Source: a phage. Taken from it: a stretch of DNA of 64,000 nt. The stretch's first letter is position 1; every line of letters starts with the position of its first letter. A model generated the notes under the pieces. The model made no database searches and was not told where the DNA came from. It was given only the letters and a program-made list of their open reading frames with translations. The position numbers and the translations under genes are program-made. This document shows, piece by piece, positions 1 to 64,000 of the stretch. The stretch lies in the sequence record NC_103192.1. One strand, given 5' to 3'.

Positions 1-786
1 TTGAGAGACAACCCAGAATACCTTGCTTTCCTTGAAGGTCTGCCAGAACTGGAAAAAGCTCAGCTTCTTCATGGCAACTGGTTTGCCAAACCTGAGGGTG
101 CGAACTATTTCCAAAGATCTTTCCTTCGTGATGCCGATAGAGTGCCCCTTGGATCAGTATCTTGCAGGGCATGGGATAAGGCAGGAACAGAGAGAACTTC
201 CGGTAATAAATTTCCTGACTTTACCGCCAGTGTTAAGGTAAGTAAAGATAGCGACGGTTTTTATTACCTGTCCGGGGATTATTGTCCTGAGAACGTGGAT
301 GACGGTAGGTATTCCACAGGTCTGGAAGGCAAGTTCTGTAAAAAGGCTGGGGAACGAGATGTGATCATCAGGAAACAGGCGCAGTTTGATGGAGATGATT
401 GCATAATCGTATTCTCTGTGGACCCTGGTCAGGCAGGTAAGAGTGAGTTCTTAACCTCCTCCAGATCCTTACTCGCCGAAGGGTTCAGGGTTGAAGAAGA
501 CCCAATGCCTTCCAACAAATCTAAACTGACAAGGTTCTCACCTTTTGCCAATCTTGCACAACAAGGAATGGTGAGGATTGTAAAATCCAGTTTCCATCCT
601 GATACTCTGGAAGCATTTCTGACTGAACTTGAAAAATTCAACGGGGAAAGATCAACATTTAGCAGAAAAGACGACTGGGCAGACTGTGTAGCTTCTGCGA
701 TTAATTTTCTGGAGAAAGAGGAGGTAGCACTTCCTTGTGTGATTCCATCAATCTCATCACCTTCTATGTTCAAGCGTTTTATCTAA
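1..786 (+). CDS. terminase large subunit, C-terminal nuclease part (5' end outside window)
   Basis: ORF open from base 1; acidic Asp motifs (WDKAG..., SVDPGQAG, KDDWADCVASAI) resemble the RNaseH-like terminase nuclease domain; sits immediately upstream of the portal-sized gene. Confidence 0.6.
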   Translation: MRDNPEYLAFLEGLPELEKAQLLHGNWFAKPEGANYFQRSFLRDADRVPLGSVSCRAWDKAGTERTSGNKFPDFTASVKVSKDSDGFYYLSGDYCPENVDDGRYSTGLEGKFCKKAGERDVIIRKQAQFDGDDCIIVFSVDPGQAGKSEFLTSSRSLLAEGFRVEEDPMPSNKSKLTRFSPFANLAQQGMVRIVKSSFHPDTLEAFLTELEKFNGERSTFSRKDDWADCVASAINFLEKEEVALPCVIPSISSPSMFKRFI

Positions 787-789
787 GTG

Positions 790-818
790 TTGCCAATCTT
801 AATTAGATGTGGTAGAAT
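790..818 (+). promoter_or_regulatory. sigma70-like promoter TTGCCA-17-TGgTAGAAT
   Basis: -35 at 790-795, extended -10 at 810-818, 17-nt spacer, read directly from sequence. Confidence 0.45.
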
Positions 819-837
819 AGAGTAATCGGAGATACTA

Positions 838-866
838 GCCCTCTAACACGAGGGCTATTTTGTTAT
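838..866 (+). terminator. stem-loop AGCCCTC/GAGGGCT followed by AUUUUGUU in the portal 5' leader
   Basis: 7-bp inverted repeat 838-857 with U-rich tail; lies downstream of the predicted promoter and upstream of the portal RBS. Confidence 0.35.
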
Positions 867-888
867 ACTGTTTTGAGGGGTAAAGCTT

Positions 889-2445
889 GTGTCCAAAAAG
901 AACCGCAGGAAACACAACGCCACAGCCAAAACTGTGAATAAATCTGGGAACGCAGGCGCACCAACTCATAATGTTCGTATGAGTGAGATCGGTTCTGGCG
1001 CACTTTCCCAAATTATGGCAGAATCGCAATCTATGATGGTTGAGGAATTGCGTTGGCCTCAGCTGATTGCTACAGTGGAGACTATGAAATGTGATTCCAC
1101 AGTTGCTACTGCCTTAGATACAAAATATGTTTTCATCACGAAAGCATTCAATGATTTTAAGATCCTTTATAATGTTAAAAGTGAAGACTCTAAGAAAGCT
1201 GCAGAGCTTATAGAGTATTCTTTGCGTAATTTGGCAAACCAACAAACTCTTCGAGATATTGCAAGAAGCGCAGCTACCTTTAACGAGTATGGTTTTTCAC
1301 TGTTTGAGAAAGTATACCGCAGAGAGAAAGAAGGTAAATACGCCGGGATGCTTCTTATTGATAAAATTGCATTCCGACCTCAGGCCAGTTTGTCCAGATC
1401 AGAGCCGTTTGTCTTTGACAAGAACAGTAGAACACTGACAGGTATTTATCAGTCACCTAATGCATTTCTAAACACTCAGAATGCACGCTGGGCTGGACCT
1501 CTTGCCGCAATGCCTTCAAAAGGCTTTAATGAGCCTGAAATTTTCATCCCTGCTAAAAAGCTTATGCTCATGACCCTGTCAGGAACAGAATCTAACCCTG
1601 CAGGTGTGTCACCTATGATAGGTTGCTACAGATCTTTCCGTGAGAAAGTTCTGATTGAAAACCTTGAGGTTGTTGGCTGTTCCAAAGACCTTGGTGGTGT
1701 GCTTGAGCTGAAAATTCCTTCCAATATTTTGAACAAGGCCAGCATTGACCCGAATTCAATGGAAGGGAGAATGGTTGCAGACCTTATGCTTGACGCAGCA
1801 AACGCCCATAGTGGTGAGCAAAGTTTCTTTATACTTCCGTCTGATAGAGATAAGTCTGGTAAAGAGCTTTACTCCATGACCCTGAAGGGGGTTGACGGTA
1901 TGGGTAAGCAGTATTCCACTAAAGATTTGATTGATGCCCGTAAGAAGGCGATTCTTGACCGTTTCGGTGCTGGCTTTATTAACCTTGGTAACGATAACGT
2001 TGGATCCTTCTCTCTGTCTGAGTCAAAACAATCTATCCATGGTCATTTTGTTCAGCGTGATATAGATATTATCACTGAGGCCTTCAATAAAGATCTTATT
2101 CCACAGCTTCTGGCATTGAATGGTATCATCCTTGAAGATGATGATATGCCTAAACTGAAACCTGGTCTGATTGAAGAAGTGGACATGGAGAGCTTCTCCA
2201 AGTTTGTCCAGAGGATCGGTGCTGTAGGTTACTTGCCAAAAACTCCTGCAGTAATTAATAAGATTCTTGAAGTAGGCGGGTTTGATGAAAGATTTGACGA
2301 AGACATGGATCAGGAAGATCTGATGAAGCTCTTGGGCCAGGACATCAGTAGGGCTGGTGATGGAATGGCTGCAGGATCCACTGGTAACGGCACTTCTAAG
2401 ATGTCATCAACCAGAGATAATTCCATATCCAACATGGAAAATTAA
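889..2445 (+). CDS. portal protein
   Basis: 518 aa, GTG start with GAGGGG RBS; size and position between terminase and scaffold/capsid genes; acidic C-terminus. Confidence 0.6.
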   Translation: MSKKNRRKHNATAKTVNKSGNAGAPTHNVRMSEIGSGALSQIMAESQSMMVEELRWPQLIATVETMKCDSTVATALDTKYVFITKAFNDFKILYNVKSEDSKKAAELIEYSLRNLANQQTLRDIARSAATFNEYGFSLFEKVYRREKEGKYAGMLLIDKIAFRPQASLSRSEPFVFDKNSRTLTGIYQSPNAFLNTQNARWAGPLAAMPSKGFNEPEIFIPAKKLMLMTLSGTESNPAGVSPMIGCYRSFREKVLIENLEVVGCSKDLGGVLELKIPSNILNKASIDPNSMEGRMVADLMLDAANAHSGEQSFFILPSDRDKSGKELYSMTLKGVDGMGKQYSTKDLIDARKKAILDRFGAGFINLGNDNVGSFSLSESKQSIHGHFVQRDIDIITEAFNKDLIPQLLALNGIILEDDDMPKLKPGLIEEVDMESFSKFVQRIGAVGYLPKTPAVINKILEVGGFDERFDEDMDQEDLMKLLGQDISRAGDGMAAGSTGNGTSKMSSTRDNSISNMEN

Positions 2446-2512
2446 AAATTATCAACACAGGGGGTTGCAAAACCTCCTTTGGCGTGATAAAATAATCCAC
2501 ATGGGGAATAAG

Positions 2513-2932
2513 ATGCCACAGGAAGAAATGATTTCCTACGAAATCATCTACGAGCCTGACACTAAAGATGCTCACGGTGAGTGGATGAGTAAAGACACCA
2601 TCAAAAAGGCTAAAGATAACTGGGACGCAGCATACGCCGCAGGCCTAGTTTCTGAAAACCTTTTCCACTTGACCTCTACAGATGCTTTCACCATTGAAAA
2701 GACGTGGATTCAAGAAGAGTTTGATGTTGTAGTAATTGGTACTGAGCAGGTCATCAAGGCTGGCTCTTGGGTTGCTAAAGTTAAATATAACAATCCTGAA
2801 TTATGGGAAGCTAAGAAGGCTGGCATTGTTGGTGGACTAAGCATTCAGGCAACTGGTAATGTTGATGAAGAAACTGGAGAGATCACCAACGTAAACTTCG
2901 GGATCAGTGTTGTAGAAGAGGGCAATGAGTAA
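2513..2932 (+). CDS. XkdF-like protein (putative prohead protease or scaffold-associated)
   Basis: motif YEIIYEPDTKDAHGEWMSKDTIKKA resembles the XkdF/DUF2213 phage family; start uncertain (ATG at 2501, 2513 or 2528); stop overlaps next ATG (TAATG). Confidence 0.35.
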   Translation: MPQEEMISYEIIYEPDTKDAHGEWMSKDTIKKAKDNWDAAYAAGLVSENLFHLTSTDAFTIEKTWIQEEFDVVVIGTEQVIKAGSWVAKVKYNNPELWEAKKAGIVGGLSIQATGNVDEETGEITNVNFGISVVEEGNE

Positions 2933-3912
2933 TGTCTGAAAAAACAATCACTATTAAAGAGAAAGGGATTGCCCTGTGCCATAAGGCGCAAGGCTATAGC
3001 GCTAACAATCGGCCTGTATCTCTTTTAATGAAGAGCGATCTTAAGCCTGAGCAGTTAACAGACGATATTGTTAAGGCACTTCGCCAAGTTACTGTGGAGC
3101 TCAGTTTTGAAGAATACCTGCGTCGTTTTTTCGATATGTGGTATGACGATGCTAAGGCACTGGCTCACCTGCTTGGGTTCGAGATTGAGGAAGAAGCTTG
3201 GGCAAAAGAACACCCAGATTGGGAGTGGGCACAGGCTGATGCAGAGGCTTGTGTGCAGTGGTTAGAAGAACGTTGTGATAACGTAACCATTCACAAAGCT
3301 GCTAAAGAAGGTAAAGATTTAAGTATTGTTGACCAATACACTCTGCTGAAAACCCAACAAGTTTTTGAGCAGATGACCGCTGATCTCTTCGATGAAGAAG
3401 GGAAACTTATTAAAGCGGCACAGGAAACCACAGAAGAAGTTGTTACAGACGCTGTGGACAATGTTGATAAATCCGCAAATACCGAGGAGAATCCGGTGGA
3501 AGACGTAACCAAGTCTCAAGAGTACCTGGACCTGCTGAAACAGTTCGAAGAACTGAAGGCTACCAATGAAAAAGCTGAAGAAATCATCAAGGCTCAGGTA
3601 GAAGTTGAAAAAGCTAAAATGCTGGAAAAAGCTCAAGCGTTAAGCTTCGCTACTGAAGAAGATCACACAACTCTGGTCGAATTCATGCTGGACAAAGCTA
3701 ATGCTTCTGTTGTTGCATTGCTGGAAAAAGCCCAAGCTCGTATTGCTGAACTGGAAGCTGAAGTTGAAAAAGCTAAAGATGAGTTCGCAACTACCGAGCA
3801 AGGCAAAGATGGTGATGTCGTAGTAGATGACATTGCTAAATCTGCTGAAGATATTATTGCTGAAAACGTCGCTAAAGCTCTGGCTCGTGCACGTAAAGAA
3901 TCTAATAAATAA
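2932..3912 (+). CDS. scaffolding protein
   Basis: 326 aa, highly acidic, long Glu/Lys/Ala coiled-coil stretches (AEEIIKAQVEVEKAKMLEKAQ...), located between portal and capsid genes. Confidence 0.55.
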   Translation: MSEKTITIKEKGIALCHKAQGYSANNRPVSLLMKSDLKPEQLTDDIVKALRQVTVELSFEEYLRRFFDMWYDDAKALAHLLGFEIEEEAWAKEHPDWEWAQADAEACVQWLEERCDNVTIHKAAKEGKDLSIVDQYTLLKTQQVFEQMTADLFDEEGKLIKAAQETTEEVVTDAVDNVDKSANTEENPVEDVTKSQEYLDLLKQFEELKATNEKAEEIIKAQVEVEKAKMLEKAQALSFATEEDHTTLVEFMLDKANASVVALLEKAQARIAELEAEVEKAKDEFATTEQGKDGDVVVDDIAKSAEDIIAENVAKALARARKESNK

Positions 3913-3933
3913 TCTGCTTAATAGGGGAAAATA

Positions 3934-4308
3934 ATGATCACCACTCAATATTCTGATATCGTGCTCGGCAAAGTAGATGCAAGCGATGCAGGTTTCAACT
4001 TTAAAGAGATTGAAATTACCCTTACTGCTGATCACGTTGCTGGCGCAGTAGTTACCAAAACTGGCACTCTGGCTAATCAAGATGGCACAGATACCTTTGG
4101 TGTACTGGTTGACCGCGCTCTTCTGCCTGACGATTCTGGTAAAGTTAATCTGGCAGAGCCTCTGAAAGTTGGCGAGAAGTATAAACTGGTTGTTGCTGTT
4201 CGTGGCGTTACTTTCGCTAAAAAACATCTTAAAGTGGCTGGCGGCACGGCTGCACCTGCTGCAGTTCTGGAAGCTCTCGAAGCCAAAGGCAACAAAGTTC
4301 AGGAATAA
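3934..4308 (+). CDS. head decoration-like protein
   Basis: 124 aa, Gly/Ala/Val-rich small protein immediately upstream of the major capsid gene, lambda gpD-like position. Confidence 0.4.
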   Translation: MITTQYSDIVLGKVDASDAGFNFKEIEITLTADHVAGAVVTKTGTLANQDGTDTFGVLVDRALLPDDSGKVNLAEPLKVGEKYKLVVAVRGVTFAKKHLKVAGGTAAPAAVLEALEAKGNKVQE

Positions 4309-4354
4309 TCCTAGATCTTTGGGAAACAAATTTTAAAGTTATTTGGAGAAAATA

Positions 4355-5356
4355 ATGCGTAAAGATGATTTTGGTATTGTTGATTTAGGTGCTACTCTTG
4401 AACTGGTTCCGCGCCAATATCGCCTGATCACTGGTATGGATCTGTTTGAAACCCATCTCGGCACCTCAACAATCGCACAGATCGAACGTGTTGATGAAGT
4501 GGTTGGTGATATCGCCGCTCGCCGTCGTGGTGGTGAACGTAACTACGTTGATAGTGAACGTGCACAGATCAAAAACCTGAACATCCCGTTCTTCCCGCTG
4601 GATAAGGGCATTACTGCTGCGGACGTTCAGAACTTTCGTCGCTACTTCACCCCAGATGCACCGAAAACTGTGCAAGACGTGGTTACTCGTGTAGTTCGTC
4701 GTATTCGTCTGAGCCACGAAACCCTGCGTGAAAAAGCTCTTTTTTCTGCAATTCTGGGTAAATCCTATGCACCTGGTGACAAAACTTGCCAGTATGACTA
4801 TTACAAACTGTGGGGCGTTTCCCAGAAATCTATCGAAATCGATCCTAAAAATGCAGCACAGGACCCGATGGAAGTAATCGAAGATGCACGTCTGCACATT
4901 GCTCTGCAGGCTGGCGACAACGCTGGTGCTTACAACATCATCGCGCTGTGCTCTCCGAAATTCTTCTCTGCACTGGTTCATCATCCGCTGGTAGAGCTGG
5001 CTTACACCTACTACAGCTCTTCTCAGGAACCGCTGCGTCGTCGTCTGGGTGCAGGTGGCGAACAGAGCATTTACCGTGTGTTCGAACACAAAGGCATGAC
5101 CTTCATCGAAGACATCTCTGGTAACATTCCGGACGGTGAGGCTCGCCTGATGCCTATGGGTATCGATCAGATGTTCCAGCTGCACTTTGCTCCAGCTGAC
5201 ACTGTGGAAGATGCAAATACCCCAGCACAAGAACTGTATATGTGGTATAAACACTCTGCCTACCTGAGAGAACAGAAAATCGAATCTGAAACCTCTATGC
5301 TGGCAGTTAACACCCGTCCAGAGCTGGTTGTTAAAGCAACTCTGAAAAGTGAATAA
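4355..5356 (+). CDS. major capsid protein
   Basis: about 333 aa, ATG 4355 with GGAGA RBS (ORF track start 4343 is TTG); strongly biased codon usage; followed by the strongest intrinsic terminator in the window. Confidence 0.7.
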   Translation: MRKDDFGIVDLGATLELVPRQYRLITGMDLFETHLGTSTIAQIERVDEVVGDIAARRRGGERNYVDSERAQIKNLNIPFFPLDKGITAADVQNFRRYFTPDAPKTVQDVVTRVVRRIRLSHETLREKALFSAILGKSYAPGDKTCQYDYYKLWGVSQKSIEIDPKNAAQDPMEVIEDARLHIALQAGDNAGAYNIIALCSPKFFSALVHHPLVELAYTYYSSSQEPLRRRLGAGGEQSIYRVFEHKGMTFIEDISGNIPDGEARLMPMGIDQMFQLHFAPADTVEDANTPAQELYMWYKHSAYLREQKIESETSMLAVNTRPELVVKATLKSE

Positions 5357-5380
5357 TCACTACGGTGATTCATCCCATAT

Positions 5381-5413
5381 GGGGAGGGGGTTCTCCCCCT
5401 CCCCTTTTTATTT
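5381..5413 (+). terminator. rho-independent terminator
   Basis: perfect 10-bp stem GGGGAGGGGG/CCCCCTCCCC, loop TTCT, then TTTTTATTTATT. Confidence 0.8.
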
Positions 5414-5437
5414 ATTAGGGTTTAACAGGAGTGTCCC

Positions 5438-6286
5438 GTGAAGCGAACCGTCTACCCAGTTGAGTATGATCCTCTATTAAGAGTTTTCAACAATCAGTTA
5501 AGTTTTTATCAATTTTTAGCACAATATAACCCAGAAATCAATGTTGGCTTATCAGCCCTGCTGCCACCAACAGAATTCGTTATCGGCAGTGTTCACTATC
5601 CGTGCAGAACGATTGTAGACTTCTTCGAGAAGATTGCAAAACATACAGGCCTGCCAATTGATACTGGTATTTCAACTATCCGTATGGGTGTTATTCTTCT
5701 GTTCTTCACAGAGAACCTTGATGAAAGCACTTTAACACTGCAAAGCGGGGATGTCAATATTACACTCACCCCGTCAGTGTTTAAAGAGGTAGACGCTGCT
5801 TTCCAAGTTTCCGTGGCAGAGGGCCATCTATGGGACCCTGTAGGGATGCCTAAAAAAGTGACCATAAACGATGAGCAATGCAACATTGTTTATGAAGAAG
5901 ATACCCAAACTTTCACCATTGAGTGGCCTAAGAAACGTTCTCAGGTTGTGAATCTTGGGCTGACCTCTACGGTAGCTCCACCGCCTGAACCAGAGCCGGA
6001 GCCGCCTGTAGGTCCTACTGAACCTGGTGGTGGCGGTGAGGAATCCCAAGGCCCGACTGTACCTGAGGAAGGCACTGAGCAGGATCCTGAACAGGCACAA
6101 GAATCAAGATCTTCTCACGGCGATGTTGATGCCATACTGCAGCAAGCCGCAGCTCTTAACAACGAAGATGACAAGAGTGGTTCGAAAGATGCACTCCAAA
6201 CCTTCGCTAAAGAGCACGGTGTTACCTTAAGTAAGGCAAAAACTTTCCAAAATATGATGAAAGATTTTGAGGCTGCACTGGCATAA
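5438..6286 (+). CDS. hypothetical virion protein with Pro/Glu-rich linker
   Basis: 282 aa, GTG start with AGGAG RBS; low-complexity PPPEPEPEPPVGPTEPGGGGEE segment. Confidence 0.45.
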   Translation: MKRTVYPVEYDPLLRVFNNQLSFYQFLAQYNPEINVGLSALLPPTEFVIGSVHYPCRTIVDFFEKIAKHTGLPIDTGISTIRMGVILLFFTENLDESTLTLQSGDVNITLTPSVFKEVDAAFQVSVAEGHLWDPVGMPKKVTINDEQCNIVYEEDTQTFTIEWPKKRSQVVNLGLTSTVAPPPEPEPEPPVGPTEPGGGGEESQGPTVPEEGTEQDPEQAQESRSSHGDVDAILQQAAALNNEDDKSGSKDALQTFAKEHGVTLSKAKTFQNMMKDFEAALA

Positions 6287-6345
6287 TTTTGTTAAGGCCC
6301 CTTCCAAATCAGGAATGGGGCTTTATTTTTACGAGGTATTTTCAA

Positions 6346-6966
6346 ATGGCATGGTATGAAGATGAAGAGATTATCCCGTCACCGCCTAACCATGATGGTG
6401 TAGTCGATACCCCAGAAGAACCCCCAAAAGAAGATCCTGTGCCTCCGGAACCTGATCCAGACCAACCTCTTATTGACATTATGAGGTTATTGCTTGGCAA
6501 TGTTGATGAGGAAACACTCCCTGATGAGGTAATTAAAACATTCCTTGACATGGAGAAGCTGAAACTGAACTATCCGGCGGACCCTGATAAGCTACCCCTG
6601 CTTAAGTACAATGTGCTTGTGCAGCTTGTGCGGTGGCTGATGATGCAGGAAGTGTCCAGTGGTAATGCAAGTATAACTTCCCGTCTGGAAAAAATAGGTG
6701 ATGAGACCATAGAGATTCGTGGTGGATCTACCTACTCCCAATGGAAGGATTTCCTTGATTGGCTGCTGGCACACCCAGACTATGTAGATTCTGAGCTAGA
6801 TGCTTACAGCAGAATGATTATCATTGGTGGTGTTCGTGTAGACGAAGGGATTCGGGTTAAATTTAATAAAAACAGCAACGGACCGTTCGATGTCCAGGGG
6901 ATTACACCTATCAGTGGTCTAAATAACCAACCTCCTCGACACCCAAGACGCAAACGCAGTTTTTAA
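6346..6966 (+). CDS. putative head-tail connector / head completion protein
   Basis: ATG 6346 with GAGG RBS (track start 6289 is TTG inside a hairpin); position after capsid genes; acidic Pro-rich N-terminus. Confidence 0.4.
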   Translation: MAWYEDEEIIPSPPNHDGVVDTPEEPPKEDPVPPEPDPDQPLIDIMRLLLGNVDEETLPDEVIKTFLDMEKLKLNYPADPDKLPLLKYNVLVQLVRWLMMQEVSSGNASITSRLEKIGDETIEIRGGSTYSQWKDFLDWLLAHPDYVDSELDAYSRMIIIGGVRVDEGIRVKFNKNSNGPFDVQGITPISGLNNQPPRHPRRKRSF

Positions 6967-6972
6967 AAATTG

Positions 6973-7001
6973 TTGCTTTTGATGTATCTTTGTGGTAAAA
7001 T
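6973..7001 (+). promoter_or_regulatory. promoter TTGCTT-17-TGgTAAAAT
   Basis: -35 at 6973-6978, extended -10 at 6993-7001. Confidence 0.5.
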
Positions 7002-7019
7002 ACATTAGTGAGGGATATA

Positions 7020-7478
7020 ATGCTAAAGGTTAAATGTCAAACAAGGTTCAACCTAAAGCGTTTAGATCGCTTCTACAAAGAACTTGTGAGACTTGAAAGT
7101 AAAATAATAACCTACGGCTTTTATGATGAACCTCACCCGTCAGGCTTAAATATGGCAACATTGGCAGCTATTCACAACTTCGGTTGGAACGGGCTGCCTG
7201 TTCGCAATTTCATGGAGACGGCCTTTGCATTTCACAGCACGCAACTACAGACCTTGACAGAAAAATTGTTGAGAGCTATGGCTAGAGGATCAAGTGCAGA
7301 GGCTGTTCTTAGGCAGATGGGGGACACAGGGGCCAAAGCTATCCAGTTTGTTATTGAGGCTGGTCAGTTTAGTAACCCTACTGTTAGTGAGCAGTGGGCA
7401 CAAGAGAAGGGCTTCAACGAGGCTATGCGGCATTACGATGTGCTGCTTGAATCTGCAACCTTTAAAATTGGACAGTAA
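7020..7478 (+). CDS. putative neck / head-closure protein
   Basis: ATG 7020 with GAGGG RBS; synteny only. Confidence 0.35.
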   Translation: MLKVKCQTRFNLKRLDRFYKELVRLESKIITYGFYDEPHPSGLNMATLAAIHNFGWNGLPVRNFMETAFAFHSTQLQTLTEKLLRAMARGSSAEAVLRQMGDTGAKAIQFVIEAGQFSNPTVSEQWAQEKGFNEAMRHYDVLLESATFKIGQ

Positions 7479-7497
7479 AAAATAAGGGGGTGGTTGA

Positions 7498-7923
7498 GTG
7501 GCAGCAGGTTATAAGCTGATAGGAAAGAACAGGCTAATACCTCGTAAAACATTCAAAGGTCGCCACAGAGTGTATAACAAAACAGTTGGCAGTCCTTTTG
7601 CTAACGAGGGGTTAGAACTTGAGTATGAAGAGTTTGATGTCTTAGAGTGTGTTGTGCAGCCGTTGACAGGAAGAGCAGCTAAAGATTACTCCTCCCAGAT
7701 AAATCCTGAGGGTGACAGACAGTACGAGGCTTTTACAGTTTACTCCTCAACCAAGTTGTATAGTCCGGACGAAGGAACATATGCAATGGCTGACCAAATT
7801 CAGCTGCCTGACATCCGTGGTGACTTGAAATGGTTTACCGTTTTAAAATGCGATGCATATGTTACCTCTGGTGGTGGGAGATATAGATTTTTTGTGGTAG
7901 AAGAGCCTGAAGGAGAAAACTGA
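7498..7923 (+). CDS. putative tail completion / neck protein
   Basis: 141 aa, GTG start with AAGGGGG RBS; synteny only. Confidence 0.35.
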   Translation: MAAGYKLIGKNRLIPRKTFKGRHRVYNKTVGSPFANEGLELEYEEFDVLECVVQPLTGRAAKDYSSQINPEGDRQYEAFTVYSSTKLYSPDEGTYAMADQIQLPDIRGDLKWFTVLKCDAYVTSGGGRYRFFVVEEPEGEN

Positions 7924-8474
7924 TGGAAGCTTTCGAAAAAGTTTTTTCTGATCTTGAAACAACCATTGCTAAGCTCGTCAAGGTTGCCACAGGAAGAACT
8001 GTAGTTCTGGCAGAAAGCTCTACCATACCGAAGCCGGAAGGTGAGTTTGTACTTTTACAAACCTTGGCGATCAATCCCACCACTTGGGAAGATAATGAGT
8101 TTCAAGATGCGGAGGGTAATGCTTACGTCACCCACAGCTACACTGTTACCTATCTGCTAACAGCCTATCGTGGCAGGGCATATGCTGCACTTAGCAGAGT
8201 ATTGCAAGCAATAAACCTTCCAATGTTTTATGATAAGTATTTCCCTCTGGGATCGTGCTTTGCCTACTCTAACAATTCAACAATCTCACCTCAAAGAGTG
8301 CCGTTGAATAAGCAGACGTATGAAAATAGAGCCACTGTGATGCTGACATTTAACGTAAGGTTTGTTGAAACAGACATTGGGGCTTTTGAGGATCTTGAGG
8401 GAATTAAGGCTGAAATAACCACACACTTCCCTTCACCCAATTCTGGTAAAGCGGTTACAGACAGTGGTCAGTAA
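7923..8474 (+). CDS. putative tail completion / sheath-stabilising protein
   Basis: 183 aa, ATG overlaps previous stop (TGATG), AAGGAG RBS; synteny only. Confidence 0.35.
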   Translation: MEAFEKVFSDLETTIAKLVKVATGRTVVLAESSTIPKPEGEFVLLQTLAINPTTWEDNEFQDAEGNAYVTHSYTVTYLLTAYRGRAYAALSRVLQAINLPMFYDKYFPLGSCFAYSNNSTISPQRVPLNKQTYENRATVMLTFNVRFVETDIGAFEDLEGIKAEITTHFPSPNSGKAVTDSGQ

Positions 8475-8484
8475 TCGTTATAAT
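8455..8484 (+). promoter_or_regulatory. candidate promoter TTACAG-18-TATAAT
   Basis: consensus -10 TATAAT at 8479-8484; weak -35. Confidence 0.35.
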
Positions 8485-8489
8485 TGTGT

Positions 8490-8506
8490 AGTGTAATGAT
8501 TACACT
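8490..8506 (+). promoter_or_regulatory. 17-bp palindrome AGTGTAAT-G-ATTACACT (candidate operator)
   Basis: perfect 8-bp inverted arms around one central base, starting 6 nt after the TATAAT. Confidence 0.3.
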
Positions 8507-8546
8507 GCGTGTTTGATATCCGTGCACAGATATTAAGAGGAAACAA

Positions 8547-9923
8547 ATGCCATATTTAGATAAAGTGGTAGATGTTACAGTTAACCTCGGAACCCAACCT
8601 ATTGACACTGTAGGTTTCGAAACTCCCCTGTTCATCGCTATCCACAACAACTTTACTGAGCGAGCTCGTGTATATGCGGAGCTGGATCAGATGGTGGAGG
8701 ATGGTTTCGCACAAGGCTCTGCGGCGTATGAGTTTGCAGCAAAAGCTTTTGGTGGTGTATTCCCTCCACAATACGTTATGATCGGCAGACAGGCTAAAGA
8801 AAAAACCACCGTAGATTTTAAAGGTATTGCTGCTGCAGCCGATACCGATGTCGTAATGACTATTGCAAAAGGTGGCTACAATACTTCTTTGATAGTTCCT
8901 ATCTCTGGTGGGACAGGTGCAACTCAGATTGCAGAATCAATGAAGACTAAAATCGAAGCAGATGATAACTTGAACGATATCACTGTAGAGGCTGCTGATG
9001 GTGTTATCACCATCACTGGTGACTGTACTGTTGGTTATCATACTGGTAACTATACAATCAAAAATATCGCCAGTTCTGAAAAACCTTCTACAGTAGTTGA
9101 TAAGATCAATGCTGAGCGTGATAATTGGTACTTCCTGTGCCATGAAGACCACACCGACATTGAAGCATGTGCTAAGTGGGCTCAGGCCAATTATAAGCTG
9201 CACGTCTACTCTACTGCAGAAGATGTGACTGGCAAAGATAGTAACATCGCTACCAAACTGAAAGCTGCACAATATGACAGTGTTGGCATGTACGATCCTC
9301 GTGCAGATAAGGACTTCCCGGAGGGTGGTATCATAGGTGCTATGGCATCCAACGATCCGTCCTACGGTGACAGCTTGCACCTAAAACAGATGCCAGGTGT
9401 GATTGCACCATCTCTGACTTTAACTCAGCGTATGGCGATTTGGGAAAACCACGTTAACTTCTACAGAATGATTAACGGTGTTGGCGCTTTCTGGGAAGGT
9501 AAGTGTGCTTCAGGTCAGTATGCAGACGCTATTCGTTTTGCACACTGGATCAAGTTCAGATCTGAAGAATCCATGTTTGGGTACATGCATCGCCGCTCCA
9601 ATATGGGTTTAAGTATGAAGATGTCTGATGATGATCTTCCGGTTATCAAGTCTGTTCTGATGAACAACCCGATCAATACTGGCATTAAGAATGGCGCGAT
9701 CCTGACAGGTTTTGACGAAGACAACAATGTGTTCTACGACCCGATCATCACAGTTCCTAAACGTGCAGAGATCCCAACCAATCAGTTGGCTGCTCGTGTT
9801 CTGGAAGGTGTGAAAGTAGAACTGGTGTATAATAACGCCCTGCACTTCGTTCGTATCCGGATCAACGTCCTTCTGGACAAAGTTGGTTCTAAATCCACCA
9901 ATGCTGTTGCAATGACTGAATAA
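8547..9923 (+). CDS. putative tail sheath protein
   Basis: 458 aa, strong RBS; immediately followed by a 157-aa tube-sized gene, then chaperones and tape measure (myovirus order); no diagnostic motif verified. Confidence 0.5.
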   Translation: MPYLDKVVDVTVNLGTQPIDTVGFETPLFIAIHNNFTERARVYAELDQMVEDGFAQGSAAYEFAAKAFGGVFPPQYVMIGRQAKEKTTVDFKGIAAAADTDVVMTIAKGGYNTSLIVPISGGTGATQIAESMKTKIEADDNLNDITVEAADGVITITGDCTVGYHTGNYTIKNIASSEKPSTVVDKINAERDNWYFLCHEDHTDIEACAKWAQANYKLHVYSTAEDVTGKDSNIATKLKAAQYDSVGMYDPRADKDFPEGGIIGAMASNDPSYGDSLHLKQMPGVIAPSLTLTQRMAIWENHVNFYRMINGVGAFWEGKCASGQYADAIRFAHWIKFRSEESMFGYMHRRSNMGLSMKMSDDDLPVIKSVLMNNPINTGIKNGAILTGFDEDNNVFYDPIITVPKRAEIPTNQLAARVLEGVKVELVYNNALHFVRIRINVLLDKVGSKSTNAVAMTE

Positions 9924-9933
9924 GGAAGCCTAG

Positions 9934-10407
9934 ATGGAAACTCAAATTTTAACTCCTTATGCGTATGACCCTAAAAAGGTCAAACTGTATCTGATGCAGC
10001 AGCGTGTCACTGGCTTCGCTGCTGACACCAAGATTGTTGTTTCAAGAAACGAAGACAACATCTACCCTCATGTTGGTGTGGATGGCGAAATGTCTGCAGC
10101 CCTGTCTCGTAACCAATCTGGTGTTATGACTGTGTCTTTGCAGAACACTTCTGTATGGAACGCTTACCTTTCTGACTGGCAGAAACAGGCATCTATTACT
10201 GGTCTGGTATTCTTCCCGGTTCTACTGGAAGGTAGCCAGGGTCCTGGTATTGCTACAATCGGTTGGATCCAGAAACAGCCTGACCTGACTTACGGAACTG
10301 AAGTAGGTCAACTGGACTGGGATATCGGTATTCTGGATGCATGGCTCAACCGTGACAACATCACTGGTGCTCTCACTGGCCTCGCAGGTCTTGCAGGTAT
10401 TATCTAA
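9934..10407 (+). CDS. putative tail tube protein
   Basis: 157 aa, position between sheath-like gene and chaperones; followed by strong terminator. Confidence 0.5.
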   Translation: METQILTPYAYDPKKVKLYLMQQRVTGFAADTKIVVSRNEDNIYPHVGVDGEMSAALSRNQSGVMTVSLQNTSVWNAYLSDWQKQASITGLVFFPVLLEGSQGPGIATIGWIQKQPDLTYGTEVGQLDWDIGILDAWLNRDNITGALTGLAGLAGII

Positions 10408-10423
10408 GAGCACACCATAGCAT

Positions 10424-10456
10424 AGGCCTCACCTTCGGGTGGGGCTTTTTGCTTTT
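10424..10456 (+). terminator. rho-independent terminator with UUCG tetraloop
   Basis: stem GCCTCACC/GGTGGGGC (one G-U pair), loop TTCG, then TTTTTGCTTTT. Confidence 0.75.
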
Positions 10457-10462
10457 AGGGTT

Positions 10463-10496
10463 TTGACATATTTGTTTGTTTTTAGTATCCTATAAT
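10463..10496 (+). promoter_or_regulatory. promoter region with consensus -35 TTGACA
   Basis: TTGACA 10463-10468; -10 ambiguous (TAGTAT at 15-nt or TATAAT at 22-nt spacing). Confidence 0.4.
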
Positions 10497-10512
10497 AAAG
10501 GAGGAGACAGTC

Positions 10513-12135
10513 ATGGCTAAATTGAGTGCAGAAAGGTTTATCGAAAAAGCTCGTAGGGTTCACGGAGATAAGTACGACTATTCTCTTATAGAATACAAAA
10601 CATGCAAAGATAAGATAGAAATAGTCTGCAATACCTGTGGTAACCACTTCAACCAGACACCGGATAACCATATAAATCTAAAAAGAGGGTGCCCTGTTTG
10701 TGGAGCTGAGAGATCTGCAAAATCAAGAAAGGGTAAGAAATTCCCCCATGAGCGTGGTAACAGGTGCACTACAGAAGAGTGGATCAAGAAGGTACTAAAA
10801 AGATACCCTGAAAATGCTGAAAAGTATGATTATAGTCATGTAGTGTACAAGACCTCTGGAGATAAGGTTGAGATTCATTGCAAAATGTGCGGAAGAATAA
10901 TGCACCAGAAACCTAGCAAGCATTTATCAGGGCAAGGATGCAAGACTTGCGCAGCAAGATCTGTTTCTGCGAAAAAAGTTCCTAGCTTCCAAGAAATAGT
11001 TGAGAGATGTGTAGAAGTGCATGGTAGTGATTATGAGTATTTTGAAGACTCTTATGTGAACACCTCAACACCTATGATGATGCGCCACAAAGAGTGTGGG
11101 AATATCTTCATGCAGCGTCCTGAATTCCATTACGGGAAAGGACAAGGATGCCCTCGTTGCTGTCGAAATCAGTCTAATGGTGAGAAAGAGCTCCTGACGT
11201 TCATTAAAAGTGTGTATAGCGGCGATATTGAAGAGAACGTGCGTATTCTGGACAACTTTAAGGATCCTTCCAAGAAAAAGATGGAGCTGGACATTTATGT
11301 TCCGGAGCTTAAGCTTGCTGTGGAATATAATGGTGCCTACTGGCACTCTGTAGACAGTAAGGGGAAATGGTACCACATCCTGAAAAGGAAGGCCTGTGAA
11401 AAACAAGGTATTCGCATGTTGTCTATCTGGGATTGTGATTGGCAGGATGCTCGGAAAAGACCTATCATTGAGAGATATCTCAAGAATGCTTTAGGAGTCA
11501 AAGACGAGAAGACCGTCTATGCCAGAAAGTGCACAGTTAAAGATGTGGACAATAAAACTTACCGTGACTTTATGGAGAAAAACCACATTCAAGGGTATGC
11601 CCCCGCCAAGGAAGTGAAGAAGGGTCTGTTTACATCTGACGGCGAACTGGTAGCTTGTATGAGTTTTAAAATACTGAAAAACAGAGATCAAAAGGTAACC
11701 CCTTTCGTTATGTGGGATATGGTAAGGTATGCAACAAGCTGTAACGTTCCCGGTGGGCGTAGTAAGCTGTTTAAGCATATCCGAGAAGAGTTTAAGATGG
11801 ATCATGTTCAATCCTTCCTTGACAGAGATTACTTCACAGGCGTGTCCTATAAGGAGGATGGCTGGATTTTGGCAGAGGACGATCAGGTGTCTACTAGCTT
11901 CTGGAGCTACCGTGGTGGCAGAATGCCGAGGCAGGCGTGGTGGAAGTCAAACATCCCAGAGACACTGAAGCATCTCGGGTTGGACGAGTCCTTATACGAT
12001 CCTGAGAAAACACAAGAGTGGAATGCCAAAAATGCAGGCTGCTATATCCTTGAAAACAGTGGCAACTCCCGCTTTGAATGGCACAGCGATGAAGGTAAAA
12101 ATGATCCTGCATACTTGGATTGGTTGAAAGGTTAA
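10513..12135 (+). CDS. free-standing homing-endonuclease-like protein
   Basis: 540 aa; three N-terminal repeats each with paired CxxC motifs (CNTCGN...GCPVCG; CKMCGR...GCKTC; HKECGN...GCPRCC); central ELDIYVPELKLAVEYNGAYWHS resembles a PD-(D/E)xK (Vsr-like) nuclease core; own promoter and terminator. Confidence 0.5.
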   Translation: MAKLSAERFIEKARRVHGDKYDYSLIEYKTCKDKIEIVCNTCGNHFNQTPDNHINLKRGCPVCGAERSAKSRKGKKFPHERGNRCTTEEWIKKVLKRYPENAEKYDYSHVVYKTSGDKVEIHCKMCGRIMHQKPSKHLSGQGCKTCAARSVSAKKVPSFQEIVERCVEVHGSDYEYFEDSYVNTSTPMMMRHKECGNIFMQRPEFHYGKGQGCPRCCRNQSNGEKELLTFIKSVYSGDIEENVRILDNFKDPSKKKMELDIYVPELKLAVEYNGAYWHSVDSKGKWYHILKRKACEKQGIRMLSIWDCDWQDARKRPIIERYLKNALGVKDEKTVYARKCTVKDVDNKTYRDFMEKNHIQGYAPAKEVKKGLFTSDGELVACMSFKILKNRDQKVTPFVMWDMVRYATSCNVPGGRSKLFKHIREEFKMDHVQSFLDRDYFTGVSYKEDGWILAEDDQVSTSFWSYRGGRMPRQAWWKSNIPETLKHLGLDESLYDPEKTQEWNAKNAGCYILENSGNSRFEWHSDEGKNDPAYLDWLKG

Positions 12136-12136
12136 A

Positions 12137-12165
12137 TTGACAATGCACTATAATCATGGTAAAAT
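12137..12165 (+). promoter_or_regulatory. promoter TTGACA-17-TGgTAAAAT
   Basis: consensus -35 at 12137-12142, extended -10 at 12157-12165. Confidence 0.6.
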
Positions 12166-12208
12166 ACACAAATATGGTGCACAACATGACTAATAAGGAT
12201 GCTATAAA

Positions 12209-12682
12209 ATGGCTATAAACTTTAGACCTACAACAGAGATTGATTTAGCAGGGCACAACTTTGTGATCACCCACTGGGGACCGATGAAGGCAATGAAAAA
12301 CATGCCTAAAATCGGTAAGATTGTAGCTGTCCCGCTAGGTGCTATCGGTGGATCTATTCTCTCAGGCGGTCAGAATATGGCAGAGGTACTTCCTACAGCC
12401 CTGGCTTACCTGTTTCAAGAACTTGATGATAACTCTATTGAAGAGTTATTTAAAATCTTGTTCGAAGATATTACCGTGGATGGTGTGGATAAGCTTAACC
12501 CTGATGTTGTGTTTGCAGGGCATCTGCTGGAGATGATTAAGCTGGCAGGTAAGGTTCTGGAGGTTAACTACGGCTGTTTTTTCACACAAGACGGTTTAGG
12601 AAGCCTTCTGGAGATGTTACAGCAGATGGGTATGATTCAGCAGGTGAACAGTCTGGATCAGACTCCGGAAGAGCAGGAATAA
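12209..12682 (+). CDS. tail assembly chaperone (G-like)
   Basis: 157 aa directly upstream of the tape measure gene; contains slippery heptamer; acidic C-terminus. Confidence 0.6.
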   Translation: MAINFRPTTEIDLAGHNFVITHWGPMKAMKNMPKIGKIVAVPLGAIGGSILSGGQNMAEVLPTALAYLFQELDDNSIEELFKILFEDITVDGVDKLNPDVVFAGHLLEMIKLAGKVLEVNYGCFFTQDGLGSLLEMLQQMGMIQQVNSLDQTPEEQE

Positions 12683-12942
12683 GCAAGGTTGTTGTGAGGG
12701 CCAGTGAGTGGGCAGCCAAGAACAGTTCACTTAACTGGTTCGACTTTCTTTGGTGCAGGGTGCTCAAGAATTTCAAAGGGGAAAATTTTGAATCGCTAAA
12801 TCTTGCAGATATGGCGTATTTCCTGAAGCTCTGTGAGTATCTTGATATCGAAGAATTCCTAGATACCGTCCAAAACAGGGAAATGGAGCGGGAGCAGAAG
12901 GCTGCCGCAGCTGCTGCGAAAGCTAAGCGCAGGAGAGGATAA
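12209..12942 (+). CDS. tail assembly chaperone GT-like frameshift fusion (join 12209..12583, 12583..12942)
   Basis: predicted 244-aa product by -1 slip at 12577-12583; downstream part ends in Ala/Lys-rich tail (QKAAAAAAKAKRRRG). Confidence 0.5.
12577..12583 (+). other. -1 programmed ribosomal frameshift slippery site T_TTT_TTC
   Basis: X_XXY_YYZ heptamer in the zero frame of the chaperone ORF; the -1 frame opens at 12568 (TAA at 12565-12567) and stays open to 12942. Confidence 0.6.
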
Positions 12943-12947
12943 TCTAA

Positions 12948-12985
12948 GGGCCGGATTCCTTTTCTGGGATCTGGCCCTTTTTATT
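12948..12985 (+). terminator. stem-loop with U-tract between chaperone and tape measure genes (possible attenuator)
   Basis: GGGCCGGAU/AUCUGGCCC 9-bp stem (one G-U), 12-nt loop, then TTTTTATT. Confidence 0.4.
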
Positions 12986-12996
12986 ATGAGGAAACC

Positions 12997-15333
12997 ATGG
13001 CTACAAACAAAATAGTTGCCACAACAGTCAACAAGATTGGCTTTGAGATAGAGAACTCCTCCTACAAAAAAGCTGTAGAGAAAATTCGCAGTATTGGGAG
13101 GGAGTTCAGGAAACTAGGTGAGGATTTTAACTCAGCCAACCCCATGAGTAGATGGCAGGCGGTAGCTGTTAAAACCCAGCAGACAATGCAGCGGGTTGCC
13201 AGACAGCAATCTCAGGCAAATGCTAAACTGCACAGGGAGAGCGTAGCACAGGCCAAGAAAGAGGCTGCAGTAAGGGCTGCAATAGAACGTAGGGAGAATG
13301 CGAGACGTAAACAAGCTGTAGGTAATCTTACCGCTAAAAATCCAGAAATGGCTAGGATGCGTAAGTTCTACCAGCAGCAAGCTAAAGAGGCCAAAAAGGC
13401 TGCCAAATCTGCACCAGTGTCTTACGGCGGTTATAAGGCACCCAAGGCAAGAGTTTTGGCTAATGCCAAATCTTTCAAGTATATCCCAGGTAACCCTAAT
13501 ATGGGTGGTGTGGCTTCCGACCCTAACCTTGTGAAAGCTCAGACAGCCGCTATGAATCGTTATCATAGACAGCTAAGAAGAGACAGTAAAGCTGGTATGG
13601 ATAATAAGCTTATGTCGGATCGTGAGGCAAGGAGAACCCACCTCTACAACTCTGCGATAAGACTTTCTGCCAAGTACGGAGCCGGATTCCGTGGAAGCTT
13701 GCCAGGATACTCAGAGTTAGAGTCCAGGTTTGCTCGCGGGGAGATGAAAAAGTCAACCTTTAACGCCCACCTGTCAGCTCTGCAGTCCGGATTTAAAAGC
13801 GCCACCAGCCAAACGCTTACACTGGGTGATGCCATGAGAGACTTACGTAGGTCTGTTATTAATGCAACAGCTGCGTACACGGCTTTCTCTGGATTTACTG
13901 CTGTGAACAGATCTGGTCACATGATGGAGGGGGCAAGTGCTGCTCTTACTGCTGTTACTGGAGATCCAAACAAAGCCAACAGTGAGGTTGCGTTTGTCCA
14001 GCAAGAGGCTATGCGTCTTGGCTTTGATCTCAAATCTGGTCTTCAAGGTTACGCCCAAATGTCGGTAAACGCCAAAAACCAGATGACAAATCAGGAAGTG
14101 CATGAGCTGTTTTCTGCATATTCCCAGTATGCTGCTGCTTATGGTGCCGATGAGGTAAAATACCAGCGCGGTATTATGGCAATCCAACAGATGCTTGGCA
14201 AGGGACAAGTAATGTCCGAAGAACTGAAGCAACAACTTGCTGAAGCATTGCCCGGTGCATACGAACCTTTTATCAAGGCCACCAAAGAGGCTTTTGGTCT
14301 TTCTGAACTATCCATGGATCAGTTCATGGATATGATGAAGAAAGGTGAGGTTAAGACAGCCAAGATCATGAAGTATGTGGCTAAGTACATGAACGAGGCA
14401 TCTGCAGCTGGTTATGAAAGAATGCAGAAGTCTAACGTGCTGGCAGAAAACAGACTGAAAACCTTCATCGAACTGACTCGTCAGAAACTGTTCACTCGTT
14501 GGTCTGACGAACTAACAGAGTTCTATTATACACTAATCCGCACTGGTGAGACTCTGCAATTTGTGTGGGATGCCTCTGGTGATTTTGTTAGCGGGTTTGT
14601 GAGAGGCCTTAACTGGGTAGTTGGTGAACTAAACAACACTATAGTCAAGATCCGCATGTTTTTCCTTGAATGGGGGATTAAATGGGGATTCATAACAGCT
14701 AAGACGAAGGAATATTCTGAAGAGCTTCATGACACCTTTAGCTATGCTAAATGGGCAGGGTTTGCTGCTGCCATCATGCTGGTAGTCAACGCCCTAACAA
14801 AAGGTTTTGTCATGGCATCCATGCTTGTAAAAACCTTTAAATTCCTTAACTCTCTAAGGGGTGCAGCTGGAGCAGCAGGTGCCGCTACTACAGAAGGATC
14901 TGGTGGTGGAGCTCCGGCAGGAAAAGGTGGAGGTGGCCTCAAGACACCTGGTGGCAAAGTTGGTCTGCTCGGTAAGCTGGGCATTATCGGTACAATACTA
15001 AGCGCCGGGGAATTATTTAATGACCGTTACAACCCACTAAGTGAAAGAAATCAGCAGCTGGATACTATCAGCGATATGATTCGCAAAGATATCATATCGG
15101 GAGGTAACGGGTTTGTTAATCCTTTGGACACCTTACCGGGAGGGACTCTTCCGTTGCCAGGTGGCCCTGGTTTTGCCTCTCAATTAAGAACTATGGAAAT
15201 GCTACCTTTAGAGATCAGTGATGGGAAAATCACGCTTTCCATAGATGAGGGCGAGTTTAGCAAAATACTTGATGCAAAACTTGAGTGGGAGAACAGTAAA
15301 GATATCAACTTCATGTCTACCGACCTTTGGTAA
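12997..15333 (+). CDS. tail tape measure protein
   Basis: 778 aa, helical Ala/Gln/Lys-rich N-half, Gly-rich segment (GAAGAAGAATTEGSGGGAPAGKGGGG), directly downstream of frameshifted chaperones. Confidence 0.75.
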   Translation: MATNKIVATTVNKIGFEIENSSYKKAVEKIRSIGREFRKLGEDFNSANPMSRWQAVAVKTQQTMQRVARQQSQANAKLHRESVAQAKKEAAVRAAIERRENARRKQAVGNLTAKNPEMARMRKFYQQQAKEAKKAAKSAPVSYGGYKAPKARVLANAKSFKYIPGNPNMGGVASDPNLVKAQTAAMNRYHRQLRRDSKAGMDNKLMSDREARRTHLYNSAIRLSAKYGAGFRGSLPGYSELESRFARGEMKKSTFNAHLSALQSGFKSATSQTLTLGDAMRDLRRSVINATAAYTAFSGFTAVNRSGHMMEGASAALTAVTGDPNKANSEVAFVQQEAMRLGFDLKSGLQGYAQMSVNAKNQMTNQEVHELFSAYSQYAAAYGADEVKYQRGIMAIQQMLGKGQVMSEELKQQLAEALPGAYEPFIKATKEAFGLSELSMDQFMDMMKKGEVKTAKIMKYVAKYMNEASAAGYERMQKSNVLAENRLKTFIELTRQKLFTRWSDELTEFYYTLIRTGETLQFVWDASGDFVSGFVRGLNWVVGELNNTIVKIRMFFLEWGIKWGFITAKTKEYSEELHDTFSYAKWAGFAAAIMLVVNALTKGFVMASMLVKTFKFLNSLRGAAGAAGAATTEGSGGGAPAGKGGGGLKTPGGKVGLLGKLGIIGTILSAGELFNDRYNPLSERNQQLDTISDMIRKDIISGGNGFVNPLDTLPGGTLPLPGGPGFASQLRTMEMLPLEISDGKITLSIDEGEFSKILDAKLEWENSKDINFMSTDLW

Positions 15334-15344
15334 TAAACTGTGTA

Positions 15345-15368
15345 GGGGGCTCTGGCCCCCCTTTACTT
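15345..15368 (+). terminator. hairpin GGGGGC-TCTG-GCCCCC with weak U-tract
   Basis: 6-bp GC stem read from sequence. Confidence 0.45.
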
Positions 15369-15376
15369 CATCAGTG

Positions 15377-15405
15377 TTGTAAAAACGGCTATTTTATGAT
15401 ACAAT
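15377..15405 (+). promoter_or_regulatory. promoter TTGTAA-17-TGaTACAAT
   Basis: -35 at 15377-15382, extended -10 at 15397-15405. Confidence 0.5.
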
Positions 15406-15411
15406 ATTTAG

Positions 15412-16323
15412 ATGGTATCGGAGTGTCCTGGAGAGGTTATGCAAAGTAATATAGTTGATGAAAAAGACCTGTACAAGCCTCGAGAGGTTAAATCTCCAAA
15501 GGCTGAAAAGGCAGAGCAGCAAACCGAAAGCGATGTAAAGTACACCATGTTTGTCAGCGGTCTTAACTATGGCGGTCGCAACATAGAGATGAAGGGTAAA
15601 AACTTTACTAACGATCTTGCCATTATCTTCGATCAGGTTGAGAATTACTCTTTCAAACATTCTGTTGATAAGACGGGGTTTGCGGTGGAAGATAAATCTA
15701 CCCTGTCAGACCACGCTGTAATTAAAGATGGTGTATTTTCTTTTACTGGTAGGGTAAATACATCTCCACATATAATCTATGAGCAAAACTACATCGATAG
15801 GAATACTGACTCTAAAAACCCTGCAGCATCTATGCGACCAGGCGCTGCACTGGAGGCTTTGACTGAGATCATTAATAAGCGCCAGTTGGTTTCTTTGGTT
15901 ACCGAGGAGAGACTCCTTGAGAACTATATCATAACCAGCCTTTCTGCCAGTAAGTCCGTTGGTGAAGGTGCTGCGATGGTGTTTGATGTAGAACTTACAG
16001 AGTTCCGCACATTCTACTTGAACAAGGTTGTTAATGCAACTGTATACAGCAACCCTAAGAAAGTAGGCAAGACCCAGCAAAAAGGTGCTGTCAACGATTG
16101 TAAGAATGGCAGTAACGTAGGTAACAAGAGGGACACAGGGGCATTTGCAGACACTGCATCCACAAATGCTGCAGAAGAGTGGCAGCCATACAAATCTATG
16201 ATGTGGACGGATGAAAACGGTGTTACCCAATCTGCTGCGGATTGGTATTATCAGGAATATGGAAGACCTTCTACCATAGTCCCATCTGAGCAGGGAAACT
16301 ACAACAAAGTTAACGGAAAATAA
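15412..16323 (+). CDS. hypothetical tail/baseplate protein
   Basis: 303 aa; start ambiguous (ATG 15412 leaderless-like, or ATG 15439 with GAGAGG RBS); synteny after tape measure. Confidence 0.4.
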   Translation: MVSECPGEVMQSNIVDEKDLYKPREVKSPKAEKAEQQTESDVKYTMFVSGLNYGGRNIEMKGKNFTNDLAIIFDQVENYSFKHSVDKTGFAVEDKSTLSDHAVIKDGVFSFTGRVNTSPHIIYEQNYIDRNTDSKNPAASMRPGAALEALTEIINKRQLVSLVTEERLLENYIITSLSASKSVGEGAAMVFDVELTEFRTFYLNKVVNATVYSNPKKVGKTQQKGAVNDCKNGSNVGNKRDTGAFADTASTNAAEEWQPYKSMMWTDENGVTQSAADWYYQEYGRPSTIVPSEQGNYNKVNGK

Positions 16324-16335
16324 GGGGAGCGTGTA

Positions 16336-16716
16336 ATGGAGCTTAAAGATTGGTGCATAATCACCTTTGTGTGGGACATTGACGGCTTTCCTGATCAAAC
16401 CATGCGTGTTGTTTTAGACAATGAGACGTATGAAATGCGTATGCAATGGAATGAGAGGGACGAGTCCTGGTGGTTATCTCTTGGTCCGGTAGGTGACAGC
16501 CCTTTAGTAACCAGAAAAGTAACAGCTTGTCAAGATATTTTAGACGGACTGCATTACAGAGATGATTTACCGAAAGGAAGACTGATGGTGCTGTCGTTTA
16601 AAGACGATCAATATTGGGGTAGAGTTGGAAGATATAACCTTGGGGCGAGATCTGAGCTACAACTTGTATACGGCACCCCGGTTGATCTTTACAAGGAACA
16701 GCAAGGGTTAGAATAA
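16336..16716 (+). CDS. hypothetical tail protein
   Basis: 126 aa, AGGGGAG RBS. Confidence 0.4.
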   Translation: MELKDWCIITFVWDIDGFPDQTMRVVLDNETYEMRMQWNERDESWWLSLGPVGDSPLVTRKVTACQDILDGLHYRDDLPKGRLMVLSFKDDQYWGRVGRYNLGARSELQLVYGTPVDLYKEQQGLE

Positions 16717-17714
16717 TGGCAGAGTACAGACGTAGAACATGGCGATTATTGTTTGGTCGTCCGGTAGAGCATGGTGGTAAATCAAAAACCAATATCCCAA
16801 AATCTGTTGAAAAGAAAGGGGAGAGTGATTCCGGAGTTTATGAAGTTAGCTCAGACACTGGTGCTGCCAATATAGAGTTTGACATACAAAAGGACAATAC
16901 CAAAGAGCCAAACAAAGGTTATGTGACAGTTTACAACCTGTCTGACGATACAGTTAACTATCTGGATATGCATCAGGCTGATGCCCTTGCAGTTATGTTT
17001 GAAGCTGGCTATGATAATGAGAACCAGTTGATATTCTCCGGAACTGTGGAGTTTGTTGAAGACAGATGGGAAGGTCCGACCAGAAAAACTAAGTTCATCT
17101 TTGGAGATGGCACTGAGAACATCATTAAGTGCCAAAGCACAAGATCTTATCAGAAAGGCACACCTCTGAACTCTGTGCTTAATGACCTGCTGAAGGATAT
17201 GAACTTGCCAAAAGGTAGGGTTGTTGGTTTTGGAAACCAGACTTTGCAATACTCTATGGCTTTCTCTGGAAACACTGCAGAGAACCTCCGCAGGTTTGCA
17301 AGGCTGACAAACTCAACATTTAGCGTTCAGGATGGGGCTTTATATTGGACCAAGGTTGGAAAAAGGTTCAAGGACTCTGTATTTGAAATAAGTGCAGAAT
17401 CTGGGATGCACGGATCACCTACTCCTAAAAACCCAGAACCTGCTAAAAAACGAAAAGCTAAAGCTGCTGCGAAAGGTGGCACAAGTAAGAAAAAGAAAAA
17501 CCCGAGAGAGGATGTTGGTCTTACTGTAACAACATGCCTTAACGGAGCTATCCTCCCAGAGTCCACCATTTATCTTAAAAGTAGGCAATACACAGGTTTC
17601 TATAAGGTGATCACGGTGCACCATAAGGGCACCATAGAAGGCGGTGATTACACTACAGAGCTTGGCCTTGGGGAAACAATAGGTGGAGTTGTTGACAAAA
17701 CTGAGGAGGTATAA
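16716..17714 (+). CDS. putative baseplate hub protein
   Basis: 332 aa with Lys-rich segment (PAKKRKAKAAAKGGTSKKKKNP); position directly upstream of the gpV-like spike. Confidence 0.4.
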   Translation: MAEYRRRTWRLLFGRPVEHGGKSKTNIPKSVEKKGESDSGVYEVSSDTGAANIEFDIQKDNTKEPNKGYVTVYNLSDDTVNYLDMHQADALAVMFEAGYDNENQLIFSGTVEFVEDRWEGPTRKTKFIFGDGTENIIKCQSTRSYQKGTPLNSVLNDLLKDMNLPKGRVVGFGNQTLQYSMAFSGNTAENLRRFARLTNSTFSVQDGALYWTKVGKRFKDSVFEISAESGMHGSPTPKNPEPAKKRKAKAAAKGGTSKKKKNPREDVGLTVTTCLNGAILPESTIYLKSRQYTGFYKVITVHHKGTIEGGDYTTELGLGETIGGVVDKTEEV

Positions 17715-18391
17715 TGGCAATAAATAGGAAAGATGCTGCCGTAAGATCCTTTATAGAAAAAATAATGAGGGACTACCACACCAGTATCAGGGCTAGAGTT
17801 GTCAGCGTAGATTACAGTATCCCTTCCGCAGCCGTGCAGCCAATAGCTGAAACCACGTTTGATGACGGAGATGTTGAGAGATACCCTCTTATCTATGATG
17901 TGCCAATCCAGGTGATGTCTGCAAACAGTGGGAAGGCAAGGTTAACACTCCCTATTAAGGCTGGAGATGTTGTAGGATTGCAGTTTTCAGAGAGAAATGA
18001 AAACAATAATGATGATCAACAAACTCACGGCCTGTTTCCGGGGTGGGCAATCACCTCTGTTCATTCAGACTCAAACGCCTTACAGATCGATCCTGATAAC
18101 GTAGAGTTATGGAATGATAGGGTTTATTTTAAACTGACACCTTCTGGCGATTTTGAGCTTCAAACACCTGGTGGGACATTACGGTGCGACAGCAGCGGGG
18201 AGTTTTCTTTCACTAACGGGGCTGCCAATTTGCGAGCTGCTGTGGATGGGAATATCAGAATGAATGGTGCTACAATAGACCCATCTGGTAGAATTATAAC
18301 TGCTGCTGGCGTGGATTTGGATTCATTCTATGCAGAATATAAAGGTCATACCCACTCTTGCCCTGATGGCGAGACAAGTGGACCGCACTAA
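17714..18391 (+). CDS. baseplate spike protein (gpV-like)
   Basis: 225 aa; C-terminus GHTHSCPDGETSGPH matches, from memory, the HxH...G..TGSP apex motif of P2 gpV-type spikes. Confidence 0.55.
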   Translation: MAINRKDAAVRSFIEKIMRDYHTSIRARVVSVDYSIPSAAVQPIAETTFDDGDVERYPLIYDVPIQVMSANSGKARLTLPIKAGDVVGLQFSERNENNNDDQQTHGLFPGWAITSVHSDSNALQIDPDNVELWNDRVYFKLTPSGDFELQTPGGTLRCDSSGEFSFTNGAANLRAAVDGNIRMNGATIDPSGRIITAAGVDLDSFYAEYKGHTHSCPDGETSGPH

Positions 18392-18403
18392 TAGAGGGCT
18401 TTC

Positions 18404-19120
18404 ATGGCTACGCTTTATAGTGATATATTGATGGACCCACAGACAGGCGATTTGGCGATAGACAAAGGTCTTGAGTTGATAGATTCAAACCAAGTAAGTC
18501 TGCGCCAGCGCTTGTGGATGAGGTTTAATACGTGGAAGGGGAGCTGGTACTTTGACGAGTTGTTTGGCTTCCCTTATATGGACTTTCTCAGTAAGAAGGT
18601 CATGAAGACTGTTCTTGATAACAAGATTATGGAAGTGGCAAGACAAGAGCCGGATGTGCTAAACATCGTAAACTTCCAGTCTACCATGGATCGAAGATCG
18701 AGAACATACCAAGCGTTCTTTGAGGTTGTTACCAAAGAGAACGAGATTGTAAGGCTGGCTTTTGTAGGTCTTGATCAGTTTACCTACCCACAGCCCGATT
18801 CTGGGACAACCTCTCTCTGTGATGATGAAGGTTGGATTAAGTGGGCTAATAAACTGTACTACCTGATCAACTTCAGATTGCCTAGAACCGGAGATGCCAC
18901 ATGGTGGAACCAGTATGCTGGTCCTGAGATGGAAAACCCGATCCCTGTAGGCTCTCTGTTGACTCAGGATAAAGATCTGCTGATGACTGAGGCAGAACAA
19001 ACCATTAACCGCAATACCTGGACGCTTGCTCCAGATGAGCGCGAATACTCTGGTGTTATTGCTACCTCTAATGATGAGGCTATTGCCAACCAGTCTGGTC
19101 GTGCTATTGATGTTAACTAA
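18404..19120 (+). CDS. baseplate wedge protein (gpW/gp25-like N-terminal domain)
   Basis: N-terminal pattern DILMDPQTGDLAID...LRQRLWMRFNTWKGSWYFDELFGFPY resembles gpW/gp25; 238 aa, so carries an extra C-terminal extension. Confidence 0.45.
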   Translation: MATLYSDILMDPQTGDLAIDKGLELIDSNQVSLRQRLWMRFNTWKGSWYFDELFGFPYMDFLSKKVMKTVLDNKIMEVARQEPDVLNIVNFQSTMDRRSRTYQAFFEVVTKENEIVRLAFVGLDQFTYPQPDSGTTSLCDDEGWIKWANKLYYLINFRLPRTGDATWWNQYAGPEMENPIPVGSLLTQDKDLLMTEAEQTINRNTWTLAPDEREYSGVIATSNDEAIANQSGRAIDVN

Positions 19121-19129
19121 GGAGAAATC

Positions 19130-19798
19130 ATGGCTGTAGCTTATCCTACAATACCAATCCCAGATCTTGAAGATGCAGAAACAGTCTTGAGTGATGACTT
19201 CTTGGTTGTCAACCAGACTGACGGGACAAGAAAGGCTAAGATTGATGATGTTGTCAATGATCTTAGCATTACTAAAATAGTTTATTTCACAGAGGGCGGT
19301 TATCTTAAGAGCAAGAAGGATTTTGCTTATGATCCGGAAACTAAGCGCTACTACACATGGAATGGAGATTATCCTAAAATAATTCTCCCAGATTCCACTG
19401 TAGAGGGTGCCGGAGGTGTGTCTGCAAAAGCATGGTCTGTTTTTGGAGAGCTTGCTGCAACTTCTTCAGGTAGGATAGTTGATTACGGCTCTATTGGTGG
19501 TCAACTTGACATGGATCTTGACGTTGCAGACACGTTTAAAGTTCGGCTCACTTCAAACACCACAATCTCTTTTGAAAATCAAACAGAAGGGCTCGACGGA
19601 GTGGCAAGAACTATAACTGTATGCATAACGCAGACCTCTGGTGGTAACAAAGTTTATTGGCCTGACAATGTTAAATGGGCCTACGGAAGAGATCCTATCC
19701 TAACATTTACAGCTGGCGCAACAGATATTTTCAAGTTGGAAACCTATGATAATGGGCTAACTTGGTACGGGGCATTGATCATCGCAGGAGCTATCTAA
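19130..19798 (+). CDS. short fibre/adaptor protein with conserved N-terminal anchor domain
   Basis: first ~100 aa (DDFLVVNQTDGTRKAKIDDVV...FTEGGYLKSKKDFAYDPE...AKAW) are clearly paralogous to the N-terminus of the 22434 gene product. Confidence 0.45.
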   Translation: MAVAYPTIPIPDLEDAETVLSDDFLVVNQTDGTRKAKIDDVVNDLSITKIVYFTEGGYLKSKKDFAYDPETKRYYTWNGDYPKIILPDSTVEGAGGVSAKAWSVFGELAATSSGRIVDYGSIGGQLDMDLDVADTFKVRLTSNTTISFENQTEGLDGVARTITVCITQTSGGNKVYWPDNVKWAYGRDPILTFTAGATDIFKLETYDNGLTWYGALIIAGAI

Positions 19799-19799
19799 G

Positions 19800-22397
19800 A
19801 TGCGTATTCAACACAACATTGATAACGTATTTCAGATGATCGAGGGGCACAGGAAGTGCCTCGATAACAACACAGGTATTACCAATCTCCCTACACAGAA
19901 CAAACTGGTAAACCAGGATGGACTTATAGCGTCAGGTTGGTCAGGGAGTAAGATAAACAATGATTGGGCAATGCATGAGTCCCAAGCTGTGTTGATTCTG
20001 GGATACATTGAGGCATACAGGGCATCAAAAAGCGATTTTTATCTAGACAGGGCCAAAGAGGCTTGGGAAGCCTACAACAGTCATCTTCTGGGCGTATATG
20101 CAGTAGAAAGTAAAATGCAAAGATTGTCCCACTACCCGTTATCCACAGATGGTGTTCCATCACATGGTGGGTTTAAAGATGTGGTTGTGTCTTTTAACAA
20201 AGGTAGAGGAAAAATCCCAGCAGGATCCCCGACATGGGGAGAATACTTGGACAAGGCTTTTCAGGCGTATAACGGTGTTTTAGGAAGAAACACTGTAGAC
20301 TCTGATGTTTACGGCGGCACAGATGCTAATCCTAATTGGACAACTTCCGGATTAAGTTGGTGGGTTGAGTGGTATATAGCATGGGATGGTAACCGCTATT
20401 GGGCCAACGGTAGCATAGCCGACAGTGGTCATACGTCTGCAGAGTTCGGCACAATCCAACTGCAAGATAAGGGTGTTACAGGCAACCACAAGGTTACCTA
20501 TTGTGTGAGATTGCCTCAAGAGCAAGGCGGATCGGTGATACCTGCTGGATCCCCTGTAATTGTAAATCCTATAAACGTGGTTGCAGACAATCAAGCCCCA
20601 GAGTTAGACGGGGAAGAGATGTGGTGTGACGCTTGTTATCAACTCTATACCTTAACAGGCGAGGAAAAGTATTACACCGCGTTTAAACAGTCTTACAATA
20701 AGTTGCTTAATTTCAGCGATATAAACGCCTACGACAAGCTGTTCAGAAAGACTACGTTGATTAAGGCACCGTTCACAGATGGCACTTGTCTAGTTGCAGG
20801 AACAGTACCTGTCATGAGTAGGGACAGTGACGGATATATCAATTTTAGAATGAACGCACGTCAGCCTTGCGAAATAATCCAAAAAGGGACTACATACAAA
20901 ATAGGCAGAGATGCTGAAATTGTTATGAATTTCGGAGGGGAAGGGGTTCTGTTCCAGCCACATTTCATCCTTAATGATGGCAACAATAACAAAAAACAGT
21001 ACAGAATAGGTGTCCCTTTTGGAGGAGCAGAGGTAACAGAAACAGTTGCCAAGGTTACTGATTTTGTAGAGGTGGTTGGTAAAGACGGTAACCCATATCT
21101 CTTGCCAAAAGAGGAAAACATTGCCGTAAGCGGTGGCGCTAGTGTCAGTATGCAGTATGATACCGACATTTACAACCACTCTGACAACTTCACCCGTTGT
21201 AATATAGCAAGAGGTAAAGTAACTTTCAATTTTGGGAGAGAGATTTCTTTAAACTCAGTAACTTATCGATCAGATGATGAGATGGTAAGGGTCAAATTTC
21301 TTGACAAAGACAGGTGGTTATGGTATGCTGATCTATATGCCACTAATGGACAATGGATAACAGAAACTCTTACTCTAGGAGATTTCAAATTAGATCCGAC
21401 ACAACCTCATCACACCGAAGAAGAGATTAAACCTTTCTTTGCTAATCCTAAGGGGCTCACCTCTGTAGATTTCAGCCTAAGCGACAGGCAGATAGGTAAT
21501 GGCTTGTTTGATCTGTATTGCGTCAACACACTGCCGCAATTTTATATTGCAGATAGAGATGCTTATCTAATCTGGTTTAGCGTATGGATGGCAAGCAAGA
21601 CAGAATCAACCGCTAAGGTTGGCGATTGCTATGTCAGAAACTACAAGCAAGGTGCATACAGGCACACACCAGGTGTGTTCCCTGCCGGAAAGGTGATAGA
21701 TAAGGAAAACTATCTCTTAGAGGAAAGGCCAAATTGGCCCTACCCTGGCATGCAATACCCAGCAGTCTACTGCATGGGTGCAGAAAACATAGATCGCCAT
21801 AGATTGTCAAATACAATAGGCTTTCTGTATGACGCTCAAGTCTGGTATAATAATACATTTAAGACAGAGGGTCCAGTTGCCTCACGTTATGTATGGCAGA
21901 GAGGTAATGAAGGATTAACTGGTTGGTGGGAGATGGTAGATAACTCTAAGCTCCAGTCAAGATCTTTTGTTGCTGCGTGCCGCACAATATATGAGCTCAA
22001 GAAACATAAAGAACCTGTTGATGAAAGACTATTCCTGTTCTGCCAGAAATGGGCATGGTTCCTCAACAGATTCCAGTCATCTCATTCAGGAAATTTGCCT
22101 ACAGACTTTAACACCTCTGGTGGATACTCTTATCAAGATAGAGGAGATAGGATGTGGGTGGTAGGTGAATGGCTTGCAGGTTGCTGCTGGCTAGGTCTGT
22201 GCGGGTATTCAGAAACAATACCTCAAATAGATATTGTTGTAGAAGCCTGTATGAAGCTACTGCAAAAGCACCACTTTATTAATGGGGATAATGTTTTAAA
22301 TGGCTGCTGGGCAGTTTCTGATCCGGTAGGCTATCACTCTGGCGAAATCCTTCGCGGTCTGGGCCTTTATGCTCAATACCGTGGATTGTACCTTTAA
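19800..22397 (+). CDS. tail-associated protein, possible glycan-degrading enzyme
   Basis: 865 aa; aromatic/Trp-rich segments that could fit an (alpha/alpha)6-barrel hydrolase, unverified. Confidence 0.4.
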   Translation: MRIQHNIDNVFQMIEGHRKCLDNNTGITNLPTQNKLVNQDGLIASGWSGSKINNDWAMHESQAVLILGYIEAYRASKSDFYLDRAKEAWEAYNSHLLGVYAVESKMQRLSHYPLSTDGVPSHGGFKDVVVSFNKGRGKIPAGSPTWGEYLDKAFQAYNGVLGRNTVDSDVYGGTDANPNWTTSGLSWWVEWYIAWDGNRYWANGSIADSGHTSAEFGTIQLQDKGVTGNHKVTYCVRLPQEQGGSVIPAGSPVIVNPINVVADNQAPELDGEEMWCDACYQLYTLTGEEKYYTAFKQSYNKLLNFSDINAYDKLFRKTTLIKAPFTDGTCLVAGTVPVMSRDSDGYINFRMNARQPCEIIQKGTTYKIGRDAEIVMNFGGEGVLFQPHFILNDGNNNKKQYRIGVPFGGAEVTETVAKVTDFVEVVGKDGNPYLLPKEENIAVSGGASVSMQYDTDIYNHSDNFTRCNIARGKVTFNFGREISLNSVTYRSDDEMVRVKFLDKDRWLWYADLYATNGQWITETLTLGDFKLDPTQPHHTEEEIKPFFANPKGLTSVDFSLSDRQIGNGLFDLYCVNTLPQFYIADRDAYLIWFSVWMASKTESTAKVGDCYVRNYKQGAYRHTPGVFPAGKVIDKENYLLEERPNWPYPGMQYPAVYCMGAENIDRHRLSNTIGFLYDAQVWYNNTFKTEGPVASRYVWQRGNEGLTGWWEMVDNSKLQSRSFVAACRTIYELKKHKEPVDERLFLFCQKWAWFLNRFQSSHSGNLPTDFNTSGGYSYQDRGDRMWVVGEWLAGCCWLGLCGYSETIPQIDIVVEACMKLLQKHHFINGDNVLNGCWAVSDPVGYHSGEILRGLGLYAQYRGLYL

Positions 22398-22400
22398 CAT

Positions 22401-22424
22401 AGGGGGCTGTTTGCCCCCTTTTCA
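22401..22424 (+). terminator. hairpin AGGGGGC-TGTTT-GCCCCCT + TTTT
   Basis: 7-bp stem read from sequence. Confidence 0.55.
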
Positions 22425-22433
22425 GGAGAAAGA

Positions 22434-25400
22434 ATGGCTGATATTAAAGTTGTCAGAATTGAATCTCTTCCTGCCACTACTGCAGTGACAGAGGATGATT
22501 ACCTGGTTGTTCAACAACCAGACCTGACCCGTCGTGTAAAAATTGGCGATGTTGTCCATGTGGATGGGACTGTTTCTCATGTAATCTCCTTTAAGGAAGG
22601 TGGTAAGTTAAACGGCCCAATGGATTTTGCCTACTTCGAAGAGGAAGACCTCTACCTGCGTTGGAAAGGCGAATTTCCGCACACCGTTCCTGCACTGTCT
22701 TCACCTTACGCTGATGGTGGGATTACCGATGCTGCATGGATGGTATATACAGATCCGTCCTTAAGGGAGGAGCTGGAGTCTACCATTGGCGCATCTATGA
22801 TCATGACAGCCGAAGGGCAGTCTGTCCAGGATGTAATGGATGTTACGGTTCAGACAGCCAACGATGCTAAAGCACTTGCACAGCGGGTAGATTTTGGTAC
22901 AGTGCATACTGTAGGCGATGTTATTCACCTTGTCAACTTTGTTGGTCCTGCAGTTATTGAAGAGGGAAGAACTACTAACTACCCTTCTGTAGCAGCTGGT
23001 GAAAAATTTCTGAACGGTGTGGTATCTCGTCGTGATACTACAACTGTTGATGGTATTTTCCGTGGTGCTACCTCTGGAGCCATGTATACCATTGCAGTAA
23101 CCAATGGTGTGGCAACAACAAAAAGAATAGCCCTTCGTGATGAATTTAAACGCCTGGAGGCAAACAACCCAACAAGAACAATTATCCGTGCCGGAGATGA
23201 TTTAAACACGGCAGGGTACTTGCAGCTTGATGCAACAGGTCGTTGGGGTATGTGGAACCAACAAACAGCCTCGTGGCAACCTCTTGCTATAGAGCAAGGC
23301 GGCACAGGGGCCAGAGATGCCGCAGGTGCACGCATTAATTTAGGGGCTTTCTATAAGCAACGTGCAGCCCTTGAGTCAAATTTTAATATCAATAACTTGA
23401 CTGGTAATCAGGATGGTATATACTACCAGCCGATGACTGCTTATGCAACTGAGGCAAATGGTTACCCTGCAGGTTCTGGTGCTGGTCACTTGATTGTCTG
23501 GCAGAACAATGCTAACGGCGGTACAGGTTGTCGTCAGGAATACTATCCATTCTCTAACGTAGATGTTTGGTATTTGAGAACCTATCAGGCCAACACAAAT
23601 CAGTGGACCGCATGGCAGCCGATGGTCAGACCTCGTAACGATGAGACCTTTAGATCGCACATCGGTCTTGGGTCTAGGAATTCTCCTACCTTCGGGAACC
23701 TTTACTTATCTCAAAGTTCTGCTAATGTTAAGTCGGCATCTGGCATTGTTAACGGGGACAAATACAGTGCTGACGGTGTCCTTGAGCATGGGTATAGGAT
23801 CTATTCCGAGGTAAGAGACGACAATAAGGCGTGGTTAACAATCCACCTGCACAAAGGGGCAAAAGGGTCTGAAACTCATAAATATTTAGGTTTCCGCGAA
23901 GACGGTGTATTAGACTGTCCTAAATACATGCAGGTTGGGGATCTTACTGGTCAGTTGACAAACTGGGGACTTGGAGAGTGGATTCGTAGCTCAGGAGCAG
24001 AAAGAGGCTTCTGGGGGTCCAAGAAAGCCGCCAAGATGGTCATCTGGGATGGTGGGATGGATGAGTCTGGTAACGGCACTCTGGAATGGGGTGTTTATAA
24101 CAACCGGAAGGCCAAGTGGGAACCTTTACCTCACGCCGCAGGTGGTACTGGGGCTACAACTTTAGCAGAAGCTCAAAACCTGTTTAGAATACCTATGGCA
24201 GGTGGGGTTAAGGATTTCTTAACTCTACCAAGAACAGCAGCCATGGTAGATGGTAAATATTACCCTATTATTGTAAGAACAGATCCGTACTATGCATCAG
24301 CTGTTGGGACAGATATTACAATAGTTACAAGATCCTCTGCTGGCGACGACCCTATGAACTGCGCAACACTCCAGTGTCATTACAGAACTGGTGGTTGGAC
24401 AGATCGTGGAGACTCTTTTACTGGTGTTGTAAACTTCTACCAGAACGAAAGAGCAATACTTGGCTGTGTTTCTCCTACTCGCGGAAAACAAGAGTATGTT
24501 GCTTTTTATGTAGAGGCTAGAGCTTTCCCGGTAAGCGTATATACAAGCCGAAACGTGCTTGAGGTATTTACCAGAGAAAATGACTGGCAGGTAGGGAATG
24601 TAACTGATAATCAGGACGGTGTTAAGTTTTGTGCTCCGTTAGAGTCGGCAGACTTAAATCTTGCGATCAAGGGTGGTGGTGTAACAAACACCAGACCTCT
24701 GGTTGAGTTCAAGGGAACACCTGGGTTCTATACAGGCGGTAGTACAGATCGGCACTATGTAGGCACACCTGACAGAATGGTTCTAATGAGTAAGACAGAA
24801 ATGCCTCCTGTAGAGATGTGGTACAACGGTCTTAACTACATTTGCCCAGGCAGCCAAACCACCAGGAAAGCACTGTTCTCTAACGCAGGGTTCCAAGCTG
24901 CATCGGAAGGAACAGAGGATCTGATCAACAATACCTTTACCTCTAAATGCGGTAATGGCGCTGGTCTCAAAGGTCAGGCAGAGTTCAGATCTACTCCAGA
25001 GGCTGGTCAAGTTATTGTTCGTGATGTTGTAGGTTCTGCTCACAGATTCTACAATTTCAATAAAGATGGTACTTTCTCAGCTCCTGGTGGTTTTGTATGT
25101 CATACTGGTGCAGACTGGAACAACCAGTTCGGGCCTAACAACCCGTCAAAAATAATGGCTGGCAACGTCAACGGGCCAGAAGGTTCGATGGTTGTTGGTG
25201 GACTGTCTGTGGCGTTTTCTGGGAATTATGCTTTCCAGATAGCTGGTCGCCTTGATCAGTTGTATACCAGATCTATCGAAGGTGGTACTCATAGACCGTG
25301 GAACAAAATCTTCTCACACAAAGGTGCAGGTCTTGACTCTACAGACCTAAACACTTACGATGGTACTCGTGAGGGCATTTACCACCAACCATTCGATGCC

Positions 25401-26249
25401 AACTCAACATCTGAAAGACATTACCCGGCACCATATGCTGGTCACCTAATTGTTTACCAGAACAATACAAACAATCCGAGAGGCTGCGTACAGGAGTACA
25501 TTACACGTTTTGGTGACAGATACACGCGTGTTGGTAACATGGATAGAACTGGTTCCACTTATATGTGGGAAGTTTGGCGGCATGATTCTGGTAAAGCTAT
25601 CCAGTTACGCCCGAACCGCAATGTTGATGAAACAGATAAAGAGCTGTGCATTCATGTTGGTGGTTCTGAAAATCCCAGCAACAACGGTAACTTACCTAAG
25701 GATAATGCTGTGCTCCATTATTGGGGCAACGGCAGCACAGGAAATCGTCCAAACGTGTTAGAGTTTAAGGTTCTTGACGATTCTCAAGCAAATTGGGTAT
25801 GGCATTGTGGTACCTTGCCGGATAAATCAAGATATCTTTCTGTAAACGGTGCAGTAAACTGTGTATCCGTGAACCAAAACTCTGACCGCGACCTGAAGGA
25901 TAACATAGAAGTTATTCCTAACGCGTTAGAAGCTATCCGGAAGATGAATGGCTATACCTACACTTTAAAAGAGAATGGTATGCCTTACGCAGGGGTAATT
26001 GCTCAAGAGGTTATGGAAGCATTACCTGAAGCGGTTGGATCTTTCGTGCAAAGGAAAGAGGCTCCTGATCCCACTCAAGATGGAACTCCTTTGATAACAG
26101 AGGAAAGATTCTACAGCGTGGATTACGCAGCTGTGACAGGCTTGCTTGTCCAAGTTTGTAGGGAACAGGATGATAAAATAACCGCCCTTGAGGAACAGGT
26201 TAAAAAATTGACAGAGGTTGTTACTGGGTTGCAAGAGAAACTGAAGTAA
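22434..26249 (+). CDS. long tail fibre with C-terminal intramolecular chaperone (peptidase S74-like) domain
   Basis: 1271 aa; N-terminal anchor shared with the 19130 gene product; C-terminal ~140 aa (...NQNSDRDLKDNIEVIPNALEAIRKMNGYTYTLKENG...) matches the self-cleaving chaperone domain of endosialidase/T5 L-shaped fibre type proteins. Confidence 0.7.
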   Translation: MADIKVVRIESLPATTAVTEDDYLVVQQPDLTRRVKIGDVVHVDGTVSHVISFKEGGKLNGPMDFAYFEEEDLYLRWKGEFPHTVPALSSPYADGGITDAAWMVYTDPSLREELESTIGASMIMTAEGQSVQDVMDVTVQTANDAKALAQRVDFGTVHTVGDVIHLVNFVGPAVIEEGRTTNYPSVAAGEKFLNGVVSRRDTTTVDGIFRGATSGAMYTIAVTNGVATTKRIALRDEFKRLEANNPTRTIIRAGDDLNTAGYLQLDATGRWGMWNQQTASWQPLAIEQGGTGARDAAGARINLGAFYKQRAALESNFNINNLTGNQDGIYYQPMTAYATEANGYPAGSGAGHLIVWQNNANGGTGCRQEYYPFSNVDVWYLRTYQANTNQWTAWQPMVRPRNDETFRSHIGLGSRNSPTFGNLYLSQSSANVKSASGIVNGDKYSADGVLEHGYRIYSEVRDDNKAWLTIHLHKGAKGSETHKYLGFREDGVLDCPKYMQVGDLTGQLTNWGLGEWIRSSGAERGFWGSKKAAKMVIWDGGMDESGNGTLEWGVYNNRKAKWEPLPHAAGGTGATTLAEAQNLFRIPMAGGVKDFLTLPRTAAMVDGKYYPIIVRTDPYYASAVGTDITIVTRSSAGDDPMNCATLQCHYRTGGWTDRGDSFTGVVNFYQNERAILGCVSPTRGKQEYVAFYVEARAFPVSVYTSRNVLEVFTRENDWQVGNVTDNQDGVKFCAPLESADLNLAIKGGGVTNTRPLVEFKGTPGFYTGGSTDRHYVGTPDRMVLMSKTEMPPVEMWYNGLNYICPGSQTTRKALFSNAGFQAASEGTEDLINNTFTSKCGNGAGLKGQAEFRSTPEAGQVIVRDVVGSAHRFYNFNKDGTFSAPGGFVCHTGADWNNQFGPNNPSKIMAGNVNGPEGSMVVGGLSVAFSGNYAFQIAGRLDQLYTRSIEGGTHRPWNKIFSHKGAGLDSTDLNTYDGTREGIYHQPFDANSTSERHYPAPYAGHLIVYQNNTNNPRGCVQEYITRFGDRYTRVGNMDRTGSTYMWEVWRHDSGKAIQLRPNRNVDETDKELCIHVGGSENPSNNGNLPKDNAVLHYWGNGSTGNRPNVLEFKVLDDSQANWVWHCGTLPDKSRYLSVNGAVNCVSVNQNSDRDLKDNIEVIPNALEAIRKMNGYTYTLKENGMPYAGVIAQEVMEALPEAVGSFVQRKEAPDPTQDGTPLITEERFYSVDYAAVTGLLVQVCREQDDKITALEEQVKKLTEVVTGLQEKLK

Positions 26250-26256
26250 CTGTTTT

Positions 26257-26286
26257 GCCCTCGCTTCGGCGGGGGCTTTTTGTTTG
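26257..26286 (+). terminator. rho-independent terminator with UUCG tetraloop
   Basis: GCCCTCGC-TTCG-GCGGGGGC then TTTTTGTTTG; shares 13-mer CGCTTCGGCGGGG with the terminators at 31768 and 58128. Confidence 0.75.
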
Positions 26287-26288
26287 TA

Positions 26289-26317
26289 TTGCGTATTAAC
26301 TTAAAATCTGGTAAAAT
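26289..26317 (+). promoter_or_regulatory. promoter TTGCGT-17-TGgTAAAAT
   Basis: -35 at 26289-26294, extended -10 at 26309-26317. Confidence 0.55.
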
Positions 26318-26348
26318 AACTATCATGATTGTTTAACCTGGAGGCACA

Positions 26349-26939
26349 ATGTTTTTATGGGAAAGGCCTAGATACCTTCCGGATATTAGATTGGAGCTGC
26401 TGGCAGATATTGTTACGTTTAAAAGTCCGTTTACAGGTAAAACGCAAAAAGTAACCTATGCCACACCTAATTGGAAAGGCACTTTGACGGTCTCTAATAT
26501 TAGCGAGTCACAGTTACTAGAGCTTAAGAGCTTTGTTGATCAGGTGTATAAAGATGGAAACATCTTTCTTATTAAAACTTACGGTCACTCAGTAACAGCT
26601 AATGAGCCAATCGCCCTTGGGCCTACTGGTAACGACGATTTTTTGAAGACGGTTGGGTGGGAGCCGAACAGAGACATAGCCAGAGCTGGGGATAAAATAT
26701 CTGTCAATGATGAGTTGAAAGTGGTAACAGCTCCAGTACGCAGCGATGGTGTGGGGGCTGCTGTTATAAGCATATCTCCAAGACTTAGAAAACCTATTGC
26801 CGCAGGGGATACTATGAAGATAATAACTCAATCTCCGAAGGGCAGGTTTCATATCAGGGATATTTATAAAATTAAGCAAAAAGTCGATGCTATGCAAAAA
26901 GGTGATAATATAGTTATCAACTTCTTTGAGGATTTCTAA
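26349..26939 (+). CDS. hypothetical tail tip protein
   Basis: 196 aa, GGAGG RBS; first gene of a four-gene block ending with the J-like protein. Confidence 0.4.
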   Translation: MFLWERPRYLPDIRLELLADIVTFKSPFTGKTQKVTYATPNWKGTLTVSNISESQLLELKSFVDQVYKDGNIFLIKTYGHSVTANEPIALGPTGNDDFLKTVGWEPNRDIARAGDKISVNDELKVVTAPVRSDGVGAAVISISPRLRKPIAAGDTMKIITQSPKGRFHIRDIYKIKQKVDAMQKGDNIVINFFEDF

Positions 26940-26940
26940 G

Positions 26941-27492
26941 ATGATTAGAGCGCCATTAGATAATTTATTTCTTGAAAAGCTGGAGCTTGATGGTGTTGAG
27001 ATCTTAATTGCTGCAAAGTTGGAGCTACCGACAGGAACTGTCAGGGTGTGTTCAGGAACCGGTGTTGTAGTAATTGAGGGGCAACATTTTATAGGGATAG
27101 GTGGATCAGCAACATTAACTGCTGTGTCTGAGAAAGATGCCACCAACTTCGGATCTGTGGTAGCGACATTGAACGGGTTTGATCCTAAGTATGTGGGTGA
27201 TCTACTGAAGACGGAGTATTCTGGTTGTCGTGCCACGTTGTACATTACCGCTATGGAGAATGGTCTGCCTGTTACAACCAATGGCTTGTTTGACGGCCTT
27301 ATAACAGATATGGCTATTCAGACAGGTGAGAATAGTGCTTTGTCCATATCCATCTCTTCCATCTTCAACAGTTGGTTAAGAGGTTTTCCTTATCGGTACA
27401 CGGAGGAAAGCCACAGCTCAAGAAACGATAATGACAGATTTTTTAAATATGTGGATCAGGTGGCGAGCCGCCCGATCATTTGGGAGGTTTAA
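26941..27492 (+). CDS. hypothetical tail tip protein
   Basis: ATG 26941 with GAGGA RBS (track start 26926 is TTG). Confidence 0.4.
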   Translation: MIRAPLDNLFLEKLELDGVEILIAAKLELPTGTVRVCSGTGVVVIEGQHFIGIGGSATLTAVSEKDATNFGSVVATLNGFDPKYVGDLLKTEYSGCRATLYITAMENGLPVTTNGLFDGLITDMAIQTGENSALSISISSIFNSWLRGFPYRYTEESHSSRNDNDRFFKYVDQVASRPIIWEV

Positions 27493-27917
27493 TGAGCACA
27501 CGCCCTCGTTTAGTGGATTGGCAAGAAAGATTGTGGAAAGTGTTTGACGAAGAGGCCACCATACCTTTTGAATGGGGATTCCACGATTGCTGCACCTTTG
27601 CAGCTAAGTGTGTTGATGCCCAATACGGAACAGATTTTCTTTCTAACTTCGAAGGAACGTATAAAACAGAGTTGGAAAGCAAAAGATGGTGCATGCTCCG
27701 TTTCAAAACCACACACCTGCCTACTATTTTTGATCTCTTTATGACTCGACTAGATACTCCTAAACAGGTTCAGCGTGGCGATATTGTTATCTTCGAGGGT
27801 CTGAACGGGCTCACCGCTGGTGTGTTCTGGAACAACCAGATTTGGGCGAAAGGTGATAAAGGGGTCTTTATGTTCGATATGAAAGATTCTATCGTTGTTG
27901 ATGTCTGGAGGTATTAA
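27492..27917 (+). CDS. NlpC/P60-like tail protein (gpK-like)
   Basis: 141 aa; Cys motif WGFHDCCTFAAKC and later GDIVIF...G resemble the papain-like NlpC/P60 catalytic core; ATG 27492 with GGGAGG RBS. Confidence 0.45.
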   Translation: MSTRPRLVDWQERLWKVFDEEATIPFEWGFHDCCTFAAKCVDAQYGTDFLSNFEGTYKTELESKRWCMLRFKTTHLPTIFDLFMTRLDTPKQVQRGDIVIFEGLNGLTAGVFWNNQIWAKGDKGVFMFDMKDSIVVDVWRY

Positions 27918-30900
27918 TGCCAATTGCAATGATTGATAACATCGTTGCTTCTGCAAGATCTTCAAGTTATGACTGGAACGCATCCAAGGCAGCTCTGGCT
28001 GACAGCCTGAACACTGTTACCACCAGAACTCTGGATAAGATTTTCGAAGGAAACAAATCTTACAGGAGTCAGCAAGATAGACAAAAACTTCTCAGATCTT
28101 CTGCTGCACCTTGCTCTGTAGTGTATGGGAAGACACGCACATCTGGGTTGCTTGCGTTTTTGGAGCAGGACAGGGACAGAACCCTTCATTGTGCTATTGT
28201 TCTTGCCAATCATCCCTTGGAAGGTATAGAAGATATACTTATCGACGGTAATCCTATTTCTTCGTATGGCGATTTGGTATCGTGGGAGTTACATACCGAC
28301 AGGAAAACCTCTGATCCTTTCATGGGCACACACTGCCCTTCATGGTCACCAGACATGATAGGCAGAGGGATCAGTTGGCTACGTGCCAGCTTCAAGTTTG
28401 ACCCTAACAAGTTTCCTTTTGGGTTGCCAAACGTTACACTTGTCAAGGTTGGTAAAAAATGCTATGATCCTCGTATCAGTAAAGAGGTGTATACCAATAA
28501 CGCGGCCTTGGTGATCCTAGACTATTTAAGAACGTACCTCAAATGTCCTGACGAAACCATTAACTGGGAGTCCTTCAAGGAGGCTGCCAACATATGCGAC
28601 GAGGCGGTAAAAAACGCTGACGGAACCAGTGAGCGACGTTACACCATTAACGGTGAGTTTGACATGGATGAGGCCCCAGCAAGCATTATGGCAGAAATGC
28701 TGAAAGCTTGTGGTGCAGATCTCAGCTATGTAGCTGGTAAGTATGGTTTGCTGGTTGGTGCATACTATGGCCCGGCAACAATGACACTGAGTGAGGATTG
28801 TGTCTGTGGTGAGGTCAAGATCTATCCGGAAGCCTCATTTGACAAAAGATCCAACACAATAACTGGCAGATTCACCAGTCCTACCAAAGGGTATTCTGAA
28901 ACAGATTTTCCATCAGTGTTTGTCCCAGAGTGGATAGAGAAGGATGGAGAAAGAAAGATAATCGATATAGACTATCGCTTTGTTACCAGCCCTTATCAAG
29001 CTCAGCGTGTTTCTGCAATCTTCTTAAGACGTGCCAGAGCTGGCAGGATTATTGAAGTCACCTGCAATATGCGAGGTTTTAAATTTAAGCCTGGCCGTTA
29101 TGTTACAATGGACCTCCCAAGTATTGGTATAGTGGGCCAAGAAATGAGGGTTCTTGAATGGGAGTTTACCAAAAAGGGTGGTGTCAAGGTAAAACTCCGT
29201 CAAGATGCTAAAGAGTGGAATGATGCCACAGGGCAACTTCCGGATTCTGGCGATGTAGATATTCCGATATCTCCATCTGGTGTAGCTCAACCGCAAAACT
29301 TCAGATATTCCGTTCTCCAAGCTGGAGAAGTAACTCACGGTGTTTTGGCTTGGGACAACGTTGGGACCTACGCTCAAAATATTGTGCAGGTAAGAAAGAA
29401 CGGAGAGATTGTTTGGACAGCACAAACAGTTGAGCAGTTTGTCCGAGTAGAAGGCTTGACCAAAGGGTCATACACAGCAACCGTGGTTGCAACATCTTAT
29501 AAAGGTGGCGTATCTCCGGAAGCATATTGTGAGTTCAACATTCAGGCACCTGAAGCTCCTGTTTCTGTAGAGGTTAAGCAAGGATACTTTGCTATCACCT
29601 TGATTCCGCATAGTAGGGATTTAGCAAGTGTTAGCACTCAGTACGACTTTTGGACATCTGGGATGACAAGATTGCCAGATACCAGTGATGCAACCGTTAC
29701 TTCAAAAGCCACCCGCATGGGTGTTGGTTCAACTTGGACATCTGAAGGTCTGCAGAACGATAAGATTTATTATTGGTATATTCGAACCACAAATGCTTTT
29801 GGTAGTTCTCAGTTTGTAGAGTGTGCTGCACGCTGCTATACCTCCATTGAAGATTTGATGCCTCAGATAGATGCTGAATTTAAAAAGACAGAAACTTATA
29901 AAGAGTTGATGAGCACTTTAGATTCCTCTATTGAAGAGGTTGAAAATCGTGTCACAGAACTTAACAAGTACATGGACGGAAGGGTAGATGAGGCATTCCA
30001 ACAACTTGGGGATAGGATAGGTGCTGTAGTTACAGAGACAACTCAGAAGTTTGAGGATGTCAATGGCAATATTACAGCGCTGGATAAGAAACTTGTTGCT
30101 GCACAGAACAAGTTCACCAACGATCTGAACACTGAAAGTGGAAGACTGGCATCCCTGATTGAGACAACCAATAAAGCAACCACTGATCTTCTGAACAAAA
30201 AGACAGAGGCTTTAGACGAGAAATTGGTTGCAGCCAAAGGGGAGTTGGTAGAACAAATAGGTGGAGTGGAGAGCGGATACCTTGCCGGAGATAAAACTCT
30301 GGATGGCAAGATCAATACCCAGAGAACAGAACTTGACGCAAGCATCTTGAGCACCAATAAGGCGACAGTGGATCTTCTTAACAGGACCTCTGAAACTCTG
30401 GATCAAAAGATCAGTCAGACAAACGCGACGGTATCTAAGAACTATACCACCCTTGACGGTAAGATAACTACCGCAAAAACTGATCTCAATACCTTGATTG
30501 CCAATACCAACAAGGCTACCACAGATTTGTTGAATCAGAAAACCTCTGCACTGTCAGAGCAGATAACTTCTGCACGTGGGGAGATTTCTACCAACAAACA
30601 GGCGATTAAGGATTTGGATGGGAAGCTGACCTCCACAAAAACAGCACTGGACGCTACAATCTCCGATACCAACAAAGCAACTGTGGATCTTATTAACGGC
30701 ACAGCGTCAGCTATTCGTCAAGAACTTGCTGTTGCTAAGCAGGAGATCATTAATGATGTTGGGGATGTATCAGAGCTAAGAGCTGCAGTGGCTACAACAT
30801 CTAAGGCTGTGACCGACTTAGAGGGCAAAGTAAATGCTCAATGGGGCACAAAAATACAGGTAGACTCCGCAGGGAATAAGTATGTGGCAGGTATCCAATT

Positions 30901-31756
30901 GGGCATGGAAGGCTCTGGAGGCCAAGTTCAATCATACTTCATGGTTAGTGCAAACAACTTTGCGGTATACAACCCCGGAAATGGAACAGCAACCCTTGCT
31001 TTCGCAATCAAGAACAACCAAGCGTTCTTGAAAGATGCTTTTATAGAGAACGGGACGATCTCTTCTGCCAAGATTGCACAAGAAATTTCGTCAAACAACT
31101 ACGATGGCAACGGGTACCATAAATACGGTCGGTATATTAACAAGAACGGGCACGCCCAGTTTATGGATGTGTGGGTGAAAGGTAATATCAACGCTAGTGC
31201 AGGTAACTTCACAGGGGCAGTTAACGCCACCAGTGGTACCTTCCGTGGAGATGTTTATGCCAATAATGGTAGCTTTAGAGGCACCATAGATGCAACAGGA
31301 GGTACATTCCGTGGACGTGTAGAAGCTTCCGTTATCCGTGCTAACCAGTTCGAAGGTGCAATCGTTGCACATAGGACCTATGGTGACTGCCCTCCGGTAT
31401 ATAACTCGCAGCAGAGGGTTTGCCGTTGGAGGTGGAGATATGTGGACAACGTGCAAGGCCAAGGTAAAAACGTAACATTCTTCTTTAAACTGAACGGTAC
31501 TCGTGCCAACTCTCAACTAAATGCGTGGATAGCTGGTCACCAATTACTTGCTGGCAAGAAGTACGGAAACGATAACGATGGCATGTGTGCAGTTGGGATA
31601 ACAGGTCTAGGTGAACAAACTATAGACATTATTATCGAGATTTACACACCATGGTCAACAGGGAACGTGACAGGCATTACAATATCTTGTCCTACAGTCG
31701 TTGTAAGTCGTTCTAACTCAAGTTTCCAAGGTCCTTGGAATGAGTCTCACGACTAA
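27917..31756 (+). CDS. lambda-J-like central tail fibre / host specificity protein (Phage-tail_3 domain)
   Basis: 1279 aa; N-terminal region (SVVYGKTRTSGLLAFLE...LHCAIVLANHPLEGIEDILIDGNPI...GRYVTMDLPSIGIVGQEMRVLEWEF) matches the gpJ-type domain pattern; central tandem coiled-coil repeats; Gly-rich C-terminus. Confidence 0.65.
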   Translation: MPIAMIDNIVASARSSSYDWNASKAALADSLNTVTTRTLDKIFEGNKSYRSQQDRQKLLRSSAAPCSVVYGKTRTSGLLAFLEQDRDRTLHCAIVLANHPLEGIEDILIDGNPISSYGDLVSWELHTDRKTSDPFMGTHCPSWSPDMIGRGISWLRASFKFDPNKFPFGLPNVTLVKVGKKCYDPRISKEVYTNNAALVILDYLRTYLKCPDETINWESFKEAANICDEAVKNADGTSERRYTINGEFDMDEAPASIMAEMLKACGADLSYVAGKYGLLVGAYYGPATMTLSEDCVCGEVKIYPEASFDKRSNTITGRFTSPTKGYSETDFPSVFVPEWIEKDGERKIIDIDYRFVTSPYQAQRVSAIFLRRARAGRIIEVTCNMRGFKFKPGRYVTMDLPSIGIVGQEMRVLEWEFTKKGGVKVKLRQDAKEWNDATGQLPDSGDVDIPISPSGVAQPQNFRYSVLQAGEVTHGVLAWDNVGTYAQNIVQVRKNGEIVWTAQTVEQFVRVEGLTKGSYTATVVATSYKGGVSPEAYCEFNIQAPEAPVSVEVKQGYFAITLIPHSRDLASVSTQYDFWTSGMTRLPDTSDATVTSKATRMGVGSTWTSEGLQNDKIYYWYIRTTNAFGSSQFVECAARCYTSIEDLMPQIDAEFKKTETYKELMSTLDSSIEEVENRVTELNKYMDGRVDEAFQQLGDRIGAVVTETTQKFEDVNGNITALDKKLVAAQNKFTNDLNTESGRLASLIETTNKATTDLLNKKTEALDEKLVAAKGELVEQIGGVESGYLAGDKTLDGKINTQRTELDASILSTNKATVDLLNRTSETLDQKISQTNATVSKNYTTLDGKITTAKTDLNTLIANTNKATTDLLNQKTSALSEQITSARGEISTNKQAIKDLDGKLTSTKTALDATISDTNKATVDLINGTASAIRQELAVAKQEIINDVGDVSELRAAVATTSKAVTDLEGKVNAQWGTKIQVDSAGNKYVAGIQLGMEGSGGQVQSYFMVSANNFAVYNPGNGTATLAFAIKNNQAFLKDAFIENGTISSAKIAQEISSNNYDGNGYHKYGRYINKNGHAQFMDVWVKGNINASAGNFTGAVNATSGTFRGDVYANNGSFRGTIDATGGTFRGRVEASVIRANQFEGAIVAHRTYGDCPPVYNSQQRVCRWRWRYVDNVQGQGKNVTFFFKLNGTRANSQLNAWIAGHQLLAGKKYGNDNDGMCAVGITGLGEQTIDIIIEIYTPWSTGNVTGITISCPTVVVSRSNSSFQGPWNESHD
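30064..30790 (+). repeat. tandem ~50-aa coiled-coil repeats inside the J-like gene
   Basis: repeated unit ...LDGKI.T.KT.L...I..TNKAT.DLLN... at least four times at protein level, with correspondingly similar DNA units. Confidence 0.5.
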
Positions 31757-31763
31757 CAGTAAA

Positions 31764-31790
31764 GCCCCGCTTCGGCGGGGTTTATTTTTA
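31764..31790 (+). terminator. rho-independent terminator with UUCG tetraloop
   Basis: GCCCCGC-TTCG-GCGGGG then TTTATTTTTA. Confidence 0.75.
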
Positions 31791-31798
31791 TGCTCAGA

Positions 31799-31827
31799 TT
31801 GACTATTGTTACAAAATTTGGTAAAAT
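31799..31827 (+). promoter_or_regulatory. promoter TTGACT-17-TGgTAAAAT
   Basis: -35 at 31799-31804, extended -10 at 31819-31827. Confidence 0.6.
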
Positions 31828-31860
31828 ACCTTGTAGAGATTTTCATACCGGAGGAGTGAC

Positions 31861-33351
31861 GTGGCTAAGTATGGATTGACAGAGGCTGGTTTCGTTATAC
31901 CAACCCTAAATGACCTAATCGTTGAAACTAAGCAAAGCCTGATCCGTGCTTTTGGCGAAAACTTCAACGTACAGAGTAACTCCGTTGCAGATAAGCTGAC
32001 CACTATCTTCAACGAGCGAGAGTATCAACTTATTCTTATGGCAGCATCTGTATACGCATCGCAGACGCTGTATGGGGCAGAAGGTATTTACCTGGATGAG
32101 CTTCTTGGAAGACAGGGTATTTACCGAAGAGGCCGTTCTAAATCATCAGGTACCTGCCAGTTGACAATCAACACAACTGTGCCGTACAATATGATTTATG
32201 ATTCCAAAACTTATACGCTGGACAGTGGCAACTTTGTTCTTAGCAACGATGTGCAAGTAGCAGGGAATCTTATTGCTCACAGAATAAATGCTCCAGACCT
32301 AAGGATTGGGAAATACAACTTTCAAATTACCAACCAGACAGATGGAAGCATCAAAACAAAAAGTCTGGTTTTAACCGATAAGTCTCTGGACTCTTCTGAT
32401 TTACCAAGCTTTTACGGCGAGATTAAGCAATTCATTGTAGATAATACAACCCTGTTGAACGACGATTTGATTCAGATCGATATGTTGACAGGAACGTTGT
32501 GGATAGGATACAATTCGAATCTTGATCAAGTTGGGCTTAATAGCAGAGTAGATTTCAGAGTATCCCCGATTGTAGGTGAAAGAACTATCACCCTAGATGT
32601 TATCGCTAACGAGGCTGGTGAGCTGTCAAGAGAGGCAGAAACCGTGACAACAATGTCGCCTACTCCCAGCGGATTTATCAAGCTTACCAACCGAGAAAGA
32701 TTCAATGAGGGCAGGGATGTTGAGAAGGACTCAGAGTATCGCTTAAGAGCTTCCAGCACTAAACAGTTGACATCTAAAGCTACCCGTCCTGCAATCCTTA
32801 GCGCTGTAAGCGAGGTGAAAGGTGTTGAGAAAGTAAGAGTGTTCTCTAACAACACCGATAAAACGGATGCGAAAGGTATACCACCTTATAAGTTTCAAGT
32901 GGTGGTGTTTGGTGGTGCAACAGAGGATATCTGTCAGGCGCTGTATCAAACCATAGCTTGCACAAACAGAACTTATGGGAATATCTTCTACGATATTACC
33001 ACATCAGACGGTCAAACTGAAAGGATTTATTACTCCAAGGCAAATACCTACCGCCTAGATGTAAGAATTACCTACTCAGGTGCTGCGCTTTCCACAACCG
33101 AAAAAGATGCCATTACAGAGGCTCTTTTGCAGGTTGTTAACGGCTTGGATGTTGCCGATACGTTGTACAATATCCAATTGGTCGGTGCTGCATCAGCTGC
33201 TGTGTCAATAGGCAGATTTAACAGACTGGTAATTCAAGTTAAACCTGTTGGAGCCTCTGATGAAGCTTACACTACAAACGATATTGTTGCGAACATGACC
33301 GAGGTGTTTGACCTCGATGAAAGTAATATAACTTTCCAACAAACTATTTAA
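31861..33351 (+). CDS. baseplate J-like protein (gp6/gpJ family)
   Basis: 496 aa, GTG start with GGAGGAG RBS; N-terminal pattern (...GFVIPTLNDLIVETK...GAEGIYLDELLGRQGIYRRG...) recalled as baseplate-J-like. Confidence 0.5.
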   Translation: MAKYGLTEAGFVIPTLNDLIVETKQSLIRAFGENFNVQSNSVADKLTTIFNEREYQLILMAASVYASQTLYGAEGIYLDELLGRQGIYRRGRSKSSGTCQLTINTTVPYNMIYDSKTYTLDSGNFVLSNDVQVAGNLIAHRINAPDLRIGKYNFQITNQTDGSIKTKSLVLTDKSLDSSDLPSFYGEIKQFIVDNTTLLNDDLIQIDMLTGTLWIGYNSNLDQVGLNSRVDFRVSPIVGERTITLDVIANEAGELSREAETVTTMSPTPSGFIKLTNRERFNEGRDVEKDSEYRLRASSTKQLTSKATRPAILSAVSEVKGVEKVRVFSNNTDKTDAKGIPPYKFQVVVFGGATEDICQALYQTIACTNRTYGNIFYDITTSDGQTERIYYSKANTYRLDVRITYSGAALSTTEKDAITEALLQVVNGLDVADTLYNIQLVGAASAAVSIGRFNRLVIQVKPVGASDEAYTTNDIVANMTEVFDLDESNITFQQTI

Positions 33352-33362
33352 GGCGGCGGGAT

Positions 33363-34049
33363 ATGGCAGAGATTAAGTCGGATGTTAACCACATCCACAC
33401 TCTGCCAGATTTTGTTCAGGGGGGTCTTGATTACCTCCCTGGGGATTTTCTGGCTGAGAAGGTTAATTTAGTCACATTCTTAACCGTATACCTTAAAAGG
33501 TTGGAGAATGTTGATAAAATGCTGGTAGGCTTGGCTGAAGGAAGATTGCTTAACAATGCCAGCGGGAGATACCTTGACGAAGTTGGTAATCAACTTGGTA
33601 TTCTTAGGAATGGTCTTTCAGACGCGGATTTTCGTGCTACGCTGATTATTCAGCAGGCAGCATCATCAAGAGGTGGTACTCGCGAAGATGTCATCTCCAC
33701 CTTGCGACAATTGTTCGGAAGAGACAATTTCGATACGTGGAAAGGTGACAACTTTAGATTTGACATAAATATTAGAAAAACTTGCTTCGACATATTACAG
33801 TCCATCGATCAGATCTTAGATATGCTGCCATTGCCTTGTCATTTGCGTCTTACAGAATCGCAAGGGCAAGCTTTTGGTTTTGAAGGAGACTCTACAGCTC
33901 TTGGCTTCGGATCAGTGTGGGAAGAAAACCAGTTCGGAGTTGGTGGGCTGGCTACTTTGCTGTATGTTCCTGACGTAAGACCTGATTGGGACACCACAAC
34001 TATTTATTGTGAAAGTATTACAGTAAACGCAACTAGACAGGAGGGTTAA
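33363..34049 (+). CDS. putative baseplate wedge protein (gpI-like)
   Basis: 228 aa, immediately downstream of the J-like baseplate gene; synteny only. Confidence 0.4.
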   Translation: MAEIKSDVNHIHTLPDFVQGGLDYLPGDFLAEKVNLVTFLTVYLKRLENVDKMLVGLAEGRLLNNASGRYLDEVGNQLGILRNGLSDADFRATLIIQQAASSRGGTREDVISTLRQLFGRDNFDTWKGDNFRFDINIRKTCFDILQSIDQILDMLPLPCHLRLTESQGQAFGFEGDSTALGFGSVWEENQFGVGGLATLLYVPDVRPDWDTTTIYCESITVNATRQEG

Positions 34050-36121
34050 TGGCAACAGCTGTTTTTAAACCTTACCGTGATTACTCTACGATGGCTGCAC
34101 GGTTTCATTACCGCACAGTTCAGGATACTGCAGTTCCAGGTAGGGATTATGATCATGTTGAGGGAGATGTAACTATCCCGGTTGGAGCAACCAGTATTGA
34201 GATCCCTGTAGAAATTGTTGACAAATTGCCAAACAGGTTGCCAAGAAGCTTCTTTATGGAGTTTTCATCAAACTCCCAAGGGGTTATGATTGGAACACAA
34301 AGAGCGAAATGTACAATAGTTTCAGATGAGAATCTTGACAGAATATCTTGGGATACCGTTGAGGAGAGAATGTTTCACCCAAGATATTGGGTTACAACCA
34401 CACAGCAGACTGAAAGCACCTGCATTGTTGCGGATAATAACTGCTGTATTAACCGTTTAGTGTCAAGAACATATGGAGGCATGGCTGGGTGCATTTGGGA
34501 AACAGTTGACAAGTATGACCATTTCGGCATTGGATTTGATGATCACTACGAGATGAGAAACACCAAGCTTTGGTTCAGAATGTCAATAACCAATGCCAGC
34601 AACTTCTCCACCCCTGAAAAGATGATTATGACTGTAGACCTTGTTGACGGCACAATCATCTATGTTCCTTTAGCTCAATATGCTGTCAGCATCTCAGAGG
34701 ATAAGAATGTTGCAGAAATTCATATTGATTTCGAGGACTGCGTCGGGATGGACCAGAACAACAATATGATGGGTGTTGATCCTCGGCAGGTGAGAAAGAT
34801 TTTAATACCGCTTATGCCTAAAGATTGGGTAAGTAATAGCACAGACCCAAGAACGGAAAATGTAGAGTGCGAGTTGCGTCTAGATCTGCTTCAGCCGGAC
34901 ACAGGCTGGAAAATGATGCAACTTAACAATATCCAGGTGAAAGAGCACGACGTCGGGATCTGCACAGCATATGACGATATGTGGAACGTATCCCCTTTAA
35001 GGGTGTTGAGCAATATCAAGCGTCTGGGCTATACCGGAACCATAAATCATTATGTTGGTATGAGTCATTATTATGACTACACATGGTCAGGAACCCAATG
35101 GTCTATAAACAAAACAGGGGCTCTAAACGCTGCAGCTTATAAATGGCATGATGATTTTATGTACAATGCCAAACGACATGACTTCGACGTTATGCAGTCT
35201 GTAAGCTTCGAGCTTTATAGCGATGCCTGTCCGTTGGAATGGACCCAGAGAGACTGGAACGATAACTACGCTAAAACAGGATATACACCTTGTAGCTACC
35301 TCCTGTCTCCAACCATTGAAGAGGGTATGAATTTCCTTACTGCAGTATTTAAGAATTTTGCATCAGCCGCTATGAGAAACAACCTGCCAGTGATTATGCA
35401 GGTTGGTGAACCGTGGTGGTGGTACAATACCGATACTCGTAGACCTTGTATTTATGATTACCCTACAAAGCAGGCGTTTTATGATGAGACAGGTGAGTAT
35501 GCATTAGATATTGGGACTATTGACGATCCTAAAACTGGTGGTGTTTACGACAAGTATGTAGCATTTTGTCGTGGTAAGCTTGGCGCTCGTATTGCGGCTA
35601 TTTCAAAGGCAATAAAAGCACACGCTGCATCGGCTCAGATGACAGCTTTACTGTTTTTCCCCACTATTATGGAAACCGAGCTTACGCAAAAACTGAACCT
35701 TGCTGACCAATATAAAAAGGAAGCAGGCGCTCTTGATTTCTTCTGCACTGAGTGCTACGATTGGGTGATGCAGGGAGGTATTGAAAAGGCAAAAGAGTCT
35801 GTAAACATACCTATCGTTAAGTTAGGTTGGAAACCGTCTGAAATACAATACCTTGCAGGGTTCGTTCCTAGCAAAGAGCTTGCTCCGGTATATGGCTACG
35901 ACCCAACCAGGAATTACCAAGAATTTTTATGGAGATGTATTTGCGGAAACATGGCAACCATAGAGTATAGATACCCTGAGGTAAAACAGTATGTGTGGGC
36001 ATACCCGCAAGTAATGTCTGACAGCATCACTGTTACCGCCAGAGATTCTACCGTGCTTCATATGGGACAGGTTGCTCTGAAAGGGTATGTAGAAGATGTT
36101 GTCCCGCCAGACTTCTCATAA
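34049..36121 (+). CDS. tail fibre/spike protein with N-terminal Calx-beta-like domain
   Basis: 690 aa; residues ~15-95 (FHYRTVQDTAVPGRDYDHVEGDVTIPVGATSIEIPVEIVDK) fit the Calx-beta pattern; Trp/Tyr-rich C-terminal body. Confidence 0.5.
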   Translation: MATAVFKPYRDYSTMAARFHYRTVQDTAVPGRDYDHVEGDVTIPVGATSIEIPVEIVDKLPNRLPRSFFMEFSSNSQGVMIGTQRAKCTIVSDENLDRISWDTVEERMFHPRYWVTTTQQTESTCIVADNNCCINRLVSRTYGGMAGCIWETVDKYDHFGIGFDDHYEMRNTKLWFRMSITNASNFSTPEKMIMTVDLVDGTIIYVPLAQYAVSISEDKNVAEIHIDFEDCVGMDQNNNMMGVDPRQVRKILIPLMPKDWVSNSTDPRTENVECELRLDLLQPDTGWKMMQLNNIQVKEHDVGICTAYDDMWNVSPLRVLSNIKRLGYTGTINHYVGMSHYYDYTWSGTQWSINKTGALNAAAYKWHDDFMYNAKRHDFDVMQSVSFELYSDACPLEWTQRDWNDNYAKTGYTPCSYLLSPTIEEGMNFLTAVFKNFASAAMRNNLPVIMQVGEPWWWYNTDTRRPCIYDYPTKQAFYDETGEYALDIGTIDDPKTGGVYDKYVAFCRGKLGARIAAISKAIKAHAASAQMTALLFFPTIMETELTQKLNLADQYKKEAGALDFFCTECYDWVMQGGIEKAKESVNIPIVKLGWKPSEIQYLAGFVPSKELAPVYGYDPTRNYQEFLWRCICGNMATIEYRYPEVKQYVWAYPQVMSDSITVTARDSTVLHMGQVALKGYVEDVVPPDFS

Positions 36122-36133
36122 TCAGGAGATAAA

Positions 36134-37174
36134 ATGTCAAAACCTAGTTTTCCATTAGAGATTTGGGCAGAGGAGGATCAGGTTCTGCCTAACACCCACA
36201 GACAGAACAGGCTACGCCCGATTGATGATTTGTGGAGAAAAGGTTGGGATCTTGGTCAAAAGCCATCCTGTGAAGAACTTAACTATATTTTCAATATGCT
36301 CGGGACTTGGGCAAAATACATTGCTGACGAGCAGATCCCCGCTCAAGAAGGCCGTTATCTGGTACGTGATAATAACTTGAGTGATCTTTTGAACATCCCT
36401 GTTGCCCGTAGAAACCTTGGTATTATTACTAAGGAAGAGGCAGACGCCAGGTATGTGAAAGTTGCAGGTGATACAATGACAGGCCCATTGGGTTTGCAAC
36501 GTATCAACTTTAAAGCTGCCGATACAGATAAGGCTTGGATAGAGACAACTATTGGCCCAGATAAGACAACCCTTGACTTTGGGTTAAGTGATAATATTGG
36601 GGCGTTCGATGATGGTGGCACATCTACAGTAGATGCGTTCCGTTGGAGATTCCAGCCAACTCAGCCGGACATTAACCCAGAGTTCACTCTGATGTACCTG
36701 AACGCAATCACGGCTAATCGTGCGTTGTTGAAAGTGGTGGGCAATGTTGAAGTTGTTGATAACATGCGATGTAATAACCTCACCATTAGCAGCACAGCAA
36801 CATTCACCAACTGCAATGTAGCTAGTCAGTTGACGGCTGGGTCAGTATATGTCAATGGTGGTGCAAGTTGTGACAGTATGGTTGTAAGAAGCCAGCATTG
36901 TGTTGTCGGTAACAGAAATGTGGTGCGCTCTGTGAATGGAGTGACGGCTAACGGCAACGGAGATGTAACGATCACCATCCCGCAGACAGGTGTACAGGAT
37001 ATCAGAATCGGTGCAAGACTTGTTGACGGTGTTTCTGAATCTCCGGTTCGCAACGGTTATGTTGTCACAGGTTGGCATTTTGGTGATAAAAAAGAGATGC
37101 GTGGTTCAACCTACTGGGCAGGACCTTTACAAAAACTTGTAAATGGTCAATGGATCACTGTTAATTATGCGTAG
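36134..37174 (+). CDS. tail fibre protein, paralogue A
   Basis: 346 aa; contains GDTMTGPL fibre motif; ends ...YWAGPLQKLVNGQWITVNYA; paralogous along its whole length to the 38189 gene product. Confidence 0.6.
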   Translation: MSKPSFPLEIWAEEDQVLPNTHRQNRLRPIDDLWRKGWDLGQKPSCEELNYIFNMLGTWAKYIADEQIPAQEGRYLVRDNNLSDLLNIPVARRNLGIITKEEADARYVKVAGDTMTGPLGLQRINFKAADTDKAWIETTIGPDKTTLDFGLSDNIGAFDDGGTSTVDAFRWRFQPTQPDINPEFTLMYLNAITANRALLKVVGNVEVVDNMRCNNLTISSTATFTNCNVASQLTAGSVYVNGGASCDSMVVRSQHCVVGNRNVVRSVNGVTANGNGDVTITIPQTGVQDIRIGARLVDGVSESPVRNGYVVTGWHFGDKKEMRGSTYWAGPLQKLVNGQWITVNYA

Positions 37175-37188
37175 ATCGGAGGACTAGC

Positions 37189-37773
37189 ATGAAAATACTT
37201 CAAGAGTTTAAACTTTACCAGCCGGGATCTGGCGAATACTACACCAACAAGGAGACCAAGGAGCTGACTCCTCAGGAGGTTGAGGATTACACAGCATACA
37301 CTGGATATTTTTTACGTAATGATGATGGCGATTGGTATGTGCAATCACGAACACTGCGACAAGAAAATCCAGGCTGTATCTTCCTACTTGTTGACGAGAA
37401 GGGTATTCTTAAGACATCTACAGAAGAACCTGATGCCTTGTGGCCTGCTCCAGGTCTTCGTGTGGTTATCGCCAAAAAAGAAGAGGTACCAGAAAACATT
37501 ATGCTCCACCACGACGCTTTGCGTTTAGTTGGTGATGAATTTGTCACAGACAATGAATTCTTTGTTCAACAGGCAGAGGGTGTCATAGAGACAGAACTTG
37601 CTTGGGCTACTGCTAGAATTGGTGCCTATCAAGACATGATTGACCTTGAATACGATCTTACTGATGACCAAAAACGCAACATCAGAGATTTGAAAATGTA
37701 CAGGGTAAAACTTCTTGAAATAGATACATCTAAAGCCCCTGACATTTTCTTCCCGGAACGACCTACCCTCTAA
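37189..37773 (+). CDS. tail fibre assembly chaperone (Tfa-like)
   Basis: 194 aa; C-terminal ...AWATARIGAYQDMIDLEYDLTDDQKRNIRDLKMYRVKLLEIDTSKAPDIFFPERP fits the conserved Tfa C-terminal pattern. Confidence 0.55.
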   Translation: MKILQEFKLYQPGSGEYYTNKETKELTPQEVEDYTAYTGYFLRNDDGDWYVQSRTLRQENPGCIFLLVDEKGILKTSTEEPDALWPAPGLRVVIAKKEEVPENIMLHHDALRLVGDEFVTDNEFFVQQAEGVIETELAWATARIGAYQDMIDLEYDLTDDQKRNIRDLKMYRVKLLEIDTSKAPDIFFPERPTL

Positions 37774-37784
37774 GAGGAGGTGTT

Positions 37785-38099
37785 GTGGAGTTGGATTTGG
37801 CGGCATTGTACGGTATCTGCATGGGTACCGTTGTCCCGATCTGTGTATGGGCTTTCAACCAGTGGCACACCAAATGGAAAGGCATTTCCAAGAGGTTGGA
37901 TGAACTGGAGAAAGACCTCATCTTAGTGAAAAACAGTATGGTTACAAAAGATAAACTTGATTCCGTTATAGAGACCCGGTTAAGCAAGCTAGAGGCCGAT
38001 ATTAACGACCTTAAGCAGGATGTCAGGACAGATGTCTCCGGTATCCGAGCCGATGTACAAAAGATTTTGCACATGCTCGTAGAGCATAGTAAAAGGTAA
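37785..38099 (+). CDS. small membrane-anchored coiled-coil protein (spanin-like?)
   Basis: 104 aa; N-terminal hydrophobic helix then heptad-like region; GTG start 4 nt after GAGGAGG. Confidence 0.4.
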   Translation: MELDLAALYGICMGTVVPICVWAFNQWHTKWKGISKRLDELEKDLILVKNSMVTKDKLDSVIETRLSKLEADINDLKQDVRTDVSGIRADVQKILHMLVEHSKR

Positions 38100-38108
38100 A
38101 CAAAGGTC

Positions 38109-38141
38109 AGAACGGAAAGGACTCCGTTCTTGCATTTTGTT
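38109..38141 (+). terminator. hairpin AGAACGGA-AAGGAC-TCCGTTCT + TGCATTTTGTT
   Basis: 8-bp stem; U-tract overlaps the next promoter's -35. Confidence 0.5.
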
Positions 38142-38158
38142 CCCTAAAGTGTTAAAAT
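38130..38158 (+). promoter_or_regulatory. promoter TTGCAT-17-TGtTAAAAT
   Basis: -35 at 38130-38135, extended -10 at 38150-38158. Confidence 0.55.
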
Positions 38159-38188
38159 AGTCCTAAGGAATTTTCTCAGGAGAACGTG

Positions 38189-39232
38189 ATGACTAAACCA
38201 GTTATCCCTCTTGATATTTGGGCCAATCAGGATGTTGTGCTTGAAAATACGGGAGAGTTGAATAAGTCTCAACCAAAAAAAGAAGAGAGATTGAAAGGTT
38301 GGGATATGACACAAAGAGTGGCATGTGAAGTTGTTAACTTTGAACTTCACATGCTTTCTGCGTGGTTAAAGCATTTAACAGAAGATGTTGTCCCAGGATG
38401 GGATAATAGATTCTTAAGGGTCACTAATAATCTAGCAGACGTTCCAGACAAAGCTGCTGCACGTCAAGTTCTCAATGTATACTCGCCTGAAGAAATGGAT
38501 GACCTTTATGTTGACAAGACTGGAGACACAATGATCCAGACTCAAACTTTAGGTCTTCAAAGAATTGAGTTTGCATCTGCGTCAACAGACAATGCGGCGA
38601 TATACACCACCATAACTCCAGACAAGACGATGATGGATTTCTGGATTATGGACAACATTGGTGGCGCTGACGGCACAGACCTTGATGATCCTTCTCACCA
38701 AATAGACGGTTTCCGTTGGAGATTTCAACCTTCTGGTGGGCAGCCTGTGTTTTCGGCTATGAAGCTCAATGCTATAACTGCCAACCGTGCAAGACTGGCT
38801 ATCCAAGGAAATCTTGAATGCAATGATGCAAAAAGCTCCTCTGCAAATGCCAATGCGGTAACGATACCAAGAGCCACTGTTAATGGACAACAATCCTGCG
38901 GCAGCGCTCAAATAGGTGGAAGAGTAGATTGTAACGATAAAACCGCCAGGGGTCAATATGCAACAGTTGGTGGAAGAAACGTGGTCCGCAGGGTAAATGG
39001 TAGTAGCGCAGATAGCAGTGGTAACCTTACCATCCCTATGCCTAGTAGAGGTGTTGAGGATGTAAGGATAGCAAACCGTTTCAGAACCACCTACAGAGAA
39101 TCGAGAGTATACCCTGGGCATGTAATGTGCTCCGGCAATTACGCCTATAAACACCCGTATCAGGGCGACTATTGGACTGGTGCTATTCAAAAATTTGTAA
39201 ACGGTCAATGGATCACTATATCTTATGCTTAA
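38189..39232 (+). CDS. tail fibre protein, paralogue B
   Basis: ATG 38189 (MTKPVIPLDIW, parallel to MSKPSFPLEIW of paralogue A); GDTMIQTQTLGLQRIEF motif; ends ...YWTGAIQKFVNGQWITISYA. Confidence 0.6.
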   Translation: MTKPVIPLDIWANQDVVLENTGELNKSQPKKEERLKGWDMTQRVACEVVNFELHMLSAWLKHLTEDVVPGWDNRFLRVTNNLADVPDKAAARQVLNVYSPEEMDDLYVDKTGDTMIQTQTLGLQRIEFASASTDNAAIYTTITPDKTMMDFWIMDNIGGADGTDLDDPSHQIDGFRWRFQPSGGQPVFSAMKLNAITANRARLAIQGNLECNDAKSSSANANAVTIPRATVNGQQSCGSAQIGGRVDCNDKTARGQYATVGGRNVVRRVNGSSADSSGNLTIPMPSRGVEDVRIANRFRTTYRESRVYPGHVMCSGNYAYKHPYQGDYWTGAIQKFVNGQWITISYA

Positions 39233-39241
39233 AGAGGGTAA

Positions 39242-39508
39242 ATGAAATTAACTCAGTTTTTATGGGGACTGGTTGCAGCATCTGATGACCCTACAAAAGT
39301 GTCCCAATCTAAGCTATGGTCAAACATAGGCATGGCAGTGATGACTGGGGTGTTTATTCATATGGGGTATAATGATACGCTTCCTGAATGGTATGCGTGG
39401 ATATACGCACCTTCGGTAGCTTGCCCCCAGCTTATTAGCAAATTCATCTCGCTCCGGTGGGGTTGCCAACACCCTGACCACGTTAAAAACGAAGAGCAAA
39501 AAGCTTAA
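39242..39508 (+). CDS. small membrane protein (holin-like or exclusion-like)
   Basis: 88 aa with two predicted hydrophobic helices; strong RBS. Confidence 0.4.
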   Translation: MKLTQFLWGLVAASDDPTKVSQSKLWSNIGMAVMTGVFIHMGYNDTLPEWYAWIYAPSVACPQLISKFISLRWGCQHPDHVKNEEQKA

Positions 39509-39517
39509 GGAGAAATC

Positions 39518-41263
39518 ATGGCGCAAGACATGACAAGCTTCGAGCAGGCGGTAGATCAAGTAATTGTTGATTCTGAACGTTTGCACTTGATTGTCAACGG
39601 TAACGCTGTGGATGAAGTTGTCGTAGAGGATGGGACCACTATCCCTACGGTACGAAAAGCCATGCTTGACACCCTTTATTTTAAAACGCCGCCGATCCCT
39701 TGGGCGTATGGTGCATCCACAACAGTTTTTAACCAGTTGTATGAGTTTAAAGGAGATACGGGCACTCAGTGGTGGTACGCCCCAGCAGCATCAAAATCTA
39801 ACCCAGTTAGGATGCCAGCAGATCCTTCAGAATCTCCGAACTGGAGATTATATACCGATTCTGCAGTAATGGCAAAATACTACGCAAAACTTAACAGTCC
39901 AAGGTTCGAAGGTGACCCGAGAGTACCTACACCTCCAATGGACGATAAGTCCGAGTCTATAGCAAACACAGAGTTTGTTGTTGACTATGTGGATAGTATA
40001 TTCAAAGCCATGGAGGGGATGAAAGTAACTGTAGGGTCTTTGGTGGTAAAAGGTCTTACAGAACTTGCTAACACCATAGTTGGTGGCACCCTTACCTTGC
40101 ACGGGCCTGTTAATGGAGCGGATTCTACTGCACGCTTCAGGAACCTAATCCTTACTGCAAATACTTCTACATTGACTTTTGCGTGGAGCGATCCTAAGCA
40201 TGCAGACTGGAGAAGCACAGAGCTGCAACCTCATGAAGTATCCACCCACAGAGTTATAGCTGACACTATAACTTCTGGGAAACCAGTGGCTAATAACAAC
40301 GATGTGCATTTTGATGGTCTAGGTAATAACTTTTTTGACTACGTGTACATTCGTGGTAATGCCATGAAGGCAGCCACCGAACCGACATTGCAGGTTGATG
40401 GGACCACTAGGGTTAAGAACCTTGAGGTGACAGGCACCGTTACAGGGATAACCTACTCTGTAGATGGCACCATGATCTACCCTAGCTATATTGAAAGCAC
40501 GGGAGATGCACTGATCAATGGAGATTTAGAGGTTGGCGGGTCTGTAGTCATTCGTGGCACAGCATCTGTCCAGAACATATCTTTAAATACTCTGAGGGTG
40601 AATGAGCGTGCCACTTTTGAAGGAGAGGGGCTTACAGCCAACAAAGGTGTAATTACCGAGCTGACAACCACCACTCTAACTGCAACAACTGCAAACTCTG
40701 AAAACTGCAACGTTACCAGAAACTTGCAGGTAAATGGAGATGTTAGTTTAAACACAGCAGGGACGGGCACTACCCACCTTCACAACCTTGAAATATCAGG
40801 TACAGTGACTGGGTGGCTGCCAGACTTCTCTAATGTCAACTTTGTCTGTAATGGCATTAACTCCAGTGGCAAGATAACCACCTCTCAAGAAATTGAAGCT
40901 GGTAAAACTATTACTGCCCCTGCTTTCCATGCAGGGAAGGTGGAGTTTGACTTAGAGGAGGCTGACGCATCTAGTGGGACATGGACACCTAACGGGCAGG
41001 CCAATATGTATGTTGTCCACGCGAAAGGGGATTTTACAATAGGGCAATGGCCTGGAACATCGGCTGAAGATAAACCTTACCCGTTCACTGCAATCATCTA
41101 TGTCATTCAGGATGCTGTAGGCCACAACGTGACCTTACACGATAAATATGCCATACTGTCGGCTACTCCTGTTATTAACAACAAAGCCAACAGTGTCACC
41201 TTGCTACAATTGACATATTGTGGTGTTGGTGATATTGTGGATGTGGTTATTGCACAACGTTAA
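39518..41263 (+). CDS. tail fibre protein with beta-helical repeats
   Basis: 581 aa; repeated NLEVTGTVTG / NLEISGTVTG type motifs typical of fibre shafts. Confidence 0.5.
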   Translation: MAQDMTSFEQAVDQVIVDSERLHLIVNGNAVDEVVVEDGTTIPTVRKAMLDTLYFKTPPIPWAYGASTTVFNQLYEFKGDTGTQWWYAPAASKSNPVRMPADPSESPNWRLYTDSAVMAKYYAKLNSPRFEGDPRVPTPPMDDKSESIANTEFVVDYVDSIFKAMEGMKVTVGSLVVKGLTELANTIVGGTLTLHGPVNGADSTARFRNLILTANTSTLTFAWSDPKHADWRSTELQPHEVSTHRVIADTITSGKPVANNNDVHFDGLGNNFFDYVYIRGNAMKAATEPTLQVDGTTRVKNLEVTGTVTGITYSVDGTMIYPSYIESTGDALINGDLEVGGSVVIRGTASVQNISLNTLRVNERATFEGEGLTANKGVITELTTTTLTATTANSENCNVTRNLQVNGDVSLNTAGTGTTHLHNLEISGTVTGWLPDFSNVNFVCNGINSSGKITTSQEIEAGKTITAPAFHAGKVEFDLEEADASSGTWTPNGQANMYVVHAKGDFTIGQWPGTSAEDKPYPFTAIIYVIQDAVGHNVTLHDKYAILSATPVINNKANSVTLLQLTYCGVGDIVDVVIAQR

Positions 41264-41272
41264 TATATCTGA

Positions 41273-41297
41273 CCGCTCCTGACGGGGCGGTTTTCTT
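41273..41297 (+). terminator. hairpin CCGCTCC-TGAC-GGGGCGG + TTTTCTT
   Basis: 7-bp stem (one G-U) read from sequence. Confidence 0.55.
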
Positions 41298-41311
41298 ATC
41301 TGGAGAACACA

Positions 41312-44300
41312 ATGCTTCCAATCCCTTTGCTAAAACTTGGTCGTCATTTCCTCGATAAGAGGGGTGGAGTTAAGGAACTTGCTGTTCTGTCATACCCAAT
41401 AGACAACAGTGACGGTACAAGCACTACAGTAGCTTATGTAAATAGCTTAGCTATACTTTTTGACGACGGTCAGCTTAATATTACTGGCTATAACAAGTTC
41501 GGGGAGTGTCGCACTGGGGATCGTAACCCTATAAACTACCCGAGCGAGACGGCCTGGAATGTTGATCATGTGTGGAGAGCAGACCGTGCGTTTGTGATCC
41601 GGACTTTTGATAACCAGTTTTTCTACATCGGTTGCACTGCAGGTCTTATCGGATCCACTGCGGCAGGTGGTAACGATGTTTGCGTAAACGAGTGGACACC
41701 TCTTCCGGAACAGATTGTTCAAGGATTGCACCTTGACACCCACCCAGAGCGCCTTATCGAGGTAATGGGTGGTATTAACAACACTGTTTGGGTTATGGCA
41801 GAGGCTGAGGGTGACGGCATTTTACACCTGTACGGGTCTGGTAACAACACCTACGGATCTTTACATGTAGATAAGAACCAGCATGCAACTCCTGTAAAGA
41901 TTGGTGAAACATCAGAAAATCCTGAAACAGGCCCTTGGAAAAACCCAAGTATCAACTGCGAGGTGCATGACAACTCTGTTATTTTCGGTGGGCCTAGAGG
42001 TTTTTGGATTGCTGGATACGACTTTCTGAGAAACAACAGTAGAAACGACCTTGTTTGGCCCCCTGCTCAGATTACTCGCAACGATTTGAAAGGCATTCCT
42101 GCAGATGAGGAGTGGAAAGGATTCATGTGTGGTCCGAACGGGGCAGTGGTTGCAACACAAAGAATGCACAGACCTGATGACCAACAACTTGTTAACGTAT
42201 TTTATGGTCAAAACGTTTGGGGGGATGATACCTGGCGTGCTTTGAATATAACCTACACCCATGAGGTGATAATGGCTCGTGGGTACGGCACAAGTGGCAT
42301 TTTCTTCAACAATGGTACTAAGCAGTATCGTGGCTTCTCTCGAAACCTGTGCAACGATATTGGCGCACAATCTGCAAACAATAACCCCCGTGCCGATTTT
42401 GTTCATTACCAGGCCCTTGCTACGGCTAAATACGTTGAGCAACGCCTCCCAGTTAGCTGGACAGAGAGTGTTTATTTCCAAGGCATTCACAGAGAAGGTT
42501 TCTTAGGGACCTTTACTGTTGTTAATGGTAAACTTTGGTGGTCAGGCATCCCAAGGGGAAGTTTTGCAGGTTCTAATAACCTGTTTGGTGGCAGACTTAA
42601 TAGTCAAGGGTTCACAGAGGTTCCTGAGAATTGGTATAAAAATGTCCCAGTAGATAGTTGGGGTGTTGATGATATTTTTGACGTTAACGGTGTTAGCAGC
42701 GTTAGCAATATCTACATTGGTGACACGGTAAAGATGAAATTGAAGCCTCAGCCAGAGGGAGCTACGTTCATTATTGACAAGATTGAACTGGTAAATGCTG
42801 CAGGTACGGTTGTTACAGATGCAAATTACCAATTCTCCACCAACTGGAACCACGGCGGGGCCAACGAAGTTGTTGTTACTCAGTATAACAGGAATGTGAA
42901 CAGACGTGGCCTGTACTCTGTAAAAATAACCTATCATGACAAGCATGGCACAGGCAGAACGCACACGACAAGGAACTTGAACTGGAACACCATAGTTCCT
43001 GCGTATCCTTCTGACGGTAAGTGGCATACTGTCGGTAGAAACAAACAGTTCCATGTTAATGACACTGTATACTTCGGGCTGAATGGGACTCAGCCTGCGG
43101 TAGAAGGAGATACATCGTATATGGTCCGACTCCACAGAATGGATGGTGGATCAGTCACTTATGATGTTACCCAAGAGATTTATGATCAGAGACGAAATAC
43201 CTACAACAACTTAGTGCAGACACAGGCCGTATGGGAGTTCAACCCTAACGGCAGAGGTGGTAAAATGTTGCAGGTTAACGAGCAAAACGGAACGTCGTTG
43301 ACTGTCCACGAACACCCAGACCCTTGGCCTGATCCTGGAAAACCTCACCCAGGTGCTCGTACACTGAAAATTGTCAGCCATGATGCAGGATATTTCGGAA
43401 TACGCTGGGAAGCCACAGTAAGATATGCCGACGGGACAACAAACAACATAGGGATTACACTTGGGGGCACCAGTGAGGATAACTCACTGAAAATTGCCTA
43501 CACCCCTAGAGGCATCTCTATTGACAATATGGATGTTGTTCGCAACGGTTACGGAGATGTGAACATCAAAGTTACTCTTGGTGAACATCTTGGCGGGGAA
43601 AGGATCATCATGTACGCCTTTGATCACGACCCACGCACTGACGGAACCTATGCAGACCAAGCGTGGAGCTACCTGATAAGCGCACCTGAGCCAAATACCA
43701 AAGAATTCTACTACGGTATGAAACGGGATGTGTGCAAGAAAACAGGGACACATGACTGGATTGCAATCTGCGTTAAAGATGAACGTACCGCTTGGGACGA
43801 GCCTGTTAACAGATGGTTCATAGGAATTCCCACTCGAAGTGATAAATACGTTGAAGAATATATTGTATGCATGGGCGGCACCAACCTCAACATGTGTTGG
43901 AACGAGGATGCAAACAAATACTCTGATTACGATTATATGAGGGATTACTCTTGCAATCAATGGTTTAACCAAACCGGGTATGCTAATCGACAGTCAAGAG
44001 TAAACCCTGCAATCTTTACAGATACGCAGGTTTTCTTGACAAAACAGGCCAACGAGGTTCAGACCTTCAAGAACAAATACGACCCTAACAAGTGGTTTTA
44101 TAACTGTTATGGCGCATTTTTCTGGGGGCCAGGGGAACTGCCTAACGGGGGATCTTGCTTCGAGGCTGCAACTTACGCCAGTGACAGGTTCATGGGGCAG
44201 GTTAAGAAGTACAAGATAATCCCCGGGCCTGAAACTTTAGGCAACGCTGTTGACCCATATATCATCATGACAGCACTAAGATCGAACATGGACGGAACAT

Positions 44301-46945
44301 CCCTATCTATGCAAGTTCCAGTAACAAACGGGTACAAACGTGTTGTGATGATCATTAAGTGCGACTTAATAGGTAAGCAAGTTCTTGCAGAAAACGGAAC
44401 CTCAACACATCTATTCGAGACTGCTCTGCATTATCAGTTTGCTGATTCACCTTTTGCAGGGGATAAGAGAATATCTGATACAGACAATACTCGATGCAAG
44501 AAATTTATGCTTGGTGGTGGATGGTGGTGGTATGAATTTGATTTAACAGACAAATTCACTGACACGTCTAAAGTGGTGACAGGGCTTCGTCTAGATCTTG
44601 GCGAAAACATGCACAAAAGTGTTTGTGATGGCACCTACGGTGACCCAACAATCTACTTAAAGTATGTCTCTTTTGAGCATCCGGAAGATGTTGTTTACGG
44701 TCCAAAACTGAGATTGTTTGGCAGTTGGATTGCAAAAGACAGGGTAGGCATGGGTAAAAAGGTAAGAGGGTTCTTGGTTGATGCAGGAACAGAAGACATG
44801 CTGGTTAATGCAGTGTGGCCTGAATTACCTGGGACTCAGTGGGATAACTCAGCCAAGTCCATAAACTGGTTCAACATTCACAGAGCTATGTGGACAACTA
44901 ACTGCTACCTGTGGAAAGAGTTGAATGACGGCGCTTTCGGGTTTACAGGTGGCAGAAGAATGGCAATCATTTGCTGGACAACGCTGCAAAGATGTTATGA
45001 CCATGACTACGAGATTGGGGGTAGGGCATGGAAAAATATTAGGGATAGAATCATAACTAACTTCGCAGACCCTAATGGTGGTGGAGCGTATGGCTTCGAC
45101 TGCAGCAGGCTCATCCATTTGAACGGGTCCTCTGCATATAAGAAAGAGGGTTACTCTGGATCTATGATTGAGTGGGGCCTGGTGAAAGATGCTCGCGTAT
45201 TGATGGGTCAACAACTTGCTGCTGCAATAGGACCTAACGCAGTGCAGTCTGTTAAACCAGCGTGGTTCGATATCCCAATATGGTCATCTGGAACACCAGG
45301 AACTGCGGCAATCAACCCTACCACTGGGGATCTGGAAATCTCTTGGGAGGACTTGAAGCAGGTTGGTGGCTGGGATAAGACAGGCTACCAGGTACAATGG
45401 TGGAGATCTGACGGATCGTTAGCGGCTGATGAGTTTGTTAAGGACAATTTCTACACTATGTCCTCTGCAAAAGCACAGCAATTGTTTGGTCAGGCAACTC
45501 CGTCAACGATCACCATGTCCATGTGCTGTAAAGACAACAGGACTGGAGCCTTGGGACCGAGGGTTGCTAAAGTTTTCTCAGGTATTAAATGGAATCTCCC
45601 TGTTCAAAGTGTTTCATGGAAGCAAATAGGTGATAACAAGCTGCTGGTTACTCCTGCCTGTCAGTTCAACGCAACTCTTAACGTTGATCCTGCTGTTGCG
45701 GCAAACTCAGCTAAAGCTTCTGACTTCTCTGTGTCTAACACTGCTATGGCAGATGTGAGGAAGATTGACACACTGAACGCCAGAATTACCTGTAAAAACA
45801 CTTATGGCACATTCCAGATCATCAACAACTTCACAGATGCTGATTCTAAGGTAGTGAGGACAGCAAGCCAGACTATGCAGTTGGGCACTCTGGCATACTC
45901 TGCCCGGATCACTGAACAATCTCCTACTCTTCAGGGTGGGGGTGTTGGTAAGTTGATCACAACACCTGTGTGGAAGCCAAATGAGTGGGTTGTGTTTGAT
46001 TTGACTGTAGACTTCTCCAGTGACAATAACTGGACATGGGTAAGGAATTGCTTGTCACAGTTGATGGGTGGTCCAAGCTCTGTTAGTGATAGCCACGACT
46101 CTACTGACCCCAGCGTGTTCCAGGTTGGTAAAACTCACCCAGAGACGGGAGCAACGTTGCCTGACAGGAAGTATGCTTTGGTTTGCATCTCTTACGGAAA
46201 AGCAGATGTCACCTTCTCAGGGACGCACACTTATAACGGAACTTACAACTTCTCAAGGAAGTATAGTCTCAAGGCAGGTAACATTATAGATGAAGTTGGT
46301 GCGTTGTATAACCCAGGTAACGGCATAGGGATTGTGGGTGGTAAACTGCAGATGCAGGAACCTTCTATTACCCCTTCCAATGTGTCTGGGATTAGAAAGA
46401 CTTGGGAAAGCAGTAATACCAACATTGCAACAGTGGATGCCACCACAGGACTGGTAACATTTAAAGCTACTGGGAATGTCACCATAAAGTTTGTAGTTAC
46501 TGATGATGCAGGGCGCAAAACGTCTTCAACATCTTTTACTGTCAAACAGATGGCACCACAGTGGAGAATGTGGATAGGTACAGCAACAAACGGGGCATAC
46601 CCTAATCCGGCAGGTACTTCTGGTATGAAGACTTTCTCTACAAGCAAACCGATGGAGTACGGCAGCGGTCCTAAGGTAGGGCAGATGGTGTACTTTGGTG
46701 CGTATATTCCTGAAATTATAGGGCTTCCGAGAAGTCAGCTTCAGTTGCTGTTTGGGGCTGGTGTTGACGATCTTGCCACTTTCGGGTATAGCGACAACAT
46801 CGAGGCTGCAAGGAGTTCAGGATGGGTAGGGTTCAGAATGGAGTCTGGAAAGGAAGGCAGGATTCTAGGGACAGCCTCTATAGGTGTTATGTTCCCTGGT
46901 GACCAGCAGTATCGTCTGGGAGCCTACGCGACTTTCTCTCTTTAA
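41312..46945 (+). CDS. giant virion-associated protein (1877 aa) with possible N-terminal beta-propeller and C-terminal Big_2-like Ig domain
   Basis: single uninterrupted ORF with TGGAGAA RBS; N-terminal repeats resembling RCC1-type blades (LFDDGQLNITGYNKFGECRTGD; HLYGSGNNTYGSLHVD); Ig-like segment near residue 1700 (SNVSGIRKTWESSNTNIATVDATTGLVTFKATGNVTIKFVV). Confidence 0.6.
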   Translation: MLPIPLLKLGRHFLDKRGGVKELAVLSYPIDNSDGTSTTVAYVNSLAILFDDGQLNITGYNKFGECRTGDRNPINYPSETAWNVDHVWRADRAFVIRTFDNQFFYIGCTAGLIGSTAAGGNDVCVNEWTPLPEQIVQGLHLDTHPERLIEVMGGINNTVWVMAEAEGDGILHLYGSGNNTYGSLHVDKNQHATPVKIGETSENPETGPWKNPSINCEVHDNSVIFGGPRGFWIAGYDFLRNNSRNDLVWPPAQITRNDLKGIPADEEWKGFMCGPNGAVVATQRMHRPDDQQLVNVFYGQNVWGDDTWRALNITYTHEVIMARGYGTSGIFFNNGTKQYRGFSRNLCNDIGAQSANNNPRADFVHYQALATAKYVEQRLPVSWTESVYFQGIHREGFLGTFTVVNGKLWWSGIPRGSFAGSNNLFGGRLNSQGFTEVPENWYKNVPVDSWGVDDIFDVNGVSSVSNIYIGDTVKMKLKPQPEGATFIIDKIELVNAAGTVVTDANYQFSTNWNHGGANEVVVTQYNRNVNRRGLYSVKITYHDKHGTGRTHTTRNLNWNTIVPAYPSDGKWHTVGRNKQFHVNDTVYFGLNGTQPAVEGDTSYMVRLHRMDGGSVTYDVTQEIYDQRRNTYNNLVQTQAVWEFNPNGRGGKMLQVNEQNGTSLTVHEHPDPWPDPGKPHPGARTLKIVSHDAGYFGIRWEATVRYADGTTNNIGITLGGTSEDNSLKIAYTPRGISIDNMDVVRNGYGDVNIKVTLGEHLGGERIIMYAFDHDPRTDGTYADQAWSYLISAPEPNTKEFYYGMKRDVCKKTGTHDWIAICVKDERTAWDEPVNRWFIGIPTRSDKYVEEYIVCMGGTNLNMCWNEDANKYSDYDYMRDYSCNQWFNQTGYANRQSRVNPAIFTDTQVFLTKQANEVQTFKNKYDPNKWFYNCYGAFFWGPGELPNGGSCFEAATYASDRFMGQVKKYKIIPGPETLGNAVDPYIIMTALRSNMDGTSLSMQVPVTNGYKRVVMIIKCDLIGKQVLAENGTSTHLFETALHYQFADSPFAGDKRISDTDNTRCKKFMLGGGWWWYEFDLTDKFTDTSKVVTGLRLDLGENMHKSVCDGTYGDPTIYLKYVSFEHPEDVVYGPKLRLFGSWIAKDRVGMGKKVRGFLVDAGTEDMLVNAVWPELPGTQWDNSAKSINWFNIHRAMWTTNCYLWKELNDGAFGFTGGRRMAIICWTTLQRCYDHDYEIGGRAWKNIRDRIITNFADPNGGGAYGFDCSRLIHLNGSSAYKKEGYSGSMIEWGLVKDARVLMGQQLAAAIGPNAVQSVKPAWFDIPIWSSGTPGTAAINPTTGDLEISWEDLKQVGGWDKTGYQVQWWRSDGSLAADEFVKDNFYTMSSAKAQQLFGQATPSTITMSMCCKDNRTGALGPRVAKVFSGIKWNLPVQSVSWKQIGDNKLLVTPACQFNATLNVDPAVAANSAKASDFSVSNTAMADVRKIDTLNARITCKNTYGTFQIINNFTDADSKVVRTASQTMQLGTLAYSARITEQSPTLQGGGVGKLITTPVWKPNEWVVFDLTVDFSSDNNWTWVRNCLSQLMGGPSSVSDSHDSTDPSVFQVGKTHPETGATLPDRKYALVCISYGKADVTFSGTHTYNGTYNFSRKYSLKAGNIIDEVGALYNPGNGIGIVGGKLQMQEPSITPSNVSGIRKTWESSNTNIATVDATTGLVTFKATGNVTIKFVVTDDAGRKTSSTSFTVKQMAPQWRMWIGTATNGAYPNPAGTSGMKTFSTSKPMEYGSGPKVGQMVYFGAYIPEIIGLPRSQLQLLFGAGVDDLATFGYSDNIEAARSSGWVGFRMESGKEGRILGTASIGVMFPGDQQYRLGAYATFSL

Positions 46946-46952
46946 CAAGGGG

Positions 46953-46988
46953 TAAATAAAAAGGGGCCAAACGGCCCCTTTCTTTTTA
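46953..46988. terminator. bidirectional intrinsic terminator between convergent operons
   Basis: stem AGGGGCC-AAAC-GGCCCCT flanked by an A-run upstream and T-run downstream. Confidence 0.7.
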
Positions 46989-46991
46989 TAA

Positions 46992-47192
46992 TTAGTAGTA
47001 TTCCCAACACGACCCATCTTCAGACGGCTGGACACGCTTACCTTCATGATCGACATAGGTGTAACCACAGCCTTCACAAATAACAGGTGCTGCATAGCCT
47101 TCCTTCCACTGATCCTCAGTGATCAATCCTTTCAGATCTCCGCAGTCACTACCAAACAACTCTTCAGAACAGTCTTTACAAAAATCAGCCAT
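46992..47192 (-). CDS. small Cys-rich protein (zinc-ribbon-like)
   Basis: 66 aa with CxxC...C and CEGCGY motifs; GGAGA RBS. Confidence 0.45.
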   Translation of the reverse strand: MADFCKDCSEELFGSDCGDLKGLITEDQWKEGYAAPVICEGCGYTYVDHEGKRVQPSEDGSCWEYY

Positions 47193-47261
47193 CTCTATCA
47201 GTCTCCATATTTAACCAATCTATATTACATATTGCCGAAGAAACAGTATTTCATTTCATCA

Positions 47262-47480
47262 TCACAGATCTCCAACAACTTCCCAAATACCCCAGTGAGC
47301 ATCTATATCCTTGATAAAGTATCTTTCTCCACGGTTTGTCCACACACCTATCCCAACTTTACCATCTATCCCATTGTATACATCTGCCTCATACTCTTTG
47401 CCCGGTGTAAAGTGTACACCCATCATAAGGGCTGTTATTCCATTAGGATTTTTAAATTTAACAAATTTTACTTTGCTCAT
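47262..47480 (-). CDS. hypothetical protein
   Basis: 72 aa, AAGGA RBS, tightly packed with neighbours. Confidence 0.4.
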   Translation of the reverse strand: MSKVKFVKFKNPNGITALMMGVHFTPGKEYEADVYNGIDGKVGIGVWTNRGERYFIKDIDAHWGIWEVVGDL

Positions 47481-47481
47481 A

Positions 47482-47811
47482 TTACTTAATCCTTGCAGTT
47501 ACAGTAGCGCTATACCCTATGTAGTTATGAGACATAAAGAATGTAAGCCCTTTAAGTTCAGGATTCTTTCTAAGAAATCGTTTCAATTTTCGAATGCAAT
47601 TAACACCATGATCATAATTTGAGAAATTAAATTTAATACCCTGCTCCATCATAGTACACACTTCTTCATGGGTATGCCATTGTCTATCGTGGTCACAAAA
47701 CCAGTAACCAATACCTTCTTTTTCTTGGATATGCAATCCCCAAAATACTTTATGCATTGGATATTTTGGTTTTCTACCATGATAATGTAGTTTAATATTC
47801 ACATGTGCCAT
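47482..47811 (-). CDS. hypothetical His-rich protein
   Basis: 109 aa, GGAG RBS. Confidence 0.4.
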   Translation of the reverse strand: MAHVNIKLHYHGRKPKYPMHKVFWGLHIQEKEGIGYWFCDHDRQWHTHEEVCTMMEQGIKFNFSNYDHGVNCIRKLKRFLRKNPELKGLTFFMSHNYIGYSATVTARIK

Positions 47812-47844
47812 TTTTTGTTACTCCGTTCTGTATCTGTGATAATG

Positions 47845-47874
47845 AGAATAGCAAACTGGGGTGTGTGCTGTCAA
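47845..47874 (-). promoter_or_regulatory. internal promoter on minus strand TTGACA-18-TATTCT
   Basis: reverse complement of 47869-47874 is TTGACA; -10 is reverse complement of 47845-47850. Confidence 0.4.
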
Positions 47875-47979
47875 CAACATTTTTAAGCGTTTTGGGGAAG
47901 TTTTTTGAAAGGTGGGTGTAATCACAAGAGAGGGTGGAGTTGTTGAAGGCACAGGCCTCTTTTGAGGCCTTAAAATCGA

Positions 47980-48360
47980 TTATGACACTTTGACGTAGCG
48001 CTCTGACAGAGCTGGAAAGCCAAAAGCAGTACCTATACTACCGTATGCTACCCACCATTGAAGTTCATCGTGACACCATTTTCCGATCAGGAAGGTGCTG
48101 GGGTAGCGGGTCAGTATTTTGGCATAAGCTTTAGGATCTGCATCCTCTGGGATAATGATACTTGGAACATCTTTGTTATGACCACAGCAGCAGTTTAGAG
48201 TTTTCAATCCTGCCGCCCATAGACTCATGATAGGCTTAGCCATGCACTTATCAAGGCACACACGTTTTTTGCCGTCACGGAGCTTTTTAGGCACATCAAC
48301 GATAACATTTTGATGCTTGGCACCTTTCACTTTCCAATTATAGGATTTACACTTGCACAT
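47980..48360 (-). CDS. Cys-rich hypothetical protein
   Basis: 126 aa with CKCK...C.DKC...CCCGH motifs suggesting metal binding; GGAGA RBS. Confidence 0.45.
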   Translation of the reverse strand: MCKCKSYNWKVKGAKHQNVIVDVPKKLRDGKKRVCLDKCMAKPIMSLWAAGLKTLNCCCGHNKDVPSIIIPEDADPKAYAKILTRYPSTFLIGKWCHDELQWWVAYGSIGTAFGFPALSERYVKVS

Positions 48361-48518
48361 TTAATCAGTCTCCATCTAGAAAGCAATACTTTACTTAAAG
48401 TCTTTATCACCTGCCACGATTGCATGAATCCACTCATTGTGATGCTCAATAGCGGTGAGATGTAACATGATGTAGTGATCGTCATTGCCAAACATGATAT
48501 GATAGGCTTTGGCAGCAT
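48327..48518 (-). CDS. possible small ORF overlapping the previous gene's 5' end
   Basis: ATG with GGAAG RBS but 34-nt overlap and no recognisable features. Confidence 0.2.
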   Translation of the reverse strand: MLPKPIISCLAMTITTSCYISPLLSITMSGFMQSWQVIKTLSKVLLSRWRLIKCASVNPIIGK

Positions 48519-48566
48519 TTTGATATAACTTCCACATCAGGTAATGATATCTTCGCCTCATGGCTC

Positions 48567-49031
48567 TTACTCCGGTTCAGGATCTGGGTAATCTTCGATA
48601 ATAAAGGGCCATCCGTTCCGCTTAGCCGCAGACTTATACTCGATCTCCTTCATTGCAAACTCTAACTGATTCTTAGCCGGAATACATGCCGGAGAATCAT
48701 CAATCCAGATATCTGGGTAGATATCAAACTGCGCCAGATAGGCTGCCTTCTGGACACCACCAGTATAAAACACACCAACATCGAGATCCTTACGCCAATA
48801 CTCAATGTCTACATTATCTTGAGTAATGAATCGGAAAGTCACAAGGTATACTGTCCACCCTTCCTTTTTCAAGTCCCTAATCAGGCGGGAGAAGATGAAA
48901 GGACTCGCATTAAATGTTCCATCAAAGTCAATGGCAATGATGTGTGTGCCGTGGCGTGTCTCATATGGATTGCTTGTGGTAAGATTGCTGTAGTTAAAAG
49001 GAACTTCTTCCCCGCAGTAGCTGTAGTCCAT
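48567..49031 (-). CDS. HAD-superfamily phosphatase (nucleotidase-like)
   Basis: motif I IAIDFDGTF (DxDGT) and later WIDDS; ATG 49031 with GAAGGTG RBS (track start 49037 is GTG). Confidence 0.5.
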   Translation of the reverse strand: MDYSYCGEEVPFNYSNLTTSNPYETRHGTHIIAIDFDGTFNASPFIFSRLIRDLKKEGWTVYLVTFRFITQDNVDIEYWRKDLDVGVFYTGGVQKAAYLAQFDIYPDIWIDDSPACIPAKNQLEFAMKEIEYKSAAKRNGWPFIIEDYPDPEPE

Positions 49032-49033
49032 AT

Positions 49034-49309
49034 TCACACCTTCTCGTTGATAAATTTACGGGCGGTTTGGTGAGTTGTTTCTGCTGTCTTCAGAATGATA
49101 TTAATCTTATTGTCAAGATCATTCATCTCTGCAGTTAATTCAGGAATCTCTCCGGCATGCATAGTGAAATCATACATAGACATGCCCAGAATCTCATTGA
49201 TTCGGCGGTTGCATTCTGCAGCACGCTGGTTCATTTTCCAAGCTAACACCAGAGCCTCTTGCGTAGCCTCCAGTGCAAAGTCTAATACGTCAGCTTCTTC
49301 TTTCGTCAT
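49034..49309 (-). CDS. hypothetical small helical protein
   Basis: 91 aa. Confidence 0.4.
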   Translation of the reverse strand: MTKEEADVLDFALEATQEALVLAWKMNQRAAECNRRINEILGMSMYDFTMHAGEIPELTAEMNDLDNKINIILKTAETTHQTARKFINEKV

Positions 49310-49364
49310 CTCAGTCTCTCTTGTTGTATTGTTGGTAGGTGCATGAACACCTTATATCTCACTT

Positions 49365-49931
49365 TTATTCAAACTGCAATAGCAAGTCCACCACCGCACT
49401 AGGCCTGTCAACAAATTCCCCAGGCCCACATGCCCATAGAGGGTATCCATCAACATACCGCCATATCCAACCTGCAGTGTGAAGCTCAAGCAGGGCAGTG
49501 CCGTCCTTACTGTCAACCACCCTTTCCCACAGTGTTGGGCAGCGAAGCTTGAGAATCGGGTCCCCGCCCTTATACCCGTCCATGTAGATACCCATTGCAA
49601 AGTTCAGCATCATCTTTTTGTGCACTGATCTTTTACTGAGGGTGCTCATCACTTCCTCTTTGTGAATGTTTGTAAGCTTCTCTTTGGCTACCCGCAGATC
49701 ATTGCAACCATTGTTCAGCAGATCTTCCAGACACTTGATCCGAAGGTCGTGAATGTCTTTGTCGTGTACCGTTGGCACAGGGTCGTAGCGGTATAGCACT
49801 GTTGATACAAGGTTGCTCGGGTGTGGGTCTGACAGCAACCCATAACCCCAATACTCCTCTGTATCTGAAAGGACAAGACACCCAATGTCTCTGTCAAGCT
49901 TTCCTGTGTTGTAAGCCACATTGACCGCCAT
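49365..49931 (-). CDS. hypothetical protein
   Basis: 188 aa, GGAG RBS; no motif recognised. Confidence 0.45.
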   Translation of the reverse strand: MAVNVAYNTGKLDRDIGCLVLSDTEEYWGYGLLSDPHPSNLVSTVLYRYDPVPTVHDKDIHDLRIKCLEDLLNNGCNDLRVAKEKLTNIHKEEVMSTLSKRSVHKKMMLNFAMGIYMDGYKGGDPILKLRCPTLWERVVDSKDGTALLELHTAGWIWRYVDGYPLWACGPGEFVDRPSAVVDLLLQFE

Positions 49932-49933
49932 GA

Positions 49934-50179
49934 CTATAGCTCCACTAGCAAAGTGCTTTCAAAGTGCCGTTCATGCAAACCATTGTAAGGGACCACTTCT
50001 ACAACGCCATCACGGACATATGGGGCCATCATAGTGGTATAATCTCCAAACGGGTTGGTATTGTCACTAACCACAACCACCTTCTGCCCTTCCTTGGCAG
50101 AGTGCCAAATAGATCTGCACTTCATCAGGTGTTCGAGAGCTCCAGGTAAAATTTTGTTACGTTCTTTACGAGTCTTCAT
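49934..50179 (-). CDS. hypothetical protein
   Basis: 81 aa, AAGGAG RBS; start overlaps upstream stop (ATGA). Confidence 0.4.
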   Translation of the reverse strand: MKTRKERNKILPGALEHLMKCRSIWHSAKEGQKVVVVSDNTNPFGDYTTMMAPYVRDGVVEVVPYNGLHERHFESTLLVEL

Positions 50180-50625
50180 AACAGGTATAGCTCCTTATGA
50201 AAGTGATCTTTTAATTTCTCACTGAGAAACTTCTTGATACCTTCCTCTAAAGTGTTTTCGATGTAGTCCAGCTTAACTGCTTCGATGGACATATCATAGA
50301 TCGCCAGCTCTAAGCTGTCAAGTCCCATCATAGCATGAACCATAAGATTTTCATCTTCAGATACATTCAGGGGGCTTCCTATAACATCTGGAGGCAGAAT
50401 AGTTTCCCAATTATTCTGGGTGGTAGTTCTCCCTCCCTCTACTTTACGGCGCAGTTCGAATGTGTTCTTAGTGTAGAACACTTCATAAGAAACGATACGA
50501 CTGTCGCTCTCATAATAAACGAAGTTCAGGTAGGAGCCTAGCCGCAGTCGGCAAACTTCCACCCCAAACCATTGTTTCTTATAAGAATTCAGGCTAATGC
50601 TGTCGCATTCACGTTTGCTCAACAC
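50176..50625 (-). CDS. hypothetical protein
   Basis: 149 aa, GTG start with AAGGAGAG RBS. Confidence 0.4.
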   Translation of the reverse strand: MLSKRECDSISLNSYKKQWFGVEVCRLRLGSYLNFVYYESDSRIVSYEVFYTKNTFELRRKVEGGRTTTQNNWETILPPDVIGSPLNVSEDENLMVHAMMGLDSLELAIYDMSIEAVKLDYIENTLEEGIKKFLSEKLKDHFHKELYLL

Positions 50626-50641
50626 GGCTCTCTCCTTCTTG

Positions 50642-50875
50642 TTAATCTTCGTAAATAATGATTTCTGCTTTAGGTTTTCGTGCTTTCAGGTCCAGCTCTA
50701 TCCAGTGCACCATCGCTGTTTCAAGAAAAACAGCCTGGATGCATCCGTCTTCAGCGTGCCCTACCAGCATAACAAGATCTTCACATTCATCATCTGCATC
50801 ACGGACATACAAGATCTCTCCAGATTCAAAGTCTTTCACAACCTGATTGCTGGATAATTTACGAATTTTTGCCAT
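50642..50875 (-). CDS. hypothetical acidic protein
   Basis: 77 aa, GAGGG RBS. Confidence 0.4.
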   Translation of the reverse strand: MAKIRKLSSNQVVKDFESGEILYVRDADDECEDLVMLVGHAEDGCIQAVFLETAMVHWIELDLKARKPKAEIIIYED

Positions 50876-50876
50876 A

Positions 50877-51140
50877 TCAGAAACCCTCTAAAAAGCTCTT
50901 GTAGAAAATAATCTCAGTATCCACACCAGTCACGATCTTGTCGTTCCAGATTTCATCTGTAAGATAGGTGTCAAAACGCAGCACCTGTGTGGTATTGTCA
51001 CACATCCACTCGGCTGTGACCATGGCAAAAATCTTGGCATCTTCATTATCTGGTGTGAATGTTACCACCTCGCCGCACTTAAACTTTTCGATAGGTTGAG
51101 TGTTAGCTTTCGGTTCTGCGATAGTGATTTTCGTGGTCAT
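50877..51140 (-). CDS. hypothetical protein
   Basis: 87 aa; TAATG overlap with upstream gene. Confidence 0.4.
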   Translation of the reverse strand: MTTKITIAEPKANTQPIEKFKCGEVVTFTPDNEDAKIFAMVTAEWMCDNTTQVLRFDTYLTDEIWNDKIVTGVDTEIIFYKSFLEGF

Positions 51141-51397
51141 TACTCTTCCTCCATAGTTTCACCAAATACTTCGATACGAGCATCGAGCTCGGTTGCTTTC
51201 AGCTCACCAACAAAATCTTTTAGTTCTTTCTCGTCCAGATCGTAAGCCCACACACAAGAAGAACATGCAGATTTCACAATCAGCAGCGTAGATACACGAC
51301 CTGACTCCGTGATCATGCTCACAATGGTTCCTACAGGGAACGTGTTGATAGCTTTTTTAACTGGGCGTTCAGCTTTGATTACTACCTCTGTTGCCAT
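51140..51397 (-). CDS. hypothetical protein
   Basis: ATG at 51397 with GAGAGGA RBS preferred over track start 51406. Confidence 0.4.
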   Translation of the reverse strand: MATEVVIKAERPVKKAINTFPVGTIVSMITESGRVSTLLIVKSACSSCVWAYDLDEKELKDFVGELKATELDARIEVFGETMEEE

Positions 51398-51412
51398 AAA
51401 TAACATCCTCTC

Positions 51413-52873
51413 TTATTTAGCGTACCCGATCAATTCTACAGTTTTCCCAAAGCTTGGGATATAATTTTTATTATACCCTTCGGTGAGAACCCATAAAGTA
51501 TCGTACTTTTTCCACTTGTTGTCAACAACCTTTTGTTCAAAGTTGTGCTCAAAGTAGAGGTCGGTCAGGACGATGACATCTTTTGCATTTGGTATGTTAG
51601 CGTCCAGATACTCGAACACGCAAGCGGCTGTTGTGCCCCATGTTGAGTGGACCTCGTAGTTGATCATCTCGTCGATGTTCCCGCGAGTGTATACTTTAAC
51701 CTCTCCAACCTCAGTTGACCAACAGAACATCGTAACCTTGAACTCTTTATACAGATTGCACAACCCAGTGATCTCATTGAACATTTTCTTTAAAGTTCTT
51801 TGTGAGATCGATCCAGAAACGTCTAAAGCCACCACAATATCTATAGTGTTTTCCGGATTACGACCAGGAACAACAACGTGCTGATTCTTGTTTATAGCTC
51901 CAACTTTTCGCATTGTGCTGGTCAAAGACCCAGATCGGCGACCAGGTTTTCTGTAGGTTAGTTCAGCCTTTCGTTTAGACAGCATACGTTGCTTAATGAT
52001 GTCTATATAATTGATTACAGGCTTGCCTCTGTTTTTGACAAACTCGCGCACAGCCTCAGGGCAACGACCTCCGGAAGCTTGCATTGCTGCTTCCAACATG
52101 TCACCAGAGTCCTGCATGGCCTGATCTTTATCAGATTGACTGATCACGGGTTGTGGCTGATCATACCCCATAGCCTTTCCAAGATCGTCACTTGTGCCAC
52201 CGTTCCCACTCATGTGATCATCGGTTTGTCGTTTATCTCCTTGAGAGTTCTCGCCTTTACCGTTCTTACTTTTACCACTATTCTGATCTCTTTGCTTATC
52301 AAGAACTGCATAGACGTTCTCAGCAATCCATCCATGGAACCTCATGTCACAGTAGCAACTAGCTAAGAAGCCAAAAGGCTTACCTTTTACGAACGTAGTG
52401 CTTTTCCCCTTCGGAAAGAAAACACAAGGGGGCTTGCTAAAGTCAACCACAAGACCTGTGTTGATAACATGATCACAGGCAATATTGAACAGTTCCGGCT
52501 CAAAGCTTTTACCACGGACCAGATGATCGCAGATAATATGCCCCACTTCATGCGATAGAAGAAAGGCCACCTCTTTCACAGATTTGGGGGAATAGAAAAC
52601 CTCAGCCATCTCAAACTGCTCGTCAGTCAGAGATGCTTTAAGAATGGTTTTGCGCTCATCAGCCAGTCCCATAATGAACTCGGGACTGTAATAAATGCGT
52701 TTATGGTCTGTTGCCATGGTGGAGCACCATGTGTGGTTTTCTACGAACTGCAGCCCTGACAATAGTGTGCCATAAAACGGCAGTTTTTCAAGAAGATACA
52801 TGCGTGCTGCCTGCAGCATTCGCAAGGCGTCATCTTTTTGTGCGGCAATGATTTCTGAACTTCTGCTATCCAT
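51413..52873 (-). CDS. VWA-domain protein with N-terminal HExxH metallopeptidase-like domain
   Basis: zinc motif SHEVGHIICDH; C-terminal MIDAS-like VVALDVSGSIS; ATG 52873 with GGAG RBS (track start 52894 is TTG inside a hairpin). Confidence 0.6.
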   Translation of the reverse strand: MDSRSSEIIAAQKDDALRMLQAARMYLLEKLPFYGTLLSGLQFVENHTWCSTMATDHKRIYYSPEFIMGLADERKTILKASLTDEQFEMAEVFYSPKSVKEVAFLLSHEVGHIICDHLVRGKSFEPELFNIACDHVINTGLVVDFSKPPCVFFPKGKSTTFVKGKPFGFLASCYCDMRFHGWIAENVYAVLDKQRDQNSGKSKNGKGENSQGDKRQTDDHMSGNGGTSDDLGKAMGYDQPQPVISQSDKDQAMQDSGDMLEAAMQASGGRCPEAVREFVKNRGKPVINYIDIIKQRMLSKRKAELTYRKPGRRSGSLTSTMRKVGAINKNQHVVVPGRNPENTIDIVVALDVSGSISQRTLKKMFNEITGLCNLYKEFKVTMFCWSTEVGEVKVYTRGNIDEMINYEVHSTWGTTAACVFEYLDANIPNAKDVIVLTDLYFEHNFEQKVVDNKWKKYDTLWVLTEGYNKNYIPSFGKTVELIGYAK

Positions 52874-52885
52874 TAAAACTCCAGA

Positions 52886-52902
52886 AGGGGCCAACGGCCC
52901 CT
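52886..52902 (-). terminator. hairpin between minus-strand genes (partial terminator/processing site)
   Basis: AGGGGCC-AAC-GGCCCCT inverted repeat with U-run downstream on the minus strand. Confidence 0.35.
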
Positions 52903-52906
52903 GTCA

Positions 52907-53896
52907 TTATTTAACGTGCTTGAAAATACCAGCCAACTCGGTCATTGTCATGCGAGTGGTCTTCATAAGGTCTGTCATAGCCTTCTCCATAATTGGAGAT
53001 ACTACCATAAAGTTACCTTTGGTGAAACCTTTATTCCAGTCGGTCACTAATAACGGTTTAAGTCCTGCCCCGAAACGCTCACCAGTTAAAGCACAGCATT
53101 TTCGAATGTACGTGCTCTTAAATTGGCTGAATGACAGATCAACTTTCATACCTGCATCGTAGAACGTCTGGCAATAGAAAGTGTAGGCTTTAGCAATCTC
53201 AACATCGTCAGGCAGTGCAGGAACCTCTTCTGTAAGCCCTTCTTCGACCTTTTGAGGCTCTTTTTCCTCTTCGTGAGCCTGTTGCGTCATTTCTTCAATC
53301 TCTTCTGTTACAGGCTCATTTACGATGTCAGAAATGTGCTTGTTGGCTTCACGATTAGCCATGAAGTTTTTAAAATCCTGCATTGGTGACATATCTTCCT
53401 CCCATTCTTCGTCAAAGAGTGCCAGTTTATCCTCTTCCGTTCCATATTGCAAGATGAAATCTTCAAAAGTGTAATCACCTTTCAATTTCTCCATGCGCTC
53501 TTCGCTCAGGTGAAGCATCATCTGCTGGACAATTTTTCGATCAGTTTTGTCTTTAATCAAGACTGCGGTCTTTTTATCTACCAGACAGTCCTTCAGGGAG
53601 TTGCACCTTAACCCAACCACACAACAGTTATCAATTGCGTAAGGACCTTCATCATCTATCCGCTCTAAGGATGGATAGAAAGGATTGCCCAACCCGTTTT
53701 CATCTGTGTGCATGTCAAAAGGTATAAGGGTATAGTCGCACACCCCCTCTCCTAAAAGTTTTTTACCAAATAGGAGGTATTCTTCCCATGACAGGTTGAA
53801 CTCTATATCTCGTTTCCGTGCATTATTTTGTTTGCGTCTGTATTTTTTGAGCAGGCGCTCTAACTCTTCTGGTGTATAATATTTTTCAAGATTCAT
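52907..53896 (-). CDS. HNH-like nuclease-domain protein (two Cys-rich modules, acidic linker)
   Basis: segment GVCDYT...HTDENG...SLERIDDEGPYAIDNCCVVGLRCNSLK fits an HNH-like C...N...CxxCN..K pattern; second Cys module near C-terminus; ATG 53896 preferred (53962 is TTG without RBS). Confidence 0.4.
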   Translation of the reverse strand: MNLEKYYTPEELERLLKKYRRKQNNARKRDIEFNLSWEEYLLFGKKLLGEGVCDYTLIPFDMHTDENGLGNPFYPSLERIDDEGPYAIDNCCVVGLRCNSLKDCLVDKKTAVLIKDKTDRKIVQQMMLHLSEERMEKLKGDYTFEDFILQYGTEEDKLALFDEEWEEDMSPMQDFKNFMANREANKHISDIVNEPVTEEIEEMTQQAHEEEKEPQKVEEGLTEEVPALPDDVEIAKAYTFYCQTFYDAGMKVDLSFSQFKSTYIRKCCALTGERFGAGLKPLLVTDWNKGFTKGNFMVVSPIMEKAMTDLMKTTRMTMTELAGIFKHVK

Positions 53897-53927
53897 AAGT
53901 CGTCTCTTGTGCTTTGTAGGTGAAGAA

Positions 53928-53956
53928 ATCTTATCAAGTGCCTCAACAGATGTCAA
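53928..53956 (-). promoter_or_regulatory. leftward promoter TTGACA-17-TAAGAT
   Basis: -35 is reverse complement of 53951-53956, -10 is reverse complement of 53928-53933. Confidence 0.5.
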
Positions 53957-53969
53957 CCTCAAAAACGTG

Positions 53970-53998
53970 TTGACTTTACTCTAAATCCACGATATAGT
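53970..53998 (+). promoter_or_regulatory. rightward promoter TTGACT-17-TATAGT
   Basis: -35 at 53970-53975, -10 at 53993-53998. Confidence 0.5.
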
Positions 53999-54038
53999 GC
54001 ACCCATTCTAAAGAAAACGAACACAGGATCACTTAATC

Positions 54039-54938
54039 ATGTCAAATCTTAACAGCTTTAGCACTCGGTGGAAACAAGATATCACAACCAATCTCTCAGC
54101 AGGGGATATCCTTTCTGCAATTTACGAGGCCTTGGATGATAAAGCTACTTCAAAATCGGTCTGTACCAACCCGCTAATTCCTATAGTAATGAAGGTGATT
54201 GAACGTAGGTTGGTATCCGGATCTGATAAGTGGACATATCTGGATAATGGAGGCCACACTTACTCCAACGGATATGTTGATATAAAAGTGGAATACGCAG
54301 TATCATATCGCCGGAGCGGCTCTGTAACTTTCAACTTCTCTGGTGGTTTCCGATCTCTGGCAACTTCACCTTTTGTTTCCTCAGAGGAGAAGTTTGAACT
54401 TCCGTTCCTTTGGATGATGGCTAACGCGACAGGCAAAACCCCTGTAAGCATTCGCGTAAAATACAACTACAACGGATCTAGTAAGATCTATGCCGAGAGT
54501 GTCTCAGCAAGTTTTTATTTTGTGATGGGAGATGGAATCCTCAAACATATAAAGATGTGTGATATGCATGATGTTATAAATGAAGTAACTGATAAGAATG
54601 TTCTAGTAAAAGACCTCAACAATTTTTATACACCTGGAGACTATTACGTCAACCGTCCACTGTGCATCTTTAATGCCGCACACCCTTTAGGTGAGTATTT
54701 GATCGCCAATAGCGATATTGCCAATAACCGCTTCGAGGTAGCAAGAGTACAGAATGAGGTGTTGACATCTTGCAAGAGTGGTGATAAGTTTACCGAAGAA
54801 GAGATGAGTGTTTTAGAAATGATGGGATATAAGTGTAGCCTTTGGGTAGATGAGGTGTTTAATGACGGCATCTATGGACAGGATATTTACCCGTTAAAGA
54901 AGTATACTGATTCCAGTTTAATTTACGCGGAGATTTGA
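54039..54938 (+). CDS. hypothetical protein
   Basis: 299 aa, first gene of the rightward operon. Confidence 0.45.
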   Translation: MSNLNSFSTRWKQDITTNLSAGDILSAIYEALDDKATSKSVCTNPLIPIVMKVIERRLVSGSDKWTYLDNGGHTYSNGYVDIKVEYAVSYRRSGSVTFNFSGGFRSLATSPFVSSEEKFELPFLWMMANATGKTPVSIRVKYNYNGSSKIYAESVSASFYFVMGDGILKHIKMCDMHDVINEVTDKNVLVKDLNNFYTPGDYYVNRPLCIFNAAHPLGEYLIANSDIANNRFEVARVQNEVLTSCKSGDKFTEEEMSVLEMMGYKCSLWVDEVFNDGIYGQDIYPLKKYTDSSLIYAEI

Positions 54939-54940
54939 CT

Positions 54941-55213
54941 ATGATGAAGTCATGTGGTAGTGTATATTATGTTGGTGAGGATGTTCAGGCAGATAGTGTG
55001 TGGAAATCCATTAAGTCCACCACCGACGATGCCTTCTTGAGCGGGTTATGTTTCCCCAATCCAGGAGACATTCTCCCTCACCCTGGAGATTTTGTTGTCA
55101 ACAAGACGGACGGTTATACCGTGTGCCTGATGGTTGAAAAAATCTTTTTAGACACTAGACACAATCACCGTCTTGTGCTAAAATTTCAAGAATGTAAAAT
55201 GACAGTTGCCTAA
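54941..55213 (+). CDS. hypothetical protein
   Basis: ATG 54941 with GGAGA RBS (track start 54935 is TTG). Confidence 0.35.
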   Translation: MMKSCGSVYYVGEDVQADSVWKSIKSTTDDAFLSGLCFPNPGDILPHPGDFVVNKTDGYTVCLMVEKIFLDTRHNHRLVLKFQECKMTVA

Positions 55214-55226
55214 GGAGGCCTTACCG

Positions 55227-55583
55227 ATGTCCAAAGTTACTTATCGTGCAGCTATTTACTGCAATGAACAACCAATCAATAATGACGGTCACTGCCTTTT
55301 TAAAGAAAATCAGTTGGGCTGTATTGTCCTCCCTGATGAAGGGGAAGGTTATCTGATTGCATTGACAGGGTTTGAGCCTGAAGCCTTGGAAGCCAATCTG
55401 GACTACCTGGTAGAGAAGGGTGCTGCAGACCTGGTTGCCAATGGCCTCTCCATAAGCCTTGAAGAAGTGGAGCGCTTCATGGGCAATTACCGTGTAGTGC
55501 GTGAGTTTACTGTCGAGGTGGAAACTCCAGAGTGGGGTAGCACTGAAACTAATGCTGAAGAAAAAGAAGAGGAGGTAGAATAA
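55227..55583 (+). CDS. hypothetical acidic protein
   Basis: ATG 55227, 8 nt after TAAGGAGG. Confidence 0.4.
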   Translation: MSKVTYRAAIYCNEQPINNDGHCLFKENQLGCIVLPDEGEGYLIALTGFEPEALEANLDYLVEKGAADLVANGLSISLEEVERFMGNYRVVREFTVEVETPEWGSTETNAEEKEEEVE

Positions 55584-55840
55584 TGAAAGTGCAAATCTTG
55601 ACTAATGCCGAGAAGATGTTTATCGAAGATACGCCTTTTGAAACTGGTGAGCTACAGTTTGTATATTTTGTTGACTTAGATAAGGTTTTTCCTGCGCTGA
55701 ATCTGGGTTTGGAGAAAGTACCTTATAAAACTCTATGCCAGGTTGTCCGTGCCTTAGCGGCAGATGGGGAGTTCCGCACCCTTGAAGATATCCAGACCTG
55801 TGGGTATCTTGAACTGCAACGAGAAGAAGAGGTGGACTGA
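55583..55840 (+). CDS. hypothetical protein
   Basis: 85 aa, GGAGG RBS, TAATG coupling. Confidence 0.4.
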   Translation: MKVQILTNAEKMFIEDTPFETGELQFVYFVDLDKVFPALNLGLEKVPYKTLCQVVRALAADGEFRTLEDIQTCGYLELQREEEVD

Positions 55841-55842
55841 TA

Positions 55843-56223
55843 ATGGCCCAGTGGAAGACAACAGTTGACCTTCATGATCAGTGGTTAGGACGCATCACCG
55901 AAGACGGGAAACTAGTGGAGTGGGACAACAAGCATGTTAGCGAGTTGGCAAGCATTGTGGCTGGTAAATTACGCTCCAAGTTCCCTGAACAACTGGATCC
56001 TGATAGTTCAAAGTTCGATCCTGAGTTGGAGGATGTTGTATACTACTTCGACACCGTTGATGACTACGACGCGTGGTTTGCAGCACGGGAGCTTTACCCA
56101 CAAGGCTCTGCTATGCGCCAGATGGAAGAAGATTATCCTCCGTGTGAGCAATTCAATAGTGCAATGACTTGCCTCTATGATTGGGCAGATAAGAACCTTG
56201 TCTGGATTCGGACTGCATTTTAG
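55843..56223 (+). CDS. hypothetical acidic protein
   Basis: 126 aa, GAGGTGG RBS. Confidence 0.4.
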   Translation: MAQWKTTVDLHDQWLGRITEDGKLVEWDNKHVSELASIVAGKLRSKFPEQLDPDSSKFDPELEDVVYYFDTVDDYDAWFAARELYPQGSAMRQMEEDYPPCEQFNSAMTCLYDWADKNLVWIRTAF

Positions 56224-56267
56224 TGGGCAGGAATGGCGGCAAGGATGCTGCTTAAGGAGTAGTAGAG

Positions 56268-56537
56268 ATGTTATACCAGCAATATGAACTTCGTGCAGAA
56301 AAAGAGTTAAATTTTGACAAAGATATTCACAGATATTATTATGGGAAAGTTAGAGGGCAAGCAAGAAAGTGTACTCCAACACTCTTTTATGCCAGCAGAC
56401 GACTAGCGCCAGAAGAGGCAACAGCAGAAAGGGTTGCATATGGCTGGAGAGTTGCGTATGATATTGACAGATCCGATGTGATGTCTGTTTTGGAAAACTT
56501 TGAAAACACTTACACACAAGTAGAGGACTTTTACTAA
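56268..56537 (+). CDS. hypothetical protein
   Basis: 89 aa, AAGGAG RBS. Confidence 0.4.
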   Translation: MLYQQYELRAEKELNFDKDIHRYYYGKVRGQARKCTPTLFYASRRLAPEEATAERVAYGWRVAYDIDRSDVMSVLENFENTYTQVEDFY

Positions 56538-57721
56538 TGTCAAGAAACGTATTCGAAAGTGGTCAAATCACTGTCCGCGAGTTGCCAGCTATTATTCAAT
56601 TTGCCCAGCGTCATAACCGATCTGTCCTGATTTTAGGACCGATGGGTGTGGGGAAGAGCCAGGTGATGAAGCAGATTGCTGATAATATGTTCGGTGAGCG
56701 AGATGACAACCTGGTTGACGTGCGGCTGTCAGATAAAGATCCTGCTGACTTGTCTGGACTACCTATCCCTGTAGAGGCAGATGGAACTACACGCACAGTG
56801 TTTGCAATTCCAGAATTTTGGCCTGCAGACTCGGACTGGAGCGGAATTATCTTTCTGGATGAGCTTACTCATGCAGATAACTACCTGCAGAAGGTTGCAA
56901 TGCAAATTATGCTCGACCACAAGTGCGGCACCTATGCATTTCCTAAGGGCTCTGTTTTTGTAGCTGCAGGTAACCGTTCTACAGATGGTACGGTTCTTTC
57001 GGCGCTCGAAGCTCCTCTGGCTAACCGCTTTATCATTGTAGAAGTTACAAGCAATGCAGAGGTGTTTATTGAGGACTATGCATTCCTTAATGGGGTGCAC
57101 TCCTCTGTAATTGGATATTTGAAAAGAGTTCCATCAGCTATTGATAATTATGAGGCTATGGCTGAGATTAATTGTCCATCTTTTGCCACACCGCGATCTT
57201 GGGTTGCTGCATCTGATATCTTGCACGATTTTGACAGCGGTATTATTTCTGACGCTATGGCCCGTGTTCTTCTGCAAGGTGCTATTGGTCACACTGCAGC
57301 GGTAGAGATCTGGACTTACCACACCAAGAAACGCAATTTACCGGAAATCGGTCGGATTATGGCAGGTGGCTGCAAAGAATACGTAGGTCCTAAGCAGCCA
57401 GACATTTTGTGGATTCTTGGATCTGAAGGTTGTATCGCTATTCGTAATATGATGGAAAATGCAAGTATCTCAGACGAAGATCTTGTCAGCTGCGTGGCAA
57501 ACTTCCTCGATTTCCTTTGGGAAAACTTCAAGGACGAGAACCGAGATTTTGTATTCTCAGTCTTTATGGCGATGATGAAACCTAATGCCTTAGGAAATGC
57601 CTTGCTTATCGGTAAAGGGCGTGACAAGATTGTTGCTCAGCTGATCAAAGCATACCCAAACCTGATGAAGATTGTAAAAGAGTTTGGTGAAGAGTTTAGC
57701 GCCATTTTGGCTAAAGCTTAA
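56537..57721 (+). CDS. MoxR-like AAA+ ATPase (AAA_5 type)
   Basis: Walker A LILGPMGVGKSQ, Walker B IIFLDELTHA, sensor-1 FVAAGNRS, Arg-finger region LEAPLANRF. Confidence 0.65.
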   Translation: MSRNVFESGQITVRELPAIIQFAQRHNRSVLILGPMGVGKSQVMKQIADNMFGERDDNLVDVRLSDKDPADLSGLPIPVEADGTTRTVFAIPEFWPADSDWSGIIFLDELTHADNYLQKVAMQIMLDHKCGTYAFPKGSVFVAAGNRSTDGTVLSALEAPLANRFIIVEVTSNAEVFIEDYAFLNGVHSSVIGYLKRVPSAIDNYEAMAEINCPSFATPRSWVAASDILHDFDSGIISDAMARVLLQGAIGHTAAVEIWTYHTKKRNLPEIGRIMAGGCKEYVGPKQPDILWILGSEGCIAIRNMMENASISDEDLVSCVANFLDFLWENFKDENRDFVFSVFMAMMKPNALGNALLIGKGRDKIVAQLIKAYPNLMKIVKEFGEEFSAILAKA

Positions 57722-57730
57722 GGGGGTTGT

Positions 57731-58111
57731 ATGGCTAAAGTAGGTAAGCGGGGAAACTACCTGGTGGTATTGACCGAGGAGCCGGAGAAGGAGTACGAAT
57801 GCAGCTCCACTTGCGTGATCGATATCCGAGAAAAAGATGTAGATGAAATCTGGTTTAAAATATTGGACGCTTGCGATAGCAGTGATTATTTCTTCATCTA
57901 TGTCAACGATAAGGCTGGGTTCTTCCATGACGACGGAGAGTTGCCGTATGAAATCTATGAACTTGTAGAGGCTTGCCATCGTGGAGATGCGGAGTTATTT
58001 GGCTTACGGCTGAAAAGCGGTAAATTCTTCTACCAAGACGAGTGCATGAATCTTCACAACTTCGTAGAGGGAACTTGCAACGATGGAGAGATTTTGGCAC
58101 ACTACGACTAA
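57731..58111 (+). CDS. hypothetical Cys-containing acidic protein
   Basis: 126 aa, AGGGGG RBS. Confidence 0.4.
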   Translation: MAKVGKRGNYLVVLTEEPEKEYECSSTCVIDIREKDVDEIWFKILDACDSSDYFFIYVNDKAGFFHDDGELPYEIYELVEACHRGDAELFGLRLKSGKFFYQDECMNLHNFVEGTCNDGEILAHYD

Positions 58112-58123
58112 TTTCTAAGACCA

Positions 58124-58151
58124 CCCCCGCTTCGGCGGGGATTTTCTATTT
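58124..58151 (+). terminator. rho-independent terminator with UUCG tetraloop
   Basis: CCCCCGC-TTCG-GCGGGG then ATTTTCTATTT. Confidence 0.7.
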
Positions 58152-58160
58152 GGAGCTATT

Positions 58161-58661
58161 GTGAAAATTAAAATCTTTGCTATTATTTTGAGCGCATTTT
58201 TATCGCTGCCTGTTGTTGCAGCACCCAAACAAAAAGTATATCACACCTGCAAGCCATCGGATACTAAGGAGAACATTCTGGCATGCAATATCTACAGGGA
58301 AGCCAGAGGAGATGGCACGATGGGTATGCTGGCATCAGGGTTTGCCACACTAAACAGGAAATCTCACCCCAAATACCCGGACACCATAAGAAAGATTGTC
58401 TACCAACCTAACCAGTTTTCGTGGACAAACCACGGCAAAACTTTTAAGGTGACAGAAAAAGATTCATGGGATCACGCTAAAAGTCTTGCAAAGATGCTTC
58501 TAAAGGTCTATAATAACAACCATGTTGCATACATGGCTATGGATATAACAGGTGGAGCAACGCACTATCATACAACAAAAGTACGACCGAAATGGGCAAA
58601 AAAGATGCAGAGGACAGCTCAATTCGGGAGTCATATCTACTACAAGGAGCGCAATAAATGA
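58161..58661 (+). CDS. secreted SleB-like cell wall hydrolase (endolysin candidate)
   Basis: N-terminal signal-peptide-like MKIKIFAIILSAFLSLPVVAAP; core NIYREARGDG...ATLNR...PDTIRKIVYQPNQFSW fits the Hydrolase_2 (SleB) pattern. Confidence 0.6.
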   Translation: MKIKIFAIILSAFLSLPVVAAPKQKVYHTCKPSDTKENILACNIYREARGDGTMGMLASGFATLNRKSHPKYPDTIRKIVYQPNQFSWTNHGKTFKVTEKDSWDHAKSLAKMLLKVYNNNHVAYMAMDITGGATHYHTTKVRPKWAKKMQRTAQFGSHIYYKERNK

Positions 58662-60640
58662 TTGTAAACAGTAATGAAACTAAAGCAGTACTAACCGGAA
58701 ATATGGAGGTCACCAGGGGCTCAATTTCTCTGAACAAAGAGACTTTTGGGCTAATCATTAAAGGGATTTACGAAGATAAGGTGCTGGCAAGCTGCCGTGA
58801 ACCAATCTTCAATGCCGTGGACTCCCATGTTGAGTCTGGACGAGGTGATGTACCGATCATTATTCACTCTCCTACAGACCTTGAACCATACTTCTTTGTG
58901 CAGGACGTTGGATTGGGCATGTCAGAAGAGATGGTCCGCAACACTTTCATGAACCTCGGGGAGTCAACCAAGCGCAACAGCAACGCTCTGGTAGGTAATA
59001 AAGGTGTAGGTTCAAAGGCCCCGTTCAGCATGGTGGACACTTTCGATGTGATCAGTGTGCACAACGGTGTTGAAAGCACATATCTGTTGTTCTTGGATCA
59101 GGGTATCCCAAACGTTACCAAGATCCGCGAGCGGAAGACTGAAGAGCACAACGGGGTAAAAGTTCAGTTCCATGTTAAGAAAGAGCATGTCCTGAAATAT
59201 CGCACTGCTATTGCATCGTGCTTACGCTATGCGAAGTTTCCGTTCACCGTCACCGACCCTATGACCAGTAAAATGCTGGAAGGTGACAAGGTTGAGGCGC
59301 AGTATCACTACGAGAAAGATGGTTGGAAAATGACTATCCTAAAGGGCTATACCAGCTCTGACGAGAGTCGTGTGGTAATGGGGCACCAACCTTACCGATC
59401 TAAATTTCTGGAAACATTGACAGACTACCCTGCAATCTGTGTAGAGATCCCTATCGGGGATTGCAATATTAACCCAGGGCGTGAATGGACTATAGAGGGT
59501 CACGACGATGGTGGATTCCAAGAGCGTCTGGAGGCTTTTGTCAAAGAGGGTATCCGCCTACGTGGGGCAGAAGTTGTTGCGGAATTAGAGACAGCAAAAA
59601 CATCCTCAGAAGCACGCGAGATGATGAAGAACAGTGGAGTGTTCGGGCACATCTTCGGTAAAAATTTTATGTGGGAACGATGGGAAGAGACAGGACTAGG
59701 AAGCTTGGGAGATTGCGAGATCTTCGCTGGCGGCTTAAATAAAGGCCGTATAGGTTACGCCTGCTACGGAAAGGTAGAATTCTTACGGGGAGTCTATTTA
59801 GTATTTAACGACGGAGACGGCAAATATAACCGAAATAAGTGTAACTACTTAAGCGAGATCACCGGACGCAACGTTTTCTATTGCCGAAACACGGATCTGG
59901 TGAAAGAGTTTAAAGAGGCGGCACACCATCCTTTCTTTGCAGATACGGTCAAATTGTTATCAGAGCTCCCTCGCCGACCTGCGAAGAAAGGTGAAACAAA
60001 AACTCATTATGAGCCAGGCTATTGGGTTAAAAAACTTGAGAAGGATGGTTACTTCCGTCGTGAGCGTATTACTAAGGCAGAGTTCAAGAAGATTAAGCAC
60101 TGCATTCCTTATGAGGGTGATATCCAACGTGGAAGTTGTTGGCTGGGACAGCTAAGTAACATCTACCAGCAAAATTATGACCGTGTGCGTGCGGCACTCC
60201 AGATTCCTGAAGGGGAAGATCTGTACCTGGTATCAGAATCTCGTCTGCTTTGGACTGATCCTGATTGCCAGTATGTTACAGAGAAAAATGTGGAACATTT
60301 GTTGAAAGAGGACGCCTGGAAATTCTTACTGACTCGCGCAGCAAATGAAACTTCATATGACAGCCTGTATAGACAATTAGGGAAAATTATCCCCATGCAA
60401 GATTTTGGAAATTATCGGCCACATTTTCACAAGTGGGAAGGTAACACCGCGTGGAAGCACAGTGAGCTAAATCATCGTGCCAAAATCTTAATCGCCAACC
60501 GAGTCAAGTGCGGGAAGGCCTATATTGCAAGATTGGAAAAGAAATATCCACTTTTGAAGCATGTGGGCTTGAAATATTGGGACACTCCTGCTATGATTGA
60601 ATACCGTGAACTGATCGACGCAAAGAATAACACCAAATAA
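58658..60640 (+). CDS. rIIA: rIIA-like protein with N-terminal GHKL-type ATPase fold
   Basis: 660 aa; N-box-like EPIFNAVDS, G1-like FVQDVGLGM, G2-like GNKGVGSKAPF; ATGA overlap with upstream gene. Confidence 0.55.
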   Translation: MIVNSNETKAVLTGNMEVTRGSISLNKETFGLIIKGIYEDKVLASCREPIFNAVDSHVESGRGDVPIIIHSPTDLEPYFFVQDVGLGMSEEMVRNTFMNLGESTKRNSNALVGNKGVGSKAPFSMVDTFDVISVHNGVESTYLLFLDQGIPNVTKIRERKTEEHNGVKVQFHVKKEHVLKYRTAIASCLRYAKFPFTVTDPMTSKMLEGDKVEAQYHYEKDGWKMTILKGYTSSDESRVVMGHQPYRSKFLETLTDYPAICVEIPIGDCNINPGREWTIEGHDDGGFQERLEAFVKEGIRLRGAEVVAELETAKTSSEAREMMKNSGVFGHIFGKNFMWERWEETGLGSLGDCEIFAGGLNKGRIGYACYGKVEFLRGVYLVFNDGDGKYNRNKCNYLSEITGRNVFYCRNTDLVKEFKEAAHHPFFADTVKLLSELPRRPAKKGETKTHYEPGYWVKKLEKDGYFRRERITKAEFKKIKHCIPYEGDIQRGSCWLGQLSNIYQQNYDRVRAALQIPEGEDLYLVSESRLLWTDPDCQYVTEKNVEHLLKEDAWKFLLTRAANETSYDSLYRQLGKIIPMQDFGNYRPHFHKWEGNTAWKHSELNHRAKILIANRVKCGKAYIARLEKKYPLLKHVGLKYWDTPAMIEYRELIDAKNNTK

Positions 60641-60650
60641 GGAGACAGCT

Positions 60651-61856
60651 ATGATTTTCATCTACGAACATTTCAAAACTCGTAAAGAAGCACGTGACCG
60701 CCGTGCAGAGCTTGAGAAGAAGGGTTTCACATGCGCTATTGAGAAAGGTAACACAACCTGGACACTGGCAGTGGGTGCCCCAGAGTTGTTCGATCCTGAC
60801 CGTGACAGCGTCTGCTACACCCGTGAGGATTTTGAAACCCGTGAAGAGGCCCGTTTATTTCGATATGGGCTGGAAGATAACGGTAAGTACGCCATGATCT
60901 TAGACTTAGGAGAAGGTTCCGTTAAACGTTGGGGCGTGGTATATCCGCTGTGTGTTGTTCACGGTGTAGGGTTCACTGGGGTAGCAATCAAGTCAGAAGA
61001 ACCTTTAGTAGAAGTAAAAGACCCGGTGCTGGAGGTGGTGAGCAGTGTGTCTCAGCAACAGACCCGAAGCATCGAGCCTTTGGTGGTTATTTGCGGAGAA
61101 CTCCTCCAGATCACCTGTAACGAAGGCATTTTTGAAATTCGCCGCAGTGAAAGTGAGGAAGTTTACCAGAAAGTTTTCGACCATATCTCTGTTCAGGAAT
61201 ATGATGAGGCAATTGGTGAAATCCTTGTCTGGCTGGAACGCAAGAATGAGTTCACCACACTTGCAGACAACCTGATCATGAAAGATGGCAAGCTCTACTA
61301 CTACGGTGTAGAGATGCGATCCACCATTGCAAAGAAAATTGAGAAAGATTATGCAGATGGAACACTGGATGACCGCTATGTGAAATTCCTCGTTCGCCTG
61401 CTACGCAATCCTTCTGCAAAATCTGTAAACATGCTCTACGATTTTATGCAGGCCAACGATATCCAGATTGCAGAAGATGGTCGAATCATTTGCTACAAAG
61501 GGGTTCAGTTTAACGGCAGCAAATGGGTGGATTGGCACAGTGGTAAAGTTCCACAATACCAGGGTGCTTTTGTATCCATGCCTCGTAACTTTGTAGAGGA
61601 TGATCCGGAAGCTGCGTGCTCCTATGGCTTACACTGCGCCAGCAAAGAGTATGCAAAGAGCTACGGCACTGTAATGATGGTTATGGTTGATCCTGCAGAT
61701 GTGGTTAGTGTGCCATACCAACACAATAGCGCTAAGTGCCGTGCATGCCGCTATGAGATTGTGGTAGCTCCGGAAGCACGCAAAGATGGAGACCCTATCG
61801 AATATGTAGTTGATCGTGACGGTAACACTATCGACATTCTTTACGAGGAGGCGTAA
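60651..61856 (+). CDS. rIIB: rIIB-like protein
   Basis: 401 aa; C-terminal region (LYDFMQANDIQIAEDG...GLHCASKEYAKSYG...VMVDPADVVSVPYQHNSAKCRACRYEIVV) resembles the conserved rIIB core as recalled from T4; adjacent to rIIA-like gene. Confidence 0.55.
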   Translation: MIFIYEHFKTRKEARDRRAELEKKGFTCAIEKGNTTWTLAVGAPELFDPDRDSVCYTREDFETREEARLFRYGLEDNGKYAMILDLGEGSVKRWGVVYPLCVVHGVGFTGVAIKSEEPLVEVKDPVLEVVSSVSQQQTRSIEPLVVICGELLQITCNEGIFEIRRSESEEVYQKVFDHISVQEYDEAIGEILVWLERKNEFTTLADNLIMKDGKLYYYGVEMRSTIAKKIEKDYADGTLDDRYVKFLVRLLRNPSAKSVNMLYDFMQANDIQIAEDGRIICYKGVQFNGSKWVDWHSGKVPQYQGAFVSMPRNFVEDDPEAACSYGLHCASKEYAKSYGTVMMVMVDPADVVSVPYQHNSAKCRACRYEIVVAPEARKDGDPIEYVVDRDGNTIDILYEEA

Positions 61857-63226
61857 TGGAAAAAGGGCAGTATGATGTAGGCACAGATGCTGCCCTCGTT
61901 GCAATCATGAGTGGTGAGAATGTCTTCGTTTCAGGACCTGCAGGTTGTGGGAAGACGTATCTCATCAACATGATCCAGTCAATGTATGGAGACTCTTGCA
62001 TAACGGTTGCCCCGACAGGGGTAGCCGCTTTAAACGTTAATGGAGCAACAGCACACCGAACATTCGATCTTGCAGCAGGTGTGAGCATGGAGTCGGACTG
62101 GACCGCAATAAGGGCAAAAACAGCAAAGCCTTTGAAAAGCAAGGCATTTACCATCCTAATTATCGATGAAATCTCTATGATCCGTGCTGATAAGTTTATA
62201 GAGATGGATAGGAAACTCCGCTTCCTTCGAAAAAATGACAAACCTTTCGGAGGCATACAGGTCATATTGTTTGGCGATTTTTACCAGGCACCTCCTGTTG
62301 TCTCTTCTATGGAGAAGGAAGCCTACTTCAACTTCTACCATACGGACCTGTGTTGCTATACCGAATCTTGGAAAGAGCTTGACCTCCACAACATAGCCCT
62401 AGTAGATCAGTTCCGACAGGAGTCTATTCGATTTGCCACAATGCTCAACTGTGTTCGTGAGGGTCGTCGCATAAAAGAGGTTGTAGCAGAACTTAATGCT
62501 CGCTGTTACAAAGGCGGTGTACCAACAGACGCTCTCACAATTTGCGCTACCAACAAACAAGCGGAGGAAGTGAACAGAAGGTTCTATGATGCCATCAACG
62601 CCCCAGAGAAGGTATACACTGGTGAAATGAAAGGTAAGTTTCCCTCCACCCTGCCAGTTGAGCAGGAGATGAAGTTGAAAATTGGCATGAAGGTCATGAT
62701 AACCGCTAACGATGTTGACCCGACTCACAAAGTACCTTATTATGTTAACGGAACACGTGCCACAATTGTTAAATTTAAGAACAAGGCGGTGGTGGTAGAG
62801 CTTGAAGATGGAACACAGGTTGACATAGAGCAGAGGTTGTGGGAGAATAACGAGTATAAGCCATCTCAGAGATACAACATTGCAGAAAGGAAGATGGAGA
62901 AGTTTATAGAGAGGGTAGTGATTGGGTCATACAAGCAACTTCCTCTGAAATCTGGGTACGCCGTAACATCTCATAAAAGTCAAGGACTTACGCTAGATTG
63001 TTACAACCTAGACCTTGGAAAGAACGGGGCTTTCTCTCCTGGGATGACGTATGTTGCTTTGAGTCGAGTTAAGACAATACAAGGAATAAACTTGTTGCGT
63101 CCACTAAGAGAAGTTGACATTATTGTTGACCCGCGAGTCGTAGAGTTTTACAATACAACATTCCCTGACTTAGACAAAATTGTCAGGAAAGATTTTGAAA
63201 CCAGAACTGAAGAGGGGGACGTATGA
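61856..63226 (+). CDS. SF1B DNA helicase (Dda/PIF1/RecD-like)
   Basis: Walker A GPAGCGKT, Walker B IIDEISM, motif ILFGDFYQAPPV. Confidence 0.65.
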   Translation: MEKGQYDVGTDAALVAIMSGENVFVSGPAGCGKTYLINMIQSMYGDSCITVAPTGVAALNVNGATAHRTFDLAAGVSMESDWTAIRAKTAKPLKSKAFTILIIDEISMIRADKFIEMDRKLRFLRKNDKPFGGIQVILFGDFYQAPPVVSSMEKEAYFNFYHTDLCCYTESWKELDLHNIALVDQFRQESIRFATMLNCVREGRRIKEVVAELNARCYKGGVPTDALTICATNKQAEEVNRRFYDAINAPEKVYTGEMKGKFPSTLPVEQEMKLKIGMKVMITANDVDPTHKVPYYVNGTRATIVKFKNKAVVVELEDGTQVDIEQRLWENNEYKPSQRYNIAERKMEKFIERVVIGSYKQLPLKSGYAVTSHKSQGLTLDCYNLDLGKNGAFSPGMTYVALSRVKTIQGINLLRPLREVDIIVDPRVVEFYNTTFPDLDKIVRKDFETRTEEGDV

Positions 63227-63564
63227 GTTTGTGGAGAAATATAGTTAACTACGTGTGCGGCAATCCAACTCCTGAAGAGAAGGATGTTGTGATTCACGAT
63301 TTTACTAAAAGATCTCGTGAAAAAGATCTACTGCTAACAAAGGTGACTGATAAAGATCCTGCAGTAGGGGACTGGGCAGGTTTTGCGTTCACATCGGACA
63401 AATACACCTTTAACAAAGGTGACTATCTTGTTGTGGATTTTAACGAGGACATCGAGGGTGCTGAACCTTACTATCAGACCCTTATCGTTGCAGGGTGTGT
63501 TAATCTCTCTGCAGGTATGCACAGTTTGATTCTTTTTGAGCTTGACTCTGAAGACCTCCAGTAG
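63223..63564 (+). CDS. hypothetical protein
   Basis: 113 aa, GAGGGGGA RBS, ATGA overlap with helicase gene. Confidence 0.4.
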   Translation: MSLWRNIVNYVCGNPTPEEKDVVIHDFTKRSREKDLLLTKVTDKDPAVGDWAGFAFTSDKYTFNKGDYLVVDFNEDIEGAEPYYQTLIVAGCVNLSAGMHSLILFELDSEDLQ

Positions 63565-63625
63565 TAAGATGTGAGTATAAAGGGGAGGCACTCCTCCCCA
63601 CAAAAACTAAGGAGAGCACCAAACG

Positions 63626-64000
63626 ATGAGTAAAACCAAATTAGAACTTACCTGGATAGGTAAAAACGAGCGCAAAAAGTTAGAGCCGCACATTTTGTTA
63701 GAAGATTCTAGCAAGTCTTACCACAGCCAGAAAGTGACCGAAAACGATATTTTTGATAATAAACTGATTTTTGGAGATAACTTATTAGCATTGAAGGCGC
63801 TAGAGCAAGAGTATGCAGGCAAAGTGAAGTGTGTTTACATAGACCCACCATTCAATACTGGAAGGGCTTTTGAGCACTACGATGATAGCCTTGAGCATTC
63901 CATTTGGCTGGGCTTAATGAGGGATAGGTTAGAAATAATTCGTAATCTTCTAAGTGATGATGGGGTAATATTCGTTCACTTAGATGATTGCGAGATGGCG
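63626..64000 (+). CDS. N6-adenine DNA methyltransferase, Type III Mod-like (3' end outside window)
   Basis: N-terminus LTWIGKN...LIFGDNLLALK...KVKCVYIDPPFNTG...HYDD...HSIWLGLMRDRL matches the Mod-type layout with DPPF/Y motif IV. Confidence 0.65.
   Translation, partial: MSKTKLELTWIGKNERKKLEPHILLEDSSKSYHSQKVTENDIFDNKLIFGDNLLALKALEQEYAGKVKCVYIDPPFNTGRAFEHYDDSLEHSIWLGLMRDRLEIIRNLLSDDGVIFVHLDDCEMA

Follow-up and report, generated by a model that had tools for sequence, protein, structure and literature searches.

Does the tail fibre encoded at this locus enter the virion at its full length, or does it end in a self-cleaving chaperone that is lost after trimerisation, leaving a mature fibre shorter than the open reading frame? 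The latter had been proposed from the letters alone. The window, by which is meant the whole stretch of 64,000 nucleotides analysed here, is the structural module of an E. coli myophage that resembles rV5 (Vequintavirus), with about 94% nucleotide identity to rV5. Megablast retrieved over 100 myophages of the rV5-like group, with nucleotide identities of about 84 to 92% for the fibre gene and 93 to 94% for a 25-kb stretch around it. The gene and the signal that follows it lie as follows.

22434-26249, plus strand: tail-fibre gene from the list of open reading frames, encoding a precursor of 1271 residues and 139.5 kDa
26257-26286, plus strand: strong intrinsic terminator directly after the stop codon, with an 8-bp stem (7 G-C pairs), a 4-nt loop and a T run

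The fibre reading frame ends in a TAA stop codon at 26249, and its product matched phrog_6578 (tail fiber) with an E value of 0. Synteny and full-length similarity identified the protein as the ortholog of rV5 gp41 and of the BASEL proteins bas59_0026 and bas54_0027 (the latter of phage MaxBurger), which go under the name of lateral or L-shaped tail fibre, with amino acid identities of 86%, 87% and 88%, respectively. The same gene is found at the same syntenic position as rV5 gp41 (YP_002003543, 1272 residues), bas54_0027, bas59_0026 (EduardKellenberger) and the fibre gene of phage NHEP1. Gene order in the window was colinear with that of EduardKellenberger/Bas59 and rV5, and runs through sheath, tube, tape measure, baseplate hub, a 222-residue protein with a Tail_spike_N domain, an 865-residue glycosidase-type fibre protein, the 1271-residue fibre protein, a Dit-like protein, baseplate proteins and a gpJ-like protein of 1279 residues. 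The slot of the fibre gene, flanked on one side by the gene of the gp42-like glycosidase fibre protein and on the other by that of the Dit-like gp40, is identical in rV5 and Bas59. The gene 3' of the fibre gene is Dit-like (phrog_1302); no tail-fibre assembly gene was found directly 3' of the fibre gene by phrog matches and Bas59 synteny, and the sole Tfa-like gene of the module is grouped with those of the short tail fibres. The absence of a separate fibre-assembly gene after the fibre gene is in line with the presence of an intramolecular chaperone.

The C-terminal region was examined by profile searches, which delimited the following domain.

25881-26246, plus strand: C-terminal intramolecular chaperone/Peptidase_S74 domain, residues 1150-1271 (122 residues, 13.6 kDa, pI 4.6)

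In the HMM search that had been proposed as a check, the whole protein matched the Pfam family PF13884 (Peptidase_S74) over residues 1150-1201 with an E value of 5.6e-15 and a score of 55.8 bits, compared with a gathering cut-off of 22 bits. The match covered profile positions 1 to 57 of 58 and began exactly at Ser1150. Scanned alone, the 139-residue segment marked out by the sequence-only reading matched the same profile at an E value of 2.7e-16 and up to 60 bits. A profile built from homologs detected the S74 domain in the six-frame translation of the 64-kb window at an E value of 4e-53. No further S74 domain was found in the window by this six-frame hmmsearch (next best E value, 0.22), Pfam scans of the other large fibre-like reading frames in the window revealed none, and an NCBIfam scan of the whole fibre protein returned no match. 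By these sequence criteria, the last 122 residues of the tail-fibre ortholog (122 of 1271) are a Peptidase S74/intramolecular chaperone domain; the trimeric state is assumed from the family. The C-terminal location given earlier was therefore correct, but the domain is shorter than the roughly 140 residues proposed, since it has 122 residues and occupies nucleotides 25881-26246; the start given earlier, at 25830, precedes the predicted scissile bond by 17 codons.

Homologs of the 122-residue segment were present in 989 phage records, annotated as tail fibres, which included Vequintavirus, T5-like, T1-like and T-even gp37-type fibres. Chaperone homologs with 55 to 70% identity were also found in many E. 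coli prophage fibre genes. Identity of the chaperone domain to Vequintavirus orthologs was about 92%, and it reached 100% over the 122 residues in phage NHEP1. The name given to the homologs by NCBI is "pyocin knob domain-containing S74 family peptidase." Searches of PDB sequences with phmmer returned S16 gp37 as the best match to the domain (6f45; E value, 7e-6), with SSDRRIKKDI aligned to NSDRDLKDNI, and aligned the downstream GVIAQE region to the ICA domain of MyRF. With the whole protein and the 169-residue C terminus as queries, S16 gp37 and MyRF were the only chaperone matches. Since 3GW6 and 4UW8 were not reached by sequence search, a structural route was needed to reach them.

The fold of the last 169 residues was predicted as an AlphaFold2 monomer from 29 aligned sequences, with a mean pLDDT of 80. 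Downstream of the dyad, the model showed a small body of mixed alpha/beta structure, followed by a long beta-hairpin and, at the C terminus, a helix of 40 residues; the hairpin and the helix map as follows.

26034-26120, plus strand: predicted long beta-hairpin, residues 1201-1229, equivalent to the "tentacle" of T5 pb1 and K1F
26124-26243, plus strand: predicted 40-residue C-terminal helix, residues 1231-1270 (helix 129-168 of the model; pLDDT, 82 to 97)

As assigned by DSSP on the model, the strands of the hairpin span residues 99-111 and 117-127 of the 169-residue query, with a mean pLDDT of about 65 to 85. The C-terminal helix would be expected to supply the trimeric coiled coil at the centre of the chaperone. 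A coiled coil was noted in rV5 gp41 by PCOILS (PMC3606486), and the T5 chaperone is composed of a coiled coil, an alpha/beta domain and hairpin tentacles (PMC4690869). Comparison of the model with the PDB by Foldseek yielded nine matches with E values of 1e-3 or lower, all of them chains of 7dc3 (MyRF ICA) or 3gw6 (K1F endosialidase). Significant fold matches in the PDB were confined to chaperone domains, namely 7dc3, 3gw6, 4uw8 (T5 pb1) and 3gud (GA-1 appendage). Together with the PF13884 match, this fold bears out the proposal that an S74 intramolecular chaperone lies at the C terminus of the fibre. A monomer model of the last 342 residues (pLDDT, 63; pTM, 0.33) was not good enough for the tip fold to be read from it.

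The predicted active site lies at the first residues of the domain.

25878-25904, plus strand: motif N-S-D-R-D-L-K-D-N, residues 1149-1157, the one in-frame occurrence
25881-25883, plus strand: TCT codon of Ser1150, the predicted catalytic nucleophile, invariant in 32 aligned sequences and in 80 of 80 IMG/VR loci
25896-25898, plus strand: AAG codon of Lys1155, the predicted general base, invariant in three alignments and in 80 of 80 loci

Alignment by BLASTP and MAFFT placed the T5 sequence AVNGTINTSDARLKNDV on SVNGAVNCVSVNQNSDRDLKDNI, so that S1264 and K1269 of T5 correspond to S1150 and K1155, and T-S1264-D-A-R-L-K1269 of T5 pb1 aligned to the motif NSDRDLKDN. The Ser, Asp, Arg and Lys residues were invariant in all 32 aligned homologs, and all 80 related IMG/VR loci contained the pattern x-S-D-R-[DE]-L-K, spaced as expected from the GVIAQE anchor. 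The Ser/Lys dyad recognised in the sequence-only reading is thus present at residues 1149-1157, aligned with the T5 dyad and invariant in homologs.

In T5 pb1, Ser1264 is the nucleophile and is activated by Lys1269, and an S1264A mutant remains uncleaved (PMC4690869). Mature T5 pb1 ends at residue 1263, and the cleaved form alone competes with phage for the receptor (PMC4690869). By analogy, the scissile bond of the present protein is predicted to be Asn1149-Ser1150. Cleavage there would convert the 139.5-kDa precursor into a mature fibre of 1149 residues and 125.9 kDa and a discarded acidic fragment of 122 residues and 13.6 kDa; the peptides DNIEVIPNALEAIR and FYSVDYAAVTGLLVQVCR lie within the latter (residues 1150-1271). 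Arg1250 and Asp1239 of T5 pb1 act as a folding sensor from a neighbouring subunit that couples cleavage to correct trimer formation. In the window protein, Arg1133 and Asp1130 sit 17 to 20 residues upstream of Ser1150, at positions whose alignment to the T5 pair is ambiguous, and Arg1133 is not conserved among closer homologs.

Collectively, we consider it very probable that the fibre C terminus is an S74 intramolecular chaperone that cleaves Asn1149-Ser1150 in a homotrimeric lateral tail fibre. The analysis established family membership, the dyad and its conservation, the fold as predicted, and the location of the domain at the C terminus of a fibre protein; chaperone function, the exact bond cleaved and loss of the domain from the virions of this phage are inferred from related proteins. 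The mechanism that we propose is drawn by analogy with K1F endosialidase and T5 pb1. The C-terminal helix of the chaperone would assemble into a trimeric coiled coil and set the three nascent chains in register, and the alpha/beta body and the beta-hairpin tentacle would act as a template on which the intertwined distal tip of the fibre folds. Once the tip had trimerised correctly, Ser1150, activated by Lys1155, would cut the Asn1149-Ser1150 bond. The 13.6-kDa fragment would then depart, and the mature fibre of 1149 residues (125.9 kDa), with its receptor-binding tip exposed, would enter the virion.

The presence of an S74 domain in the rV5 gp41-type fibre gene is already known. In Table S3 of the rV5 paper (2013), gp41 is listed as "L-shaped tail fiber protein; PF13884.1 Peptidase_S74," and similarity of gp41 to 3GW6 was reported there by HHpred (PMC3606486). 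Orf40 of the rV5-like phage CM1 was noted as T5 pb1-like, and an S74 C-terminal domain is listed in fibres of Vequintavirinae in the RBPseg study (PMC12143355). Compared with rV5 and Bas59, the allele in the window differs in its distal variable region, while its chaperone differs by few substitutions.

The module was compared with solved members of the family. In the L-shaped tail fibre of T5, pb1 (LtfA), the chaperone spans residues 1264-1396 (PDB 4UW8), or 133 residues compared with 122 here, and its sequence identity to the window domain is approximately 13 to 21%. The receptor-binding "bullet" of T5 pb1 has no detectable sequence similarity to residues 850-1149 of the window protein. A T5-like bullet tip accordingly finds no support in the sequence, BLASTP against pb1 residues 970-1396 having aligned only the short dyad stretch (E value, 0.2). 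The chaperone of K1F endosialidase (endoNF; PDB 3GW6), founder of the MEROPS/Pfam S74 family, has 12% identity to the window domain; endoNF is the tailspike of a podovirus and has a triple beta-helix stalk, whereas the carrier here is a myovirus fibre with knob domains. Gp37 of Salmonella phage S16, of the T2 type (PDB 6F45), is likewise a long fibre of a myovirus with an S74 domain at its C terminus, but after processing it carries a separate adhesin, gp38, and the window fibre has no adjoining gp38-like gene. MyRF, a membrane-bound transcription factor of eukaryotes, has the same self-cleaving trimerisation module as its ICA domain (PDB 7DC3), in a biological setting unrelated to that of the fibre.

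Comparison of the fibre with its orthologs revealed a hypervariable region upstream of the chaperone, located with its neighbouring features as follows.

23385-23543, plus strand: knob-like repeat, copy 1, residues 318-370
25344-25499, plus strand: knob-like repeat, copy 2, residues 971-1022, at the start of the variable distal region
25284-25733, plus strand: hypervariable distal region, residues 951-1100
25734-25880, plus strand: conserved last 49 residues of the predicted mature fibre, residues 1101-1149, ending in VNGAVNCVSVNQN

The two knob-like copies were 51% identical to each other over 53 residues (BLASTP E value, 1e-14). Identity over residues 951-1100 was 34 to 58% to rV5 gp41 and 58 to 64% to Bas59, compared with 90 to 100% in most other segments, and rose again to 90 to 95% over the chaperone and the 49 residues that end the mature fibre. 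Residues 1101-1149 themselves were 90% identical to rV5 and Bas59, and their VNG motif was kept in homologs. This drop in identity and its subsequent recovery place the variable part directly upstream of a conserved block formed by the tip end and the chaperone. Residues 951-1100 are probably the receptor-binding part of the mature fibre, and residues 1101-1149 are expected to be the part templated by the chaperone.

In a further reading, release of the chaperone in Vequintavirus fibres would expose a docking surface for a separate, gp38-like adhesin, and the conserved block would serve as a fixed 3' recombination arm. As a whole we regard it as unlikely. In its recombination part, the block of the final 49 mature residues plus chaperone may allow the variable knob region (residues 951-1100) to be exchanged, and the partners in such exchange may be the E. 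coli prophage side-fibre genes with 55 to 70% identical chaperones. Whether or not adhesin docking and a recombination arm are real, the identity of the domain is unchanged.

A second alternative, which we consider very unlikely, is that the S74-like domain no longer cleaves itself off but stays on the virion for good, serving at the C terminus for trimerisation or as a cap, so that the mature fibre has all 1271 residues. "Chaperone caps" on the fibres of other phages, whether transient or persistent, have reportedly been discussed, which would favour retention. Data from relatives bear on this point. In rV5, mass spectrometry of virions detected gp41 through 8 peptides that cover 8.1% of its sequence (Table S5 of the rV5 paper). 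All 8 peptides fall at residues 434-1073, upstream of the rV5 site at 1151; however, because only 6 of the 52 suitable tryptic peptides of gp41 fall in the domain, the probability that none of 8 would do so by chance is about 0.38, and this absence, not being significant, carries little weight against a retained domain. In the RBPseg study (Sci Adv 2025), the map of the S74-bearing MaxBurger fibre lacked cryo-EM density for the peptidase domain, at a low resolution of 7 to 9 Å (PMC12143355). The fibre in question, RBP_11, is probably bas54_0027, as judged from the 88% identity of the latter to the window protein and the shared S74 architecture; the Pfam architecture of bas54_0027, Tail_spike_N ... 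Peptidase_S74, is the same as that of the window protein. The phi92 structure paper (2026) contains nothing on an S74-bearing ortholog. In addition to the missing density, a retained domain is opposed by the dyad and the SDRDLK sequence, which are intact and invariant across relatives, as would not be expected of a decayed active site, and by the inability of the uncleaved T5 form to bind its receptor (PMC4690869).

The possibility that the tip, once released, docks a small separate adhesin, as gp37 of the T2/S16 type does with gp38, and does not itself bind the receptor, appears more remote still. It draws on the fact that S16 gp37 (6f45), the closest solved sequence relative of the domain, carries gp38 after processing. 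However, the fibre gene is adjoined by no gp38-like gene, its downstream neighbours being the Dit-like, baseplate and gpJ-like genes, and the MaxBurger map shows no adhesin density (PMC12143355). Further, the hypervariable residues 951-1100 lie inside the fibre, which fits a fibre that serves as its own receptor-binding protein. Finally, the reading of the dyad as a chance Ser/Lys motif in a coiled-coil-rich C terminus, which has only the shortness of the motif in its favour, is refuted by HMM matches and a six-frame profile search with E values of 1e-15 to 1e-53, by fold matches confined to chaperone domains and by the 989 phage records in which homologs of the 122-residue segment are annotated as tail fibres.

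Self-cleavage by an S74 chaperone thus remains the preferred reading of the fibre C terminus. Its importance beyond correct annotation is small, and its consequences are practical. The fibre in the virion should be approximately 126 kDa rather than 139.5 kDa. In recombinant fibre or receptor-binding constructs, residues 1150-1271 would be needed for folding and would then be lost, and in an S1150A mutant the fibre would stay uncleaved and probably fail to bind its receptor, as in T5. Engineering of host range would target residues 951-1149 and keep the chaperone intact.

The opposite end of the protein carries an additional domain.

22569-22742, plus strand: Tail_spike_N domain, residues 46-103 (Pfam PF18668; E value, 9.8e-10)

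PDB sequence matches of the fibre N terminus were to the N termini of tailspikes and fibres (9occ, 9d84, 9lna and 4qnl), and Tail_spike_N is likely the domain through which the fibre is attached, either to the baseplate or to a different fibre. Phages of the Vequintavirinae bear lateral fibres in three sets (PMC8594841), and because there are several such sets, the sequence-only reading went beyond what is known when it called this protein "the long fibre." Tail_spike_N was also detected in the 222-residue protein encoded two genes upstream of the fibre gene, and the sharing of this domain suggests attachment within a branched fibre complex.

Comparison of the 1271-aa fibre with its relatives localised an allelic hot spot to window positions 25284-25733, corresponding to aa 951-1100 of the protein. 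Amino acid identity to rV5 gp41 and to the Bas59 fibre was 34-64% across this segment and 90-100% in both flanks. At the sequence level, this pattern is consistent with a receptor-binding part that is swapped between conserved flanks. The same protein also carries two copies of a knob-like module (window 23385-23543 and 25344-25499), which are 51% identical across 53 aa (E 1e-14) and have in common the motif G-x-LIV-x-QNN-x-N-x-x-GC-x-QEY.

A Pfam Tail_spike_N domain of the TSP1/gp66 type was common to the N-terminus of the fibre and to a 222-aa protein:

19130-19798, + strand, 222-aa protein with Tail_spike_N, the rV5 gp43 ortholog, annotated in Bas59 as 'sialidase domain protein'
22569-22742, + strand, Tail_spike_N at the fibre N-terminus (Pfam)

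The presence of this domain in both proteins suggests, from sequence, that they dock on one common branched adaptor.

The fibre gene is followed, 8 nt 3' of its stop codon, by a predicted terminator:

26257-26286, + strand, strong intrinsic terminator, GCCCTCGC-TTCG-GCGGGGGC then TTTTTGTTTG

Given this position, the transcription unit would end with the fibre gene, or read-through into the Dit-like gene would be attenuated.

An ortholog of the fibre gene was also found in a metagenome-assembled phage, on the ENA scaffold VALL22-1 scaffold_49 (134,792 bp; L002), where it contains two in-frame TGA codons:

L002 4270-4278, in-frame TGA in the context TGG-TGA-C; Gly in the window fibre gene (TGG-GGA-C) and in rV5
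L002 5866-5874, in-frame TGA in the same context; Gly in rV5, window sequence divergent at this point

As a result of these codons, the gene is called in three pieces of 511, 502 and 185 aa. The probable explanation is either a systematic error in G-run basecalling or assembly, or that the gene is a pseudogene.

Elsewhere in the window, a 540-aa HNH/homing-endonuclease ORF (10513-12135, + strand) is inserted after the tail tube gene (9934-10407), ahead of the conserved gene that comes next (12209-12682). This ORF matched phrog_559 (E 8.5e-112) and had no Pfam match. Among 117 related phages, it was complete only in HMD-6 (98.8%) and partial in three others; in most, including Bas59 and FV3, the gap at this site is only ~160 nt.

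A 690-aa fibre protein (34049-36121, + strand) with Calx-beta, NCTSP_N and TIM-barrel_NCTSP domains (E 1e-79) is the N4 gp65/deacetylase-type fibre, a type that the BASEL authors tied to recognition of the enterobacterial common antigen.

Eighteen GenBank records titled 'Campylobacter phage', with C. jejuni as host (MG065644-MG065647 and MG065690 are cited here), were 94% identical to the rV5-like coliphage module, and their host label looks doubtful.

Follow-up and report, generated by a model that had tools for sequence, protein, structure and literature searches.

Old unit duplications probably lengthened the helical shaft of a lambda gpJ-like tail protein in Vequintavirus

The window (the whole stretch of 64,000 nucleotides analysed here) belongs to an rV5-like (Vequintavirus) E. 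coli myophage, and one of its tail genes encodes a protein with four tandem, mutually similar helical units. A lambda gpJ-like helical shaft that was lengthened by old unit duplications, is stable in its lineage and varies in the genus as alleles behaving as cassettes is the explanation we prefer, with a probability of roughly 0.7. Tandem duplication of a helical unit of 44-62 residues, each copy with the polar core TNKATxDLLN, would have lengthened the shaft relative to that of lambda, in its place after the Ig/FNIII domains and before the Phage_Tail_Tip beta-prism; the duplications would be old, and the pattern in the protein would have been preserved by selection as synonymous sites became randomised. 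An earlier note on this DNA had taken the repeats to be encoded by similar DNA units and so to be able to grow or shrink in number by recombination. The protein repeats that it described are real, and the DNA units turned out not to be similar enough for such a role.

The host gene and its domain order

The gene (Table 1) is ~94% identical to those of FV3, rV5 and B9-1 across all 3840 nt. The nearest known system is rV5 gp37 with its Vequintavirus orthologs, at 93.8% nucleotide identity and the same 1279 aa; gp37 was found in virions by mass spectrometry, and HHpred showed its similarity to the hub 3CDD (PMC3606486). The region 30064-30790, where the repeats had been noticed, lies in frame within this ORF and corresponds to aa 716-958. 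The host protein had been called J-like, and this assignment holds: phrog_31 ("central tail fiber J") matches at 3.8e-162 and spans aa 143-1135, the Pfam families Ig_J_second (PF24489, 1.8e-31, above the cut-off) and Phage_Tail_Tip (PF09327, DUF1983, 8.3e-37) are present, and the protein aligns to lambda gpJ. Ig_J (PF24421) scores 24.8 bits, under its cut-off of 29, and no Pfam match to Phage-tail_3 was found on the protein. The BASEL annotation of the gene is lateral tail fibre. Two minus-strand ORFs overlapping the shaft (30043-30357 and 30212-30406) are unsupported and were set aside as spurious. Tandem Repeats Finder (TRF) reports a 10-nt tandem repeat close to the gene's 3' end (31696-31716, 2.1 copies), which is unrelated to the shaft units.

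Table 1. Features of the shaft gene and its product, with positions in the window
Feature	Positions	Residues (aa)	Strand	Basis
ORF for 1279-aa lambda-gpJ/T5-pb3-like tail protein, rV5 gp37 ortholog	27917-31756		+	ORF list, nucleotide identity, phrog_31
Hub-like region	28649-29332	245-472	+	phmmer to T5 baseplate hub pb3 (8hqz/7zhj residues 526-752), weak, E = 3e-4
Two Ig/FNIII-like domains	29393-29872	Ig_J 493-545; Ig_J_second 547-652	+	Pfam; alignment to lambda gpJ 666-848
Alpha-helical shaft	29843-30790	643-958	+	Lambda alignment, AF2, hydrophobic periodicity
Unit 1 (62 aa)	30110-30295	732-793	+	Core TNKATTDLLN at 30167-30196; HMM 64.7 bits
Predicted helix break LAGDK within G-rich stretch GGVESGYLAGDKTLDG	30281-30295	789-793	+	AF2 DSSP, pLDDT <50
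Unit 2 (51 aa)	30296-30448	794-844	+	Core TNKATVDLLN at 30353-30382; HMM 63.5 bits
Unit 3 (54 aa)	30449-30610	845-898	+	Core TNKATTDLLN at 30506-30535; HMM 57.1 bits
Unit 4	30611-30790	899-958	+	Core TNKATVDLIN at 30668-30697; HMM 60.9 bits
Junction helix VSELRAAVATTSKAVTDL into beta-prism	30767-30820	951-968	+	Unit HMM in register, 4.4 bits; conserved across J-like proteins
Phage_Tail_Tip (DUF1983) beta-prism domain	30785-31207	957-1097	+	Pfam 8.3e-37; AF2 strands from ~aa 956
C-terminal distal domain, presumed receptor-binding end	31208-31753	1098-1279	+	Position only

Lambda gpJ (8iyk, 8xci, 8xcj) shares with this protein a hub, FNIII/Ig domains, a helical shaft, the Phage_Tail_Tip beta-prism and a distal domain, all in the same order. 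In the alignment, query residues 497-682 correspond to J 666-848 and residues 959-1115 to J 846-990, and aa ~683-958 have no counterpart. The lambda shaft is ~53 residues long (809-861) and has no internal repeats, whereas the shaft here has ~316 residues and four units, and is ~270 aa longer. Lambda J in turn begins with ~170 or more residues to which nothing in the present protein corresponds. A Foldseek search with the AF2 model retrieved the lambda gpJ central fibre 8xcj/8xci (E = 9e-8) through the beta-prism part only, and was uninformative for the helices. Lambda is non-contractile, whereas the phage here is a myovirus with a separate hub gene, and in such myophages the baseplate hub has a gene of its own (Murica gp045). 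By analogy with homologs that come from siphophages only, we infer that the 1279-aa protein may act as an axial "central fibre" spacer; the phi92 cryo-EM paper places no J-like protein.

The segment between Ig_J_second and Phage_Tail_Tip differs widely in length, from 65 to 2476 aa across 163 J-like proteins. The giant members (P0006 and P0008-P0010, 2265-3273 aa) have the same two domains around a middle of 1338-2476 aa; this middle, however, consists of other repeats (ALxxRVTxxEGxITSQ) and inserted globular domains such as CBM_4_9, and gives no match to the HMM built from the TNKAT units.

Four protein units

Tandem units of ~50 residues with a TNKAT core had been proposed, and four are found, with cores starting at aa 751, 813, 864 and 918 (spacings of 62, 51 and 54 aa) and the consensus TNKAT(T/V)DL(L/I)N. 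Autocorrelation of the protein sequence peaks at lags 51, 105, 113, 62 and 54 (z = 4.4-7.4; 95th percentile of the shuffle maximum, 3.5), and the units, anchored over 41 aa, are 32-51% identical in pairwise comparison. Unit 1 is made up of a short, "44-aa type" unit and an 18-aa Gly-rich extension. The segment TTSKAVTDLEG at aa 960-970 resembles a fifth core, but weakly (4.4 bits by the unit HMM).

Outside Vequintavirus the unit HMM detects no TNKAT units, and its best matches there (16.1 and 13.0 bits) coincide exactly with the junction helix of P0117 and P0059. The J protein of the lambdoid phage mEp554, a tblastn match at 28%, was considered as a carrier of the units and was ruled out by the HMM. 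A homolog search with the shaft alone gave three matches and was swamped by coiled-coil-like candidates, and it was repeated with the flanking domains included.

Helical periodicity and shape of the shaft

The AF2 model predicts two helices, aa 659-788 and 794-948 (130 and 155 residues; model residues 20-149 and 155-309), and strands afterwards. It is a monomer model with a mean pLDDT of 61 and a pTM of 0.26, built on a 24-sequence alignment whose shallowness favours helix; pLDDT is 70-87 across aa ~809-929. The hydrophobic residues of the shaft recur with a period of 3.63 (power 203, against a shuffle maximum of 79), whereas the power at 3.50 is 1.9, and all three alleles described below peak at 3.62-3.64 (power 199-243, against shuffle maxima of at most 109). 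The earlier description of the repeats as coiled coil thus finds support for a periodic helix and none for the classical type, whose period is 3.5. Unit 1 displays clean 11-residue rows. A period of 3.63 suggests a bundle that is straight or hendecad-like. The lambda gpJ shaft consists of three bundled helices and clamps the FNIII trimer (PMC11101478, from which the domain names are also taken), and by homology the shaft here would presumably be a parallel trimer.

The unit lengths of 44, 47, 51, 54 and 62 aa correspond to 12.1, 12.95, 14.05, 14.9 and 17.1 turns, and the net differences between alleles, 80 and 102 aa, to 22.0 and 28.1 turns. All these unit lengths come near to integral numbers of turns, so that a unit can be gained or lost with the hydrophobic seam kept intact.

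In the P22 tail needle gp26, a trimeric coiled-coil fibre, segments such as LDGRVTTAE recur. This P22-family protein (PDB 4lin) is the only solved one that matches the repeats alone (aa 809-930, E = 5e-4); the match, however, is one of coiled-coil-like sequence only, the terminal domains are unshared, the role in the virion differs, and the two may not share an ancestor.

The shaft could also fold back on itself at the Gly-rich break (aa 782-797) as an antiparallel helical bundle of about half the length. The predicted break at aa 789-793 has pLDDT <50, six glycines are clustered in aa 775-797, and the two predicted helices are similar in length, all of which would suit such a hairpin. However, the hydrophobic phase is coherent over the whole shaft, with a single sharp peak; the Murica allele lacks most of the Gly-rich segment; the solved homologous shafts are parallel trimers; and the model that places the break has the low pTM given above. 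We therefore consider folding back unlikely.

A fold-switching shaft?

In lambda gpJ, residues 841-861 are a fold-switching element (PMC11101478), and in the F7 pyocin the 163-residue coiled coil of the central fibre is another (PMC12874032). F-type pyocins (F7; F2, PDB 25vf) resemble the present protein in having a long helical segment, presumably trimeric in the phage as well, immediately before the beta-prism domain that both possess. They also share the conserved junction helix (AAVATTSKAVTDLEGKVNAQW versus AAIQTTSQAVTSLDGNVKAMY) and features with a period of ~11 residues; aa 951-968 align to the F2-pyocin fibre sequence AAIQTTSQAVTSLDG. The pyocin coil differs in being Ala-rich and 163 residues long, and the available part of the F7 pyocin report describes no TNKAT-like repeating motif in it. 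Side-fibre docking and two-state behaviour are features of the pyocin, and none is known for the phage protein.

These likenesses raise the idea of a metastable shaft, which would convert from helix to beta-prism on receptor binding, shorten the fibre and release energy or a trigger, the number of units setting the stroke. The shaft lies directly N-terminal to the Phage_Tail_Tip beta-prism "seed", as it does in lambda (PMC11101478) and in the pyocin (PMC12874032). Its composition (T 13.9%, N 7%, V+I 11%) is rich in beta-branched and polar residues, and the unit core faintly resembles the junction helix. Nevertheless, the shaft shows no enrichment of the published signature SxSxxMxxLxS (five windows against 4.7 expected, z = 0.1), whereas the same scan, a crude one of our own writing and unlike the structure-based alignment of the signature's authors (He et al. 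2026), gives z of at least 2.6 in seven of nine other J-like rods (0.6-4.6 for all nine). Moreover, AF2 gives helix, although as a monomer on a shallow alignment that favours it; the contractile sheath already supplies energy; and beyond the junction the repeats have no sequence match to the pyocin coil. A switch of this kind is quite improbable, and to the same degree so is its more specific form, in which the TNKAT units would be copies of the fold-converting junction helix, and the ~300-residue shaft a multi-unit fold-switch or collapsible spacer with its stroke given by unit number. If that were true, collapse of the shaft would clear the fibre away or trigger the baseplate on receptor binding.

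The conserved core

A run of ten contiguous core residues is conserved throughout the 13 units of the three alleles, even at positions expected to be solvent-exposed. This conservation exceeds what helix packing alone would need and hints at an additional function. The cores might, for example, be docking sites for a trimeric fibre or adaptor, and the number of units would then set the number of accessory fibres. Attachment of a side fibre to a short coil segment has a precedent in the F7 pyocin (PMC12874032), and Vequintaviruses have several fibre sets (PMC8594841). However, the tail gene content around the shaft gene is the same in genomes with three, four and six units. We also looked for length matching with the other strongly variable fibre gene (24001-26000 of the window), and set it aside for lack of support: the alleles of that gene are numerous and do not track the shaft class (among the records, identity to the allele of the window does not exceed 87%). 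Just as well, the conserved polar core might form a layer in the structure of the bundle itself. Layers with N in the core occur in trimeric coiled coils. Docking as the function of the cores is very unlikely.

The units have diverged at the DNA level

While the protein pattern is evident, the DNA of the four units is only 46-60% identical (46-64% with the "extra" units of the ECP32 allele included), and third codon positions are near random, with 27-37% identity in five of the six pairs and 51% between units 2 and 4. Their autocorrelation is not significant, and TRF reports no array across the repeat region. Exact direct repeats in the shaft reach 11 nt at most (shuffle mean 9.4, maximum 13), and over the three alleles the longest exact repeats are 11-15 nt (shuffle maxima 12-13). 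The sole repeat signal at the DNA level is the 30-nt core, with 22-25 matches in 30. Efficient RecA-type recombination in E. coli needs ~20-30 bp of perfect homology. Because the synonymous sites have been randomised while the protein pattern was kept, the units offer no DNA homology for recombination or slippage. The dot-plot that had been suggested as a check thus comes down to protein-level similarity only.

A second suggested check, the number of repeats among relatives, gives an invariant count within the allele class of the window. In all 57 public phage records of the four-unit allele, the 948-nt shaft is matched without a change in length at 86.6-98.9% nucleotide identity. Each of four full genes that were compared encodes 1279 aa, with no indel at dS of up to 0.4-0.8. 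Among these four genes, dN/dS is 0.012-0.092 for the shaft (dS 0.38-0.62) and 0.016-0.10 for the unit region alone (dS 0.39-0.82). The shaft is an anciently duplicated and strongly constrained structural module, and its copy number is stable within the lineage.

Length alleles in Vequintavirus

Across the genus, records with the shaft gene fall into three identity bands, of 57, 14 and ~45 records, and three length alleles are recognized: three units in the Murica type (1199 aa), four in the type of rV5, FV3 and the window (1279 aa), and six in the ECP32 type (1381 aa). The notion that fibre length changes with the number of units therefore survives as whole-unit differences between lineages, and fails within the four-unit allele, where none is found. 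The extra 88 aa of ECP32 are exactly two 44-aa units inserted in register, although the reading of such indels as "whole-unit" comes from counting units and comparing total lengths, the placement of gaps within repeats being ambiguous. The flanks of the shaft align without gaps among the 1381-, 1199- and 1279-aa alleles, and the distal domain (aa 1098-1279) is near-identical in all three. One unit more or less would change the length of the shaft by ~6.6-9.3 nm, and three, four and six units would give roughly 37, 50 and 65 nm if fully extended.

Outside the shaft, the three alleles are 90-100% identical in nucleotides, and inside it they are 44-70% identical; over aa 196-405 the window is 100% identical to Murica, and yet its shaft is a different one. 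The shaft is one of only two strong divergence islands in ~50 kb of tail genes. From this identity profile of three genomes, the length alleles are most likely whole cassettes that would be exchanged by homologous recombination in the near-identical flanks. The variation among three, four and six units is ancient allelic diversity confined to deeply diverged alleles, and not ongoing expansion and contraction.

That similar DNA repeats are now undergoing unequal recombination or slippage, so that fibre length varies in populations in the style of a contingency locus, is highly improbable: the copy numbers of three, four and six, the two in-register units of ECP32 and the matches retained in the 30-nt core would agree with it, but the unit DNA is too diverged, its exact repeats are about as long as chance gives, no TRF array exists, length is constant at up to 13% nucleotide divergence, and no two- or five-unit form occurs among the phage records and metagenome-derived proteins scanned with the unit HMM. 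Allelic variation of the large fibre genes in Vequintavirus was shown earlier at the level of alignment plots (PMC8594841); the repeat units, their counts (3, 4 and 6) and the helical periodicity are not described in that paper or in PMC3606486.

Implications

The notion of an unstable repeat at this shaft is corrected by these results. An old, constrained shaft of duplicated units, which we infer to serve as a spacer and to transmit signals, comes with a map of unit boundaries, phase-preserving lengths and three natural length alleles between conserved flanks, and such a map could help in designing fibres of a chosen length. It could also serve for testing how the distance from the baseplate to the distal domain affects adsorption. 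In addition, the positional homology to the fold-changing shafts of lambda and the pyocins allows the idea of a fold switch to be tested directly in a phage with a contractile tail.

The J-like gene and its protein repeats

The repeats at 30064-30790 lie in a tail protein gene (see table) that rV5-like E. coli phages match over its full length, B9-1, FV3 and rV5 (all Vequintavirus) at about 94% identity. In the gene alignment the product is equal in length (1279 aa) to rV5 gp37, a virion protein according to mass spectrometry (PMC3606486). Its designation as J-like is upheld by PHROGs (phrog_31 'central tail fiber J', 3.8e-162) and by the Pfam domains Ig_J_second and Phage_Tail_Tip, and there is weak similarity (E = 3e-4) between aa 245-472 and pb3, the hub protein of T5. 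The gene closes a siphovirus-like module, Dit-like / tail protein / DUF6950 / J (26349-31756), set among the baseplate and fibre genes of a myovirus. A distinct 'baseplate hub' gene exists in these phages as well (upstream in the related phage Murica), and no homolog of the J-like protein was placed in the phi92 cryo-EM study. Downstream of the wedge genes, a 690-aa protein (34049-36121) matches PF23845 (1e-79), PF23844 and Calx-beta; the first two are the TIM-barrel and N-terminal domains of a 'non-contractile tail sheath protein', a name unexpected for a contractile-tailed phage.

Positions of the J-like gene, its module, domains and repeat cores
Feature	Position	Remark
Dit-like gene	26349-26939	first in module
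Tail protein gene	26941-27492	second in module
DUF6950 gene	27492-27917	third in module, followed by J
J-like gene	27917-31756 (+)	3840 nt, 1279 aa
Repeat region	30064-30790	aa 716-958, in frame
Ig_J	aa 493-545	Pfam, sub-threshold
Ig_J_second	aa 547-652	Pfam 1.8e-31
Phage_Tail_Tip	aa 957-1097	Pfam 8.3e-37
Core TNKATTDLLN	aa 751	first unit
Core TNKATVDLLN	aa 813	second unit, 62 aa after first core
Core TNKATTDLLN	aa 864	third unit, 51 aa after second core
Core TNKATVDLIN	aa 918	fourth unit, 54 aa after third core

The TNKAT-core units described in the earlier note, four in number, are a real protein repeat, far beyond chance, because the autocorrelation of the protein sequence has peaks at lags 51, 105, 113, 62 and 54 (z = 4.4-7.4; 95th percentile of the shuffle maximum, 3.5), a unit-derived HMM scores 57-65 bits for each unit, and the anchored 41-aa units are 32-51% identical in pairs. 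Ten contiguous core residues are conserved, beyond the need of helix packing, and the HMM found the TNKAT unit in Vequintavirus proteins only.

At the DNA level, the statement of the same note that the units are similar is not borne out. The units are 46-60% identical in nucleotides, with third codon positions mostly at about 27%; Tandem Repeats Finder reported no tandem array in the region, and third-position autocorrelation gave no significant signal. The longest exact direct repeat in the shaft (the predicted alpha-helical segment, aa 643-958) is 11 nt; shuffled sequence averages 9.4 and reaches 13 at most. The dot-plot proposed as a check did reveal the core motif in a 30-nt window (22-25/30 matches), and nothing else stood out.

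Length alleles among relatives

Searched with the region by tblastn, 50,697 phage records gave three identity bands: about 57 records of equal length at 90% identity or more, 14 at about 73%, and about 45 at about 40%, in which 337 query residues align onto only 257. By motif and HMM counts, the representative genes contain four units in the window (1279 aa), six in ECP32 (1381 aa) and three in Murica (1199 aa). These three alleles are nearly identical and essentially gap-free up to about aa 665 and again from about aa 958 onwards, and all length differences are confined to the middle: ECP32 has two additional 44-aa units of the unit-1 type, and in Murica the last unit is accompanied by two short ones. 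These duplications are also old, since DNA identity of the additional ECP32 units reaches only 62-64% and the ECP32 and Murica alleles contain no exact repeat longer than 12-15 nt. No 2- or 5-unit form was found among the phage records (tblastn) or the local metagenome-derived proteins (unit HMM).

Unit number varies between alleles, in line with the earlier note, but is invariant within the four-unit class: megablast aligned 948 nt of the shaft with 948 nt (or 945 with 945) in all 57 records, at 86.6%-98.9% identity. Compared codon by codon with rV5, MiataMamis and Aya, whose genes like that of the window encode 1279 aa, the shaft has a dN/dS of 0.012-0.092 at dS 0.38-0.62, and the unit region alone 0.016-0.10 at dS 0.39-0.82. 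Unit number has therefore stayed constant while the genes diverged substantially, with strong purifying selection acting on the sequence. Recombinational expansion and contraction, suggested as a present-day process, does not describe this locus, given diverged DNA units and constant length at dS up to 0.82, but it may be the route by which the units arose long ago.

In phage Alma (OV101294.1 vB_Eco_Alma), the annotation divides the J-like gene at 1581-5181 into two overlapping CDS (1581-3923 and 3910-5181); the split falls inside the shaft and represents a frameshift or sequencing error in a 3-unit-type allele. Eighteen GenBank MG0656xx 'Campylobacter phage' records (host Campylobacter jejuni) hold an rV5-type gene at 92-94% identity; judged by sequence, they are rV5-like coliphage genomes, so the host label appears doubtful.

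Predicted helix, its periodicity and relation to lambda gpJ and pyocins

An AF2 monomer run (24-sequence alignment, mean pLDDT 61) predicted two helices, aa 659-788 and aa 794-948, interrupted at 789-793, with pLDDT 70-87 across aa ~809-929 and beta strands from about aa 956. All three alleles have a single sharp hydrophobicity peak at 3.62-3.64 residues (power 199-243; shuffle maximum at most 109) with almost no power at 3.5; written in rows of 11 residues, unit 1 shows a clean pattern. With 3.63 residues to a turn, all unit lengths are near whole turns (44, 47, 51, 54 and 62 aa giving 12.1, 12.95, 14.05, 14.9 and 17.1), as are the net allele differences of 80 aa (22.0) and 102 aa (28.1), which is expected if gain or loss must keep one continuous hydrophobic seam. 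If fully extended at 0.15 nm per residue, the 3-, 4- and 6-unit shafts would measure about 37, 50 and 65 nm.

Residues ~683-958 have no lambda counterpart, because the phmmer alignments flank them (query 497-682 to gpJ 666-848; 959-1115 to gpJ 846-990). Lambda gpJ has an 'alpha-helical shaft' (residues 809-861) between FNIII-2 and the beta-prism, a three-helix bundle clamping the FNIII trimer, of which 841-861 becomes beta-sheet upon LamB binding (PMC11101478). The corresponding segment of the F7 pyocin, a trimeric coiled coil of 163 residues that also bears the side fibres, is wholly converted to beta-prism (PMC12874032). The present protein and the F2-pyocin fibre share a conserved junction helix just N-terminal to the beta-prism. 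The published SxSxxMxxLxS pattern is not enriched in the shaft (5 observed versus 4.7 expected, z = 0.1; three of the five within aa 921-959), whereas nine other J-like rods scored 0.6-4.6, seven of them at least 2.6. The junction helix matches the unit HMM weakly (4.4 bits) but in register, and the only significant matches of this HMM outside Vequintavirus, at 16.1 and 13.0 bits, coincide exactly with the junction helix of two other proteins, which hints that the units derived from that helix. On this evidence the repeats are not assigned to the fold-switch class, and a switch of the present shaft from helix to beta-prism is improbable but may occur.

Divergence islands and mosaicism

In codon alignments the three alleles are 44-70% identical within the shaft and 90-100% beyond it, with island boundaries near aa 620-690 and 964-1008 versus Murica and near aa 690 and 920 versus ECP32. 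Nucleotide identity between the window and Murica is 100% over aa 196-405 (28502-29131) despite a different shaft, and 90-97% elsewhere in the gene; this indicates mosaicism and points to recent intragenic recombination. Over about 50 kb of tail genes, the window differs from Murica and ECP32 in just two strong islands, namely this shaft and the C-terminal half (24001-26000) of a 1271-aa fibre, in agreement with the coarse 'allelic variation' that the BASEL paper (PMC8594841) describes among large fibre genes. That fibre, an rV5 gp41 ortholog with Tail_spike_N and Peptidase_S74, is variable in this half: no phage record exceeds 87% identity to the window's allele, and its alleles do not track the J-like shaft class.

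A ~1.6-kb segment absent from Murica and ECP32 contains a 540-aa ORF (10513-12135), flanked by two 157-aa ORFs, whose sole family match is weak (DUF4379, a treble-clef zinc finger); the segment may be a mobile insertion. At 47001-48000, a second indel island, only 14-44% of bins align with Murica and ECP32, and its small ORFs have no Pfam matches.

In the 163 J-like proteins collected, Ig_J_second and Tail_Tip are separated by a spacer of 65 to 2476 aa (mode 50-99), and the giant forms keep both flanking domains; the shaft is thus a general expansion site in the J-like family. The description best supported for the shaft of these phages is that of a helical module, duplicated long ago, under strong constraint and phase-preserving, whose three natural length alleles probably behave as exchangeable cassettes.

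Follow-up and report, generated by a model that had tools for sequence, protein, structure and literature searches.

The window analysed here is a 64,000-nucleotide stretch of phage DNA (NC_103192.1). It shares 97-98% DNA identity with the Vequintavirus genomes of phages B9-1 and FV3 and, judged by its sequence, is a Vequintavirus, i.e. an rV5/FV3-like myovirus of E. coli. The features described below all lie on the plus strand. The locus opens with a Baseplate_J-like baseplate wedge protein (31861-33351; PF04865, E 2e-9; phrog_6), a homolog of rV5 gp36 and phi92 gp145. By analogy, this wedge protein is the expected docking platform of the short tail fibres, as in phi92 the C-terminal domain of gp145 carries fibre III (gp147; PMC13450770). 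A second baseplate protein (33363-34049; rV5 gp35, phi92 gp146 homolog) was recognized from phrog_4056 (E 2e-103) and synteny. It is followed by p690 (34049-36121; rV5 gp34), a 690-aa lateral fibre/sheath-like protein with matches to PF23845 TIM-barrel_NCTSP (E 1e-79), PF23844, and Calx-beta. In Vequintavirus, p690 is an insertion that separates the baseplate protein gene from the first short tail fibre; it is missing from that position in Seunavirus and Mydovirus.

Five genes follow, all with the ORF positions given in the original prediction: short tail fibre paralogue A (36134-37174; 346 aa, rV5 gp33 orthologue), the tail fibre assembly chaperone Tfa (37189-37773; 194 aa, rV5 gp32), p104 (37785-38099; rV5 gp31), short tail fibre paralogue B (38189-39232; 347 aa, rV5 gp30 orthologue), which is a genus-specific extra copy, and p88 (39242-39508; rV5 gp29). 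The 581-aa lateral tail fibre p581 (39518-41263; rV5 gp28, phrog_4549) lies next. The order p690, A, Tfa, p104, B, p88, p581 is the same in rV5, MaxTheCat, 366V, pangalan, and IMG/VR contigs, and a scan of IMG/VR yielded only five loci, every one a close relative. The annotation of the BASEL phage MaxTheCat labels two of the genes "short tail fiber protein" and one "tail fiber chaperone."

Fibres A and B match the published short tail fibre pair, rV5 gp33 and gp30, as orthologues by sequence: A is 98.3% identical to gp33, and B is 96-100% identical to gp30 orthologues (about 96% to the rV5 type and 100% to the B9-1 copy). The rV5 proteins share 42.3% identity with each other; gp30, gp32, and gp33 were detected by mass spectrometry (MS) in rV5 virions, and two LPS chemotypes were proposed for the pair (Kropinski 2013, PMC3606486). 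We searched the rV5 MS supplement for gp29-gp33 peptides and found no match in that file, which seems limited to major proteins. Two paralogous short tail fibres with a chaperone have also been described in BASEL Vequintavirinae, without allelic variation, and as homologous to the single fibre of phi92-like phages and to Mu GpS/GpU (Maffei 2021, PMC8594841). Across rV5 gp33/gp32/gp31/gp30/gp29 and the BASEL pair, this is the same locus (96-98% protein identity, same order, same predicted promoter P030), and nothing substantive differs in the window, whose copy is nearest to B9-1 and FV3. Records named "rV5_ev" might suggest experimentally evolved rV5; we rejected this, as they differ from rV5 by ~2% across the whole locus and are natural relatives. 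The paired fibres are therefore real, yet already known and ordinary. Because the pair, the Mu S/U homology, the virion presence, and the promoter are all in print, the yield of the genome scan itself is small; our comparative additions are modest and concern the variable slot occupied by fibre B, the co-variation of Tfa with tip class, and the tip of B as a diverged member of the A class.

Two diverged but conserved fibre paralogues

The claim that A and B are paralogous end to end is borne out by BLASTP over their full lengths (43% identity, 58% positives, E 4e-95), far beyond chance, and each matches phrog_4465 end to end. The GDTM motif is found in both, as originally predicted, and both carry a C-terminal NGQWIT(V/I)(N/S)YA. 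The C-termini had been called near-identical; they are similar, with 14 of the last 20 residues matching, but fall short of that description. Likewise, the central segments had been said to differ, which holds for the shaft (residues 206-255, 23% identity) but not for the mid region (111-205), which is the most alike part of the two proteins (59%). They are least alike in the N-terminal domain (38%), in the shaft, and in the tip loop (42% over 293-346). The predicted length of 346 aa is right for A, while the 348 aa given for B corresponds to a form that begins at a GTG at 38186. The ATG at 38189, which gives 347 aa, is the better start, since a ribosome binding site (AGGAG, 38178-38182) lies 6 nt upstream and the GTG is GCG in rV5 and 366V.

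The original prediction had raised the case that one copy is an assembly artefact. This is ruled out, as the DNA of A and B is almost unrelated: an alignment covers just the last 63 nt (78%), and the two share no exact word longer than 15 nt. A recent duplication is rejected on the same grounds. Strong purifying selection acts on all five genes (dN/dS 0.01-0.07; A 0.027, p104 0.029, B 0.067, p88 0.010), and A and B are both functional genes. Both are nearly invariant across the genus, with 8 and 23 variable positions in the two fibres. The fibre is found in two places in about 116-118 Vequintavirus records and in one place elsewhere, and the duplication is fixed in Vequintavirus. As to whether B arose as an in-lineage duplicate of A, a neighbor-joining tree gave bootstrap values <50%, and the signals from the N-terminal domain and the mid region conflict.

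Fibre domains and a single chaperone

By homology, A and B each have an N-terminal baseplate-docking domain and a Mu GpS-type C-terminal tip. Fibre A matches the N-terminus of a short tail fibre in the PDB (9cuy, E 2e-19) and the C-terminus of Mu S (E 2.5e-6). The family profile strengthens both matches, to E 3e-27 for the N-terminus against the solved virion short tail fibre and to E 1.9e-11 for Mu S (5yvq; positions 274-336 against S 435-502). A phmmer search with fibre B alone gave no match to Mu S, though A and B are homologous over their full lengths. Besides the tip, fibre A shares with Mu GpS-type fibres an adjacent Caudo_TAP chaperone gene. The tip of A is 57% identical to those of PVP-SE1 and phi92 gp147, and the best match of the B tip outside the genus is 43%. 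Since the B tip scores ~52 bits against A-class tips and 17-28 bits against other classes, we classify it, on these scores, as a diverged, genus-specific member of the A tip class. Its loop reads CSGNYAYKHPYQGD where the A class has TGWxFGDKKE(L/M)RG. Fibre B also has a diverged N-terminal motif, in which the conserved PI(D/A/S)DLW is lost.

That paralogue A is followed by a Tfa-like chaperone proved correct (PF02413 Caudo_TAP, E 1e-11; phrog_136, E 1e-36), and this applies to A only: Tfa is the sole such chaperone gene in the locus, and B lacks one. The C-terminal domain of Tfa co-varies with fibre tip class. Because the tips of A and B fall in one class, albeit with B diverged, one Tfa plausibly serves both fibres.

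Phage Mu S/S' and U/U' (PDB 5yvq, 9ki1, 8ju3) have the homologous tip, the shaft motif GDT(L/M), and a Caudo_TAP chaperone next to the fibre gene. In Mu, however, inversion of the G segment switches between two tips, with a separate chaperone for each, whereas in the window both fibre genes are complete, lie on one strand, and are expressed, and there is one chaperone. We rejected a Mu-like invertible switch, as A and B are on the same strand and there are no long inverted repeats; the inverted repeats at the locus are two short and imperfect ones (17-18 nt, 78-82% complementary). T4 gp12 has an analogous role in the literature: it binds the LPS core, makes adsorption irreversible, and reorients as contraction proceeds. 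The T4 short tail fibre has a different chaperone, gp57A. No T4 gp12 chain is among the PDB matches of the fibres at E <= 0.1 to 1, and the published gp12 likeness is one of HHpred domain similarity only (Kropinski 2013, PMC3606486).

Phi92 gp147 (fibre III) and its chaperone gp148 form an orthologous module that follows the wedge genes; the tip falls in the fibre A class and Tfa matches, but phi92 has only one fibre, in which both the N-terminal region and the shaft have diverged strongly (about 20-29% identity). The phi92 fibre has been assigned to six trimers that lie below the wedge and change orientation upon contraction (PMC13450770).

Membrane-protein genes and transcription units

The small membrane-anchored protein predicted after Tfa is confirmed: p104 (104 aa, phrog_5345) has a clear N-terminal transmembrane (TM) anchor, where hydropathy peaks at 1.9 (residues 5-23), and its C-terminal part is helical and resembles a coiled coil. 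The other, p88 (88 aa, phrog_1322), is a small, very conserved hydrophobic protein that PHROGs labels only as "membrane protein." It had been predicted to be a two-helix membrane protein; we found two weakly hydrophobic segments only, and a two-helix topology is plausible. Neither of these nor the protein found between them in relatives (gene X, below) had a match above threshold in Pfam or NCBIfam, and for p104 and p88 this includes holin and superinfection-exclusion families. We considered p104 as the i-spanin of a two-component spanin, as the TM and helical architecture is present, and rejected it: it matches no spanin family in these searches, it is followed by fibre B here and by a ~4-TM protein in relatives rather than by a lipoprotein o-spanin, and the spanins assigned in LL12, gp66 and gp65, are encoded elsewhere.

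Homologs of p104 and p88 occur in 223 and 358 phage records, respectively, and both belong to the conserved core of the entire Vequintavirinae/phi92-like lineage. The single-fibre genera Seunavirus (PVP-SE1, 4MG), Mydovirus, and Henunavirus share with the window the wedge, baseplate protein, short tail fibre, Tfa, p104, p88, and next fibre, but have one fibre and no p690 before it. Their order is short tail fibre, Tfa, p104, X, p88, next fibre, with the p104 homolog directly after Tfa; X encodes a protein of 133-157 aa with ~4 TM segments (phrog_7451). Fibre B thus occupies the slot that X holds in the sister genera. In phi92, the p88 homolog gp144 lies upstream of the wedge gene, whereas p88 follows fibre B in the window. 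The original prediction had assigned A and B different downstream partners, but the single-fibre order, in which p104 and p88 are both present, ties them to neither paralogue. The two would then be part of a conserved module rather than partners of either fibre.

Between p104 and fibre B, a hairpin followed by a short T-rich run (38109-38130) gives a terminator-like match and is a candidate weak intrinsic terminator or attenuator ending the fibre A transcript. Its predicted RNA fold has a dG of -17.5 kcal/mol (z -3.5), and one compensatory change (A-U to C-G) is found in two relatives. It is followed by a promoter-like element of fibre B (38130-38159; TTGCAT-N17-TAAAAT with a TG extended -10) that includes the late motif TGTTAAAATA (38150-38159), invariant in 7 phages. 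The element is identical save for 1 nt in the spacer to the rV5 late promoter P030, which was predicted at the same site (Kropinski 2013, PMC3606486). Thus, the claim that B has its own promoter at 38130-38158 agrees with P030, but a sigma-70 scan did not call the element, as its -35 matches at only three of six positions. The proposed separate regulation of B fits the conserved hairpin and late-promoter-like element that precede it, as in the rV5 prediction. Across the window, the late motif occurs more often than expected (18 matches against 5.6), and 16 of these matches are on the coding strand.

An exact match to the late-promoter-like motif, TGGTAAAATA (31819-31828), lies upstream of the wedge gene and corresponds to rV5 P036, which has the same core in rV5 Table S4; it is the likely start of the transcript carrying fibre A. 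Downstream, p88 and p581 follow B with 9-nt gaps, so that B, p88, and p581 are probably co-transcribed, and rV5 terminator t028 comes after gene 28 (Kropinski 2013, PMC3606486). Late transcription would then proceed in two units, the first running from the wedge gene through p228, p690, A, and Tfa to p104, and the second comprising B, p88, and p581.

Receptor role of the fibre pair

Altogether, we consider it probable that this Vequintavirus short tail fibre locus supplies two docked LPS-core fibres, folded by its one Tfa, and is transcribed in two late units. In this model, A and B would each assemble as a homotrimer docked on the baseplate wedge. Folding of both tips would fall to the single Tfa, as suggested by the shared tip class and by the C-terminal YWxGxxQKxVNGQWIT motif kept in B. 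Both fibres would bind the LPS core, making adsorption irreversible and triggering contraction, and the altered tip loop of B may confer a second, related core specificity or tolerance of core variants. According to published work, V5-like phages require an LPS core that extends to the first outer-core glucose, and LL12 depends on waaG/Glc I.

The original prediction suggested alternative or dual receptor specificity, an idea already put forward for the rV5 pair (Kropinski 2013, PMC3606486). Two observations pull in opposite directions on dual specificity: the tip loop of B is unlike that of A, but both fibres are almost without allelic variation, unlike fibres that determine host range. A second specificity is also not needed to account for the known data, since single-fibre phi92-like phages show the same LPS-core dependence. 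Recent receptor-mapping preprints contain nothing specific on the short tail fibre pair.

It is possible, if less likely, that A and B bind the same LPS-core epitope and that the duplication is structural or serves avidity, with the two fibres in geometrically different sets of baseplate positions, e.g. alternating wedges or up/down conformers. This would agree with the near-invariance of both fibres and with K-12 genetics, which point to a single LPS-core requirement common to single-fibre relatives (PMC7229145, PMC8594841). The docking domains also fit: they are 38% identical between A and B, compared with 56% and 49% to the PVP-SE1 orthologue, and the loss of PI(D/A/S)DLW in B would suit distinct docking sites or avoidance of mixed trimers. 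However, the B tip loop is clearly unlike the A/PVP-SE1/phi92 class, phi92 fills six sites with one fibre, and we saw nothing at the locus to supply a second docking site.

We think it improbable that B is mainly an adaptor in a branched fibre network, made with the co-transcribed p581, rather than a receptor binder. The tight block of B, p88, and p581 behind its own promoter would suit such a role, as would low-resolution cryo-EM of Vequintavirinae, in which fibre-connected densities are left without assignment (PMC12143355). Maps of the Bas49/Bas54 baseplates (EMD-51868 and EMD-51869) have resolutions of 7-9.5 A. Yet B retains the complete Mu S-type tip as well as the C-terminal motif that characterizes receptor-binding fibres, and p88 and the p581 homolog occur without any B in single-fibre genera. 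An assembly artefact or a decaying pseudogene can be dismissed for either copy, given the weak DNA similarity confined to 63 nt, ORFs of both A and B intact in >110 independent genomes, dN/dS values of 0.03 and 0.07, and detection of both fibres by MS in rV5 virions.

Returning to the favored model of two LPS-core fibres, a more specific joint reading can be offered, tentatively and with the odds against it. First, B would be a neofunctionalized, genus-specific fibre whose tip loop recognizes a different LPS core than A and whose N-terminal motif docks separately. Second, the p104/(X)/p88 set in the fibre operon could be the holin or lysis-timing module of V5-like phages (compare T4 gene t after gene 38) or a membrane-bound fibre-assembly factor.

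Vequintavirus phages are common in therapeutic and biocontrol cocktails, partly for their broad host range, and short tail fibres set the final, irreversible step of adsorption. Whether there are one or two LPS-core specificities bears on forecasting resistance routes and on host-range engineering. If the first part of the joint reading is true, every Vequintavirus particle would have two terminal-receptor specificities, folded by one chaperone.

The rV5 short tail fibre locus

The locus is confirmed as the known rV5 gp33/gp30 pair of short tail fibre (STF) genes. Five close-set genes on the + strand encode fibre A (36134-37174, 346 aa), a Tfa-type tail fibre assembly chaperone (37189-37773, 194 aa; PF02413, E 1e-11), the small protein p104 (37785-38099), fibre B (38189-39232, 347 aa counted from ATG), and finally the small protein p88 (39242-39508). 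Their rV5 counterparts are, in order, gp33, gp32, gp31, gp30, and gp29. In BASEL phage MaxTheCat, the first and fourth of these genes carry the annotation "short tail fiber protein," the second is called "tail fiber chaperone," and the other two are hypothetical. The only sizeable gap among the five is 38100-38188. Fibre B most likely starts at ATG 38189, because a ribosome binding site (AGGAG) lies at 38178-38182 and because the upstream GTG (38186) is GCG in rV5 and 366V.

A 7.5-kb stretch spanning the locus shares 97-98% identity with Escherichia phages B9-1, NHEP1, and FV3, and at least 95% with >100 Vequintavirus genomes. Between 16 and 21 "Campylobacter phage" GenBank records (MG0656xx series, host C. 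jejuni) likewise share at least 95% identity with E. coli Vequintavirus across the locus; wrong host labels or coliphage contamination is the probable cause. In phage vB_Eco_Alma (OV101294.1; 3001-4928 of locus L018), each of fibre A, Tfa, and p104 appears as shorter, split or truncated CDSs between intact neighbours, which looks like frameshift sequencing errors, not true gene decay. Elsewhere in the window, a 1279-aa tail protein (27917-31756; rV5 gp37 homologue) has in its centre a series of similar ~45-residue units in which a motif like L..TNKAT.DLLN..T..L...L recurs, suggesting an internally repeated coiled-coil rod. A 690-aa protein (34049-36121) has Calx-beta, NCTSP_N, and NCTSP TIM-barrel domains (N4 gp65-like); homologues are tied in the literature to N4 glycan receptor binding. 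In Vequintavirus, its gene separates the baseplate protein gene from fibre A, an arrangement not seen in Seunavirus/Mydovirus.

Kropinski et al. gave 42.3% identity for the rV5 pair, proposed that it serves two LPS chemotypes, and detected gp30, gp32, and gp33 in rV5 virions by mass spectrometry (PMC3606486). Maffei et al. 2021 described two paralogous short tail fibre proteins plus a chaperone in Vequintavirinae sensu stricto, homologous to the phi92-like single-fibre locus and Mu GpS/GpU, with the two paralogues lacking considerable allelic variation (PMC8594841). Given these publications, the find is real but already known, main hypothesis included.

Paralogy of the fibres and their chaperone

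The original prediction that the fibre genes are paralogous end to end holds: the alignment of A with B runs the whole length of both (43% identity, E 4e-95), and each matches phrog_4465 end to end. At the DNA level, they share only one 63-nt stretch (78% identity) and an exact word of 15 nt, which rules out both an assembly artefact and a recent duplication. By tblastn, two copies are present in ~116-118 Vequintavirus records, with a single copy in every other genus.

In the N-terminal domain, A is 56% identical to the PVP-SE1 orthologue and 38% to B, while B is nearer to PVP-SE1 (49%) than to A; the widely conserved N-terminal motif PI(D/A/S)DLW is missing from B. Over residues 111-205, A and B are mutually closest (59% vs 43-49%). 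The tip of A (293-346) clusters with those of PVP-SE1 and phi92 (57% each; 72% between those two), whereas the B tip reaches 34-43%. The tip loop TGWxFGDKKE(L/M)RG becomes CSGNYAYKHPYQGD in B, and no B-type tip was found in phages outside the genus (best match 43%). Neighbor-joining bootstrap did not settle the branching order. Among the Vequintavirus copies examined, the sole length variant is B of phage pangalan (3001-4035 of locus L017), which at 344 aa is 3 residues shorter.

Fibre A aligns through its first 108 residues with the N-terminal part of a "short tail fiber" from a solved virion structure (9cuy chain c, E 2e-19) and through its last 60 with protein S of the Mu tail fibre (5yvq, E 2.5e-6); fibre B searched alone gave only the N-terminal match. 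A profile of ten family members matched 9cuy (3e-27), Mu S (1.9e-11), and the S/S' chimera 8ju3 (7.7e-5). T4 gp12 was not among the matches in these searches. Unlike Mu, the locus has no invertible switch, which is ruled out because long inverted repeats are absent.

The Tfa C-terminal domain follows tip class, not taxonomy. A-class tips are common to the window, PVP-SE1, and phi92 (75-95 bits), and their Tfa C-termini are alike (58-69 bits); 4MG and FENT2, from the genus of PVP-SE1, differ in their tips, and their Tfa C-termini do not match. The B tip scores ~52 bits against A-class tips vs 17-28 bits against others and keeps the YWxGxxQKxVNGQWIT motif, from which we infer that a single Tfa could serve both fibres.

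The p104-p88 slot and its regulation

The earlier reading that A and B have different downstream partners does not hold: homologues of p104 (33% identity, E ~1e-19 by tblastn) and p88 (51-55%, E ~1e-27) are present in single-fibre relatives too. Every such relative compared, i.e., Seunavirus (PVP-SE1, 4MG, FENT2, EC152), Mydovirus (Mydo, AV124), and Henunavirus (Erwinia phage pEp_SNUABM_01), has the order baseplate wedge, baseplate protein, STF, Tfa, p104 homologue, gene X, p88 homologue, next fibre. Database records with homologues of p104 (223) and p88 (358) are all Vequintavirinae or phi92-like/Phapecoctavirus. Thus, p104 and p88 are lineage core genes, whatever the fibre number. Phi92 is arranged differently: its p88 homologue, gp144, is encoded upstream of the wedge gene, and gp149, which comes after the chaperone, is a weak homologue of p104.

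The slot between conserved p104 and p88 is variable, holding X in Seunavirus/Mydovirus/Henunavirus and fibre B in Vequintavirus. The X product (133-157 aa, phrog_7451) has about four transmembrane segments and no Pfam match. Gene X was not found in the window; fibre B lies in 38100-39232, where relatives' loci have the ~4-TM gene (L007:6497-6970, L008:6461-6934, L009:6419-6820, L011:6391-6792). In Vequintavirus, fibre B, a hairpin, and a promoter occupy the X slot.

Neither p104 nor p88 matched a Pfam or NCBIfam family above threshold. Conservation of p88 is exceptional, with at least 99% amino acid identity in 80 records. The LL12 announcement leaves the holin of V5-like phages without an assignment, so a lysis role for p104/p88 is still only speculation. 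An i-spanin role for p104 was rejected; in LL12, the i-spanin is assigned to another gene. Both p88 and p104 are small, conserved membrane proteins encoded within a late operon, which recalls T4 gene t after gene 38, though this is pure speculation.

The p104-B gap contains a hairpin (38109-38130; dG -17.5 kcal/mol, z -3.5) followed by a T-rich run and, 3' of it, TTGCAT-N17-TAAAAT with a TG extended -10, which falls outside sigma-70 consensus criteria. With up to one mismatch, the late motif TGGTAAAATA occurs 18 times in the window vs 5.6 expected, 16 of them on the + (coding) strand (e.g., 6993, 12157, 26309, 31819, 38150). The copy upstream of the wedge gene (31819) is rV5 P036, and that at 38150 is P030. 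Kropinski et al. reported a TggTAaAAtA motif upstream of late genes and list P030 as a putative late promoter (Table S4C), identical to 38136-38172 apart from one base (PMC3606486). The window's TGGTAAAATA copies fit this T4-late-like motif, although rV5 is not known to encode homologues of T4 gp33/gp45/gp55. The predicted separate promoter for B is upheld. It is the published putative P030 but for that base, and the motif is invariant in seven phages, among which the intergenic region is 95% conserved. The hairpin has one compensatory change (A-U to C-G). Together, the motif copies at 31819 and 38150, the conserved region, and the hairpin compensation support a putative division of late transcription into two units, one running from the wedge gene to p104 and the other comprising B, p88, and p581 (a lateral tail fibre gene).

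Variation and proposed receptor binding

Among Vequintaviruses, dN/dS is 0.027 for fibre A, 0.067 for fibre B, 0.056 for Tfa, 0.029 for p104, and 0.010 for p88; all five genes are clearly functional. Variable positions among 7-8 phages number 8/346 in A and 23/347 in B, and neither fibre acts like a hypervariable host-range determinant. The V5-like phage LL12 requires the LPS core as far as the first glucose of the outer core (waaG; PMC7229145). The phi92 short fibre (gp147), assigned to six trimers beneath the wedge that reorient on contraction, is a proposed mediator of irreversible binding (PMC13450770), and low-resolution cryo-EM of two Vequintavirinae has density for their Mu-like short fibre (PMC12143355). 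Dual specificity of A and B is an old hypothesis with evidence both ways. In the mechanism we propose, A and B would form two homotrimeric short fibres that bind the LPS core, both folded by one Tfa, and B would be a genus-specific extra copy with a tip of the same class as A.

Follow-up and report, generated by a model that had tools for sequence, protein, structure and literature searches.

The rV5-like phages are among the commonest E. coli phage isolates and are candidates for therapy and biocontrol, and their adsorption apparatus consists of multiple fibres whose assignment to genes is only partial. One gene of this group, rV5 gp27, which is already known and widely sequenced, encodes a protein of 1878 aa and 208 kDa (YP_002003529, 'Ig-like domain-containing protein') and has orthologs in more than 100 Vequintavirus genomes. 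In BASEL records, the gene is annotated as 'lateral tail fiber protein with intimin domain'. Mass spectrometry (MS) of rV5 virions identified gp27 by three poorly ranked peptides, all semi- or non-tryptic, and the same list contains the non-structural rIIA protein; the case for virion presence from these data is weak. Stand-alone RCC1-like proteins are abundant in the virions of the related phage W70. The cryo-EM papers on phi92 and phiTE neither mention the rV5 gp27-type protein or its short homologs nor assign a density to them, and our literature search turned up no work on the function, host-range effect or structure of these proteins.

Several phage accessory proteins offer more distant comparisons. 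The Ig accessory proteins, such as T4 Hoc and the Big_2 domains that lambda gpV and other tail proteins carry (Fraser et al. 2006), are virion-exposed and non-essential, and are thought to be weak carbohydrate binders. T4 Hoc is anchored to the capsid via its C-terminus, and Ig-domain arrays of phages are reportedly typically exposed on virions. The side fibres of lambda (Stf) and T5 (L-shaped fibres) are dispensable and have been lost in laboratory stocks; they are trimeric and fibrous and are made with chaperones.

Here, we analysed a window of 64,000 nucleotides from a Vequintavirus (NC_103192.1), in which one uninterrupted ATG-start frame at 41312..46945 (+) encodes 1877 aa followed by a stop. 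A preceding reading of this DNA from its letters alone (the sequence-only reading) had described a single 5.6-kb ORF, and the frame is indeed intact, without internal stops. The rV5 ortholog is gp27, which has the same length, position and domains; sampled protein regions are 88-99% identical, and the differences are allelic only, clustering in the C-terminal domain and at aa 241-280. In total, 120 phage records match the gene at about 80-97% nucleotide identity, and 107 of them cover at least 80% of it. Fusion of the ORF by sequencing error was ruled out, with the frame intact here and in most of these 107 near-full-length records. Splitting of the ORF by sequencing error, which the sequence-only reading had named as a possible objection, does not apply to this genome, but split ORFs do occur in some deposited relatives, in at least one case through a clean amber codon. 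The product exceeds every other protein of the virion module in size.

The proposal that this ORF closes the structural module was confirmed, as it ends the tail-fibre cluster and is the final plus-strand gene, directly followed by a convergent junction that bears a terminator (Table 1). The GC skew changes sign at this junction, and bidirectional rho-independent terminators are annotated at the matching position in the RefSeq record of rV5. The hairpin that precedes the gene could act through read-through attenuation.

Table 1 Features in and around the 1877-aa gene (positions in the 64,000-nucleotide window; aa, residues of the product)
Feature	Position	Strand	Remarks
Sigma-70-like promoter match, TTGACA-17-TATTGT with extended TG	41210..41238	+	Consensus match only; lies in the last part of the gp28 homolog
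Terminator-like hairpin with a 9 bp stem (6 GC pairs) and a weak T run	41271..41292	+	Separates the giant gene from the gp28 homolog
Shine-Dalgarno GGAG	41302..41305	+	7 nt 5' of the ATG
N-terminal peptide, aa 1-19	41312..41368	+	M-x-P-I-P invariant in four phage genera
RCC1-like domain (putative beta-propeller), aa ~20-445	41369..42646	+	Best-conserved part of the protein
Core of the RCC1-like domain detectable by sequence, aa 44-199	41441-41908	+	PF25390 match
Beta-sandwich (Ig-like) module, aa 450-562	42659..42997	+	pLDDT mostly 63-87
Poorly modelled mixed region, aa 565-735	43004..43516	+	No family match
Beta-sandwich module, aa 736-840	43517..43831	+	pLDDT 75-87
Orphan central region, aa 841-1330	43832..45301	+	About 12 predicted helices, low confidence, around a beta-sandwich insert
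Beta-sandwich insert, aa ~950-1124	44159..44683	+	Strands modelled from ~965; pLDDT 66-84 at aa 1000-1119
Three beta-sandwich (FN3/Ig-like) modules, aa 1331-1423, 1435-1539 and 1559-1655	45302..46276	+	Model and fold search
Big_2 Ig-like domain, aa 1672-1755	46325..46576	+	Pfam match aa 1681-1732; pLDDT 80-93
C-terminal beta domain, aa 1773-1871	46628..46924	+	Most variable part among close orthologs
Strong hairpin terminator, AAAGGGGCC-AAAC-GGCCCCTTT, then T run	46960..46981	.	Convergent junction

The N-terminus had been said to carry RCC1-type repeats. Searched alone, the protein matched PF25390 at aa 44-199 (E 8.4e-5, ~7-8e-5; 22.5 bits), which is far below the curated gathering cutoff of 150; RCC1_2 reached 13.1 against a cutoff of 22, and PF00415 was not reported in this Pfam search. 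The N-terminus also matched phrog_4219, 'regulator of chromosome condensation', at 7.4e-8. A profile built from seven sequences (the 1877-aa family and its positional orthologs) retrieved only RCC1-like domain structures from the PDB, including HERC1 (1.7e-9), UVR8 (3.7e-9), HERC2 (5.8e-7), RPGR and RCC2. Furthermore, PF25390 was matched by all seven family members (best 7.2e-12) and PF00415 by four of them (best 2.8e-8). Judged by these profiles, the N-terminus is a member of the RCC1-like domain (RLD) superfamily, a relationship that is real, though weak in the single sequence. The RCC1-like character was thus upheld by the family profile, whereas the blades showed no significant similarity to one another in an hhalign self-comparison, so that the term 'repeats' rests on family homology. 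Seven blades would be compatible with the length of ~425 aa, and also with a match to ESCO13 that resembles blade 7. When a low-confidence AF2 model (pLDDT mostly 35-70 at aa 20-235 and below 30 at aa 235-445) was submitted to Foldseek, RCC1-like domains were the sole non-Ig class returned, with alignments spanning only 133-242 columns. With the N-terminal 470 aa as query, a word-indexed search for homologs gave just two close matches and nothing more diverse.

The profile homology to RCC1, the HERC1/2 RLDs, UVR8 and RPGR covers aa ~40-200 and extends to the whole family. Compared with these proteins, the 1877-aa protein is highly diverged, and its RCC1-like domain is fused to a giant Ig-rich protein; in phages W70 and phAPEC6, by contrast, the RCC1-like virion proteins (phrog_4219) stand alone. 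There is no reason to expect a Ran-GEF or chromatin function. A role in chromosome condensation or DNA packaging has been proposed for the RCC1-like domain in some phage papers; we rejected it, as the domain is named for the ancestry of its fold and the gene lies among tail-fibre genes.

Beyond the N-terminus, the models predict about eight beta-sandwich modules and a 490-aa alpha/beta region. The AF2 runs (aa 1-850 and aa 840-1877; mean pLDDT 49.6 and 54.3) drew on only 16-17 closely related sequences and are trustworthy only in the beta-sandwich modules, not in the second half of the putative propeller or the helical core; the pLDDT was mostly below 50, and largely below 30, at aa 235-445, 840-947 and 1126-1329. 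Because only the beta-sandwich modules were modelled well, Ig strings dominated the fold searches, and the orphan central region was not classified by Foldseek. The C-terminal 550 aa matched the folds of cadherin, S-layer Sap, PrgB and NUP210 Ig strings, which favours the large adhesin that the sequence-only reading had offered as one option. In the BFVD, Foldseek matched Ig-rich phage proteins, including Hoc, PVP-SE1 gp40 and an Ig-domain-bearing major head protein; the likeness to Hoc is one of fold among many Ig-rich proteins, with no sequence homology. The predicted Big_2-like domain near the C-terminus was verified by PF02368 at aa 1681-1732 (E 4.1e-8; 33.5 bits, above the gathering threshold of 22.8), and the C-terminal 285 aa matched phrog_215, 'structural protein with Ig domain'. 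An exhaustive phmmer search with aa 681-1877 returned 671 proteins at E<=1e-3; among the matches listed, all those outside the family fall on the Big_2 region. The full-length family profile gave no significant match in the PDB (best E 0.25, a decoration protein).

The BASEL annotation refers to an intimin domain. NCBIfam contributed only intimin-type Big_2 matches, and NF033627 scored 23.6 bits against a cutoff of 1400. Intimin D1/D2 resembles one Big_2 domain here (PDB 1e5u and 1f00, E 0.003-0.006, aa 1686-1734 only), but the beta-barrel anchor, LysM and C-type-lectin tip of intimin/invasin have no counterpart in the 1877-aa protein. An intimin-like adhesin was therefore rejected, a generic Big_2 domain being the sole match.

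The protein had been called atypical for a simple fibre, and no fibre- or tailspike-type Pfam domain was found in it. In four overlapping segments, there was no Pfam or PHROG match at E<=10 to a coiled coil, collagen, a (triple) beta-helix or tailspike, Tail_spike_N, an S74 chaperone or a T4 gp12-like tip. The Trp/Tyr/Asn-rich body described earlier is only mildly so, since its contents (W 3.0%, Y 4.2%, N 6.9%) lie in the range spanned by the other tail-fibre proteins of the window. The suggestion of an enzymatic, injection-associated protein found no support in either part: searches of Pfam, NCBIfam, PHROGs and the PDB (sequence and profile) detected no enzymatic domain, and nothing pointed to an injected protein.

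The central region, aa 841-1330, stands apart. Sequence and profile searches of the PDB found nothing related to it, and among the matches listed from an exhaustive search of 1.84 billion representative proteins none was a relative outside the family. It contains residues that are invariant across the family (W, H, R and E), with E1161/D1162, H1190/R1191, E1234, E1279, E1287 and many Trp among the invariant positions. The insert occurs in two allele classes among distant relatives, and aa 921-1000 form a local hot spot of variation.

As for related genera, the gene or its positional ortholog is the final gene of the tail-fibre cluster in Vequintavirus (this phage and L003), in Phapecoctavirus ESCO13 (gp245, 891 aa) and in Seunavirus GAP31, KE22 and SPLA5a (567-609 aa), while phi92 has near the cluster end, before gp153, a 202-aa gp152 with two Big_2 domains. 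ESCO13 gp245/phAPEC8 (891 aa) and PVP-SE1 gp40/GAP31_232 (567-609 aa) share with the 1877-aa protein the cluster position, the M-x-P-I-P motif (M1, P3, I4 and P5 are invariant across genera) and the RCC1-like domain. BLASTP aligned ESCO13 gp245 with aa 1-197 (4e-29) and again with aa 393-440, and this protein also repeats the plan of an RCC1-like domain with Big_2 domains. PVP-SE1 gp40 has an Ig-like domain in its annotation and matches the Ig-rich fold. These short homologs are 25-40% identical in the N-terminal domain only and lack the ~1000-aa middle, namely three extra beta-sandwich modules, aa 841-1330 and the FN3-like modules. The N-terminal homologs are annotated as 'tail protein' (phrog_11922).

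Conservation declines along the protein. Over the N-terminal 450 aa, identity is mostly 70-80% in every relative, whereas over the C-terminal 430 aa it is ~14-40%, the two closest relatives excepted. Among eight close orthologs, variation is concentrated at aa 1761-1800 and 1841-1877, and the C-terminal domain falls to 77-78% identity (40-aa windows) against a mean of 94%. Such a sequence gradient is typical of N-terminally anchored fibres. Disrupted alleles exist in three deposited genomes: ECP26 has a TAT-to-TAG amber at codon 617, APCEc02 has lost ~aa 435-1415 including the whole orphan region, and in V18 the gene is in fragments. V18 resembles a low-quality assembly, and disrupted alleles may be errors. 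As at least one is a clean amber and not a frameshift, these alleles argue for dispensability rather than an artefactual ORF, and the protein is probably non-essential in the laboratory.

Overall, we tentatively favour, at a little less than even confidence, a low-copy, non-essential accessory adhesin fibre at the tail or baseplate periphery. This reading is based on the final position in the tail-fibre cluster of related genera, on an N-terminal module common to the genera while the distal part changes, on the adhesin-like folds (Sap, cadherins, PrgB and NUP210) together with a Big_2 domain above cutoff, on the conservation gradient, on the disrupted alleles, and on rV5 gp27 in the MS data along with the RCC1-like virion proteins of W70. 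The M-x-P-I-P peptide, a candidate docking peptide (aa 1-19), would together with the propeller (aa 1-445) dock on a conserved baseplate or fibre component, and the roughly eight Ig/FN3/Big_2-like beta-sandwiches would form a flexible, probably non-trimeric beads-on-a-string stalk. The orphan domain with its variable insert and the variable C-terminal domain may then make weak, reversible contacts with surface polysaccharides, which would raise the encounter rate ahead of the dedicated receptor-binding fibres. Relative to the phage Ig accessory proteins, the 1877-aa protein is far larger, adds a propeller and an orphan domain, and is encoded in a tail-fibre cluster; in polarity, it is probably the reverse of Hoc. 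It may be likened to lambda Stf and the T5 L-shaped fibres as an accessory adsorption device that tolerates nonsense or deletion alleles, but their trimeric, fibrous and chaperone features were not seen. Against an accessory adhesin, the rV5 virion evidence is weak, the two key domains are poorly modelled and may hide a catalytic fold, N-terminal conservation could reflect a conserved ligand instead of docking, and an ortholog identity of ~94% is unusual under host-range selection.

The gene might instead encode one of the three trimeric lateral tail fibres of the Vequintavirinae and act as the primary receptor-binding protein, as the BASEL annotation and the place within the fibre cluster suggest. 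A conservation gradient with a variable C-terminal tip would suit this role, the BASEL paper leaves the matching of genes to fibres unclear, and phi92 fibre II still has no assigned gene. However, three fibres have been visualised in phi92, which has only the 202-aa gp152 and no 1877-aa protein; isolates with disrupted alleles are viable; functionally assigned receptors map elsewhere (e.g., the deacetylase fibre for NGR/ECA); and the predicted folds are those of a globular propeller and Ig beads, lacking in Pfam searches any trimerisation or fibrous hallmark of the kind that neighbouring fibre genes have. We regard this reading as unlikely. Somewhat more doubtful still is a protein acting chiefly as a virion-borne depolymerase, in which aa 841-1330 would be a new carbohydrate-active enzyme, such as a lyase or hydrolase whose core is of the alpha/alpha type and whose insert is CBM-like. 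Strong conservation with invariant E/D/H/R residues and many Trp, the predicted helices surrounding the insert and the plentiful glycan-processing domains in neighbouring fibre genes speak for it, but no enzyme family emerged from Pfam, NCBIfam, PHROGs, the PDB or the matches listed from the 1.84 billion proteins, the helical part was modelled at a pLDDT mostly of 22-45, and APCEc02 lacks the entire region. Attachment to the virion would not conflict with such an enzyme.

A capsid or neck decoration like T4 Hoc, in which an anchoring domain presents Ig-like modules outward to mucus or cell-surface glycans, appears improbable. PHROGs files phrog_215 under head and packaging, Foldseek returned Hoc and the major head protein, and the weak PDB match was to a decoration protein; but that match is not significant, the gene ends the tail-fibre cluster outside the head module, the N-terminal homologs are annotated as tail proteins, and the C-terminus is the variable end here but the anchoring end in Hoc. 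At least as improbable is a non-virion late protein, soluble or cell-associated, with, for example, neighbouring cells or the host envelope at lysis as its target. The rV5 MS evidence is no stronger than that for rIIA, and the gene has terminator-like hairpins of its own on either side, as well as a promoter-like site. On the other hand, fibre-gene synteny is kept in four genera, W70 virions are rich in related RCC1-like proteins, phage Ig-domain arrays are said to be virion-exposed as a rule, and the sequence has no signal peptide or transmembrane segment at its N-terminus.

For work on the structure and host range of these phages, the analysis provides three handles, namely a probably dispensable Ig-rich adhesin rather than a core fibre, an RCC1-like module common to four genera and an orphan centre. 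The practical gain is improved annotation and a site for rational truncation or engineering, and not a new biological principle. More speculatively, and with a rather low probability, aa 841-1330 may represent a new fold with a new glycan-binding or -cleaving activity specific to rV5-like phages, and/or M-x-P-I-P with the RCC1-like propeller may be a genus-spanning docking module for interchangeable Ig-rich adhesins. If true, such a docking module would account for the unplaced RCC1-like virion proteins of related phages.

The giant gene is a single ATG-initiated ORF without interruption, as seen in the ORF listing and its translation, with a GGAG 7 nt upstream of the start codon. It is the final member of a long + strand gene block and is followed by a strong hairpin-plus-T-run terminator, after which opposite-strand genes begin and the GC skew reverses. 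These data show that the ORF is real and closes the structural operon, as the sequence-only reading had claimed. Because a promoter match and a hairpin lie just upstream, the giant gene may, judged from these motifs, be transcribed as a unit of its own, regulated separately or attenuated; no terminator between gp28 and gp27 is listed in rV5's own annotation. The upstream gp28 homolog matches phrog_4549, to which the abundant W70_107 tail fibre belongs, and its relative in a related Vequintavirus record (L003) carries Pfam PF26208/PF26209 'Phage_phiTE_241_N/C'. This homolog is probably a true fibre, attached to the baseplate and akin to a phiTE fibre.

Features of the giant gene, its surroundings, its predicted modules and its positional counterparts (nt, window nucleotides; aa, giant-protein residues)
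Feature	Position	Strand	Length	Remark
rV5 gp41 counterpart	nt 22434-26249	+		large fibre gene
rV5 gp34 counterpart	nt 34049-36121	+		large fibre gene
rV5 gp28 homolog	nt 39518-41263	+	581 aa	immediately upstream gene
Promoter match TTGACA-17-TGnTATTGT	within nt 41210-41292			sigma-70-like; inside 3' end of gp28 homolog
Terminator-like hairpin	within nt 41210-41292			in 48-nt gap preceding giant gene
GGAG	nt 41302-41305			
Giant gene	nt 41312-46945	+	1877 aa	
Terminator	nt 46960-46981			3' of giant gene
Beta-sandwich module	aa 450-562			AF2, confident
Beta-sandwich module	aa 736-840			AF2, confident
Beta-sandwich module	aa 965-1124			AF2, confident
Beta-sandwich module	aa 1331-1423			AF2, confident
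Beta-sandwich module	aa 1435-1539			AF2, weaker
Beta-sandwich module	aa 1559-1655			AF2, confident
Beta-sandwich module (Big_2)	aa 1672-1755			AF2, confident
Beta-sandwich module	aa 1773-1871			AF2, moderately confident
Vequintavirus, this window			1877 aa	end of tail-fibre cluster
Phapecoctavirus, ESCO13 gp245			891 aa	end of tail-fibre cluster
Seunavirus, GAP31, KE22, SPLA5a			567-609 aa	end of tail-fibre cluster
Justusliebigvirus, phi92 gp152			202 aa	two Big_2 domains only, then gp153

By gene order, the giant gene is the ortholog of rV5 gp27, a 'conserved hypothetical protein' of 1878 aa and 208 kDa with Big_2 (Kropinski et al. 2013, PMC3606486, Table S3), which is also annotated in RefSeq. 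Megablast found it in 120 phage records (107 covering at least 80% of the gene) at ~80-97% identity, all of them Vequintavirus (rV5-like) myophages, and deposited names include 'Ig-like domain-containing protein' and 'structural protein with Ig domain'. As a gene it is already known and widely sequenced, while no studies of it or of rV5 gp27 itself were found in the literature. Pfam family PF26918.1, absent from our local scan of the window protein, is precomputed on a 97%-identical cluster representative (P0001); part of the protein may already be described in a newer Pfam release. The gene also occurs at ~92% identity in 15 'UNVERIFIED' MG0656xx records labelled as Campylobacter jejuni phages ('Campylobacter phage A142, A141, A13b ...'); these are rV5-like Vequintavirus genomes, which likely bear a wrong host label or represent contaminating coliphages.

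The RCC1-type N-terminus proposed from sequence alone was borne out at the superfamily level. The N-terminal 480 aa matched the RCC1-like domain (RLD) PF25390 at an E-value of 8.4e-5, far under the curated cutoff; their PHROG matches were phrog_11922 'tail protein' (5.6e-29) and phrog_4219 'regulator of chromosome condensation' (7.4e-8). In tblastn, aa 1-200 showed ~40% identity to the N-terminus of a Phapecoctavirus 'tail protein' and 25-34% to the Seunavirus and Cronobacter phage counterpart. The ESCO13 protein itself matches PF25390 at 7.9e-11, with one RCC1 repeat over the gathering threshold and two Big_2 stretches; since an additional BLAST segment pairs aa 393-440 with ESCO13 360-405, the homology covers the entire ~445-aa domain. 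A 7-sequence profile of the N-terminus, searched against all PDB sequences, significantly matched RCC1-like domains only (HERC1 RLD3, 1.7e-9; UVR8, 3.7e-9; also HERC2, RPGR and RCC2), and all seven alignment members matched PF25390 (four matched PF00415). RLDs were also the sole non-Ig class that Foldseek returned with a poor AF2 model. Taken together, the Pfam, PHROG, profile, ESCO13 and Foldseek results make the assignment sound at the superfamily level only, and the giant protein is a diverged member of that superfamily. A 318-aa 'hypothetical protein, partial [Eggerthella lenta]' in NCBI (P0017), encoded on a 955-bp contig, is 99% identical to part of this domain and is probably phage contamination within a bacterial assembly.

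The Big_2-like domain expected near the C-terminus was likewise found: it was the only whole-protein Pfam match over the curated threshold (aa 1681-1732), and in a PDB sequence search nothing but Ig domains of intimin and Sap matched, at this same location. The protein belongs among the phage structural proteins that carry Big_2, not among the intimins. AF2, using MSAs of just 16-17 close relatives, predicted the beta-sandwich modules in the table. In its C-terminal half the protein is similar to proteins built of Ig beads (Sap S-layer, cadherins, PrgB, NUP210), to PVP-SE1 gp40 and to major tail proteins with Ig domains.

With 15 clusters at 90% identity and member lengths of 1711-1976 aa, this is a narrow family, and its syntenic position is unchanged even in a 41%-identical member. 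Across the four genera listed, the last gene of the tail-fibre cluster, directly before convergent genes, always belongs to this lineage. In phi92 (L004, 11321-12983) the cluster ends with gp152 and gp153 (295 aa), the latter with a weak SASA sialate O-acetylesterase-like match (E 0.008); the 2026 cryo-EM paper on phi92 takes up neither protein. Among distant relatives identity drops from the N- to the C-terminus, from mostly 70-80% over aa 1-450 in all relatives to only ~14-40% over aa 1450-1877 except in the two closest, and the beta-sandwich insert occurs as two allele classes. Eight Vequintavirus orthologs average 94% identity; variation is concentrated at aa 241-280, at aa 921-1000 and above all in the C-terminal domain, where identity falls to 77-78%. 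Their N- and C-terminal alleles assort independently (rV5, for example, is 88% identical at the N-terminus and 99% at the C-terminus), which indicates, at the sequence level, recombination inside the gene.

Split ORFs, considered earlier as a possible sequencing artefact, do not affect the giant gene here, but three deposited genomes (ECP26, APCEc02 and V18) carry disrupted versions. In ECP26 (vB_EcoM-ECP26, MK883717), a single TAT-to-TAG amber at codon 617, not a frameshift, yields ORFs of 616 and 1227 aa. APCEc02 (KR698074) lacks nucleotides ~1302-4245 and hence aa ~435-1415, and has three annotated ORFs; all that remains of the gene in its region 3380-6052, with frameshifts, is aa 1 to ~434 (the propeller part) and the last ~460 aa. 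Frameshifts aside, this remnant is similar to the short ESCO13/PVP-SE1-type architecture. The V18 gene is in fragments, for which assembly quality is a possible cause.

Read most economically, the giant protein would be an accessory adhesin fibre. Such a protein would dock via its conserved N-terminal peptide and the propeller, continue as a flexible stalk of Ig-like beads, offer the variable insert, the orphan domain and the C-terminal domain as binding surfaces, and be non-essential on laboratory hosts. The analysis shows the architecture, the synteny, the gradient of conservation and the disrupted alleles; from these we infer where the protein sits, which way round it docks, its oligomeric state and its ligand. 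Functionally, such a fibre would resemble the established Hoc-type Ig-domain accessory proteins and the lambda Stf or T5 L-shaped side fibres. Of four rivals, a true trimeric lateral fibre or receptor-binding protein carries the most weight. The BASEL records name the protein 'lateral tail fiber protein with intimin domain', yet it lacks every trimeric-fibre hallmark that could be tested, and the classical fibre and enzyme domains present in its neighbours are missing from it: the L003 homolog of gp34 has NCTSP_N and a TIM-barrel (a glycosidase/deacetylase fibre in the BASEL annotation), and rV5 gp41, an L-shaped fibre, has an S74 chaperone.

Next in weight is a novel enzyme within aa 841-1330. 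This region is conserved, with numerous invariant Trp, His, Arg and Glu residues and ~12 helices predicted by AF2 at low confidence around the beta-sandwich insert. It gave nothing in Pfam, NCBIfam, PHROG or PDB profile searches; when phmmer was run exhaustively with aa 681-1877 on 1.84 billion cluster representatives, it gave 671 matches, and among those listed all but two family representatives fall on the Big_2 region. Because none of these searches gave relatives outside the family, the region is, by sequence comparison, a genuine orphan. A capsid decoration protein ranks third, and the C-terminal half is also similar to Hoc. Least weight falls to a non-virion protein. In mass spectrometry of rV5 virions, locus 27 was represented by 3 semi- or non-tryptic peptides (9 spectra, 3.1% coverage; XCorr 2.65-3.2; Sp ranks 1, 9 and 14), and rIIA (2 peptides) adjoins it in the table; a later paper merely repeats that gp27 was detected. 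The evidence for gp27 in the virion is weak, and the data set has low sensitivity, since the bona fide structural protein gp37 gave only 4 peptides. Stand-alone RCC1-like proteins are abundant in the virion of the related phage W70 and numerous in phAPEC6.

The finding would not surprise a specialist. New here are the firm RCC1-like assignment of the N-terminus, a positional family spanning four genera with the N-terminal module in common, a delimited orphan domain and hints that the gene is dispensable, which are of use in annotating Vequintavirinae and in designing structural and host-range studies of them.
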